A stretch of 64,000 nucleotides of DNA from Tubiluchus corallicola. Its lineage: Eukaryota; Animalia; Priapulida. Positions 1 to 64,000 of the stretch are shown in pieces. The notes below the pieces were generated by a model. It was not told the origin of the DNA. It made no database searches and worked only from the letters and a program-made list of their open reading frames with translations. Position numbers and translations under genes: made by a program. Each line of letters begins with the position of its first letter. Position 1 is the stretch's first letter. The stretch lies in the NCBI GenBank assembly GCA_030141605.1, contig JAQGDQ010000048.1, positions 817,466 to 881,465 on the forward strand. Reading direction: 5' to 3'.

Positions 1-831
1 ATGCGTTAGAAATTAAAGAAATTATTTTCACTTAGAAACTTTGGCCATCTGGATTGTAAGAAGGCTAAACAGACTTAGTGATTCAATTGTGTGAACGTAT
101 TACAGACACGCCTTTTTATTATGTTACTTTCATGCCAGCAAAATTAAATTTTTTAGGTTTAGGTATGCTTATTTTATTTTCTCAACAGAATGGCTTACTC
201 CGTATGTAGCTAAGCTCTCAGAATGTACCTGTACTGACGATCGGTGCCTTCGTCATTGTTATAGAGTTTAGGTGTGTTTGCTAAGGACACGTATCCATCA
301 TGATATGTTTAAATACGGCATGAAGAGTAACAGTATTTGCTCAATATTTCTCCTCAGTATACAGCCATTTCTGGTCTTATATTTATTATATTGTTTCGCA
401 GATCCCATTATGAGTCCGTCGAGTATAACTGCGATTATTTTTATGACATGTCAGCTGAGTTTTGCCAATAGCGGGCGTACCGCAGGGGCCCATTGTGTCA
501 CCTAATTGCTTGTGTTTGCATGCCGGGTAATTAAAGCGGACAGAAAATGAGAAAAATATTGTCTGCTGTTGATTACATCAGGAAATGCTGTTTGATGTAC
601 ATTTTTGCAAGAAAGGGGAGGTTTGCAGATTTATTTACACTGTTCGCTGGCATGCATGATGGAAAACTTGATTTTTGCATTGTAAAAATGTTAATACACA
701 ATGGTAGTTTGTATAAATTCTAAACCTGAAACCATCACCACTGGCTATGTGCTCCAGGAATAGAAATAGCCATTCATTCTTTTTCTATTCATAGAACATA
801 GATATAGATATATTTACACATGTCTGTACAA

Positions 832-913
832 AGTTATAGATTCTATTTCTATATATATAAATATGGATACATGTATATCAGTGTCTATATCTATAGAAAT
901 AGAATCTGTAGCT
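832..913. repeat. AT-rich inverted repeat (28-bp arms)
   Basis: AGTTATAGATTCTATTTCTATATATATA pairs with TATATCTATAGAAATAGAATCTGTAGCT with 3 differences. Confidence 0.75.
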
Positions 914-3656
914 ATGTTAGAGTACTAACGAACACATTTTTTCTATTACCAATTTGAATTTAATGTGAATTCTCTACAAAAAACTACCCGCATACTGCTG
1001 CCGTGAAAAAAAAAGAGTAAACTCAGTCTAGCAGAATTTAAGTCATTGGCGCTTAATTTTCTGTAGTCAATTGTTTTGGATAAAATGTCTTTCATCAAGG
1101 TTGATATTCTCTTTTAGAAGGTTCCGCAACTGATGTGATTTGAAGAATTTTGTTAAAGTATAAGAAACTTCTATTCCTGGCGGCGTAAAAACCTCTAATG
1201 TTATTAACGCTTATATCGGAATCTTAACAAATCTTAATTTGATCAAATTTTGCCCGAAGCGTTTTCGTTGAAGTATTTTCACTGTTACTTAACGTTATCA
1301 CGTTTTTCTCAACATATATTTAGACCTAAGTGCTTTCATCATGGCTCCACCGTGTATGCAACTCCACTGTTTTCACCACAAGTTGGTACTGCTGCGATTC
1401 TTCCTTCGCCTTGCTGTACCGCCCATTTGCATTCTGTTAGTGTCAGAAGCCGTATAGTAATGGTCGTAAATAAGGAGTGTTTACAGCCCTCAAGAGAAAG
1501 AGGATCAACACTGCGGTGCGCTACTGTAATCCTCTTTATTAAGAAGAAATTAGCCGCCGAGGAAGGAAAGCTGTATACTGAGGGAGCTGGCAGTGATGAT
1601 ATATATCTGAACATGAATGTAGGTAACAAGCGTCGCCGTACCAGAGGCCTATTAAAATAAGTCGCGAAGTGTGTAGTGCCATTGCTCCTTAGATCAACAA
1701 TAGTTGGTAACTTCCACAGATTTGCGACAATAGAGTGACATTTCTCTGGCATAAATATGATTCTTCTAATAAGGTTTGCGTTAAAAAGAAACTCTCATAA
1801 AAACAAGGTACAACTAAAACAGCGAAAGAAACAGCAGTACCTTCATATCCCATTCTGTTTAATTCAGGAGCTTGAGGAACCTTTGCACCTTTGAACCTGT
1901 GTTAAAAGGTCAAGCCTATGAACACTGAACATCTTTCTTTTTGCCTTCATTTTGTTCAAAAAAAACATTTTGTACAAGCTCTCTTAACTGGGAATAACTT
2001 TCATTTCCATGACAGTATTATGTTGTAAAAAATCTATTATTGCTTTGACAAATTGCTCTTCTAACTGCGGCTATAATAGCATTTATACACAAGACACTCA
2101 CCGCCTCTCACACAAAAGGCAGTTTAAAACTTTTCCAGCGCGCAGATTAAATTAGCAAATTAATTTTCCACTGGGTGGCCGCATGTTGAATAGAAGCTGT
2201 AGTTTTATTAGAAGCCAGATAAAGGCAAGATGATCGAGTTGTAAGGAAAAGAAGAAATTGCTGCAAAGTTACGTGATTATAGGCTGCGAATTTAGTAATG
2301 GAAAGTGCAATAAGCTTATTCTCCTGGGATTTTTAACTGATTACATGGCTTCGTTTAGCGTAATATGTATATATTTACATATTACATAAAAGCCCCATAC
2401 ACCAGGAGCTTTTATACTTTGTGAAGTTTTTCAAACGGTGAGCTCCTTAATAGGCATAATAACTATATCTTTAAGAAGTAAGTTCTCTATAATTCAAAAG
2501 TTTTAAAAGAGATTGTTTCTTTCAGAAGTTTTGAAAATAACTGTACCATTGAAAACTTCTTTATATATCACCGTTAATGTATATAACTTGTCTCAATTTT
2601 CTGTCAATTTCGTGTACAATATTACAGGTTCATTTACATTTTCTGTGCATGCGTGCCCAAGTCTTCACTTAAAAAGGCGCCTCACAAAATGAAACTCCCT
2701 TTAGATGTTTTACTGAATGATTACGGTCGCCCAAAACCGACAAAACTCACAAGACAGAGGACCATTATATGAAACAGGAAAAGAAACAGGCGGAAAATTA
2801 ACGTCTAATCAGGATTGATACACAAACAATGCATCGAGCGAAAATGAATCCAAATCCGCCACAATGGACGGATAAATTGTATCTCGCACGAGCTAAGTCG
2901 ATTAATGAGCGAACTTGAAGATAGCGACAGGCCGTGTTATTGGGTCTTTGGGGGGAAGTCAAGGGGAAATTGTTTGTAATTACTTTGCCGTTTTTGTCCG
3001 TGGCAAAATGTTTAACCGTTAAAAGTTCGGGTAGAGATAAACATTGGACGCATGCATTCGTCATGCATCATTACTGTGAAACCACACGTGCTACGAAACA
3101 GGAAATCAATGAGTGAATGGAAAATATTTATATTACATTGTATGACTTCATTTTTTCGTTCGTGGTTAGCAAAATTCCAAAAGTGTCTTGCGTTAGTCTG
3201 TTTGGTTATTTATAATTTATATGATAGGCTTTTTTGTAACAGTAATTAACAAACATAGTCACTATTGGAATTCACCACATGACTGGCTAGGCGTTTCTTA
3301 GTTACTATAAATGCCTAACGTAATTTAATCTAATGTGGCGACGTCTCCTCCTAAAATTTCTCAGTGGCATTTTTTAACTAATTTTTCCTGCTTTCGCGCT
3401 GATGAGTTTCTAAGTTAAATTCGTTATATAGTTAGCAGGTTAAGTTGAGAAAAAATCATAGTGGCACTGAATTTTTTACTAGTTAATGTTTTTGGAAGCC
3501 AGTTGACAAAATCTTCATTTTTGCATTCTTGGAGCAATAGCAAAAAAGCTATTTTAGAATGTAAATTCGTTCTGAGATTGAGATTCCTGCTGCAAAACCG
3601 CTTTCAGAAAAATTTATTTAATTCGTCTATTGTTGACTATCTGTTTATTCTTATAG

Positions 3657-3808
3657 GAGATCAAATGGACAACAGCCTTGGTTCACAAGACGGTAGTGAT
3701 CTAGAGGGCAGCACCGATGACCCAAAAGGAAAACGGCAAAAGAAACGGGGAATTTTTCCAAAAGTTGCTACAAATATAATGCGAGCGTGGTTATTTCAAC
3801 ATTTAAGT
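3657..3808 (+). CDS. Meis: Meis/homothorax paralogue A, internal exon encoding the linker and homeodomain helix 1 ([51 protein letters not shown])
   Basis: Acceptor ttatag ends at 3656 and donor GTAAGT starts at 3809. [22 protein letters not shown] is the Meis/hth homeodomain N-terminus. Phase 1 in, phase 0 out. Confidence 0.96.
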
Positions 3809-5605
3809 GTAAGTAGTCGCTTCTGTATACCCGCTTGGACACCTGACGTTTTGTATGATGTTTTTACATATTTTGCCCAAAATAAATTGCAAATAGCACT
3901 GTTAAATTATGCTGTAGGCGATGTGTTAATGGTGCACTGGTACAGTTATGCAACATGAAAATACATTTCAAGACGCAAAGATTCTAGAGATTCGTGTGTC
4001 TTGTTACGCCACCTTGTTATTTTTTCCTGTAAAAATCTTGCAATCAGTAAATATTTGATGAAACCGCAAAGCGTACGCATTGCGGCATTATATTTGTATT
4101 ATTATAGTTTGTTGTTTTGGCGTTTGCTTAATGTATTTAATCAGACGGTCCTGTACCTATTGAATAAAGAAATGAATCCAAGGGGCGGGTCTTTATTAGG
4201 TGAGCCCTGTTTTACAGATATCACGTAAACTGGAGGCGACAAGTGTCGGTTTAGATAAATTTTAATTATTATAGGTTGTGTAAGTTAGAGAATTTTTGTT
4301 TTCTAAATAACGTTTTCTTTGTGTTGGAGTTTTAGATGAGCGCGTCTTTTTTAGCCTGCCGTTCATCACGCGAGATGACAGTTTTTAATACTGTATAAGA
4401 AGAGAAAGCACAACGAGCTTATTAAATATTCACACATCGTCGTTGGCATGTATTTTCATTTGAAATATGATCACCGATGAATAATATACGTGTTAAGTGT
4501 GAGATCTCCTCTAAATTACGTGAAAATAGATGATGTGGTCTCGACATGTTTTGCCGATAGAGAATTTAGTGTTGCTTGTGTTTTTCAGAAGTAAGGAAGG
4601 CTTCTGATGTAGTTGCACAACAGTTAATCACAAAATTACACTTATAATTTACATTGGTATAAACTGAAGCCAAACTGTACAATTTGTGAAAAGTCGGCAA
4701 AAATCGAATAATAAATAAACGTAATTGTTATTTTTCCATTAATTAGCTATATTTTTTGTGAATCAAGTTTGGAAAATTATGGCAGCTGTGAAAGTAGATG
4801 TTGTAATTCTGAATTTCTGCTGAATTTCTAATGCTGCGCCAAAAAGGCGGCATCCATACAATTAATATAAAAATTGTAAATGCAAGAAATAATAAAGATT
4901 TTTTTAATTTTTTTGTGATAAACTATTGGCATCATTACGAAATTAGAAGTCGGCTGTGATTTCTGTATGTGACATTAACAGTTTACCTTAACTTGAAATT
5001 TATATGGCCAAAAAATCCCGCGAAGCGTTAACACTTTGCCGGCATGGTAAAATATACAACATATTTATGGTAATATATAAATATGTGAAGAAACCAAACG
5101 TAATTCTGCATCATGCATTATAACTCCCACTGTTAATTATAACTCCCGATGACCGAACGCGTGCTATTATAGGCGCAGTTTTTAGAGAAAACAAACCAAG
5201 AGGCGCCGAAGTGAACAATTTGTTATGATTAGCGTGTGCATGATATCACACCTTTGACACTGACACGCGCCTCCGCTGAAAAGAGCGCCTCTTTTTGTGT
5301 CAGGGAAAAGGTCAAGTCTGCAAAACCAGGAAATGAAAATAACCCAGCTGATGCATCGTGATGTTGTGATCCTTACAGTAGTGAAGCTGTTAACGTTGGC
5401 TTCATTACAAATAAGGTAAAACGTGTAATGGCGTTTTTTTATTTTCGATTTTTTTGTGTGTGAAAACCCAGGGTCCCTGAAACAACAACCGCACACGGAT
5501 ACTTTGAACCCGAAGTCACCTTACGTTTGTTGTACGTTGAAAGAGCTGCCGCATGATGGTTTTATGTCTAATATGCGCAGTCTCATGATGATGACAGGTG
5601 ACAGT

Positions 5606-5737
5606 GAGAGAAAGAGAGAGGGAGGGAGGGAAGGGGGAGGGAGGGAGATAGATAAATAAATAGATAGATAGATAGAGTGTGAGAGGGGGAGAACGAGAGA
5701 GGGAGAGAGGGAGAGAGACACACACAGAGGAGGGGGT
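5606..5737. repeat. Compound GA/GGGA/GATA microsatellite
   Basis: Directly visible. Confidence 0.9.
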
Positions 5738-6950
5738 GTGAGTTTCCATGAAAATAATTCGGTGGGTAAGTTATTAAGTTTGCATTAAAAAGTATTGATT
5801 TAACATTCCTAGTTAGACCACAACAACATCATAAACGGAATTAAAAAGATTAGGTTAGTAAGAATGCTGCTGTGGATTGTTATTATAGGCAATGTTGACT
5901 AATTACTATTGATGGATAATCCGCTTAAATCGGCTTACAGTTCCCACCAGAGCAAAGAACATTGATTGCCCTAATTCCCCGCTAAACGTTTCTTATTTGT
6001 CTGGCTTCACGTGGCTATATCCCTTTGTGTTAGAGACCTGGCGGCCTTTTGTGTGTTGTAAAGAATCAGTTTTTTCCTATTGCTTCCCAATGAAAAATTA
6101 GTTCCTTAATCACACACTATGAGTGGAATGCTCGGAGTGATTTATCGAGACTCTACAGTCGCCAACCTGAACTGGAAACTCTAACTGTGTAACTATTATT
6201 GATTGGCTGATTATAAGGTATTCTTGTGCGAGTTGCGTTACACAGATTGATAAAAATTTTACAATAAACAGACCTAGCAGTAGAACGGAACAAGGAACAT
6301 GAAAAAGACTCACTTTCCTCTGGTAATTGGATATTCAGTAATTGGTTTAATCTACATGTCTTGATCTTGTTCATCCAGTTTAGTTGATTATTATCATTTT
6401 GTCCTTGTCCGGTTCTTGTCTGCTGAACTTTCGCCCGGTAAGGCTAAACAGTTTCGTGTTTCGTTCTTTCTGCCATGAAGCTCATTTAGTTTCAAGAAAA
6501 TTCAGTTGTTGTGCAAAAGTTACCTCATTTTTCTGCTCAGTCCCTGACTCGTCCTCGGCACCCCGTATACAAGAAATGAGATTTCTCTGCTTGTATTGAA
6601 TTCCTTGCCAGAGTGATTATTACTTAGCAAATCGACCATCAATCAAAGTTAGGCTGTAATCTACTGTCGCACTGACAATGTCATTATTGTGCATCAGAGC
6701 AACTTACATGGTCAGCGCGGAGCATTAATTAAAACTGCAGCTTTAATTAAACTAGTCCCGCTTGACGTCATTGTTGTGTCTTTTCGTCATAAGGCGCTTG
6801 CCTAAAAGCATATCGCATATTTCACAAGATGTTCAAGTTCGATAGAAATTTTTGATTTAAATGAGACGAGAACAGCTAAAATAACTTTCCTAAAATCAAG
6901 GAAGAGGTAACTAATTACTTGATCGGATGACCAATATTATTATTACATGA

Positions 6951-7025
6951 ATGTTGTATTATATTGTATTGCATTGCGTTGCATTGTGTTGTGTTGCGAT
7001 GCGATGCGGTGTATTGCATTTGGTT
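6951..7025. repeat. Degenerate pentanucleotide repeat (ATTGY/GTTGT)
   Basis: Directly visible. Confidence 0.75.
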
Positions 7026-7332
7026 TGCTTTATATTATGTGATTTTATATGTAAAAAAGATATGTAAGAGACGTCTAAAAGAAAGGGGGGATACGCAGAT
7101 CAGTGAGTGGCGACCAAACGAAAAACAAATAAATCGATGAACGATAAAATGTGCTAGCCTTGGAGAGAATGGATTAATGTATGAGTGAAAAAACGAATAA
7201 GTAAGATAACGATTGTGTGAGTGAGCTATTAAATAAGTGAAGTAAAAGAAAGAGAAAAGGATAGGATTCAGAATGAAGAGAACAGAAATGTGGAAAAGAG
7301 AGAGAGATAGAAAGAGGAAGAGACAACGATAA

Positions 7333-7438
7333 ATGGATGGATGGATGGATGGATGGATGGATGGATGGATGGACGGACGGACGGACGGACGGACGGACGG
7401 ACGGACGGACGGACGGACGGACGGACAGACAGACAGAC
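7333..7438. repeat. Compound tetranucleotide microsatellite (ATGG)n(ACGG)n(ACAG)n
   Basis: Directly visible. Confidence 0.95.
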
Positions 7439-9088
7439 GTGAGAGAAAGATGAGAAAAGAGAAATAGACGGAGAGAGAAAGAGAGAGAGAGAGACTGACA
7501 GCGGAAGGGGAAGAACTGAAGAAAGAAAACAACGACTGGTAAACTAAGCCTATTTGCACAGTTAGTTGTAACAGAAAAGTTTAGGATTTTGGAACAGCTA
7601 AAATAACTGTCTTTTTGTTAGCGTTCACAACAGAATGAAATTTGGCTTCATCAAGTATGTTTTCTTTAATTTGATTTATTTTATTTGCAAGCTTAGTTTC
7701 AAAATATCAAACTCATGCGCCACATTGTATTTGTAACGGACGTATCCGTATCTTAAGCTCTTAATTAAGTGTGCAATTGTGCACGGATTATCCTAATTAA
7801 TAAAGGGTCAATAAAGTGGCCGATGGTCAGTTGTTTCCTTTGTTTAGACAGTATTGAATTTAATTAGAATCTACGTTGTCAAGTAAATACTCGTGCGTTG
7901 ATCTTTATTTACTATTCTGATCGCGAGTATTTGCATATAGGTGAACTGCCAGATTTATAATGGAACTGGGCAGTAACAAGTTTTAAATTTCAAATACCAA
8001 AAGTAGTGATAAAAAGTTATATTTTAATAAAAATTTTGGTAAACGGACGTTCGCACTTACTGTGCGGCTCTGTGTACAGTTGGAAAAGCTTTCGACGAAA
8101 GATAGTTAAAGAGCACACTTTAGTTTTTGTAGCACTTCAGAAATTGTGAAATACTGGATAGAATCACCAGTAAATGCTGGCATTTTGCTAAGATTCAATT
8201 TAACTACATCGAATGTTTTGCTTAACTCTACAGTTAATTTATGTGTATAAGTATAAGGCATAAACCATGATATTTGTGTATTTTAATCAATATCTGATCT
8301 AAATTATTAATCTAATCTAATCTAATCTATTTTAATCTAAATTATGTATTGGTTTGGTAGCTTTGGTTAAGAAAATAATTAGACAGTTTCGTTTATTTAT
8401 TCCTGAAACCGAAAACTTCTGAACGAATAGTTTGTGTTTTAGTGAGTCGTAGCCAGATCTGTATTTTTGAATAGGTAAAATTAATTTTTATAATGCAAAC
8501 TGCAGAATAAAATGCCCAATGTCTGACTATTAACGACTACAATGTACCCTACTCTTCTTACAATTCACGCTGTCGTAATGTGTTTTACCGAATGTTTTTA
8601 ATGTATCGATGCACATATTGGAACATAATGAGGGTTTTATAGGAATTTATATATATATATATTTCAGTTGTAGTTTTCTTTATAGTGTATTGTAGTTTTC
8701 TTAGGTCACTGAAGCCAAGCCATTCAAACGATTCTAGCAGGCAAAGGTCGCCAAGCAGGAGTCCGAACGTTTCCCTTATATTTTTTAGGCAACTGAAGCC
8801 AAACCATTGAACTTGCTACCGGGAGAACGCTAGAATACAACTGGCTTTCGTTTTTATTTTGAAGGTCCGTAGGGTCTTTTAATACTCCCAGAATGTGTTG
8901 GATTGTCGTACAAAGCTGCCGAAATGTATCCTGCAATACTTGGCATGTGGTTAGTGACTAGTGGCAGAAAGTGTCATTACGAGTTGACTTTGATTTGACA
9001 TAAAATTTCGGTCAAAGGTGGACGGCTCTGTTTTTATGAAAAGTGCTACCAACCATTGCTGGGTGCTTTTCAGATTTCAGAAAGCCCG

Positions 9089-9182
9089 TACGAAGACATA
9101 TTTCATTCATTTCTGTATATATAAATAAATAAATAAATATATATATATATATATACAGAAATGAATGAAGTATGCCTTCGTA
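9089..9182. repeat. Inverted repeat (35-bp arms) around a TAAA/TA microsatellite
   Basis: TACGAAGACATATTTCATTCATTTCTGTATATATA pairs with TATATATACAGAAATGAATGAAGTATGCCTTCGTA with 2 differences. Confidence 0.85.
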
Positions 9183-10280
9183 TATCATATATATATATAT
9201 GATACTGGCAGTGGTCGAATCTTTGTTTAATCTTTTAGCTCATCTGGTAGGATGCTAGACCTACTTAATCCCCAAATTGGCATCATTTCCAGGCGAAACT
9301 TTTGTGCTGAAATCTCTGGGCAGATTAAACTCGTCGTGTTCGAACGCTCCGTAAAGAAATTAGACCAGTTCGATCGCTAATGACCTACCATAAATCATTC
9401 AACTTCCATTTGAATAGTTCTTCTTCCATTTAATTTATGTCTTCTACGATTCATCATTGATGAGAAACAGGGCGTATCTGATTTTCAAAGGGATGCACAG
9501 AAGTACAGAGACCAAAAATACTTAGTTTAAACGAAACTCATATTTTTTTCTTTCTTCAGCTGAAATTGCATTTAAAACGTTCAAATCTTTCTTCTCTTTT
9601 AATCGCATCCTTTTCTTTTCTCGCAACCTTGCGGTGCTTCTGTCTTCTGAGAATTTTGGGAAGAATTTCATTTCGTTCCATGAGATGATTAAGGAAGTCG
9701 TTTAGTCGTTTAAACAAGCTGGATAAGTGTTTTTGTGAGGATTCTAAAACGGCGCGTTGTGCAAATTTATGTTAAACTGTCTGGGCGCAATGGAAATTTA
9801 TGCTTCGGGTTGGAATGTGTTGATGTCATGACTGGTTTTTCACTAAACAGGGGGTGATTTACAGGTACATTGATGTCATCATTTTGTTTATCCCTGATAG
9901 TTGTGCAATGTACAATTGTACGTTCACAGATTCATATTACTACAATGAACAATTTTTGGAATTGCCATCCTGCAATGCGTCTCGACTGAATAAAACTGTC
10001 AGACTTTTTTCTTTCTGTGACGTGACTATATATGGCTGAATATGGCAGTTTCACATTTCCAAAATCTGGGCAACAGCGTCACGATGGCCATTTTCGCAAT
10101 GGTCAGATTTTGGTGTTCGTATTGTAATAGATCTCGGCTTGTAGTGAAACTACAAAGTCTGACGCCACGAACGTCACGTGATGATTTAACGTGACGTGGT
10201 TGCTAATTAGGCTGTTTCTTTCTTTGCCTGAAATTTCCACTAATTGAGATTTTGATTTTGTCTTTCCTACTATATCTTTC

Positions 10281-10385
10281 TTACCATATTTTACCTTAAC
10301 TTTCTTTACCTTGCCCTACCATACTTACTTACCTTTTCTTACCCTACCTTAACTACCTTGCACTATCTTACCTTGCCTTGCCTTT
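10281..10385. repeat. Degenerate (TACCT/TGCCT)n repeat
   Basis: Directly visible, about 140 bp upstream of the 77-nt exon. Confidence 0.7.
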
Positions 10386-10503
10386 TGCTCGATTTGGAGG
10401 CAAAAAGTGTTATATCTAAGTAAAGATGCCAAGTCTGTTGATGAGCAGCTATTGCTATTGCTAAATTCTTTTCCATGTTTCTCCCGAGTCGTTTAACTTA
10501 TAA

Positions 10504-10602
<99 letters not shown>

Positions 10603-11760
10603 TAAGTGAAGCTTTGCTACTTCAAATTATTTTAAATAGGTTCTCAAACGGCTTTAGTCTGTGAATTAATTAGCAATTTAGAAACCAGAATGAGAAATCT
10701 TAAATGACTATACACAAACAAAAAACTTAGAGCGATCATCCGACCTATTATACACTGGTATATGTATTATACACCAGTAACCTACGTTACTATATACAAC
10801 CTACATTGAGTCACATAAACTGTCTGTGTTAATCCGTGTCATGTTGACCAATGACCACTAATTCCACGCCGGCGACTCCTCATAGTGCCAGAACTGTCCT
10901 CCGTTGACCTTTGCCTACCACCAGCAGCGTAAGTGAAACTGAGTAAAGCCATTTAAAGCGTAAACACAAGGTATGTAAATGTTAATATAAGCGTGGCTAG
11001 AGTGCTTAGAGTTTACCTAAAGCGGGTCCCGTTTCAAGCAGACGTTGACTTTCTCATGAGTTAACCAAACACGGGCTTTTTCCCCGCTGCTCCAAAGTTT
11101 GTTACAACAAACGCGGTGTGAGTATTCATAGCAAACGTGTTCAAATATCAGTTAAAAGTTCAAAAATGAAAGAAAAAACTGATAGGCAAATGTTCAACAA
11201 CTTGCTAGATTCTGTATAACATTTTTATTCGTTACACTAAAATTACAAATATTTGATATTTTCTTTGACAATTGTGGAATGAGTTATGGATACCCAATAA
11301 ACGCATAATATTTTACTTACATGCATATGTAAATATGTATGCGTATGTGTGTTCAAGCTACAAACGATAACCAATATACTCAAAACTTTTATAGGATATA
11401 CCAGACAAATGACAAAGGCAATTTGAAAATTTCGTGTTTCATTGAATGATTCTAAAAGATTACATTATGTTTATATTTAATAGAAAACAAATTAATGCAA
11501 TTTGGAACTGCTGCACACTTAAAGGCCTGCTTTAGTACTTCTGAAAGTTTTTTGTGTTTAAATGCTATTTTTGAGTTTTCCTTTCTCGAGGCCAACTAAA
11601 AGCAATTAAAAATTTAAAACAAGAATAAATAATGAGAACATATTCAGTTTTGCGATATGCTTATTGACTTATTACTGCCTAAATGACTCAACTTTGTATT
11701 AAAACATGACGTCATATGTGAGGTGGTCCTTGCTTTGAGGTAAAAAATTATAATGAAGAG

Positions 11761-11984
11761 GAAAATTACGGTATACAACTATATGTCAGATATTCTCATT
11801 AAATATTCCTCTGTCAAATTAAGATTCCTTCTAATTGACAATTAGCAAAATTCATCAAGCCGTCTGTCATGTGACAGACATGAATTCTCATTACGCAGCA
11901 AATTTCATTAGAATTTGTGTAATTTTCCTGTCAAATTTATTTGTAAGCTTGTGCAATTTTGATATCAGTTAGCTTTGACTTACC
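11761..11984 (+). promoter_or_regulatory. Intronic conserved non-coding element (candidate enhancer), copy in paralogue A
   Basis: Core 11887-11933 matches the reverse complement of 53811-53856 at 38 of 47 positions. A second block at 11950-11984 matches 53742-53773. Dense TGACA and TAAT motifs. Confidence 0.7.
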
Positions 11985-14207
11985 TTAATTAACTTTTTTC
12001 GCCACATGTGCCTTATTAGGTTGGTGGTGAAAATCATTAGTTATTGCTGTATGCTTTAGTGATAAAGATGAACAGAAACTATAATTATAATACTTTTGTT
12101 ATGCCTTTTTGGGTAATATATGGCATCCAAATTGATCAGCTCATGCATTTTTGCACAAATTTAATAGTGGACTAAAATGCTTTAATTTTAAATATCATTT
12201 ATTTCTTAATTTCAGTACTTGAGTTTGTCTAAAACTTGTGCAAATTGATAATTACTGATCTTTATCTACATAAGCTTAAACAACAATTTAGTAAAGTATT
12301 AAAATTCTTTACATCCGTGAGGTTATTTAGTTAGTCTTGTGGTATTGCTGTGAAGTAAGCCACTACAGGTTCCTGTAATGTTTATGTACATTATCTGTTT
12401 TTGCTGGCGGCATAGTACGGCTATACTTCGCTAATCTTTTAAAAGGCGCAAGTTAGCAGTAATCCAAGTTTTTTTAGTTATACATTTACTGGTACGTGAC
12501 CAGTGATCATTTGTTCTTTATTCTAAAGGTTCAACAAATGGTTTTCGTATTATATAGCTACTTTGAACTGTATAGTTTGGCAATGGTAACCATTTAGCAA
12601 AGGCAAATAAGCGTGTGTTGTCAGAGATCTTGACTGAATGCAACTCGATACTAGTTTAATAGCATGCAGACCTAGCGTACACAAACTCTCCTAGCTCAAC
12701 TTATTTCTACGTATGTAAACTGCCTGTTGAAGTTTATTTTTTCACGTTCTGTGCAAATAAACTGAGCCAGCAGCAAGAATTAACGGTTGTTATGTCTTAC
12801 TAGCGCAGCGGTTAAAGCCATTTCTCCAGCGCGGTGGCTGGAGAGAGAAAGTTGTTTTTGAAATGCCCTTTGCAAATGGCTTGCGATTTTCAAAGGTTGT
12901 GTAAAGTTTGGGGTTGATTTAAAGACTTGTGTTTACAGTGAGAAGACAAATACCAAATATAGGCCGGATCGATAATTACAAGCAACTTTTTATGCAAAAG
13001 AAATTGATAATTTAATTCTACAGTATTAAACGTCGAGCGTAAATTTGTCACACTTTGCATGATACGTATGTTTTGGTGATATTTGTTTTAGTTCTGCCTT
13101 TTTTATCTGAAACCTAAAAACTTATTAAATATTAACGGCTCTTTGCCAGGTCTTATTTCTTGCTGTTTTAATTGTTCAATAAGCTGCGGAACAAATGCAA
13201 TACTTTATCGTTTCTCCTTGTAAGCGCTATTGCGTGGTTCTTAGATCGTGGATACCATGGTAGTGGGCGGTAATGGGGGCGTTAAATATATGGAATTCGA
13301 GGTGCATTGAAATATGTGCTTGTCCATGCAGTATATTAGTTTTAACCTTACCGCAGAAGATGCAGTGAAGTTTCTTTTGGACTTCGTAAGCAACAGTTTT
13401 CAATTTACTAATAGCACGTAACATTTACATATATACATATCTTACTGATCATGCCAAATTTATATATATGCTCAACAGTCACTCTCAACTAGTTTTACCC
13501 ACTATTTACGATAAAAACTGATTTTAAGCACTATTGTTCTGTTCCTTATCGGTTTTGAGCTCCGTTTCCAGAACGCAACATGAGTGTACCCAATGACGCA
13601 CCAAGCACAAGGGCTCTATCCCTCCTTTGGTGTGGGCCTTGATTCCTTCTTTGGCATTTGTCCAAGATTTTTGCGAATTCTTCTGTGCGCCTAGACCTTG
13701 GTGCCCACCCTAAACGAGGCAGCTTTATGCCTATTGCTGCTGACCTCGCAGCTAATGATGTTAAGCTAGCTATAAAACTATCATCGTATAGCAATTAACC
13801 TAGACCTGAGCAACCAAAGATCATTAGTGAACACTAATTAGCTTAAGATGCGCAGTAGTTTCTTATGTTACAAGACGTTAGTGAGGGTGGACCAAAACAT
13901 CAAGCGAAACGAATCTTTACGTCTTGGTTTTTCTTACGTGTCATTCTTGAACATCTACGCCTGAGGTCATTAACTCATTCATTGTTCCACGATTAATTTA
14001 TTTCTTGTTTTTTGTTTGCGTCTGTGTGAAAATCGAATCAATTATTAGTTATTTGAAATCAAAAATCAAACTTTACTTTCAGTGTTATTGATTTTGTTTA
14101 CTTTCAAGATATTTTGACCAGCACCACTGTTATCATGATTTTCATCACTTTCTTCATAATCTTTTTCACCAGGAATCATCGTTAGCTTCACAGTTGTCAT
14201 TATCATA

Positions 14208-14208
<1 letters not shown>

Positions 14209-14265
<57 letters not shown>
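14209..14265. repeat. (CAT)n microsatellite
   Basis: Directly visible; explains the poly-Met ORF. Confidence 0.95.
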
Positions 14266-17000
14266 CCATTACATCATCATTGTCATTGTCATTGTCTATT
14301 ATCACCATTGATATCACTCGTCCTTAGGCATACAAAAGAAACACTAAGATAAAATCCTCCAGCGTACAGTATTGGTAAAATGTGAAGTGGAATTAGTTTG
14401 ACTTTACCATGCATGCGCATTTCAATAATACGTAGAGGATTTGGGCTTTGAGAAATTGAATCTATATCTTATGCATGAGAAATTGATTCAGTTCTGTCCT
14501 CTAGATGTCATTGCCGATCATTACTTGGTTTAAATGTTGCCAAATCGCATGTCTTAAATATCTTCCCGGAAGATGTAATGACGTATCATTATCCGCTTTT
14601 ACACATTAAATGTTAATTTACGATTTAAATTTACGCAAGGGCGGTGCCTAGGTCATCTTCTTCTTCGGGGTAAAAGACTCACATGCCAAAATATGAGGTT
14701 CGTGCTTTGCGAACATGGTAAAATCTGGGTGGCTATGTATTTATCGATTTTTTTGTTCCTATACTTTGTGAATTTTTGACCACGTTGCATGCAAGTTTTA
14801 CTGTTAATCAGAAGAATTATTTAAACGATAACGTGTGATGCATCCAACGTGAATTATTGACTAATTTTTCGATTTTAATTTGCCTTTTGTTTAGTGTGGG
14901 TTTCGCTGTCTTCAGCGTGAAGAGCAGGGTTTCTTTTTGATGTCTGGCTGGTGAGAAAAATAGGGGCGGCGTTCCCAAATTTCCGCATAATTTTCTTTGT
15001 GGCAGTAACTGATTTGTTGAGGACAAGGTTTTAGGACCCTATTATGTTAACTGTTGCAACAATGTCGATGTACAATTACCATAGCTAAGGCAGCCCTGAT
15101 ATCTTTGATTATCACAGATACACAATGACCTAACAGCTTTCGACGCTCTACTTACGGACCAAATTATAATTTTTATTATAATTTATAAATATAATTAATA
15201 ATAAGTTTTTGGTGATAGTCAGTCTGATTTTTAGTAGAAATACCGCGTAATGACTGCGTGGGTAGGACAAGGATTTCCGAAGTCGTGAATTTCAACGTTC
15301 CTAAAAACTATAGAACTGCCTTTGTTCTGACTCTCAAAAGCTCCATCCTGCATGAAACAATGGTTGATCTGTAAAAATTCAAATCTACCATTATGACTCT
15401 TTGCACACTCCGTACTTAATACAAGAACCGTCCTAATCACATTTTTACGCCCTACTCTTGTGTTTGGTTTGGTATAATTGCTAACGACAAGCACTTTCCT
15501 CTGTCTGTTAGTATATGATACGTGTGTAAACAGCAGAGAATAGGATTTATTTCAAGTGGCTCATCAAACCGTCTATTGCTACAACTGTCAGTTTTGTTGA
15601 CGTAGAGGAATCCGTATCCTATGTATGAGTAACATTGTGACTGGCTTCCTTTAACGGGTTCAACTGGGGCGGATTTAAAGGATGGAAGAAACGACTGCTG
15701 ACTGAGGTTCGCTTTGAGGAGCCAATTTTACGTGAACGATAAATACTCGTTTGGTATTACAACTGTTGTATGTCATTTCAAGCAGCCAACTTCCTAAAAA
15801 AAGTCAGGTTGATATTAAATATTAGCTTTAAAGTCGTTCTGTTGTTAAAGATAAATCATAGACCAAATAAATACACAGTCAGATAAATAGATTAGATAAA
15901 TATACAGTTTTTACTCAGTGTTTTATATTTTTAAATTTCGTTTAGTTATGGCTCTACGCATTTTAACGGTATTTCGGTGATAGACGGAGTCTTTCCGTTC
16001 GAGTATGTGTGCATTAATTCTTCTGTTCTTCTAATTAATGCAGCTGATAATGTTCAGCGTCCTAGTATCCTTGAGTTTCTGTCCCTGTCAATTTATGTAC
16101 GTTAGGTTCTCCTCAAATGTTGTAGATAGCTGACATTCACCCACTTATGCTTGATTTAGCTGGCATGTTTGACCAGAAGCCCTATCTATGTATTCAAGTA
16201 TAAATGTCTGTTTGGTTAGATGGCATTAGAAATGAATTAACAAATTCCGGATTTGTTTACACAGCCTGTTGTATATTCTGCCCCATCTGCAGGCCAGTAT
16301 AGAAGTAATAGCTGTGTGTAACATTTCTATATCCCCGTCAACCGCTTACAGTTTCTGCAGCATTACTAGGCCAATGTAGTAGTATGGATATAACATTGCT
16401 ATGTCACACTCATTTGTATTTGTGTTTCTTGTGTACATTAATAACGTTTCTGCACCGCAGTCAATGGTATTTTCTATTCAGTTTGCAACATATTATCGTA
16501 ATAAGGATATAATTTTCCTATTTCATGGCCTCTGTCTATTGCTATAGAACAACGTTTGTAACAGTTTATTAAGGTTTAACAAATATAATAGCAGAACAAT
16601 GCCACAAGGATGATGGTTAGTAAGATCAAAATTTTTTAGGCATTACGGGATTGAGCGCGTGACCGGATACAATATGTAGCTAAATGAAGTCATGCAGATG
16701 TTACCTATTTTGGCGATGGTTTCTCATTATAGTAGTACTAAAGCTGAATATCATGTTTCGTTTCGTTAGATGATGCTGTGACATTCTTGAACCATTTTAT
16801 CATGCATATTTAAGCTTGTTCATTTGTCATTTCTTTTATTATTATTTACTTTATCGTAAGCTCGAATTACATTGTCTTTTATTTGTTTTATTTACTAAAT
16901 AAACTAGTTTATGACAAATTTAGGAAGCACACCAAATACCAATTTTCTCGCTTTATTTTCTTAAATCTGTTTTAATTAATTTTGTATATATATATTTCAG

Positions 17001-17059
17001 GTTTATAAATGCACGGCGGCGGATAGTACAGCCCATGATTGACCAATCAAATCGAGCGG
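17001..17059 (+). CDS. Meis: Meis paralogue A, 59-nt exon (W/FINARRRIVQPMIDQSNRA), homeodomain helix 3
   Basis: Acceptor tttcag ends at 17000, donor GTAAGT at 17060. Completes the split Trp codon (TG|G). WFINARRRIVQPM is diagnostic of Meis. Confidence 0.97.
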
Positions 17060-17128
17060 GTAAGTCGCCCTTGGTAACAGTGTTTAAGCGGAAACACCAT
17101 GCATCCGAGTCACCAGATCAGTCTCCAG
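17060..17128 (+). CDS. Meis: Putative alternative 3' extension of the 59-nt exon of paralogue A (GKSPLVTVFKRKHHASESPDQSP), using a second donor at 17129 or reading through to TGA at 17149-17151
   Basis: 69 nt, open and frame-preserving, ending at CAG|GTAGGG in the same phase as the first donor. The peptide resembles, from memory, the extension after QSNRA in some vertebrate MEIS1 isoforms. Confidence 0.7.
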
Positions 17129-17739
17129 GTAGGGATCAGCCACATTGTTGATAGAGCTCCCTCTATTTGCAAACATCGGTGACACATGGCAACGACGTGT
17201 AACATGTCTGCAAATTTGTAAACATGTAGCTTTTTTGAGATCTAAGCTTGTTCCCCAAGAATGGGTAAAAATTTAGAATGTTTGTTGTCTAAAACAATGG
17301 AAAAGGCTGACCTCTACTTGTTGACATTTGACCTAGAATAGTCTGTTGATCTGGTTTGCTGTGTAGCATTAGAATGTTTGCATTTGTCAGGGGTTCTAAT
17401 TCACAGGAAGTCTTGCATGAGTTTGAAGAAGTTATCTTCATTTTGTGGCTTTTGTAAGTCACACATAAATTGCCATATTGAAGTTCATATATATATAATA
17501 CAGAGTTCCAAGTTATCATGTTGTTGGCTTACTCAACTATTTAAACGGTTTAAGAATTATCGTGTTTCCCTTTGGTATCTTTGATACAGAAATTTTATTT
17601 CGTTAAAATTACCGTTAAATTAAATTACATTTGATCAAAGTAAATTAAATTAAAATTAAAATTGAATTGGTAATAGTATCATAATAATTTAAATTTAGCT
17701 TATTTAATTACTCTAAGTCTTGACACACTTATTGTGTAT

Positions 17740-18545
17740 ATGGTTTTTAAATCAATAGAGCTACATGTTGATGGTCAACCATTTAAATAAACTAAATGCT
17801 AAATAAACGTCTAGCTCAGCTACTGTGCGATTTGGAGTCCTGCAAGGGCTCACTTCGAACGAATTTTCTCTCTTCTTCACATAAACAATTTTTTTTACTA
17901 ATACTAAAATGAATTGCAAACTTTTTGCCGATGATACAGATCTTTTTAAAGCTGACACTAGTATTAACTGCCTTGAAATTTCTATTAATATCGAACTTGC
18001 TAAAATTAATGACTGGAAGAGTGCTAACTATCTTTCTTTGATTATCTTAAAACAACATACATGATCATTGGTAAAAGCAAAAAAGTTAAAAATGTAGAAT
18101 TAAATCTAATGATGGGTAACCATTTTCTGCAGCATACCAGCCAAATATATAGGAATAATTATTGGCTATAAATTGACATGGGTTTCTCATATTCGCCATG
18201 TCATCAGTATGACAAGTAGAATGAACAGAATGAACTTTAAAATTAAACAAACCATCAGAAAAGATACTATACAATGAAACTCATTTATTCCTGATTGGTT
18301 ATGCCTTATCTGCTGTATGCCATATTAGCATGGGATACAGTATCTCATTTGGCCCTGAAACCCCTACTTTCTCTTTATAGTCAGTCAAAATCAATTTATT
18401 AAATTAATGACCTATGCCAGTAGAAAGGCACCAAAGACTCATGTTACACCATTGTATTATGAATTGAAAATACTGAAACTAAAAGATTACGGATTCTCTA
18501 CTGATATCTGCTATTTTATGTATTAAGTACCTAATAATAACGCAG
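17740..18545 (+). mobile_element. Decayed non-LTR retrotransposon (CR1/L2/Crack-like LINE) ORF2 reverse transcriptase fragment
   Basis: Frameshifted RT motifs in the expected order: FGVLQG (~17831), KLFADDTDLF (17918-17947), NIELAKINDW..NYLSL (~17986), HVTPLYYELKILKLKD (~18440) and YFMY. Confidence 0.8.
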
Positions 18546-21500
18546 AAGTCCTACTATAGTAATATTTATATATGCTTCACCTAGTATCATGGATTTAGTT
18601 TTTTAAAAAATTACTTGAAAGTGATATCATTTACATTTCTTATATATTCACATTCCTGAAAGGGAAGGAAAGTGCACCCAATCAAACTCTTCTTGTCAAT
18701 ATACATTAATCAGTAATTGATTACAGTTTTGAAATACCCTAAAGTGCCGCTTTAAGTCCTCAGATAGAAAGACATAGTAGATTAGTAGATGATAATTGAT
18801 TTTTATTCTGCAATCGATCTTTTGAAATGCTATAGTAATATTTTTCGTACATTATTACTAAGTTTAATGACATTTCTCCTTATTATAAGTAGGTAAGTAT
18901 ATATATAAGAATTTATAACAAGCACGTGAATTAATTAATCCAGTGAATTTAAATTAGTTATGCAAAAATATAGTAATACGTTATTTTTTTAAATAGCTTA
19001 TAATATTAATAATAGCAAGTAATACATATTTGTTAATTTGGTTATCCGAGTTGTAGTGTGTACTGATGTGTTATGCTGTATTAATTTTATGATGAGCTGG
19101 GGCAGCACATTGCTTATGATATGGACCATCCCTGTCTTCTTCACCGCTAACATGTTTCTTCTCCTTTTGTAATTGTTGTTTTGTTGCATTATGTGCCTAA
19201 GAGAAGTAAAATAAATTATCTATGTTTTGTCTATGCAGTATGTCTATTTTGTTGAACAACGTTTTATGCCTACTGACAATTTATTTATTTTTATCCTGGC
19301 TAATTTGATGAACATTTTGCATTAGGTATTTGTTGTTTTAACTTTTATATTATCTGTGCGTATCCAATGTAATTTTAGTATGGCACTATATATCTTCTTT
19401 TTTCGGGAATATGTTCTAATTTTTGTGCAATTCTGTCAAAATATGAAGTTAGTAACTTTGCATCAGAGCCTACTGAGTGGGCCAAACACAATTAGAAAAT
19501 GGATGTTTACTTGTATTGCAGTGTGGTGAAATCAGAATTACAACATTTCTGAAAAACAAAAAATGCGGCAATGGATAACATAACATGTAATTTTTTCATC
19601 CTTTTTGCCGGTTGTCGATTATTGCTCCTGTGTGACTCACAAATCATACTTTACGTGTTGAACTCAGCTGGTTGTACCATTGCCTGCACGGCTCTCGTAA
19701 ACTCACCAGTCTTCACTCAGTTTATGCTCTCTATAATTTATGATTTCATGCTTTTACTTTAATGGTTGCTGTAAATTACCTGTGAGCCACCGAATCCATT
19801 TCGATCGTGTACTTTTGGCTAGCAAAAAGTGGTTTTTGTTTAGCCGCTTCTGAAACTCATTCGATGTTGTGCTCGCCGCGACCCCTGGGAGCATTTTTCG
19901 GCCATTTTGAGCGTGGGATATTGCGGCGTAATGCGTCTTTATGCGCAATTGCTGGAGAGTATAAGAGCGAAAAATAAACGCTGTTGTAAATCAATAAGGA
20001 AGTTGGTGCTTGATTTTTTTACATGTATCCAATGCTTTTGTTGTCTCTATGACAGTTTATATTGTTTAATCTTGATAGAACCTGCTAATTAATTGCTAGT
20101 AATTCTACCAATTCCTCCTGCAAGCGTGAGCAGCCATAATTATGTATAGAATAGGCCCTGTGAGGATTCTATGGCCTTTTTCGACGAGTTTGATTCTGTT
20201 ACGTTTTATTTCGTTTTTATTTTTCGATTTTTGTCTACACCTTTAGTCTGGAGCCACGAACCTATTTAGCGTCGTTTTTTCATGTTTGTAGTCTACCATT
20301 AGCAGCATACATACTTGACAAGAGTTCGTTAAGACATCACAACGGCAAATTAGCTGGTTCTTGGGCCTGTAGGGCTAGATACCTAGGAATGTAACGAAGA
20401 CGGTCTGACAGAGACAAACGACTATGTCTTATTTTCGTTTAAAATGTGAGCAACTGTCACCAAAGGCCGAGCTTTTTCTATGAACTAAAGAGTTTTAATG
20501 TGTCACCTAATGCAGTGGCGCTTTGATGGTTAAATAAGTTATGATGGTTCAAGTGTTATAAGTAAAAACAATTATATTAAAATATTTTTCAAGTAAAGGT
20601 ATCTAGGTAGGTCTCGTATTGGTATTTGGCAAGTAATGGTTGACAGGCTCTGGCCTACAGCTTTATGAGCAGTACAAGTGAAGGAAATCAGCTCCTTCGG
20701 AACATAAAATTATAAATTAATCGGCTTCCTTTCTGTTTCAAATCCTAATCTTCACTTTTTTTATTTATCATCTGTTTGACATGTCCGGCGCACTATAACC
20801 TCTTCCCTATAGTTTCTTCCTTCTCTTCCCTTCTCCAATTAACGAGTTTTCTTCGTCTTTTGGGTGTACTGTTTTCAAATTATCTAACTTCAAAAGTTTA
20901 AACGTACCTATCACGGATCCAGACTTTTTAACCTAATTTCGCTGTTCTGATTAGGTATCATCTTCAGGTGCCAGGGTGCAGTTTGTAATAGGTCATCAAA
21001 GTGAACTCTGCGTTCTGCATACTTTGCATTCTGGTCCCAGTTTGTCATTCATTGTCTGTTTTAGCACCCTTGTTCTTATCATGTGTGTTGCTGTGTGCAG
21101 CAGTTTTTTGATTGTGTGCATTAAATATATAACACTTATGTGTTTGATGGTCGTTTTGCTCTAAATAAAATTTACTTATTTTGCCACACAAATTTTGACA
21201 ACGCACACTCATCATCATCACTTTCCCCATTTCAATGTTGCTTGTTGCAAGCGAAAGCCGGCATCACCATTTTGGAAATGCAGACATTGTGGAAGAAAGA
21301 AGTTCATGCTTGCATTTTTGATGCCAAAGCCGGACATTTCTCGCGCGATTATACTACATGTAGTATTCGTTCCCTGCAGTTTTTGATTGTCTTTTATACT
21401 GGGTTTCCTGGATCGCTTGTTGCCCGTTTCTTCTACGTAGAGGTACGGCGGGCTTCTAAAAGAACCCTAAGATGTTGGGGTAATGGTTTTGCAGAGAAAA

Positions 21501-23269
21501 CTTCTGTGCTTCAATAATAGTTCCATTTCTCAGAATTTATTTTCTCTTCGCTGACTAATGCAATAAGTAGTTGATAGGAGGAGTTAGAGTCAATTAAGTG
21601 TTTAGCAGTCTAAGTTTAGTGCCAGCTTCAACAGAAAGCAATTACAATTCGCCGCTTTTATGACCATTGGCGGAAAATGAAAACGCCGTTTGCCCGATTG
21701 CTGCATTGAAACTTCGTTCTGTGGCGACCGCCAGTACGTTTAAACGGCGTTTAGCTCTATCATGGCGCACTGAAACCGACGTAAACTGGCATTGTATGCC
21801 AGCCAACGATGTTGTAACTAGTTTAATAGTCAATTCTTCAACACTTTGTCTCTGCCAGCCACTTCCTTATTCGGCTGTGTTTATGATGGCTAAACCTCTG
21901 ATGGGAAAAGCTTGTTTTAGTGCAGATTAAATGTTGTTTTATAGCCGACTGCAGATCATTCTTGGCCGGCCGTAAAACGATGATATTCAGCATGCGAGGT
22001 GTTTGTGATCAGTCGCTTTGGTGCTTTCAGAAAATCATTTCAGGACCGTAAAACATCGCAGCAACTGGTCGTTAAAGTTGGACATTCTCTCGTAAAAGTT
22101 TCAGGTTGGAATGAAACAGTCCCATTGTGCAGCTTGTTGATGCTGCGGGCTAAGATCGTAAATATTTCATTGTCCGGGGGAGGTAGTGAGCTCTCCGTCC
22201 AAGCAGATGTCACCCCCGACAGTTTTACGACTCGGCTTATTCGTGATTGAAAGATCATAAAAGTAAAGTTCACTCATCCGAGATGTGCGTCGTCTCCGCG
22301 GGGAGGCGTTCGTAATGCCCAACTTCAAATGGTCATAAATTTAAACGAAATTTATTCCCTGCCCACTGAATTGACTTGTATTTTCAGTAATTGTACTGTG
22401 TTGATTAAAACACTCACCTTGCCTTACCTGCTTTGAAGTGTAATTGACTGTCCGTTTTATGCTACGTTTAATGTGAAATGTTTTAGTAATTTTAATTTAT
22501 TCGAGTGTTATCAGCATAGTGAGTTGAGAACATTCCCACGCGTAAATGAACGAATTGAAAAGTTTAATTGAAATGTTTGTATCGTGATGATACATTGTAA
22601 TAGCAGTTTTTATAAAAATTGTAATAAATAATTTACAATGTGCATTAATTGGGCATTGTCATGCATATATGTTGCAGAAGATTGAATTGTAGTTTTTTTA
22701 CATAACGATTTGTAATTACTTTTTATCAAAAATTGCTTATTTTTATGTTGTCTTATCACGAACAAGAATGAAGTTGAGTAGTGCTAACTAAATACACAAG
22801 TATTTTTAAATAAAAAAAACAAGGAAAAAATCGTTAATGGTAGCTAAATGGTAATTTTGACTTAATAAAGCAATTACTACAACAAAACAGAAGCACACTG
22901 CACAGAAAACTATAACTGAAAACGTTGCGAAATAAAAACAAAGAGCGCCACAAACGTATATACTGTTGATGTGGTCGAGTTCTGTTTCAAAATAAGAAGT
23001 CGTTGGTCTACTTGGCTTTAAAGGAAAACAGGGCCTACTTTCAAACTACGGTGCACAATGATCTAATGTATAAAATATTGAAAGGAAAAATGATGTTTCT
23101 TTAAAAATGGCTTACCTGAAGGAATTATTTCTGCGGAAACTTAATTTTGTTTCCGCACGGTTAGTTTTTTGCTGTTGCACGCGTTTCGCCATTCGTAGTT
23201 AGATGGACAACAACACCTGTATCTGGGAAATGTGTTGCACAAAAATAGGCACTATACCTGGTTGTAAGA

Positions 23270-23808
23270 CCAGGGTGAGAAACAGCAATTCCTCAAAGCG
23301 AGTTACATATTGCCAACTAAATCCTACACGAACCACCCCTAATTCCTCAAGAAACCTTCGAATTATATCGAATAGCTTTCACTCGACAGCATCTGCAATG
23401 AAAATTGAAAAAGGACGGTGGAGCCGCCAACATCGAGAACAAAGATTATGCCAATGTGGATCCATACAAACGGAAGAACATTTATTAAATTAAAATCATT
23501 AATTTATTAACTGACCACTTAAGAAGGCAGTTTACCGATGTATACTTCAAATCATTAACCTCAATATTGTCTTGTAAAAAAGCTTTTAAAATTTGTTGTC
23601 TTTTTCTGAGTGTTTGAATGTGTGTATAGTTAAATTACCTTGTGTGAATTTTAATTAAAATAGTTTAATAGTGAAGCTGCGTTTTGATGTCGTGCACTAT
23701 AATGTTGTAAACTCTGTGGACTAATTCTATGTTACCCCACCATTGCTAAATATATGTTATGTTGTAAAAAAATTAGTCAATAAAAATCTATTAATACTAC
23801 TACTACTA
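23270..23808 (+). mobile_element. 3' end of a decayed LINE: ORF2 C-terminal Cys/His motif, 3' UTR and (TAC)n tail
   Basis: KIEKGRWSRQHREQRLCQCGSIQTEEHLL matches the IExGR..RLC..C...E.E.H motif of CR1/L2-group ORF2. AATAAA near 23779 is followed by tactactactact. Confidence 0.7.
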
Positions 23809-26800
23809 AGAAGATAGTTGTAACGTGGGTACACACTTATCAGATCACGAATTTCAACAATGTTCTACACAATAGTTATTTCAATTTTCTCTCTTTCGTA
23901 AGTGTGTGCAACATGCTCACGGAACGTTTCTACCATTATAAACTTACATTCAGAATTGACGTCATCGCTAGGTAAGTTCGCTGGCCATCAATAAAGTTCG
24001 AAGCTAATAATTAAATTTAGAAATACTTTGGCATTACTAAAGGCCATAAAATTTACATTCTTATCATACTTCAAAATGGGGTGGAATCTGAAAAATCACC
24101 CTATTTTCCTGTAACAAAAATGAGGGTAACAGAAAAAGCAGGCTATCAAAAACAAACCAAGTTCTTCGTATGATAACAATACGTTGTACTGATTGTAGCA
24201 TGGGACAACACTTAATATGAGAACTAGCGAGAAATTGCTAGAAATAATTGCGTGTCCCTGTTTGCAAGGAGCCTGGCACATTGTAATTTTTAGGATTTTC
24301 ACCCCAGTATCAGAAAACAGCGAAGATGATTTATAGAAGATGATATTACCTTTGATACTGATGGTGCTTCTGTAGTATTGTTATTTGTTGGTTGAATAAA
24401 AAATCGTATACATTAAGTCATTCTAATATTTCTGATGCCAACATGCGAATAATCCTGGTGGCGTGTTTTTCTTCATAAGTCCTAGATGTTTTTACAGAGA
24501 AGTCGTGGTTGCGCGACTAAATTTTCAGCTGTTCATGTATCACTGAGCAGGAGAGACCTTAACCATGTGAAAAATACTAACAAACTCAACTGTCCATGGC
24601 TGACCGGCTGATTTGAACGTTGCGTGAGTTAAACTGACAGCATCATTTGTCAGTTGCGTATTGTCTAAGATGGCTGGGGAGTTGGGTGTGTAATTTTTCT
24701 GCTTTCATGCGACGTATTCTGCACTTTTGTCTTCATCAATCAATGATGATCATGAAGCTGATGGAAGACACGTTTGAAGGACACTTCCTCATTTATGAAA
24801 CAGCTGCCGAGGTTGACTGCTTGAGTTACATGATATATGTAAATGTGAGTTAAATGGCAACACTTTCACTGTTAGGCCTATTATATGTTTCATATAATGT
24901 AAACCACTCTTTTTGCGTTTCGCTTTCTAGTTCCGCTGAGTGCATCTGACTTCTAAAATATTAGCCCAAGACAACTGTTGATTTAACTTTGAAACAACGA
25001 TAGTCCTAGTTTACTATCTTGATGTCCACTGATTCAGCAATTATACTTTATAATGCATCAATACAGTATATAGTCTCTCTATAAAATATGTGTTAAGTTT
25101 TAGGTGTCATGCAGGTAAAGTTTCTGTTTTGATTCAAGAACTCTGTCTTTCGTAATTTTCAGTCAATTCAATTTCGTCGGTTGGCCCTAAATCCGGCCTG
25201 CGCTTGTTTTTCCGTCAGTTTGTGTACGCTGTAATAACCATTCTCGCATGGCGACCGCCATAGTAGCAGCTGCGCTTAGCTTATGTCAAACAAGATGATG
25301 GATGGTCGGTTGTCAGCGAAATTGGAAACGTGGCATTGAGCCCGAGAATACTTGATACTCTGTCCCTTGCAAAAACTTGCTACTGTAGCTTTTTCCGATA
25401 TTGATGCGTTCTTGAGCAGTGACTAGATTTATTGACATTGATAAAACAAAGACATTCTTCTTCCGAGTACTTGCATCTTTTGGCCGGAACTTAATCTGAT
25501 CACTGGGAGATTTCAAAACTTAAAATAACATTTTGGAAAACGCTGTGTATCGTTCCACATCCCTAAATAGATCTAACAATGAAAGACCACCCATAGCTTA
25601 ATTATTTAAGTATAGACAATACTGTAACGCACACTTCTTTTCCCTGCTCTTTGTAACGTGTGTCATGCTCTCCTTAGTGATTATATTTCACTCAATTCCC
25701 GTGTGGTAGAGGATTTTCCAAGGCGGAGGGCTCTAATCGTGTTATGTTCAAGAATAAATTGTTTTCATATTTCATATAGAAATACAAGATATTTCTATGT
25801 GTTTATGTTTTCTAGTTAATTAATTTTTTATGACTTTTATGACTATATGGAAATATGGAGATTCGTATGGATATTAGCCTGCCAATTTCCAAACAACAAT
25901 TTTCTTTCAATTTCTAGAAGTTTGATAACATTTGACAGGTCTATATGTATACCCAATTGTTGCAATTAATTACGATTTTTTATTCATGTATAGCAGTGTT
26001 GAAGTCATCTACAAACTTCGCTTCTCTGGAGCCTAGATGCAGTTATGACACAAACAAACTCTTTACAGATCAATGGCATAGTTTGATGTTCGCCCAGCAT
26101 TATCCAGATTTGCTTTTCCTGCGGGAAAATTGAAGCAATCTCCTTAAAACATCATTTCCTCTAAGGTCTTATTAAGGAAGTTCATCCATCATAGCTACGT
26201 CTGCTGTGCCACTCCTCTGCTCTAAGCATTGTGCTGCTGTTTTAATGGGTTCATTTATTTCTTCTTCTTGTTTGCTTTTACTCTGCGGACAATTTTTGCT
26301 ATAGATTTAATTAGTGTAAATTTTTACCCAGTTCAATCAGAGACGACAAATATGAACTTATATGTGCTACTTTACAAAGTGGTATATTTAGAGAAGTATG
26401 ATCGTTTTACGCGTTTTTTGAGCTATTAACCTACTTGTAATTCGTTGTTGTCTAGCTCATGTTAGCCTATGACGTGATCAAAGCTTTTTTGTTTTTTATT
26501 GCTTATTTGATAGCTTCGAAATGTACTAATACCAGTTAGTATTTTGGTGACATCACTCTTGTCGAAAATTCCTGAATAAATATATTTGAAACGTCATTTT
26601 TTATCTTACCAAAGAGAATTTCTTCAACAGCTTTAGCATGTCAAAGTTGCAGGAATTGCCGAGAATAATATTTTCTTATTAGATCGGATTTTCATGTCTG
26701 CACTCAGTGAGTTTACAAGCGGGTGGTTCTTCTGCCTCGTGTTTGTCCTTAAACCTGCTTCTGTAAACATTAAGACTCAGAAGATTTAAAACTGCTAGCT

Positions 26801-27168
26801 GATCATAGCTAATAAAGATCTTATTATGAAATATTGCTCTTTAGAATAGCATATAGTTATTTTTAAATGACCGTAAACATTTTGTACTTTTAATGTTGCT
26901 CTATACGTCTGTACACGGTTTCGCAAATTTACGAAGTTTTTGATCTTTTTTAATTAGTGACTCGTGTACAAAATAATTTTGTATGTCAGTGTATGTATTG
27001 TGTAGTACATTGATGGTTTCCTCAGTCGTCCAGTTAATTGTGTGTTAACTAATAATTAATTAATTGCCTACTGGCGAATCGAAAGTAGTTTTGTAATTTT
27101 CGTCAGTACTAAAATCAGCAAATTTGATTTCATTATTTTGTTCTACATATAATTTTTGTCTATTTCAG

Positions 27169-27252
27169 GTCCTACTGCCTATAGTCCAGATGGGGCAGAT
27201 ATGGGATACCCTGGTATGATGGATAGCCAACACCCTATGCACCTCAGGCACG
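27169..27252 (+). CDS. Meis: Meis paralogue A, penultimate exon (GPTAYSPDGADMGYPGMMDSQHPMHLRH)
   Basis: Acceptor tatttcag, donor GTAAGC at 27253; 84 nt, phase 1-1. AYSPDG..MG..MD.Q..M motif of the Meis C-terminal region; paralogous exon at 37419-37508. Confidence 0.93.
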
Positions 27253-27954
27253 GTAAGCAAAAGATTTTTAAACTTCAGTTAATTTACATTCACGAAACTA
27301 CTGTGAATCAACATTTTTGTTGCAACAGACAACACTTCTGCTCTATTGGCCTATTAGCAGTGATCATTTTGTTGACTGTATAAGCACAATATGTCGTGAC
27401 ATTTCTTAAGCATAATATGGAGATTTCTAAACTGACTTCCATTTAACGCTTAGCAAAAACCGTGTTATAGGAATTTTTGGTTTATAAGCATTATGACACA
27501 TCGTAGTGGAGACACTTTTTTAAGCACGTTATATATTGGACTTCTTGTCGACACTTTATCTTAATTTTCGATAAGAACCGAAAAGACAGTGATAACCGAT
27601 CAAGATCAAGATCCGATCAAGTTGTTACTCTTGTCTTGGGGATAACAAAGGACGAAGTTGCTCTTGTGCAGGAGATAACCCAAGTGATAGTTGCATGGAG
27701 ACTGCTACAGAATACTCGTGCAACGCCTAGTATTGTGTAGGAAAAGCGAATTATATACAGTATTTATTAAGTTTTTACTAATTCAATATAAGCTGAAAGG
27801 AATTCTTTCTTTTGTAACATTTTAATAAACAGTCATCAAAGTGTGGTTCTTTTTGTAGTTTGACAAGGACAAGATAGACTGTGCCTTCAACTCCTTGATA
27901 AGATGGCAATGACAATGAAATAAGATGTCTAATAATTTTGTCTTGTTTTTGCAG

Positions 27955-28199
27955 GTATGTATGGGGCTCCGGTGCCAGCGGGTCACCATGACGCAATGGG
28001 ACCTTATGCCAGCCACTCTCCGCATTTACGAGCTCCAGTTCACTCCCAGGCAATGCTCATACCCGGTCACCCCCACCACATGATGATGGGTCACATGCCT
28101 AGTCACATGTCGCACCATGGTATGGCAGCCATGGCGTCGGCCCAGAGTCCTCCGATGCACGACCCAATGGGTCAGGTGATGGACATTCACGCCACATAG
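27955..28199 (+). CDS. Meis: Meis paralogue A, terminal coding exon (GMYGAPVPAGHH...QAMLIPGHPHHMMMGH...MGQVMDIHAT*)
   Basis: Acceptor ttttgcag ends at 27954. His/Met/Pro-rich tail ending GQVMDIHA, as in the long C-terminal Meis isoforms; TAG stop at 28197-28199. Confidence 0.94.
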
Positions 28200-29244
28200 T
28201 GGATGCTTTTTGCACATTTACGTGCTCTTAATAATAGTGTGTAAATATTTAGTAGAAATGTGTTTATACGAAATTATTGAGTGATCTAACAGCACTGACA
28301 TTCTTTTGATGGAGTGTTGAATCACAATACTGAAAAACTATCAACGATATCTGTTAAAACACCCTGTGAGAAGCTGATAATTATTTTCTGTGTGATGTTA
28401 ATAATGGAATATACTCAATGAAACAGTTCTACTTTTATGAAGGCAAAGGACTTGCTTTAAAACAACTTTGGATACTGTTTTGTAAAACCTTTGAGTACAG
28501 ATAGCAACCTGTGTGGTGCAGGTGCACACATTTAGCCTCCGTCACACAATTATTCTGAAGATAAAAATAAACTATGTATATTCTTAAGCAATTTTTCAGT
28601 CAATAATTATTTTTATCACTCTTGAAATTTAAAGTACAGACAATTTCATTGAAATCATGTTACAGTTGTCTATTATGGTTAGTTTTCTTACGTCTTGTAT
28701 ATTTATAAATACAAAAAATATATAATTATGTATGTTACTAATCCAGGGTGGGCCTGGTTTACTAATACAGGGAAGAATTATAGAAGTATTTAAAATGAAA
28801 ATATATCCTTGTATTGCTTTGTTTCGTAAATTTCTGATATTATTATTGTTTTATAAATATATTATAAATAGCACAAATAAATTGTAATTTAGAAAGTTTG
28901 CATTGTACATAAAAGGTGCTGAAATTATTATAAATAGCCTTGACATCATTTTGATTTCTGAGGTTTTTGCGTTTTTCACCTCGAATGTTGACATTATTCT
29001 CATTTTTCTTGTAGTTCAAAAAACAGGATGTACTAACAATCGTGAGTACAAATATGTTTTCTTAGGCAATGTTGTTTATCTTCTTAGGAACTTTACCATA
29101 GTTATTCCTTTTTATATAATGCTATGTAAATATTGCTTTAAGGAACAGATACTTAAGGATGTGTTAATGTGTACAACAGGGTATTCTTATTGCAGCACAT
29201 GCTTACTGAAGTTAAATATAATTGTCTAAACAATCTTCTTTATC

Positions 29245-29250
29245 AATAAA
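29245..29250 (+). terminator. Candidate polyadenylation signal of paralogue A
   Basis: AATAAA about 1.05 kb after the stop, followed by T/GT-rich sequence. Alternative AATAAA hexamers near 28566 and 28876. Confidence 0.35.
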
Positions 29251-32200
29251 ATTTTGTCTACGACTTGTATGAATTTTGCATTTTTTAAATTGGACAATAA
29301 TTTCTTTTCTGATAGTTTTACAGACTGCAATTCAAACCTCCCAACTCGAGACTTCCTGTAAACTGAATACGTTTATTCATTTTAGTGCATTTGCAAAGTA
29401 AAGAAAAACTGTGCCTGTCAGTTGTTTTTGCTATAAATTCCAAGATTCCTCTTATCAATAATTTTAAGAAAGACGATGTCTACAAAAGGGAGGTAAAAAT
29501 TTCATACTCCTCTGTTTATCTAGGTCTTGTTCTCTGGCTTCATATCTCTTATCATACCCTCAGGATCTCCAAGAATACTGTGACTTTAGTTTAGCCGTGG
29601 TGCAGTTATACTTTATTGAGGTGGGAGAAAGTTATTCCTTGCTTACGATACGTGGTGCCTGCGATACTAATACATCACTAAGATTTGTCAATCTCTATCT
29701 CTCGGAGGTTAAAGTTTGAGTTAGGACTCAATATTTGATAGGTACCATCGCGGAAGCCATGCCTAATCAATACGTGGTGCAATACTCGAAATGAACACAC
29801 AAAAACCACAATTCGTTGGTTCGCGTCTCTAAAGTGGCTTGTGACTGTGTATATCTTGCCTAGTAAGTAAGTGGTTTGGGTTTACGTTTGGAAAACTGCC
29901 TCTGGGTAGTTTCATTTGACACAGTGGCGCCTGGTATGAGTACTGTCCACCTATGAGGGAGGATGCACGTTCATTCGAACAAGGCTAAGACACATATGAC
30001 GTTCAGTGTCTCATCTTCTCATGTTAGTGTAAATGAGCTAGATTTCAGTAATAACTAATAATCTAGATAAAACAGGCGTTATCGTTGCCTGCTGGATGTC
30101 GGCTACCTTAGTGCTGAACTGCGTGAAAAGATATGTAAAAGTACGTAATATGATGCAGTTCCGAGTTAAGTCCAGGTAAGTTAACGTTGACGGTCTAATG
30201 TGATAAAAACTGTAGTTGAATTACGGACATCCAGGTAACCAAATCAAACTCTGAATGAATTTTCACAGCACGTTTGGTTTTCTTGTATAAAAGCGCTAGT
30301 ATTCATGAAACAGCTTACTGCGTGTTTTCGTGGTCACGATTGCAGAGGGTCAATCTACGCCAAACTCCATTATCTCTAGTCTCAGTTATTGGGAAACAAT
30401 CTTGAACAAGTTTGTTTCAGTGATTTAATTACTACAACGTTCCGTATTTGTATATGTTATGTGTACCCTTACCTATGCCTAAATATTATATTGATAAAAC
30501 CGATTAATGACTTTAATTTTGTTCGAATTTCCAATCACCAAGTGCCATCTTTTGGCATCAGTGTTGCAATTCAACACCGAGTAACCGACGCTTACCAAAC
30601 AAAAACAGATTGAAGTTTTCTCAAAGCTATTCCATGTTTGACTTGTGTAACTCCTAGTCTCCTGAATTTGAAGGCAAATAAAGGAACCAGCCTGTAAGCA
30701 CGGCAGATACTAGATTCTGTCCAGGCTTCAGAAGAAATTTTCATGCTTATTTTCCCAATGAATCGGATTAGAAGGGTGTTCGGGTGGGGTGGCCTAAGGA
30801 TGGAAGTGGGGTAGACTGAGCACTGCACTTTATTATTCAGATGAATCGCTGTGCGCACTCCCCAGTGGAGCGGGGAACGCTGAGTAAAAACATCTAAAGG
30901 TAAAGAGCCAACACCAGTAATGATCCGTGCATCCCAGCAACGAAAACGTGCTAAATATTGGTACAAAATTCCACATAGAAACAGCGTGACTTGCAATACC
31001 TTGACATCAACTATAATAATACTTTTACTACAAAATTCATAGACTTTAACTTCTATGATTGCACGACAGTATAAATACGTATATAGACACCATTGCAATC
31101 TAACGTAAGTATATCAGTTTTTTAGGTGGAATTAGTGATAAGAATGTTATATCCCTAGCAATAAGGAATGTTCGGGCCTATTTTGTATAGGCCCTCGAGC
31201 TCTTCGGCGATTAACAAACTGGGTCCTTTTTAGGCCCTAAGTCTATTTCTATAGCATGTATAAAAACGTGAAATTCATTTTTATATTACAATGCCAATTT
31301 CTAGCAAATAATGAAGTCAAGAACAACAGCAAAAATGGAAAAGAAGAGAAAAGAGCATAGGAAAGGAGAAATATTTCAATAGCAGTTTGCGTTTATAAAT
31401 AAAATCACTCAATTAAATATATGAACCCTCTTGTGTATTCTTAAACAAAAGCGTGCTAGATCAGACAATCACATTTTAATACCTACCATGGTTGATTTTA
31501 ACAGTTTAATTGGAAAAGGTCGTAATTGAGCAAGTAAGTGAGTGAGTGAGTAAGTGAGGGAATCACCAATTTTTTTGTAGGACTAAAGCTCATGCTTGGA
31601 AATGTCTCACTTTCGCATCACATAGAATTATATTAAAAAAGAAACTATGAACGTCTTTCTGATTGCAAGTTTTGAAATCAAATTAAGCTTTTAGAAACCA
31701 ATCAAAACAAAGCTTTGCACCTACATAACTGATTTCTTTTACACCTACATGAGTTATTTCGTCCTTATGGCTTGAAAGATGATTTCGCCGACTTGTCAAG
31801 TTAAGAAAAAAAACAGCTAACACCTAACAGCTAACGTAATACATCCACATATAGTCGAATGATCTTTAGTGTAACTTTGCAATCAGAAAAAACGCTGATA
31901 ATTTTATTAAAATATCTTCGTACACTACAGAAACACACCTGCATAAATTTTCCTATGTGTTGTAGGTCTAGATACCATGCATGGTAACTGCCTCAGACGA
32001 AAAAAATCCAAGTAATTATTATTAAATTTATGACACATCAACTTGGACATTACATGATTTTGGTAGTATCTTTACCAACTCTAAAACTGTATCATATAGC
32101 CCAGTACATATAACTTTCAAATTTCTGTTGTTTTTTAATTGCAGATTCTGATATATTGGCTGGACTGCCCTCAACGTTTTAGAACAGTAGAGCCGGTAAA

Positions 32201-33434
32201 AGATAACTCATTCATTTAGTATAGTTTTCCACATGCGCACTATAGCTGCACAAATTACAACTCGTTCCCTATTGATCTAAAAAGCGCGCTGACTCTAAAA
32301 CCCGATGATGAAGACAAATTCTTGTCATAAATAAGAGTATTCTGGCAAGTATTAATGAGACGTAGATAAATCTTTGTTACCTATGCCACTAATGACTTAC
32401 AAATTTCTCCGGCTAGCATTATTTGCATTGGATTTTGCTGAAATTACAAGCAACTGATTTATACGCGCGAAGCCAAACTGGAGTATAATGAGACGCACCG
32501 TAATTACGGTGCATAGAAAATTATAAGTTAGCGAGCAGAAAATTGAAATTTATCATCATTATCATAATTTCGGTTCGACTTAATTCCCTCTAACGAGAAA
32601 AACCGCTGCAGATTAGTACCAAGGATATTCAAATTTTTGCGCAACAATCGAAGAAGTGAACAACGCTAGCGGCTCGGTGGCGTTATCTGCGCAGGATAGA
32701 CGGCGGTGCATCATTTGGCTTCAGATATCGTTTCAATCTTCTCTGGCGCTAGGCAGCCAGCCATAGATAAAAATTGCATGTAGCAGCACTAACTCTGAGT
32801 GCACTCACTTAGATCCGTTACAATTAATTAAGTAAAAATCTTTATCTCTGGTCCAAGTGTCCGATTTAAAAAGTAAGCTGTCCTGTTAGTTTCTTGCTTT
32901 ACAACTTTTTAACTTTTAGAATTCAATATCCACAAACTGTGCAAAGTGTGCACGCCCTTCGGTGGTGAAATTGTAGCTATTTAACAACGTCCCAACTGTT
33001 GACTACGTGCTTTCTTCAATTATGAACAATTTGTAAACTCCATCACCCTGCGCCAGTTAAGTAACCACTTCCCAAAACAGAGCATTTTTTGGTCCCATTT
33101 GAGTTGTTTCTTTTTGTGTAATTACATTTGCCTGTTTGGTAATAGCAAGCCAAAACCAACAATTCTATCAGTTTCTTGACATCAGTTCAGTTAACGAAAT
33201 GACTAGTTGTGGGTCAAGTTGAGCTCACTGTGTTTTTTCAAGCACTTTTCGTCAATACTTTGGAAAAAAAGAAATGTTTGGGCTATAGACTGACTGCTAC
33301 AGAAATTTTGGAAGCTATATTTTTACAATCACAAATACCGAATAAAAGTGCGTCTATTTGAAATTTTTGCAGCCAAGCTCTTTTTGTAGTTAAGGGTGAG
33401 ATTTAAGGTGGTGACATCTGTTTATCTTTAAGAG

Positions 33435-33875
33435 TATCCAAGAATCTTCATACACAGGCAATTTTGACACAATATATATATATATTTGACACAAAACCTT
33501 ACGGACACATAGGTTATTTGGACAGATGGGTTATTTAGACACAGACAGTTCAGACAAATGACATGGATCATTTGAACGCTAGGACACAAAGTTACAAGAG
33601 GTGTTTTGGACACACAGGACAATGTGTCCAAATGACGTAAATGTCCTAATCATCTTGCATCTAAATTATTTATCTGTCCAAATAGCCTACGTGTTCAAAT
33701 AACGTACATGTCCGTTTTGCCTTGTGTTCCAAATGACTTTCCATCTTACTTTTGTCCAAATGTGTTGTATCCAAAATGCATATAATTCCAAAGGAATTTG
33801 TGTTTAAATTTCCAGTGCGCCTAAATATGACCTGTATTCAAATCACCTTGTATCCAAATGACTTACATGTGTTTT
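33435..33875. mobile_element. Decayed foldback/MITE-like element built from short sub-terminal repeats
   Basis: TTTGGACAC-like motifs repeat through the left part and their reverse complement (GTGTCCAAATGAC-like) through the right part, switching near 33620. Confidence 0.55.
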
Positions 33876-34185
33876 ACGATAAAGCATTCTGTGTAAAAAT
33901 GTCTGCTGGCAGCAGGATTTCTCACGAGGAAAACCATGAGGAAAATTCCTCACGAGGTGTATGTGTGAAATGCGTTATTAGTAGGAATGTGTTTCATTTT
34001 CGTACGCTAGTAATCCAACAAAAAATTTCCTCGAATTTTGCTCACGCGTCCTTGGCGTGAAATGGGCCTAACTGACTGCCCTGCATGTGTTCCGCATTTC
34101 TAATCCAAACTTCGCTATTCTACGAAAATATAAGCTAATGATATAACACTGCACAAAAATTCAGAGAAGTACAATAACAGGTACA

Positions 34186-34191
34186 TTTATT
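34186..34191 (-). terminator. Candidate polyadenylation signal of paralogue B
   Basis: AATAAA on the minus strand followed by TGTTATTGT...TTTTTGTG. Other candidates near 35312 and 35972. Confidence 0.25.
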
Positions 34192-36888
34192 ATTATTTTA
34201 CATGGATAAATATTAAACATCTTGCACAATAATAATGCTACGGCATAATAAATTTCATTTTTTTCGCTATGAACAACTGAAAAAAGAATACAGACTAAGG
34301 GGAGGCAGTGAGAAGTTTTTAACTGAGCTTTTACAGCAGATTCACGTAGTAAAAAGAAATCGATGCAGATTACTACATTTTCTTTTCAGGAGATCTATTT
34401 TGGAGTATCAGTAAAGGCAATGTGCTACAACAATAACAAATTACAGTTTATTTTTATGAGAGGCGCCGTTAGTTTACATAGGTTTGGTAGTAGAATTTCA
34501 AAGACGATTCATTTCGAAGTTAGATAGGCATAATCAGTATAGGTTTGGTACTTGAATTTTAAATTTAGCACTGTAGTTGCTAAAAAAATTATAAATATCT
34601 GACCTAAATCACTTTTGTAGCTCAGATTCCAATCATTTGAGTGATCGTTTTTAAATACGTCAAAATTGGGCGATGTTGCGCGGTTTTAGTTCACAAAAAA
34701 GCTTTATTTTGTGAGGTATTTGTTATTTATCTAAAGGCAGACATGCACTTCAAAAAGATTAGAATTAAAATGAACATTGATATTTTCTGCAATTTAATCT
34801 GCCAAACTTATTTGCGTTCAAAACAAAGGTGTCTTCAATGGTCTTAATCTCTTATTATATTAAGTGCAAAAAAGCTCAACGTAACAATAGTGTTTTGCGT
34901 TACTCGCTTGCGATGCAACTTTACAAGCAGACTGCCTTTGTCGTGGAGCCGTTCTCGTTTTCGTTCTCATTCACGAATGAGTTTTTGTTACGTCACAATA
35001 AAGTTACTCCGAACTTAAATTTTTACGATAAAACGGATTCTATAGCAACGCTAAATGGCAGTCTAAATAATATATTCACGAAATGGACACCACGACAACG
35101 ATAAATGGCGCTCTAACTGGCAAATCCAGGCAGTTCAGCAGAAAAAAACTCAATAAAGAAGTAACCCAGTGCTTCACATTCCAGACTAGTAAGAAAAAGC
35201 ATAAATGAATGGGTAAACCAAGCAATGCCTTTATACAGTTTAAATGTGAGTTACACTTTGTTTGTATGAATTAAAGTCAAATTTTCATGGAGATTACAGA
35301 CAGATTTCAGATTTATTATAGTAATAATTATTGCATCGCAAAATGGTGTTAACGAATTGACTGTGGATTTTAAGCCTGATAGTACTAGTACAACTAACTT
35401 CTGTAATCTAATGTGAACACAAGTTTTTCTGAGTCAACAGAAAAGTTTATAGGTGAATGTGACCTGTAATCTTTAAATTTATGCATAATGTCAAAGCACT
35501 AGCACATCTCTCAGAGATTCTTCCGTTGCAATTTATAAATTATTCTGCTTGTTCAGTAGTCTGGACCTTTAATAGTCAAATGTAGTTACATTGTAGTAGG
35601 AATGTCAGAAACCGAGGTATTTCTGTAACTTTAAAATTCCAATAACTGTCTTACAAAACTGTAACTAAGTATAGCATTTGAAGAAGTTTTAAAGAGTTGA
35701 ACAGGAATGTACACTTAATCGGATACGTGTAACAAGATTTTTCATGTCATACATAAACTATTCAGGAGTGTAAAAACATTGTGCTGACTGTCATTGCAGG
35801 AAAAAAGATAGAAAGGAAATACACATAGTCATATAGACTAATGCACAATTGACGCAATGTAAATAAAATTGGTTCTTTGTACTGTCCAAAAGAAAAATAA
35901 TTACTTAAATCATGCACGCATTCTCGAACAAAATACTGAAAATTCATTGGCTATCATTATTTATGTTGTGGTTTATTTCAAAATTATAAAATGTAAAATT
36001 AATTTTGAAATAAACTGGAATAAAATTTGATTTTAAAACGCATGCAATTGACTCCTTGCATGGCGTTAGTAATGATCGTTTGAAGTATTTATAACTAGAT
36101 GTAGACCAAATGAACAAACTTGAGCTGACCTATCCTCACTATCTTAGTACATTAAAACAATAGTTAGCAGGCATTAAGGTTTCTTAACTAACATAGTGAC
36201 ATCATTCACTGGTTTATCATATTTTTGACAGTTACAATGTAAACAACACGTAAATAAAATCTACTATGAATCACAGATAAGTTTAATTATTCAAAAAATC
36301 AGAGATTCACTCGTAAAGAAACCAAGCTTAAACAATCTTGGTGTTGACATACAAGTCGCACACTCAAATGAGAATAATGAGGGAAATCTTCGAAATGAAG
36401 CAGTAATTCCCTTTACTAGAACACAATCGTGACGATACGTTTTGCTAAACATCAATAACACTTTTCAGGTAATCAGTCGACCTTAGGTGAGATATAGTTT
36501 ATTGTTGGTGACTAGTTAATGCTAAAGTCACTGAAAGCCCACGATACAAGATTACACGTTTCTGTATTAAGACGTGCACAACTGTCTCTCTGTCAGCCTA
36601 TGTTTCGTATCACATCATTTAATCCTGAATCTGTATCTTGACGTAACAACAATCCACCCATCATGTCATGATGAAATAGGTAGAAATGTCAGCATTGCTT
36701 AGACATTTTCAGTCCTTCCTGCAAGATTCTCTGATTTACCAGTGTCACTCATATCTGATTCAGTCACTCTTCCCATGGCAGTTCTCTCCTGATGACCCAA
36801 TAGGCATCATAGTCTTTACCCAGGGTCAAGCTGTCATCGCACCAATAACCACAAAAGCATATTGACTAATTTACACTATTGCGAGCTG

Positions 36889-37124
36889 CTATGTGGCATG
36901 AATGTCCATCACCTGACCCATCGGGTCGTGCATCTGAGGACTCTGGGCCGACGCCATGGCCGCCATACCATGGTGCGACATGTGACTAGGCAAGTGTCCC
37001 ATCATCATGTGATGGGGGTGGCCGGGTATGAGCATTGCCTGCGTGTTCACTGGGTTTCGGAGATGCGGCGCATGGTGGCTGTACCCACCCATTGTGTCAT
37101 GGTGACCTCCACCACCAAACATAC
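36889..37124 (-). CDS. Meis: Meis paralogue B, terminal coding exon (GMFGGGGHHDTMG...MGQVMDIHAT*)
   Basis: Minus-strand acceptor tttttgcag (AG at 37126-37125). Aligns with 27955-28199; TAG stop at 36891-36889. Confidence 0.94.
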
Positions 37125-37418
37125 CTGCAAAAATGAGAATGTTAGTTTACTGCAAAGACAACATTATTGATTTACCAATATATAGATGCAATTTTTGGCT
37201 GCAGAAATACTTTTATTAAATTCGAAATCAAGAAGTTTGCTGTGAGTATCAATGCTTTTTTTCTCCCAAGTGTTTATTTTCTTAGCATGAAAAGACAGGC
37301 ACTTTAATATCTAGAAAGGTCGAGCGATCATTGAACTCTTTGTTTTATTATTCCTTATGTTATTTTATTTGTCTCTGGCCTCTGTAGAAGAATATACTGA
37401 GAAAAATCAAAATTTTAC

Positions 37419-37508
37419 CGTGTCGTAAATGCATTTGTTGACCGTCCATCATTCCAGCAGGATACCCCATTGCGTCCGGACCATCTGGACTGTAGGCGCC
37501 TGGAGGAC
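37419..37508 (-). CDS. Meis: Meis paralogue B, penultimate exon (GPPGAYSPDGPDAMGYPAGMMDGQQMHLRH)
   Basis: Minus-strand acceptor gtttag and donor GTAAAA at 37418; 90 nt, phase 1-1. Homologous to 27169-27252. Confidence 0.93.
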
Positions 37509-37599
37509 CTAAACCATGAAAAAGAAACTGCATTGACTTTCTTGTTTCTGTATAGCTTATTTTTTGTAATCAGTGAATATGGGCACAAAATTGCCACAT

Positions 37600-37776
<177 letters not shown>

Positions 37777-38156
37777 AGTTACAGTGCAACAATATTAGCC
37801 TCACAAAAAAATTTAGAAAAGGTTACATGGATGCCATTTTGTTCTGTCATTGAATTTAAAGCGCGGCAGCTTCTATTAGTTTAATAATTATTTTACAAGA
37901 TGGCGGTACATATACTTTAACTTAATTCACTATGTATATACATATATTGAGTATGTGGCGCCATCCACTAGCAAGAAAGGCAGAAAAACTGCTGTTATAT
38001 TTTTACATAAATTTTTGACAAAAGTTTTCAGCAATAAGGTGTGATTTCTCGGCGCAACGAGCAAAAATTTGAAAAGCAAGAAAGTACATTGATAAAAAGC
38101 ATATACAGATAAAACATAAATTACTTATTGTAATCTTAATTTCAAAATTATAATTA

Positions 38157-38507
38157 ATGATGGAACAAGCCTTCAAACTTGAAAGACAGGAAATGTGTGA
38201 AAAAGTCGGAATACAACCTGATTTGAACAAAGACCTTCTGCTTACAACAGATACAAGGCAGACGTCTTCGACCATTCGGTCACTGCATCTCCCAGTGGAC
38301 AAGGCAGTCCAATGTTCATCTCCTGCTACGGTTGGCCAGCTATGGGGATGAACTTGAATTGCCTTGACCACTGGTAGATACAGTAGCGGCTGCCTTGTAA
38401 GCAGAAGGTCCCTGGCTCAAATCTAGGCTGTCTCCCAACCTTTTTCACATTTCCTGTCTTTCAAGTTTGGAATCAAAACTTAATTAATTGTGGGTTTATT
38501 CCATCAT
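38157..38507. mobile_element. Palindromic non-autonomous element (MITE/foldback-like) with a tRNA-like segment in each arm
   Basis: Termini ATGATGGAACAAGCC and GGGTTTATTCCATCAT. Arms share CAAACTTGAAAGACAGGAAATGTG, GACCTTCTGCTTACAA and CCAGTGG.CAAGGCA as reverse complements. B-box-like GGCTCAAATCT at 38414. Confidence 0.75.
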
Positions 38508-41500
38508 GGACATATAACAGAAAAATCGCAGCTGAAGAAGGTTTAGACACAAGAATGCCTGTCAAAACAGGTCATACGTAAAAATGAAAACCAGAAAGTG
38601 ACTCCATTACAGTGAAATTATTGTTCCAGGGTTTGTGCACACTCGTGCGTAAATTGAGTTTAATTGCTGCATAATGATAACGTGTGACACATATTTAAAT
38701 GTCACGCAGCCAAGAACTACAAATGATGGATAGAGTAATGATAATTTCTAATTTTAGACTTCTCTTTTTTAAGTACATGTATAGCTTTGCCCTCCGGGTT
38801 TATCACTTTTGTGTGTGTTTGCTCGAATGAACGTTCTTGCTTTTTTTAGTTACCTTAAAATGAATATCTGAATTTACATGCCAATTTCTAAAAGGATACA
38901 TACAAATTGTGCTTCGATACATTCTTTTATGCACGTAGCTTCATTTAAAAATGCTATGGTCTATAGGTGACGTAATTCCAAATTTAATTCAGTTTTTTGT
39001 CTGAATTTTACATACCAAGTCGTACATCATGAAAATAATATGGACGTTGAAACGATGAAGTAGGCCTAATTCAGCCTTGGTTAAAGTTAGTTAAGCCTAA
39101 ACACGGGATTCAATATTAATCATTGGCAATTGAATGTATGCAAGGTGGCTTATTAAGCGGAACACACCTGAAAGGTCAGTTAACAACAGTGTTCGCATTT
39201 GGTCTTTCCTTAATTAAACTTTGCCTACATTTTCTTTAAATGGAAATAGCTGTGCCTGTGAACTATGAAAAAAGATGAACCACGATTTAACAATTACGTA
39301 CATGTATAGGGCTTACTACTGATAGGGCAATAGCACGCAAGAGTGCAAACTGCATGTATAATAATAAATAGTCTTTTGAGTGAGTGGTGCTTTGAGATTC
39401 TCAATTTTTTTTTAAAAAAAAGAAGTCATTTAGAGACTGCACGATGTTGATTGACCTGGTGATAGACTGTAGAAAGCAATCAGCAGAAATCCATCTCCGG
39501 CTATAAATCACCTCCTGACAGCTTTGATAGACTGGTAACAACGCGGGGAGGAAGGTTGACTAACCGGGAAAATGGCCGTCATCAGAAAACCATTTAGCCA
39601 AGTATTGTCATCCATCAAGAGAATGTCTAACTGTTGCTAATGGCAGAAAATCTTTGAATTCGACAGAAGCTGGATGCAAAAGAATCTGGAATGCCCAAAG
39701 GAGAAGCAGAAACATGGCGGCCAACGTGACAAAGCTTGATGAGGGCTTTGCGTGACATTCACTGCTGCCCTGGCCAGGCTACCATGGCAATTTGATAGGT
39801 TGGTCATCAATCTCGTCTTGGTTTCTATAGTAACACGCATCGATACTTCAACTTGGTATTTCCGACGTATGTCACCCTCGATTTCAGAAGATGCAATGGC
39901 GGGCGCACCAAATATTGAATAATAGCGTAACCAGCACGGCGTACACTTTGAAGTAAAAAATATGAGATATCTAGATAGATATTTACAACTAAAATACCGT
40001 CAGCTACAACTAGTATTACGAAAAAAATTCTATAACAATTAAATTAATGGAAATTAATAAACTATAACACAGACAGCTTATTTATAAAATTCACTTATTT
40101 GCTGATAATTAAGTGAACACTAAGATGACAAAGACAAAATGATGGCATTGCTGTATGTGTGGACGAAATTATGTAAATATGTATAATAAATAATAATCAG
40201 TAACATTATATATTATAATTAATAGTGCAATTAGATTAATTGTTGCTAAATTTAAGGCTGTGGGAAAATATAAACACCAACAGGCCCAACAAGATGACGT
40301 CCATTTTGGGGTATTATAGTGGGTATTACAAATGATGATCTATATGCCTTCTTTACAGAAAGCAAGTCTGCGTTGAATGTGCATTGGAACTGGTTGTAAA
40401 ATTTACACTCTACTTTTCGTACTACACGTCAGTCGTACTACACGTTTGATGGTAGGCTTATAAGAAGACGCCTAATATAACTTAAACAATTTTGATCATA
40501 CGCCAAAAAATTGGGAACATGCAAAATGTTTCAGTCCATAGCGGTCTGCTAGGCCTAATTTTGATGTTCTTGATAAACCGATGGCTAACTCAGACAAGTA
40601 TAACAGCGTAATATCTACAATAACTATGTATCCCAGCCTCCTTGGTAATGGATGAATGCTTTTAAATATTTCCATAGGCCACTCCGCATAAGACATGTAG
40701 TTCATGTCATATGCCTTATAGCTCTATTACCTCATTTCACTTAGCACAGAGAATAGGCTATATAATTAATGCTAGGTTTATGTAATTTATAGATCTACAT
40801 TGCCTCTTCGACAGGAACAAAATAGCCGCAGTGGCCAAATAGTTTTGCTGAAGACTAGCAGCAATCACTATAAACGTTTTGGCACTCATTTCTTCAATAA
40901 AACTAAGACACTCTCAGTGGGTGGAGTAGCTATTTTGCATCTAATTTACGTCCTGCATAGACTAATTACAAACTCTAGTCACAGCAGAAAAAGTCGGGTT
41001 TAAAAAACTAAATTTATTTTGGCAATCATCCGCGTCTGACGCCCAAAGAAACATTAAATTCGCCAAGGCCAGCACCCTCGTAAACTCACACAAGTATCGG
41101 GTGGCGATTGGCAAGACGTCTCCATGGATAAATTACGATGACAAAGTGTCCTAAACCGACACCATCTCGTCAGATGTAAAATACGGCCGCCATCATTTGT
41201 TGCAGTTGTCGCAGAGTGCTGCATGTCTTGATGAATAAAGCAGGAATTGCTGACACGATCTGATGTAATAACTGTCGCTGAGACAAACCATCTCACCAGC
41301 AGGAACAACACTAACCTGCCATAATGCGCTATTCAATGCCGTATTTTATGACAACGGCGACCATTTTGAATTTGTGCTAACTAGACCAAACGGTGCCAAG
41401 TTAACTTTCATCAAGGATTTTTGAGATGATACATATTCAACACGTTTATTAAATTTCGGCCAGATTAACGATTCTGTGTTACATACATTCGCTTAGACAT

Positions 41501-43298
41501 GTATGTGTAAAAGAACCACGTCAAGATGAAATGGCATTCGCGTAAGTCAGAAATTACTTTTCGTGTTATTAGTTTCTAACAGCTGCATTCCAACAGTTAG
41601 CTAGCAGACAATTAGTATAATGTATTAGTATCTGAAGTAAATTTGCTTTTGAAAACATCCTCAGATAAACTGAAATAAAATGCTTTCAAATGGAATGAAA
41701 TTGGACAGGCATATCAAATTAAAATAAATTATATAATTGCAAGCACGGCAGTATAAATGTAGATTCCTCAAGATAATCTGCTGGTGGAGTAGACGTATTT
41801 AACAATTTTAAATGAGTGTTAACAATCCTTTTTCTCAGGATTCAAATTTAATAATGATTTTTCTGGCAAGATCCTTGTTTTTTTGTTTCTTAGACATACA
41901 GTGATATTAGCACACCCACGATGCTGAAAAATATCTTCGTTGTCAAAACATAAATCAGGCCGCATTCGACGACTAGGACAAACTGGTTTAATAAAAAACC
42001 AATAAAATCGTCCGAACAACATTAGTGAACTTCAGCTATCAATCGAAAACTGGACCAAGCTATGCAGGTAATGAAGTTGAAGAAGATGATTAAAGGAGTT
42101 AAGACGTCGATAATCGCAGGTAACAGCAGTCGTAAAACCGTTGGAGGTCGCATCTGCATGCTCACAGAGGGCCGGACTACTCAAGCACCCATTGTGTTTT
42201 TAAAGTTTGCCGATTGCCCTAAAATAGTGAGTCTGAAAAAATACGTTGGACTTGGTCCATAAAAAGTGAGTTAGTTATGAGCAACAGAGGCGCGCTGATT
42301 ATTAATTGTTTGAAGGTTTGATTATATTTGGGGCTTAATTTTAACCCAGTAAAGTACTTTAGTAAACTTGTTCAACAGTGTGGTTGCGTCAAATATTTCA
42401 AAGCTGTGTTTCAATTTTTCAATCATATACACTTTCTGATAAGTATTATGCATGGTCTTGCATTACCGTCGGCAACGCCATTAGTAGGCATAGCATGGCC
42501 CATCTTTCAGTTTCAGTCAAAGGTTTTTAGCAAAAGAGCCTATGAGTTTAATCGCCATGCGTTAATGCGGACTTTTATGAACCTTGAAGAACCCAAAATG
42601 ATTTTCTGAAAGCGCTTCGGCGACCAATCATGAGGCGGGTATTACGAACACTTTATGGCGGGTCCATTATTGGGGATGACACTGACTATAAAACCACAGT
42701 CAATCTACACTAAACTGAGCTTTTCCCATCAAGAGACAATGATTTCTGTTTTCCACGCCGTAAAACAAAATGCACACAATTAACATTCGAGGCGCATCTA
42801 CAGATGATCAACGGCTATACGAGCCAATGGCCAGCAGCAAATCAGCATCACTGTAATAAAGGCTATAATTATATAATTTTGGTTTAAAATAAAAGTATGA
42901 TTAAATCTGCGTACATTCCATGAATAACCGCATTTGCTCTAAGATGGCAAGTTCTTTTTTGTGTCTCTATTTTATTTTCGTAGCACTTTGCAGCACTGTA
43001 GCACATGGTTAAAGACAAATCTAATAATTATAAATTATAACTCTTTTCTAACAAGTTATAATAATAATTCTTTCAATTTTGTTAACAATTTTAGGGTTGA
43101 AGCAACTAGACATACTGAATGATACTTGGTATTGTTGATGAGCTTCCAACTTACTAGATCAACAATCTGGTAGCAATGCAGCTTACCTAGTGTCACTTAC
43201 AACAAACTTCCCTGGCAATTTAAAACTGGAAATAGATGTAATTATTGTGTAGGTCCACCACGCATATCAGACGGCACAGGCGTGCGAAAAATTATATT

Positions 43299-43347
43299 CA
43301 TAAACGATTTTATGGTCCAATAAAATTGTCATTACAGCAGCCATAAA
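43299..43347. promoter_or_regulatory. Cluster of Hox/Cdx-type (TTTATG, TTTATTG) and Meis-type (TGACA) motifs
   Basis: CATAAA 43299, TTTATGG 43309, CAATAAAA 43318, TGTCA 43327 and CCATAAA 43341 within 49 bp. Confidence 0.35.
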
Positions 43348-44777
43348 CCACTGAGAGACAGAAAGAAAGAGTAGACGTGTGATCATTGTGAGATCAAGTA
43401 TCGTTAAATCCCTTGTCAGTTTGAGACAATTAAATATCAAGGCGTGGCTAATTGATATAGGCTGTATATGTGATTTATTTAAAAGATTTTCGTATTAACA
43501 ACACCAAGAATTGAAGCCTATAACCTTATATTGTACACATACTAATTGCTGTACTGACATTTTTGCCACCGGAGTTTTCCTGTGAACGAAATTTGTACAT
43601 CGTTTTCAAGTTTTAGTGTTAAATAGAGTTCAATTACAACTTTTTCTATTTAAAATTTGTTTTTGTCGGAAAACATACTTTCGGGCAATATGTTTCAGTT
43701 ATTACTTAAACAATACTTGAATTTGTATAATGTTCATCATCATCATCATCGTCGCTCTTTTTTCCTACCCTTTCATACACACCACAGTCACCTTTGCCTT
43801 AATCGCCTTGACGTGTTATGGTCATTATCGCTATCAGTTTTTTTTTAAATCAAAATATTATAGGTGTCATTCTCTACTGTTTCGACTCACAGTTACCATA
43901 AGATTTTATCATATAAGATCACGTTTGGTCACTACATATTTGTTTCTCGAGTTTTCTGCATTAAACTTTCTGTTTGTTAGGTAATTCCGTTAATTCATTT
44001 AATGTATATAAGTTTTTTTGTTTTATATAAAGTTGTTATCACCCAAAAAATGGGTTAACACAGACACTGGGAAGTTTTTAACGCGAAGCCCTTGCATTTT
44101 AAACGAATTTCACGCTTGGTGTGAAACTAACAATTCTCTAGGGTTGAATTCGCATTTTTCGCCGCAGTGTAAGCCGAGCAAGCACCCACAACATTATATA
44201 TCTAAATGGAGATGGAATAATTTACTATCGCTATTAAACTAAAAGCAGAAAATCATAAATTATTGAAAAATATAAACATTCCGTCGAGCGAACTCAGTGC
44301 CTTGCGACAAGTTCGCTGCAATTATATTGATTCTTATCCATTTTGGTGTTTATAAAAAGCGATATTATTTTTGAAACTGGATTTTGGGTCTGATGGCCTA
44401 AATTTGTTGTAAGGAAAAAATCGAATCAAAATACATAATTTAACAATTAACAAGTTTGATTCGTGATTCCTAACTAAGAAAGTAACTGCTGGTAAAGTCT
44501 TTAAAAAAACCATAAAAACTCTACCAATTAATAGATTTTAAAGATGCGAAAACTAAGCATATAGTCAATGCTTTTTGTTGTTAACGTGAAATCCGCAATA
44601 CTGGTTTTTATTTCTTCGTTGCTAGAGTGTGCAGCTTGTATATACTGTGCAAGATCAACTTACCTAGAATTTTGCGCGGTTTTTTACGGAACTATTTATT
44701 CGCCGCTTAATAAGATTGCTGCTTAATATTATTACTACTAAAATTTTAGCAAAAGATGGCAGCATGAAACAACTCAC

Positions 44778-44836
44778 CTGCTCGATTTGATTGGTCAATC
44801 ATTGGCTGGACTATTCTCCGCCGTGCGTTTATAAAC
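44778..44836 (-). CDS. Meis: Meis paralogue B, 59-nt exon (W/FINARRRIVQPMIDQSNRA)
   Basis: Minus-strand acceptor ctacatag and donor GTGAGT at 44777. Peptide identical to 17001-17059. Confidence 0.97.
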
Positions 44837-46569
44837 CTATGTAGAAAAGAAAAGACAGGCTTACTAATCATGATTTTAACACGCACTTTAACACCTTGCC
44901 TTACAATACAATTAGTCCTACACGAGGAAGTTTAATTAACACAAAGGCGACTTTTGTTATTTTAATGAATAATCCCATAATACATATGTCTGGCCCTATA
45001 TTAGCCAAGGGCCAAAATAAATACTATAGCCAGAGGCTATCACAACCAACCACACAAGCTAAAAATACAGATAAACTAATTAAAAACAAACAATTCTGGT
45101 ACAAGGCCTACGCTACTACCTTTAGCATTATAGAACAAATTTTGTCTACAAGTAAAGAAAAGCAAAACACAATTATATTTCATATTTATTTATTAGTGCC
45201 AATAACACATACAATACAATAAAAAAACAATTTCAATTTTGAAATATAGTGACACTGCAGACAAACAAAACAATTACTGACAAAACAAATATTATAAAAT
45301 CTTCCTGTTGGTTATTTTAGTTATTAGTTATTTAGCTATAAAACATACAATAAAAAAATAAAAGAGTTATAAGCCTACACTAATGTTTAAAAGGTAAAAA
45401 GGAAACATTCCTACGTCAACGTCAGGGGCATTTTCAAGATTATTTACTTTAACACATGCATGTAGTTTTTATCAGTTCATGTTTTAAGCAAATTTTTGTA
45501 TGATTTTGAACTGACTGCCGAATTGGGCCATACTTGACAGCATCAAATTTAACTGTAAAAGACATGAATAAAGAGGGAGATAAAGTAAAAGAAAACAGAA
45601 TGCTAATCTTTTGATCTGATCTACACCTACACTGACGTCTCTTGTGGCACAGTCCAGTATGGTTTGGACTAGACTATTCAGATCTGAACTGGACTAAATC
45701 GGGAAATTCAGATTAGAGACTAAGACAAGGGAAGATTAGATTAATGAATTAGTTGTTAAACACAACATACTAAAAATCGCTATAGTATGTAATTAGCCAC
45801 TTTGACAGCAACACGATGGGAGTGCCATCATACCATGGAACAGCTAATGATGAGGAACAAATAAAATCAGCGATTGGAAGACAAACTGCTAAATTATTAG
45901 CACTACGCCATTTGTATTCCAAAATCTGCAGTAATATCTCTGTTTTATAGCTCTAATCAGCTCATCTCAGGCTGTAAAGTCCACAGTAAATGCCCAAGAC
46001 GCTGATGGCTTTCTAGATAATTCTGCGGTCATTTGAAAGGTGGATCTTGGAAACGTCAGAATCATTCCCATTCTACGACGTAGAATTTGTACATTAAATA
46101 AGCCTACTTGCAGGTTTTTGAAATATTGTTTCTTTGTAAACTGAGTTAATAAGTTTAATAAAGTAAGACTTAGCAGAGCTAATGATCACGTGTTCACTAG
46201 GCAATAATCTAAAATCCTTGCGTTAAATAATTTAAAATATTTAATCAAAGTAGCGTACATGTATATGGAAACGCTTATCTGACGAATTTTTTTCAAGTTT
46301 CGCTTCTACGTAGTACGATGTTATTACACATTATAAATACATGTTAAAATAAACAAATGGCTGCCAAGAGCAATTTTCCATGTGCCACTGATTTAATAAT
46401 ATTAAACGTATTATTTACTTTTTTATTCATTTGTTTATTACTAGTTAACTATCCGATGTTGTTTAAACTAAAAAATATTTGATGCAGAGATTTCAGAAGG
46501 TGTTCTTCTAGCGCTTTCTTTAACTTGTCTGTCATGACCCTTACTTCGGTGGTGCTGATGTTAGCTCCC

Positions 46570-46810
46570 CTTTGTTCTTTTGTTTCTCACTGCCACTCTT
46601 CAGTCTCACTGTCTCCTTCTCTTTCTTCTTCTTCTCTCTTTCTTTTCCTTCTCGCTCTGTCACTTTCGCCTCTTTTCCGTTTCCTCTCGCGGCCTCTCTT
46701 TCTTTCACTGATATTTTCTCCCTCGCTTCTTTTTCTTTTCCTCTTTTCTCTATACCTCTCAAATCCTTGCTCTTTTTTTCCTTTTTCCCTTCTTCTCTAC
46801 TTTCCTACTT
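46570..46810. repeat. Low-complexity polypyrimidine (CT-rich) tract
   Basis: Directly visible. Confidence 0.8.
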
Positions 46811-49800
46811 TTGACATTTGCTCTTTGAATTAATCACTCTAGCAGCACGTTTGCAAAACGATTTTTGTGAAAAAACTTAGTTGTCAGTTGTAACTGGTTA
46901 GGTGCAGCAGTTACGACTTTTGACCTTGACTTTGCATTACCTGTTGAAGATCTCTGTTTCCTTTGTAATAATAAGTTACTCAAGTTGCAATTGAGTGGGT
47001 TAGGTACAGCGTTTACGGCGGAGAAAATATGCGAAACAGACGTATCCAGGAGATTCCAAGTTTTTAAAATCTTTATTCAAAAATTCTTAATAAAACTGCC
47101 ATTATAAAACTATATATTTGAAAAAGCAACCACTTTTTTACGCATTAAATAATATATAGTCATACAACATCGAACAAGACTTTAAATAAATAGTTTAATT
47201 TTGTAAAAATTATACTGAAGTTTATCCTTATAAGTGTTTAATTTATACTGGCGTATGTGTAAAGTTAAGCGACACTCTTAGCTTTTTCCTTTCCCCAAGC
47301 TATATCCCTCGCTTCTAGCTCATAAGCTAACTCTTTAAATGCATTAAAGCGCACTCCCGCATTACCCATACTTAACCAGCACAGTAACAATGGCAGCCTT
47401 TGATATGCGCGTATTATTTCACAATTTACTCACATACGAGCAAAAACTCCCGAGCGCTAGCCTGTCGTTTGTTAATACAACAGATATGAAGATAGACGAG
47501 CCTAACCATTCCCGCGAGTCTACCTAGATAGTCAGTCTAAATAGTAGCAAAATGCTATATTCGACAACAAATGAAAATAAATGACCCAGGTCTGCTCAGC
47601 CAGCTGATTCACAATTTGACCTAAGATTTCCTCGGAGAGTTGCATCATCATATATTGCAACTGATGCAGCAACCTTATACTTTTCAAAGGCGGATCAGCG
47701 CGCGGGTGGCGCTGCTATCGCTCGAGAAAAATCTATTCACTGATTCGGAAAATATGACATCATTAAGCTCCCAAGTTTTTTTAGTTAAGAATTTGAAGTC
47801 GCTATCTAAACCTTGGTGAAAAAGGTTCCAAGGTTGACATTTCGTTGCCTAGATCCTACTTTAAGCGTCTCACAGATGCTCGTTGGAAAAAAATCAGCTG
47901 CACAAAGTCGACCGATTACGCAAGTTACTCAGTGGATGTTTGTCCCGCAAAAAAGCATAATAGGATAAAAATGGATCCCGCCGGACGAGCACAGCACTCT
48001 GGGTAATGTATTTAGGAAATAACATCAATGCCGTATAATTAATGTATTGGACATGATGTCCCCAAACATAGATTTGCCGAGCAATTATGGCGAAGCGTGT
48101 GTGGTTTTAACAAAACAAGCAGTCTGTTTCTATACTTCTTACTAAACTAGGGTCTCAAAAGACAAATACTAGTATTATGACGGAGATCACAAATCAAGGC
48201 CATAAGCATTGACTCAGCCATGCATTCGAGTTGCTGTGTATTTAACGGACATGAAAAGGTGTCTGGGCGAGGAGTGCATTTTCACAAGAACAAAAACATC
48301 ATCATAACATTTTGCTGAAAACGCAAGAAATCTTGCGTAGAAGACACGTGACTTCCGACTTAAAAAACACAAGAGCGAACAGTCGCAAAAGTAAACAGCG
48401 CTTGCGATAAGATAGACATTAATTGATGTGAAAAGGATCTTAATGTCGCTACAAGTAGACAAATGAACAGGAGGAGATAAATGAATTTCTCATCTAACAT
48501 CATCCAAAGTCAACCAGGATTGCGAGAATGAGCGGTGCGTCGCGTGTCAGATTCTGTTACGTTTATCACCGCAAGACAAACTGAGTAGACAGCTTTTCCG
48601 CATGATACAACCCCCCCCCCCCGAAAATTAGGCTGAAAATTTGGATAAGACGTTTACATGAATGTTATTTTAAATAAATGACACGTGGAGACCATGGTGG
48701 CCATCTGTAACGTCCTTTGTGATTTTAATTTTTTACTATACGATATATTAGTAGGAAATCTAGTGACAAAAATGGCACATTATTATTATTATTATTATAA
48801 TCAGAATTCTGATATTATAATATATACCTTCAGATTATAATGCAATATGTACAGATGCAGCTCTCAATTTGTAGGAAAAGATAGCTAGCGATTACATACA
48901 AATGGCAGTTATAGACATACATTAATTAAATTTACAATGTCAATTAAAAGGTAATATATACAGTATAAGACGATCTACAATAAAGTTAGCCTATTTATAC
49001 GACGAGTTATGGAACAGTCATGTGCTTATAAAACATACACACAACATGCCACATTCAAAATAACATTATTTAAATAGGTATAATAATTATTAATTCATAC
49101 AAATAGCTAATGTACTCATTTTTATGAAAATTAATGTGTTATATTTTACATTAGCCTAATTGGAAATTCATTTTTTACTAAATTGATAAATGGTTTAAAA
49201 ATGGCATACGTAAAAGCCTGCACAGACAATTCTTAACACGGCTACTTTCTCCTGTTTAATTTGGAAAACGCGTTTTTAACGCGTTTTTGCTCTGGATCTT
49301 CCATATAAGTACAATTGTTCATTACAAATTAATTTCATTGCACTTCTCTACACTGAATTCAAATTTTGGCGATCTCTAAGGTTTCATTTTGAGAATGTAT
49401 TCTAGTTATCACGAAACTATTCTGACTAAATGCCGCCAGGAATCCAAATCTCCAATGCCTTATACAGATAACCACCTGACCCCATGGAGCAAGACTGGTT
49501 CAGTCCAACGTTAACTAGCTCTGTAGCTGATTGAGTTTATTTTCTCTGGAAAGCGGAAAAATAAACGCCAAGAGGCAGTTTATATATGCTGGATATGTGT
49601 CCATGTTTATGAGCTATTAAACTGGGCTCGAGTTGCTGAGAAATGTGAGTTTAGATGCGCTTGGTTGCTATCAGCTGCGTTTCTTCTCTTACTATGAAAT
49701 GCGCTTGGCTGGATTCAGCTGTGTCCACCCACACTCCTGCTATGAAGGCAACCTACCATCATCAAAGGCGAAATTTGCTACTGCCTTTTATGTGATTTTT

Positions 49801-52800
49801 TTGCCATGAAAAAAGCTAAGCTAATCTTTTGGCAGCTTCATGCACATAACCCAGAATCATTTCTCATTGTATTTAATTCTGTGCTTATTAGTCGGTTTGC
49901 GTAAAATTCGTTGATTTATGCAATATTTTTTTTTAATTCGCTTGAGTTCGGACCTCTGCTAGCGGGTGTACTGTGCAACACCCTTACAGAAGAATCATCA
50001 ATGTGTATGTATGGGGAGAGACAAAAGAATCTAGCGAATTATCAAGTATAAATAATCCTTTGAGAGGAATAATGAATAAGCAAGCACACTTTTAGCCACG
50101 TTTGTGGATATACTTCTCTCAATAATATTTGTTATCAACTTCGTACAGTTCAATTTAGCAATATAATCCACCAAATAGTATGCAGGTTATCATACTTTTT
50201 TATTATTAATATCATTTATTTTCGAACACACATGTACAGTTAAGTTACATAAGTGGTTCAATTAAAAAAATTAAATTATATTTTAGCTCAGATGTTTAAT
50301 AAACACTTGCTACAACAATCCGTATTACTGTCATCACCACTTCAGCTGATTTTCTATGCTTACAGCAATTGAATATTATTACGATGAATTGTTAGCTAAA
50401 ATATGCATCCATTTACTCTGGCAACTTTTCTGGCAAAAAGCCAAAATTTGCAAGACTTTCGCCAAATTTATAGAAGCAAGACACTCTTTTAAACCTTAGC
50501 TCATTTTCAACTATTGGTAAAATGGATATTTCAAAAACTCTAATTATTGATAATGTTTACTAATATGTAAACGCAGTCGTAACGCAGTTATTAATGAGTG
50601 GTGATGAGTATAAATTGACTAAACAGCGTCTATCTTTTATATTACGTGTCTTACTGATGTTTGCGAAAGCAAAGCAATACGGTAGCACGGAAACAGAAAA
50701 ACTCGGCAAATAGTAACTTCACAAGTTCAAATTTTAAAGACATTGCTGCGCACGATATGACTGTTTGTGCAATATCACTACTGATAAGTTTTGCTGATTT
50801 CATGATTGGGCTGTGTATGTCACCGTATTCGGGAAACGGGCGCCGCTGCCCACCTTGGCTGCCACCGGGTAAAATTGAAAAGTAACGAAATCAAAATTCC
50901 ATGAGCCTAATTCTAAAATGCATATTATTCTTAAAGAACAACATTTGCATCTATTTAAGATATTGCAAACCATAGGGAACTTTGAGTTATGGTCTGAAAT
51001 ATCCCTTAAAGTCCAACCATCTTCTCGCACGTGCAAGCATACAAACCATCCGTAAAATCACCATAGTACAAACACATTCTGAAGACGTCCAGACCATTTC
51101 GCTAATTTATTCATCCTGGCCATTTCCTGAACTAATTCAGCCAACTGAAAGCCATCCCTAATCATTTACCAAAGGCTCTGCTTATTTACTGCCTGCCCAT
51201 GACAGATAAATCTTGCTAAAGACATGGAGGGAACACCTTAAATGGGCAAGAAAATGTTCCTAGGTTGTTAGTGTCGGGCATAAATCACGTAAATCCGCGA
51301 AAATGTCCAGTGATGGGTTTTCAAGACTTGATTACTAGCACTGGTATTGAATACTAATCGATATTGAAACTGTGCGCAATGTATCACTAGAGCTAGACAA
51401 TGAAGGAAGAAAATGTCTTCTTCGTGATGCGATTGACATAATAATCTGTTGGAAAGACACGCAAGTTGGATTTCTGAGGCATTCACAAAAAATAGGAATA
51501 TGTGTAGTATCAAAGTTTGAGCCTATTCGTTTTTTTTTTTGAAAACGTTCAAAGGAGATTAAGACAGAGTAAATACCAAAACATACATAAAAACACCGTC
51601 AGAATAAAAACACTACACGAAATTTGAAAATGTCTTTAAAGTTTCCACGTGAAATCACAACACAATATTTAATGGTGTTGACGCTGAACACTTTTGATAA
51701 TTTTATATATTTTACCTACAAGCAAAAAAAAGAAAGTTTCAACATACAGTTTAAAATTTAATTGAAATATTTTAAATCTAATTTTATATCTCCATAGGTA
51801 TGTGGAGATATCCACATATATATCCATGTTTTTTAATCTGATTTTAATTTTAAATTAATTACTTAATTTCGCAATCAGTAATTGTAAATACTGATGTGCA
51901 TCACTGGTTGTTGATAATACGCTGATATAATCTGTAGCTTCTCTTATTTTACTTTAACTTTTGTACAGCAATCCCAGGCTTTTTATTAATTGTTATGATG
52001 CTACTTGAATCGATGAATGTCATACAAAATTTTCTCTGAGCTTGACTGCTTTTATTTGATTAGAAGAGTGAATAGCATATTAGTTTTTTAATCTGTCTTG
52101 TACATTATATACGCATGTAACTATATGTACATTATTCATCTAATTGCATGTTACACTGACAATCTTCATTTGCAGATCACTAGTACTTTCATGTAACTTG
52201 CGATCACTTTGGTGTAGTGACATCTCATATCCACCCAACCCCCTCTCCTCCCATTCTGTTACTCTGTGTGCTAATGACAAGCCGTGGAATGCTACATGAT
52301 GTATACGTTATGTGACAACTACAAATTATTCAGTTCTGGCAGTTATTAGAAAACTGGAAGACATTCCGCAATTTTTACTCTCGGCAAATAGCTCATTATA
52401 CAAACCTGGAGAGAGAGAGAGAATTTACATTTCTGGAAGCAGCTACCAGATGTGAGAGACCTGTCAGGATAAATGGGAAAGTAGACAATTGATGTTAACT
52501 ATTTTGCTGAGCCTACACATTGAAAATTATTGCAAGCAAGTTTGCTTGTCTGTAATTGAAAATTTAATTTTTGAACGGCTGTAATGTTCGCGAAGGTATA
52601 TGAAGCGTTTAATCTGCGGTGGGTTTCATAATCGTTGGTGGCCATCTCGGCCTACATGGCTACCACCCGGGCAAGCAGATGCCTGACTCTGGTAAGATCA
52701 TAAATCAGAGGGAAAACATTTTAGGGGCGATTTAACGACGTTTTAGCTCATCTGTTGAAAGATTTTGACATTTAATGACCGAAACAGTCATTATGGAGCA

Positions 52801-53159
52801 TTGGGCGAGATATGTTTGTAATCATGCTGCACGGACAGAAGGCAATAGAAAGGTCAAATTTCCTCTAAAAAGGTCGCGCGGAAATCCACCTAGATAAAGA
52901 CTCCCATGAGCTATCGAGATGAAGTTTTTTCCGTTTTCCTAAAACAGACATTGCTACAATTATAAAGAACATGCTACTAACTAGTCTATAACGTCTTGTT
53001 CTTGACCCTAAAGTGGCGTCGTTTATGTAGCCTGCGTATGCGTTATTCTTTTTCTGCAGCTATTCCTATTGATTTTTTTCAGCAGCCTATTCAGCAACCA
53101 ATTCCTCAGTGGAAAACGTATCCGCATCCGCATCCGTACCCTTATTTTACATAAACGCC

Positions 53160-53270
53160 ACGTTCGTTAGTTCGTTCGTTTTCATTCATTCATTCATTCA
53201 CTAATTCACTCCTTACTCACTCACTCATTCACTTATTCATTCATTCGTTCGTTCGTTCCATTCATTCATT
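53160..53270. repeat. (TTCG/TTCA/CTCA)n tetranucleotide repeat
   Basis: Directly visible. Confidence 0.85.
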
Positions 53271-53741
53271 TAATTACTTTTTAATCATTTTAGCCAGTTT
53301 CCCTTCTGTTCTTTGAGCCATTAAGTTTGTGGAACAAATGTCTTGTGTCTCAGTCATGAATTATTAAAAGTGCTTGTTGATGTAAACAATTTGATAAATA
53401 ACTTTTTAATAAAAATGGCGAGTTCTCTCATTAGCATAAATAAATGATAAAACTGGAAAGCTTTGTTAAATGGTTTTGGAAGGTTACTTATAGCCCACAT
53501 GTTTAACAAAAAAGATGCCGCGCTTCCTATACTAATGGTTAGAGACTTTCGAAAGCTTTTCAGTAAAGTTTAATTATTTTAAAATAGGCAGTATGAGTAA
53601 TCTTCGCGAGAAGAGTAATGTAGCAAGATTAAAGCCGATAGCAGAAAGAGATATTAATCACGGGAGAGCTGAAACAATTCCAAACAAATCAGCCTTCAAA
53701 ATTAATGAGGAAAAAGCAACAGCCAGCTGCGAAACCGACTT

Positions 53742-54014
53742 GTTAAGTTAAATTAATGACACGAAATTGCACATCAAAAAGGCGGGACCTGACATATATT
53801 TTACAGAGAGTGACAGCAAAATTAGACGAACCTAATGAAATATGGTACATAATGAGGAGCAGAATCGAGTTGCATGTCATTCCCTGTCACAAAAATATAA
53901 CTATGACGACCAACGCTAATTTGGCGGTGAAACAAAAGACGAACCCGTTATCCTGCTAAATCAACTGTTCAGATATTTTTGTCTTTTTTGTCAATCTAAG
54001 CTCGCGTAATTTTC
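53742..54014 (-). promoter_or_regulatory. Intronic conserved non-coding element (candidate enhancer), copy in paralogue B
   Basis: Collinear similarity to 11761-11984, in the homologous intron and in the same orientation relative to the gene. Confidence 0.7.
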
Positions 54015-57000
54015 TCTAATTTTTAATTATTCAAAATTCTTTGATAATTCCACATCAAATTATGCAAGTCTTAGATGTAACTTCGAATTGTTATATAGTT
54101 GCCTTACCTCATTGCCAAGACTTTGCAATGATTGGACGATGAATTAAAAATCCTCTCATCAATACGGAATTTAAACATAAATACAAAGCCAACATTTTCA
54201 ATAAGTATATAAGTCTCCCTCAAATATCTGCTGTAGCTGCTCCTTCACTACTACCACATTGATTATTATCAGTATATAAGTTACGTTATACTTTTATTTA
54301 AGAATATAGTATTTATCGCAAAACACACCACCATCCACCTCTCCCCATTTTTCGCGCTAATTTTTTCCTAAACTTTATTATCACTACTAACCTTGTTTTC
54401 TTCCCTTTTTTTCACATGTTCAGAAAACTTTTAAAAGCTCTCAGCTTCTTCAGCCTTCTGCTGTACAAAAGGTAGGAGCTATGTAAATTGTTCTGATATG
54501 ATATTAATTATTTTGTTAATTTTCGATGTAATTTTATTTTTGCACACGTATATGTTCTCTACTATTGTACTGATATGAAAATAAATTACATACCAATTAT
54601 ATTTATTTACACATAAAACATACATTACTTCTGTTGTCATACATCGCAAATTCTCAACAGCAAGACAATTGTTTGCGCTGAGCTAATTTTCTGCACATTA
54701 TTTATTTGCTCTGCTTTATTATTCAATTAATAATAAAAAACCTCGACTTACAATGCGACCAAGAAATGCCCTATACAGAAGAGTCAGTGGCGTTTTTTGA
54801 AAAAAAATAGACACTTATCTGCTTAAGAGGGTTACTGCGGCAGTACAAACGAGGTGAGAGTGAGTAAAATTAGCCATAATACTGAGTCTTACTAAATATT
54901 CTGCAAAAACACAACTACGAACTATATGTTAAAATGCCTCCTTTAAAGTCATAGCAATATTAACACAAGATCCATATTCCGTCAGTTGGTTCTCTGTCTG
55001 AGGTCTCTGTTTCTTAATAAAACCATTATACTTTCGGAATAATCATCTTCCCACCAGGAGCACCTTTACCTTTGTCTTAATCTATTTAGGCCAGTATTTT
55101 GTCAATTAACAAAATCACGTTTTCTTTCGTCCTCGTATTGCAATAACGTTCTTTCCAGTTTCTACGCCATGTTTTTGGCTCGGCTAAGTAGAATCAGAAG
55201 GATTAAATATTTACATGCGGCCTGACAGCCGGAAGATGAATGATTTTCATTTTGGTTCTTAAACAGATTCGGCTATTAGTAAGTTAATTGAACAGACGTA
55301 TATTTGGACATGTTGTTACACTCGAATGACATACACACATACAACTGCCATGCTGCCAAAACACATGTAATCGAAAGGCAAAGCTTTTAACATATTGCAG
55401 ACAACCTGAGATAGGGAGTTGCTTTGATTTTTACTCTCTGGTCGCCATTTTTTGTGTTGTCGCAGTATTTTACTTTTTACAATTGACTAAAAGAAAAATC
55501 AGTAGAAACAAATGAACTTACGTAATACGAACAATCACGAAAAGATAGAACGTAATTAATAAAAGCTAGACATTAAACACAGAATGACCCTTCACTTATT
55601 TATTTATTTCGATCAAAATTTTGGTGCGGCGAAAATTTTGAGCAAAATTTTATAATGGTATTCGTATTCCTCTTAAATATCCCAATATTGTGACGTTTAG
55701 GAAAGGGGTGAAAATTCATTATTATGTTGCTTGAAAACCATAAACGTAATACCCAACTTATAGAATATGGTCTTATGCCCTTCACTTGTTTTTTGTAATG
55801 CCCCACTCTCGTCTGTCTTTCGCTAATTTTGCTGGCTACCAACTTCCGTTTCCTCACTTCCTTCAGTTAGGACACGAAACACTATATTTATCGCCTGCAC
55901 GATTGCGAATGAAAACATCTAGCTTATATGTGTATATATAATTAAAAAATGCGCGTTATATAGTCAGACGCAAAATTTTGTTTTGTTTTCAAGTATCTAG
56001 TAATACCAAATATCAGTAGGCGTGTAGTCATTCAATACTGTCTATAGATGTATAGTCCTATATGCTATATTATTGATAAAAGCACAAAGAAGAAACGTCT
56101 GACCAACTTACCGGGGAATTAATCTCATTAATCTCTCGTTAAATACAAGAAATTAGCCAGAAACAAACAAACTCCCAGACGGCTGAGCCTAATGCCAACA
56201 ATGAAATCGACAAGAGACCACTCTAGGGTAACAAAGTTACACAGTTTTATCCGAAATGGTTTGCTGACCAACTCCAGGGTTAATTGCCATTAGCTCTTTA
56301 TCCATCTGGGAAACTAAATTGGCTTCTTTCGCTGCCTGGCTCACAATTGGTTTCAAAGAAACAAGTATATTATCTATTTGGGCTGAGTTCTCAACTGCTC
56401 AGTCGTAAGAAACACAGGAATTTTAAAAAAATTTTGATATGTCTATCGGTCAGGACACTATGCTGAAATGATATGTCTAAATGAAACAAAAATTACAACA
56501 CAGGAGACGCATACGCACTCGGACTTGAACTGTCGCCAAATAGACGACCTAGCACAGACTAACGTATTAAGCAGGTATCACCATCATCAGATTCTGGTTT
56601 ACGTTAGTACAAAAAAATCAATTTTTTGTTCATTTTTCAACATATAAAAACTGTTCATTTTGTGATTCATCTTAGAGTAAATGGCGCAGGACTGACAGTG
56701 CTGCCCCTATAAACAAAGCGAAACAGTTGTTAATGCATCTGGCATGCTCAAGTTTATAAACAAATCTAAACAGCTTCTGCGGAAACTGTCATTATTTAGA
56801 ATTAGAGGGAAAACTATCTGCGAATAGAGTTACTGACTGAGGCTGAATCTAAACGATCCACTTCTACACGGCGGGCTATTTTAAAAGAATCCGTCTCACT
56901 TACAAACCTATTGCTGGGATTATAGTAATGGCTCTCCGCCTTTCCCAAAGTTTTGGCTTCGCATACGGCTTTTTCGTCTTGAAAGCAACAATTATTTGCT

Positions 57001-57258
57001 TTGCTCTAGTTGAGTTACTGAACGGAGTTCCGGTCGGGATACATCTGGGTGGACAGAAAAATGTTTTTCTTGAAAGTTAGCTATTTAAACTTATTAAATA
57101 AGCTAAATCTTATTCACTTAAGTTCACTTTTTATTTAAGTATCCTATTACTTTTGTCCTAGATGTTCATAAATGATTGTAAAAGAGTAATCTAAGACCAT
57201 TTTCACACATCTTCCATTTGTACGATTGTACAAACAGCTGCTCAAATTCATACCGTTA

Positions 57259-57290
<32 letters not shown>

Positions 57291-57335
57291 GTTGGTGGTG
57301 TTGGTGTTGGAGCTAGTGATAGTGATAGTAGTGAT
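57259..57335. repeat. (GAT)n(GGT)n compound trinucleotide repeat
   Basis: Directly visible. Confidence 0.85.
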
Positions 57336-59117
57336 GACATTGTCGTTAATATCAATGATAGAGATAATGCAGACACTGGGGATCATAATGATGGTAGAAA
57401 CGATTTCGCTCATGTTCTTGTCTGAAACAGTTTTGAGCAGAAATTGTGAAGCCAAAGGAGGGGCAAATAACATTTGTTTACAAGCGAAGACTCGTCAAGG
57501 CAACAAAAGTTCAGAAAGGGAAAGGGTTAAACGCACAGGCTACCAGAGCGGAATCTAAACAGAGGCAGTTTATAAGTAACAACTGGAAAATATGCAAACA
57601 AGCTTCAGCTGGCTGGTGTACAGGACGTTGAAACCACTTGCCTCTTTTTACTCGTTTACATTGAAAATTACACTTAGGGCTTCTTAGATTACTTCTGGAA
57701 AATTACACATGGCATATCGAGAAAGTTAGAAGACAGCAGCAATTCGGCGCATAACGTGAACGTGCCTTCTTGTATTTTAATGTTAATCTAATTTATTTTT
57801 AAACTTCGTGCATTTAGGGACAAAGTCACATGTAAGGGTTCATCGTATATCCAGTCAAGTGCATTATAGCTACCGCTAGAAAAGAAGTTGGCAAGAAGTA
57901 ATCCTGCCCAAAAGAAAACAAAAGAAAAAAATTATTTATGGATCAAAGAAATCTAAAAACTAGTTCTGTAAATAAGGGTTGTGTGGTGTTTAGTGGAAAT
58001 GTACGAAACACACACTAACACTGAGGTTTGTTTTTCAGTGTCGTAGATTCTCGTTTAGCCAACACTCGAGAAAATTCTGGCGACATTTTTAATGAAAAAC
58101 TGCTCTAGCTTAAATCTCGCGAAAGAATTTCAGGATTACCGCCGTACATGATTTCAAAACTGATACGGTGCTTTACACTTTTTCCAAAGAAAGGAATCGT
58201 TTAGTTTATTCTTTTGTACATATAACTGCTTGGCCCATACAGCATGGATACAGAGGACCTATATTTTCAAATGCAATTGAAATATAGCAGTTACTGCAAG
58301 TAAAATGCGTTAATGTTTTGGAAAGCTTTTATAATATGCCACCACGTTTATTACAGACTTTTTCGTCAGCATGCTTAATAAAATTAAAATGGAGGGTTCT
58401 TTTCGTCTAAATAAGCTGTAGTGGAAAATCTTTTTAAATTGAAGTTTCAGTTTTAGTACTTTTGTATTTAATATTTCCTGTATTTGCACCCCCGTATGAT
58501 GTACGACCGAAAGCTATAGTATTTTCATTATTTTGTTAGCAAATGTTAGTTTACCGGGTTATAAAAAATATTTTGTTAAGCCGCACTTTCAATATCGTAG
58601 AAGATACTTTATAGAACAAAAACAATTTAATCATTTGAAACAGGTGAAATCCACACACGTTCATGGAAGTACATTTGTGTACAAACACACCAGCAGGAAC
58701 TGTTACCACTGTTACGACTGAGTATTTGAAGGTGACTTGATTTTTCACGGTTTCAATGACTGAATTTGATTGAATAATGAGTTTGCTGCATCAACATAGC
58801 AGCTGTGTGGGTATAGCAAGGGTGTGCTTAAAATGGCCAACCATATTCAAAAGGTCAAAATCGACTATCCGAAAAATATTAAAATTTTAGTGAATGCCAA
58901 ACCACGATTGGTACTTACTGATGACTTTAACGTAAGCACAGTATACTTAATTAAGCTATTTACGTTTTTGTTAATGTTAAATCCTCTTTTCCGAAACACC
59001 CTCTGACTTGTGTGTTAGTGCTCTCGCAATGTGCCCTTCAACCTAACAGTAAAGAGAAGGAAGCTAGTGTCAACATCATTCAATATTTACCAACTTGCAA
59101 TGCAGAAAACAACTTAC

Positions 59118-59194
59118 CAGTTATTAACTTGTAGTATTGTTAACCCTGTATCCTGTGCTAATTGCTTTTTCTGTTCTTCTGAGGGATACGGATG
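59118..59194 (-). CDS. Meis: Meis paralogue B, 77-nt homeobox exon ([26 protein letters not shown])
   Basis: Minus-strand acceptor ctttgtag and donor GTAAGT at 59117. Same length and phases as 10525-10601. Its upstream exons were not found in the window and presumably lie beyond 64000. Confidence 0.97.
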
Positions 59195-60649
59195 CTACAA
59201 AGAAAGAAAAATAAATTATGAAAAATGCAACATAGCTGTCAAGAGTACATTCTTGAGCAATTATAGGTTTAGTTCCTTTTTTATCTGATCGAATTAAACA
59301 TATCAGCACTATGAAAAGTACCACGCGAAAGCTCGTTGAGTTGTGTCGTCAGGTAGCTCTAGTCCAAGTACTGTTTCGACTGGACTGCCGCTGCACTGAT
59401 GTAGACTATATTCCACTTTATGGGCAAAATAAGTTCTTACGTTAAAAGAAATTTAAGTAATTTTCAAAAGCACAATCAAAGTCATGCATTAACTATTAAA
59501 CAGCCATTATTTGGTTAACTAATTATAGTAATGTGATTAATGGTTAACTAATAATACATTTCTTATTGCGCTATAAATTAATTTGTTTATACAGTATTTT
59601 TGGACATTACGCTTCATATGTGCAGAAAAGCGTGCCTGCTTCAACGACTTTTTGCTTCTGTACTCTATACAGGGTGCACACCAATTAAGCTATTCGGATT
59701 TATAAGCTCTTGTACTCTATCTGGCGACGCGATAATGTAGACCGCGCTTATATAAAAATGATTACAAGACAAATGTCTTACTCGCATTATTTTGCTATTA
59801 ATAATTAATAACTCTTTGTTATGAGACAATAAAATATTTAATGTTTGCATTTCATCTCTCTTTCCAGCCCCTCAAACAGCCATCAGCATTAAAACTCGGC
59901 ATAATTATTTCAAAAGCCGTAAATATTTCCAGGAGACACCATCGTACATGCAATCAAAACACATTAAACGGAATATGCAAATGAGCGTAAGTGCACTTAG
60001 GTATCTACACGAGACGGAATGACGGGTTTTAATGCAATTTCACTCGCACAATTAAAACTGTTTTTATTTGTTTAAACTCATTTGGCCGGCTGATTTCGAA
60101 TCATAATGCTATCATTTCGGCTTGATTAGCGAGTTGCTATAAAACACAGCAGGAATTATAATATTCCAGGTGGGTATTAATATTACATTATGCGCTGAGC
60201 ATTTTAGAATTTCTTCATCAAGATAGCTCGCATAATGTGGTTTACTGAGAAAGCTGAATAAACATGGCCGCATTGGCATAATGTTATTTTAATAGAATAT
60301 GGAATACAGCAACTTGATATTGTCAATTCTTAATCTAATGCATTGCTGGAAAGGCTTAAGAGATGTGATCATCTGGCACCAGACTACATTAAGCGATTTT
60401 ATACACGCTGTTGAGCAATAAACTAAATGCTTGAATTAGTTGAGAAAATTCAGAGCAGTTTCAAATTCCACGGTTTTCGTCAAAAAGTAAGTAAGTAAAA
60501 TGGAAACCACGAAGCCGAACAGCTCTTATAAGCTTCCTCAATTTTTTGCATAGAGTCATTGTTTAGTAATATATTTTTATATCTTCATTTGCAGGAATGA
60601 GAATATTTGAATAATTATTATATAATCTTAATGCCAAAATTATCATTAA

Positions 60650-60832
60650 TAATGGTGCAAACCCGCAACTAATTAAATTTTAAATCAAACTTGAAAGACA
60701 GTAATATGTGAAAAGTTATAGCACAGACTGGATTTCAAACTCTTTGTCAACTGTGGCTGTGTTCCAACTTTTCACATTTCCTGTCTTTCGAGTTTGGATC
60801 CAAATTTAATTAATTGTGGGTTTGCACCATCA
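60650..60832. mobile_element. Internally deleted second copy of the same palindromic element
   Basis: ATGGTGCAAACCC...CAAACTTGAAAGACAG...TTTTCACATTTCCTGTCTTTCGAGTTTGG...TAATTAATTGTGGGTTTGCACCAT. The right arm nearly matches 38441-38506. Confidence 0.75.
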
Positions 60833-61815
60833 AGAATGTTTGTTCATTGAGCTAAAGTACATGAAGAACATGACTGAGTAAAACACTATGTAACAAACGT
60901 AAGTAAAGTGCAAATATAAAATTTTCAAAGGTAAAGACTTGATTTAGCTCAAATGTTATGCAAGCCCTAGAAATGTTGCTACAGAAACATTAGTTTTGTA
61001 GAAGTTTATGTGTTTTTATATGTTTACATGTTTCCTGAAATGCTCCATTTGTAATACAATACCATCAAGTTTCATGACAATATTTTCAATCAACAAGAAA
61101 ATGAAAAGTTCTCCAAAATTAATAAGATTTACAAAATGCCAATCCGCTACAAACAGTTGTAGAAATCTGTTGCTTGAAAAATGTCACTATTGATTTACAG
61201 CGAGTTTTCAGTTTGAACGATTTTCATCTTGACTGCAATCCTCGACGTTTTCTTTCCCCAAGGATATGCATGCAGTTTAATAAATTTTTAAGCAATAAAC
61301 ATTCACATTTCAATAATATTTGCACCGTAAGTTGTAGTTATTTTTGCACTGTTCTATTTTGTCACTGCTCGTATTTTTTTACAAATTGCAACAACCTTGC
61401 CAATTCTCCTCTTTTCTCCGCTAGAATTTTTACGTTGTTTACAACTTTTGTTCTGAAATTATTCTCTTTTTTAGTAAACGGGCCGTTAAAAAACAAACAC
61501 ATTAGATACGTAACAACTGAAGCAATAATGATATACTATATGAACAATAATCATCACACAAGAGTTAACATGGTCGTAAAACGCATTAAGAAATCTACAT
61601 GTATAATATCAGGCCTGGGTATAATAACTATAGTTTTATAAAAGTGTATCACCAATAAAGCAACATGACCCATCAAATAACGATAAAATAATGAACTGTT
61701 CAATTGAGACCTCTTTATTTACAGCAACATTATAAGCTAAGTGCGAGTTTTTCAAAAAACAGCACTTATGTAAAAGTTTTAAATTGCATCGAAGATAAAT
61801 GTATTGACCAGCTTC

Positions 61816-62270
<455 letters not shown>

Positions 62271-64000
62271 TTTCATCTTCCTCCCTCTCTGTCACATTCA
62301 CTGCCTTCTCTTTTTCTTGCTCGCTTGCTTATCATTTCAGGTTATAACTGCCTCTTTCCGGTCTTATATTCTACTAATTTTCTACTCTTTCCCGTTTTCC
62401 CGGTCTCTTTTACCCTTTTCTCTTTTCATTTTTATCCTTTTTAACTCGATTCTCAATTGAAAACCCAACACAAACTGTTCTTGCAAGCAACCCATGCTCC
62501 GACTTTGACCAACTAACCCAATTCAATAAAATCCCATCGTTTGTTGTTATTTTAGATCAAGTCTTTTTCAGTTACCTTTACTGTGAAATACCAACCGAAT
62601 GAGAAAACTAACAGGAAGTTCTAAATAAAATACAAAACCCCTAAGTACTAACAAAACAATTTTGCTTTCTTCGAGTCCCAAGAAAACAAATTGGCCCTAG
62701 ATTCAGTGGCTAAATAGCTAACGACTGTCCATTTCAAATGTCAATTTGACAAGTATATAAACAAGTGACACTTGTCATGCATTCAAAGTATCACCCGATG
62801 ATCGCTTACTTTTAGACAATGCGTGGTTTAAATATAGACACATATATACGTTTGTACTAATTAGTCCTAGCCCGGATGTCGTGTACTAGCATGTGGATTT
62901 AGAAATGAAGGCTGACAAGACCAAACCATTCTAGTAAGCATTTGTAACTTTGTAATTTGCATTCAACTGTTAACGAACATGTACCAGTTTAAAACATCGA
63001 TGAAAGAAAGACATAATTTTTGCTTTAGAAGAATCTAAATCAGCGCATTATAACAAAGAATCGTCTACTGAATACAGTGCGAACTTCTGAGGCTGTCATG
63101 TTGCTGCTAATTTATAGGCCCTGCTATAGATATCAGCTTAAATTTATGGGTAATTTACAACATGGCGGACATTTTGTACGATGCGTATATAGTGTTAGCT
63201 ACCTAAAGCTGAGGATGTTATCAAAGAAACTGTTTTGATAAGTGCAAAATTTGTGCCTCTTGTAGCCACCACTTCCACTGATTCATACTGTCGTGAACAA
63301 AAATTTGCTTTGCACATCTCTGTTACACATTTTTGTCCCTTATAAATTATGCCGAACGGGTCTACAACATTTTTGCCCTTCTATGCTCTGTTATGAGATA
63401 AATTACCGTTTCAGTATTTTACTGTAGTCTTCTTAAAACGTTTTTGAATCATTCTCGCACCATTTTAGATGCATTAGAATTGTATATGTTATGTGCCTGG
63501 GCCGATATTTCAATATCTGGCGAAACTTTAATTATTGTTTTGCTTGTAGCAGTAATAGCTTATATTGTAATGTATGTAACAATGTATTATATTGTGGCAT
63601 TTTGGAAATGAACTAAACTAAACTAAACCCACTGGTTGATCATAAAATATGCCCCTATACCGGCACACATACGCTCCTTTCTACAGCCATTTATTTAATA
63701 ATTACGTTAAGCTCGGCTTTACATTATTTAGATAGGTAGTCTCTAGCAGCTGGGTTTCCGTGGTTTTATATACGTTGGCTTGTACACTGGCATGGTGATT
63801 TATGGTACGAGCGCTTGTATTTGTAGACTGGGATGCCTTAAATGTAGTCATAAACTAATCAAAGTCGGCACGTTCGCATAAATAATTCATCGTGTTTTAT
63901 TTACAAATGCGATAATTCGGTGGTACAGGTGTGTACAAAGCTTTATATTTGGCAGAGACAATTAATAGATTTTGGTTTAAATTATTTTTTTATTTTCTAC

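What the first reader, a model, noticed from the sequence alone, without database searches (positions are those of the whole stretch)
11761..11984. Paralogous conserved non-coding element in the same intron of both Meis copies
Seen: A 11887-11933 CTCATTACGCAGCAAATTTCATTAGAATTTGTGTAATTTTCCTGTCA aligns to the reverse complement of 53811-53856, CTCATTATGTACCATATTTCATTAGG-TTCGTCTAATTTTGCTGTCA, at 38 of 47 positions. Collinear flanking blocks are GAAAATTACG (11761 and 54014-54005), GTGACAG, and TGTGCAATTT..T.TCA.TTA..TTT.ACTTA.C (11950-11984 and 53773-53742). Both copies lie between the 77-nt and 59-nt exons, in the same orientation relative to transcription. The conserved columns are the ATTA/TAAT and CTGTCA words. 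Inference: an enhancer that predates the duplication and has been kept by selection while nearby synonymous sites saturated. Vertebrate Meis introns are known to be rich in conserved enhancers.
Basis: partly seen in the sequence, partly recalled or inferred. Interest (0 to 1): 0.78.

Follow-up and report, generated by a model that had tools for sequence, protein, structure and literature searches.

The report
Shared Meis-site cluster in duplicate introns
Two neighbouring copies of the developmental gene Meis, in what is likely a priapulid worm, keep the same short intron segment packed with the DNA word that Meis-type proteins bind, so it is likely an old self-regulating enhancer, a kind already known around vertebrate Meis genes.

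Summary
The match is real: 38 of 47 positions agree between 11887-11933 and reverse-complemented 53811-53856, in the same intron of two tail-to-tail Meis paralogs; 1 of 450 shuffles scored as high. It is one of seven collinear blocks in introns 9 and 10, and 0 of 300 shuffles reach either chain score. Both copies are single-copy in deep DNA contigs. Synonymous sites are only partly saturated, but 8 of 8 exon-anchored non-coding stretches show no leftover similarity, so uniform neutral decay is unlikely; patchy slow decay is not excluded. The best clue to function: the two densest 250-base TGACA (Meis/TALE core) windows of the whole 64 kb are these two copies, six sites each, in both orientations, half at non-matching positions, beside conserved TAATGA words. 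No conserved RNA fold, exon or Rfam family was found at the element. Best reading: a TALE-plus-homeodomain enhancer, likely auto- or cross-regulatory (about 0.6). No orthologous intron was available and no binding or reporter data exist. Duplicated conserved elements at Meis genes are known in vertebrates, so this is a new member of a known kind.

The parts
11887..11933 (+). Core of the element, copy A (Meis intron 9): two TCATTA words, TAATT, CTGTCA
53811..53856 (-). Core of the element, copy B
11743..11886 (+). Upstream flank A: collinear words AAAAATTA, GAAAATTACG, ATTGACAA, TGTGACAG; five TGACA sites
53857..54024 (-). Upstream flank B: the same four words in the same order with different spacing; three TGACA sites
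11934..12002 (+). Downstream flank A: TGTGCAATTT and weaker similarity
   Evidence: (z 2.5)
53729..53810 (-). Downstream flank B: TGTGCAATTT, two further TGACA sites
10525..10601 (+). Meis copy A, 77-nt homeodomain exon (exon 9)
17001..17059 (+). Meis copy A, 59-nt homeodomain exon (exon 10)
59118..59194 (-). Meis copy B, 77-nt homeodomain exon (exon 9)
44778..44836 (-). Meis copy B, 59-nt homeodomain exon (exon 10)
12549..12785 (+). Second conserved element of intron 9, copy A (blocks 12549-12572, 12640-12663, 12712-12771); RTAAAC-rich, can form a stem
49509..50167 (-). Second conserved element of intron 9, copy B (blocks 50167-50144, 49636-49613, 49586-49526)
19730..19763 (+). Conserved block in intron 10, copy A (partner 44266-44233), 30 of 34
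21899..22232 (+). Conserved blocks in intron 10, copy A: 21899-21944, 22023-22040, 22200-22232
42128..44266 (-). Conserved blocks in intron 10, copy B: 44266-44233, 42731-42686, 42613-42596, 42160-42128

Best explanation
Both Meis copies keep a 47-base intron core within about 250 bases that hold six TGACA words each, and this is likely a DNA-level enhancer inherited from the single ancestral gene, through which Meis-type (TALE) proteins together with another homeodomain protein would regulate Meis itself. Shown: homology, position, single copy, motif density. Inferred: purifying selection, from a non-alignable background and from TGACA sites present at non-matching positions in the two copies (site turnover). 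Inferred from known binding preferences: TGACAG is read by Meis (or its TALE relatives Pknox and TGIF) and TAATGA/TAATT by an Antp-, LIM- or POU-type homeodomain, at the fixed spacing kept in the core. Untested: any binding or enhancer activity, the sign of regulation, and which promoter is contacted; since the genes lie tail to tail 42 kb apart at these sites, each copy could act on either gene.
For: Alignment above chance (1 of 150 and 0 of 300 shuffles). Collinear same-orientation chains in introns 9 and 10 (scores 59 and 77; shuffle maxima 28 and 22; wrong-orientation and swapped-intron controls 0-9). Exon-anchored non-coding ends show no residual similarity in 8 of 8 tests (z -0.9 to 1.5), where neutral simulations at 0.7 substitutions per site give mean z 3.1-7.3; uniform neutral decay at 1.0 or more gave no hit of score 45 in 160 simulations. 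The two densest 250-base TGACA windows of the 64 kb are the two copies, 6 sites each against about 0.7 expected; TGACA ranks first of 512 5-mers in both, also after four aligned blocks are masked (4 and 4); TAATGA ranks first of 2078 6-mers with the core included. Sites lie in both orientations (A 2+/4-, B 3+/3-), as fits a DNA-binding factor. Depth of the deep DNA run is single-contig at both copies (170 and 174) while true repeats in the same introns reach 1,400-11,000. A transcript-type protein 99% identical to copy A joins exon 9 directly to exon 10. Literature: MEIS ChIP peaks carry TGACAG and a flanking TAATT motif and occur in MEIS1/2 introns (PMC11584712, passages); meis2 CNEs need Pbx-Hox and Meis motifs (PMC3261376, passages).
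Against: No orthologous intron from another species could be compared: the diverged low-cover run X5 covers neither core, the metagenome pattern scan gave 0 matches and 80 Meis-related loci, mostly transcripts, gave no match. Synonymous sites are not fully saturated (14 of 32 four-fold sites differ). With regional rate variation (gamma shape 5, 50-base blocks) neutral simulations give at least one hit of 45 in 92%, 52% and 40% of 40 runs at 1.0, 1.25 and 1.5 substitutions per site. One of the four 'unaligned' TGACA sites per copy proved to lie in a collinear word, so only 3 and 3 are at non-matching places; in symmetric 200-base flanks without the core TGACA ranks second (p 0.03 per copy). No shared canonical Pbx-Hox TGATNNAT site (1 in A, 0 in B). 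The copy-number test did not even pick up the paralogous core, so old diverged copies would be missed. TGACA is also read by Pknox and TGIF (recalled), so autoregulation is not the only reading.
Confidence: 0.62

Rival explanations
1. The block is a leftover of the duplication with no current function: a slowly mutating patch, or one refreshed by gene conversion between the inverted copies.
For: Four-fold sites differ at only 14 of 32. Neutral simulations with strong regional rate variation at 1.0-1.25 substitutions per site give 3-6 hits of 32 or more and 130-340 aligned bases, close to the observed 4 hits and 155 bases. The 3' part of the last exon is nearly identical between copies (6 of 38 degenerate codons differ, against 36 of 76 elsewhere), which may be conversion.
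Against: No residual similarity at 8 of 8 exon-anchored non-coding ends. Both introns hold two hits of 45 or more, which the rate-variation model gave in 7 of 40 runs at 1.25 and 3 of 40 at 1.5 for intron 9 alone. Decay does not explain why both copies are the two densest TGACA windows with half the sites unaligned. Conversion should homogenise the homeodomain exons first, yet their pS is 0.70.
Confidence: 0.15
2. The element works in the pre-mRNA: either the shared TGTGACAG acts as an acceptor of a stop-bearing exon, or the core pairs with the intron-10 block (21899-21944; 42731-42686) and loops out the 59-nt exon, giving a Meis protein with a truncated homeodomain.
For: Splicing exon 9 to the shared TGTGACAG gives a stop at once in A and after two codons in B. 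The core and the intron-10 block are complementary in the same register in both copies: -27.0 kcal/mol in A (0.08% of 4,869 windows are as low), -17.5 in B. Homeodomain-less Meis/hth isoforms and a splicing-related intronic element of fly hth are known (PMC3140891, sections 11 and 14). The neighbouring element can form a conserved stem.
Against: The core has no local fold (z -0.60 and -0.32; consensus -1.06 kcal/mol, 306 of 400 shuffles as low). The conserved duplex ranks 7th of 110 block pairs, p 0.07-0.23; in B it is only in the top 10%, its best helix has a G-G mismatch, and the cross-copy duplex (-29.8) beats the cognate one. The candidate acceptor has 10-11 pyrimidines of 19, near the intron median, against 12-16 at nine true acceptors; candidate donors are not aligned. 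TGACA sites occur in both orientations. P0001 shows direct exon 9-10-11 splicing.
Confidence: 0.13
3. Both copies are relics of a dispersed transposon or repeat.
For: These introns hold several high-copy repeats, and the depth test cannot see copies as diverged as the paralog itself.
Against: Single-contig depth at both copies; the pattern occurs exactly twice in the window; same intron, same orientation, and a place in a seven-block collinear chain; no tandem repeat or Rfam family there.
Confidence: 0.04
4. Chance similarity of AT-rich DNA.
For: 1 of 450 shuffles reached score 45; E-value 0.002 in the whole-window self comparison.
Against: Collinear chain (0 of 300 shuffles), collinear flanking words, controls in the wrong orientation or wrong intron are empty.
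Confidence: 0.02

Closest known systems
Vertebrate duplicated conserved non-coding elements (dCNEs), including 8 at the MEIS2 locus (McEwen et al. 2009, PMC2781166; 12 passages read)
   Same: Short non-coding blocks kept beside paralogous developmental genes, inferred to predate the duplication.
   Different: Those arose by whole-genome duplication, are conserved across many species and several were tested as enhancers; here the duplication is local and tail to tail in an invertebrate, and only two sequences are compared.
meis2 CNEs with Pbx-Hox and Meis motifs (Parker et al. 2011, PMC3261376; 12 passages read)
   Same: Meis-locus elements with conserved TGACAG/A motifs next to homeodomain sites, read as auto- and cross-regulation.
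   Different: The defining TGATNNAT motif is not shared here (1 site in A, 0 in B); TGACAG pairs with TAATT/TAATGA instead; those elements lie downstream of the gene.
MEIS1/2 ChIP-seq sites in MEIS introns of human neural stem cells (PMC11584712; 9 passages read)
   Same: TGACAG at the centre with a flanking TAATT homeodomain motif; sites within the MEIS genes' own introns.
   Different: Binding is shown there and only predicted here; in those cells MEIS1 and MEIS2 did not change each other's mRNA, so binding need not mean regulation.
Long, CNE-rich Meis/hth introns 6-9 across animals (Irimia et al. 2011, PMC3140891; outline, methods part and sections 10, 11, 14 read)
   Same: The element lies in intron 9, one of the four long introns proposed to carry regulatory elements.
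   Different: That survey had no priapulid, found one Meis gene in most invertebrates and reports no tandem pair in the sections read.
Pan-animal Meis promoter segment (Frith and Ni 2023, PMC10735318; passages and supplement Figure S12 excerpts read)
   Same: A conserved Meis regulatory segment annotated with a MEIS site.
   Different: It is a promoter segment with other sequence; its 13-base MEIS word has no match in the window beyond chance (1 hit with 2 mismatches, 1.7 expected). The promoters lie outside this window.

Membership tests
Duplicated (paralogous) conserved non-coding element | Similarity above chance between non-coding DNA of two paralogous loci, collinear and in the same orientation | tested here: met
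Duplicated (paralogous) conserved non-coding element | Non-coding: no protein-coding or known RNA-gene explanation | tested here: met
   No shared open exon, no six-frame protein match, no Rfam hit at gathering score (one E 0.46 sub-threshold hit outside the core), absent from the P0001 coding path
Duplicated (paralogous) conserved non-coding element | Not a dispersed repeat | tested here: met
   Single-contig depth in run X1 at 80% likeness; old diverged copies would be missed
Duplicated (paralogous) conserved non-coding element | Conservation exceeds neutral expectation | tested here: inconclusive
   Uniform decay rejected; regional rate variation not rejected by alignment alone
Duplicated (paralogous) conserved non-coding element | Each copy conserved in orthologous loci of other species | not testable with these tools
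   No animal genome collection; searches gave no orthologous cover of the core
Pbx-Hox/Meis enhancer of vertebrate meis2 type | Conserved Meis motif TGACAG/A | tested here: met
   Two TGACAG and one TGACAA shared at collinear places
Pbx-Hox/Meis enhancer of vertebrate meis2 type | Conserved Pbx-Hox motif TGATNNAT beside it | tested here: not met
   1 site in copy A, none in copy B
Pbx-Hox/Meis enhancer of vertebrate meis2 type | Reporter activity that depends on the motifs | not testable with these tools
   needs a reporter assay
Structured intronic RNA splicing element (fly hth type) | Conserved RNA secondary structure | tested here: not met
   local; long range, p 0.07-0.23
Structured intronic RNA splicing element (fly hth type) | Alternative splicing or intron retention at the element | tested here: inconclusive
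   The one RNA-type run covers neither the element nor the homeodomain exons
Pan-animal Meis promoter segment (Frith and Ni 2023) | Sequence match and promoter position | tested here: not met
   intronic position; motif search at chance level; whole-segment alignment not run

The most novel reading that the evidence does not exclude
The core is not only a DNA element: in the pre-mRNA of both copies it pairs over 10-11 kb with the conserved intron-10 block and loops out the exon for the DNA-recognition helix, while the neighbouring element folds into a conserved stem, so that a chain of paralog-conserved intron blocks forms an RNA switch between full and homeodomain-truncated Meis proteins.
Probability: 0.06. 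Interest if true: 0.78.

Novelty: new member of a known kind. Interest (0 to 1): 0.36.

Why it matters
Priapulids are slowly evolving relatives of arthropods and nematodes with almost no mapped regulatory DNA (own knowledge). A tandem Meis pair old enough to have lost neutral intron similarity footprints its own regulatory elements without a second genome, and gives seven candidate blocks. The TGACA cluster makes one prediction that can be tested: Meis binds and regulates its own intron 9, as proposed for vertebrate MEIS genes. If true, intronic Meis self-regulation would extend to a basal ecdysozoan, and the two copies could buffer each other's dose. The kind of element itself is well known.

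Tried and rejected
No whole genome is held for this window, so no genome-wide profile search was possible. No RNA holder was listed for 10400-14100; the RNA-type run X6 laid 3 and 1 contigs, none on the element or the homeodomain exons: uninformative. The diverged run X5 has no cover at 11602-12202 or 53576-53992. Pattern scan of JGI metagenomes: 0 matches. 80 Meis-related metagenome loci (best 80 of 337; mostly transcripts, genomic ones with short introns): best match to any block E 0.04, none convincing. Rfam: one weak tRNA-like hit at 38377-38435 in the window, nothing at the element. Local RNA fold of the core: not significant and different in the two copies. Long-range pairing of the core with 12 other blocks or splice regions: only the intron-10 block stood out, in copy A alone, and failed the two-copy test. 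Cassette or poison exon: no candidate with shared acceptor, donor and frame. Duplicated homeodomain exon (as in Capitella): none found by tblastn. Match to the pan-animal Meis promoter word: chance level. Literature: searches for priapulid with Meis/homeobox (9 papers) and priapul with homothorax (6 papers) listed no paper on a priapulid Meis duplication, judged from listings; one search found 0 papers; Glazov et al. 2005 is not held and is cited only through PMC3140891. Earlier findings of the scan: nothing on this locus.

Full report
Setting. The window holds the 3' halves of two Meis genes, tail to tail. Copy A (+) has exons at 3657-3808, 10525-10601, 17001-17059, 27169-27252 and 27955-28199; copy B (-) at 59194-59118, 44836-44778, 37508-37419 and 37124-36889. 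The spliced parts from the 77-nt exon on are open in both and 132 of 150 aligned residues are identical. The closest named protein is a Priapulus caudatus Meis (127 of 150 and 126 of 151 identical). In a tree of 22 proteins the two copies join Priapulus with support 99/97 and are sisters at 94/83, which is below the tool's threshold and may be inflated by the near-identical last-exon tail. So the animal is likely a priapulid other than P. caudatus, and the duplication likely lineage-specific; both are inferences. An unnamed Logan protein, P0001, is 99% identical to copy A and joins these exons directly. By the numbering of Irimia et al. (PMC3140891, sections 10 and 11 read) the intron in question is intron 9; I infer this from the 59-nt exon being followed by an alternative in-frame extension. 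No whole genome is held.

The observation. With intron 9 of copy A shuffled locally by dinucleotides, 1 of 150 and 0 of 300 shuffles reached 45. Of 40 region/strand pairs compared, only the two homologous-intron, same-orientation pairs scored 45 or more; the other 38 reached at most 40. The flanks are weak singly (p 0.01-0.10), but upstream four exact words of 8-10 bases stand in the same order with different spacing (p 0.003-0.016), and the downstream 100 bases align better than all of about 2,000 random stretches by global score though only at p 0.04-0.08 by word chain.

It is one of a chain. Seven blocks run collinearly through introns 9 and 10: 11887/53856, 12549/50167, 12640-12771/49636-49526 (two hits), 19730/44266, 21899/42731, 22023/42613 and 22200/42160. 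Chain scores are 59 and 77 against shuffle maxima of 28 and 22 in 300 runs; wrong-orientation and swapped-intron controls score 0-9. Homology by descent from the pre-duplication gene is therefore firm. Intron 8 (only partly in the window for B), intron 11 and the 3' region gave no such blocks.

Not a dispersed repeat. Contigs of the deep DNA run X1, laid at 80% likeness, give single-contig depth over both copies (170.3 at 11602-12202; 174.2 at 53576-53992), while real repeats in the same introns give 1,400 to 11,000. X1 may be the sample behind the window, so it is not independent support for the sequence. The test did not pick up the paralogous core itself, so old diverged copies could be missed. 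The shared pattern occurs exactly twice in the window.

Selection or leftover? That is partly true: pS is 0.70 in the homeodomain exons and 0.95 in exon 11, but 0.37 in the last exon; four-fold sites differ at 14 of 32 before, and 4 of 20 within, the last-exon tail. Simulated uniform neutral decay gives at least one hit of 45 in 8 of 40 runs at 0.75 substitutions per site and in 0 of 160 at 1.0-2.0; with gamma-distributed regional rates it does so in 37, 21 and 16 of 40 runs at 1.0, 1.25 and 1.5. To fix the non-coding distance I aligned stretches of up to 200 bases anchored at exon ends: 8 of 8 show no residual similarity (z -0.9 to 1.5), where simulations give mean z 3.1-7.3 at 0.7 and 1.3-3.5 at 1.0. 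Large indels near exons could hide some similarity. So uniform decay is unlikely, and patchy decay is not excluded by alignment alone.

The motif evidence. TGACA, the core of the Meis consensus TGACAG (PMC11584712 and PMC3261376, passages), occurs six times in each copy against about 0.7 expected. The two densest 250-base TGACA windows in the 64 kb are these two copies. Against this: one of those four sites per copy lies in a further collinear word, ATTGACAA, leaving 3 and 3 at non-matching places (Poisson p about 0.01 and 0.02 by my arithmetic), and in symmetric 200-base flanks TGACA ranks second. The sites lie in both orientations. In the core, 26 of 26 columns in CTCATTA, TTTCATTA, TAATT and CTGTCA are identical against 12 of 21 outside, with the motifs chosen after the fact. 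The combination TGACAG-N3-6-ATTA occurs twice in the window, once per core. A cluster kept in both copies with partial turnover is what enhancers under stabilising selection show and what passive decay does not predict. There is no shared Pbx-Hox TGATNNAT site.

RNA-level rivals. The core has no significant or shared local fold and no Rfam match. A stop-bearing exon from the shared TGTGACAG is possible on paper, but the acceptor is weak (10-11 pyrimidines of 19, against 12-16 at nine true acceptors) and the candidate donors are not aligned. The core is complementary, with many G-U pairs, to the intron-10 block 21899-21944 / 42731-42686, which would loop out the 59-nt exon: -27.0 kcal/mol in A (0.08% of 4,869 windows as low), -17.5 in B (about the top 10%). 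The two-copy duplex ranks 7th of 110 pairs with p 0.07-0.23, so I keep it only as the novel case. No RNA data bear on the element.

Other species. The diverged low-cover run X5 misses both cores. A metagenome pattern scan gave 0 matches, and the best 80 of 337 Meis-related loci were mostly transcripts with no match to any block. Orthologous conservation is untested, not absent.

Mechanism. Most likely (0.62) the ancestral Meis intron 9 carried an enhancer with a fixed homeodomain-plus-TALE core and looser TALE sites around it; the local duplication copied it, and both copies kept the core while flanking sites turned over. Meis itself is the likeliest reader, giving auto- and cross-regulation; Pknox or TGIF (binding preference recalled) are alternatives. 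Binding, activity and sign are untested.

Comparison and verdict. Paralogous CNEs are established in vertebrates, 8 of them at MEIS2 (PMC2781166, passages); Meis/hth introns 6-9 are long and CNE-rich across animals (PMC3140891); clusters of tandem developmental genes sharing regulatory elements are reviewed in PMC3342872 (passages); a MEIS site marks a pan-animal Meis promoter segment that is a different sequence (PMC10735318). Two searches listed no paper on a priapulid Meis pair (listings only). Supplements of the other papers were not read. The element meets the testable features of a duplicated CNE, fails the Pbx-Hox signature, and is a new member of a known kind. Interest 0.36.

Noticed in passing
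window 12640-12771 (+) and 49636-49526 (-): The second intron-9 element can fold into the same 15-pair stem (loops of 50 and 28 bases) plus an 8-pair hairpin in both copies; all 23 pairs hold, 1 with a change on both sides and 2 on one side. Consensus energy is reached by 7 of 400 shuffles on the sense strand and 9 of 400 on the antisense strand, so it may equally be inverted RTAAAC (forkhead-like, recalled) sites: 3 and 4 such words against 0.5 expected. Block 12549-12572 can pair with the same arm as an alternative, though it lies 500 bases away in B.
   Followed up: partly
window 28050-28199 (+) and 37040-36889 (-): The 3' part of the last coding exon is nearly identical between the paralogs (6 of 38 degenerate codons differ, against 36 of 76 elsewhere), while the 3' UTRs do not align: gene conversion between the inverted copies or a nucleotide-level constraint.
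   Followed up: partly
window 17060-17128 (+): Copy A keeps a 69-nt in-frame extension of the 59-nt exon ending at a second donor, likely the alternative exon 10' of Irimia et al.; copy B has a stop in the same region, so it has likely lost it.
   Followed up: partly
window 19695-22333 (+); 44266-42128 (-): Intron-10 conserved blocks carry TTTAYGA words (posterior Hox/Cdx-type, recalled); five lie within 22090-22333 in copy A against 0.18 expected per 250 bases, one in the matching window of B.
   Followed up: no
P0001, MEIS domain (upstream of the window): The copy-A protein departs at several positions that are constant in the other Meis proteins fetched (for example AVQALQFHLVE against AIQVLRFHLLE), which may mean a changed Pbx/Exd contact in this paralog.
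   Followed up: no
window 23021-24222, 44819-45652, 49823-50656, 52742-53158: High-copy repeats inside the introns (depth 1,400-11,000 against about 175).
   Followed up: no
window 38119-38506 and 60613-60832: Two related pieces of a dispersed repeat with internal inverted parts; a weak Rfam tRNA hit lies at 38377-38435, as a SINE-like element would give.
   Followed up: no
window 11862-11879 (+): Copy A alone has a perfect palindrome GTCTGTCA-TG-TGACAGAC holding two back-to-back TGACAG sites just upstream of the core.
   Followed up: no
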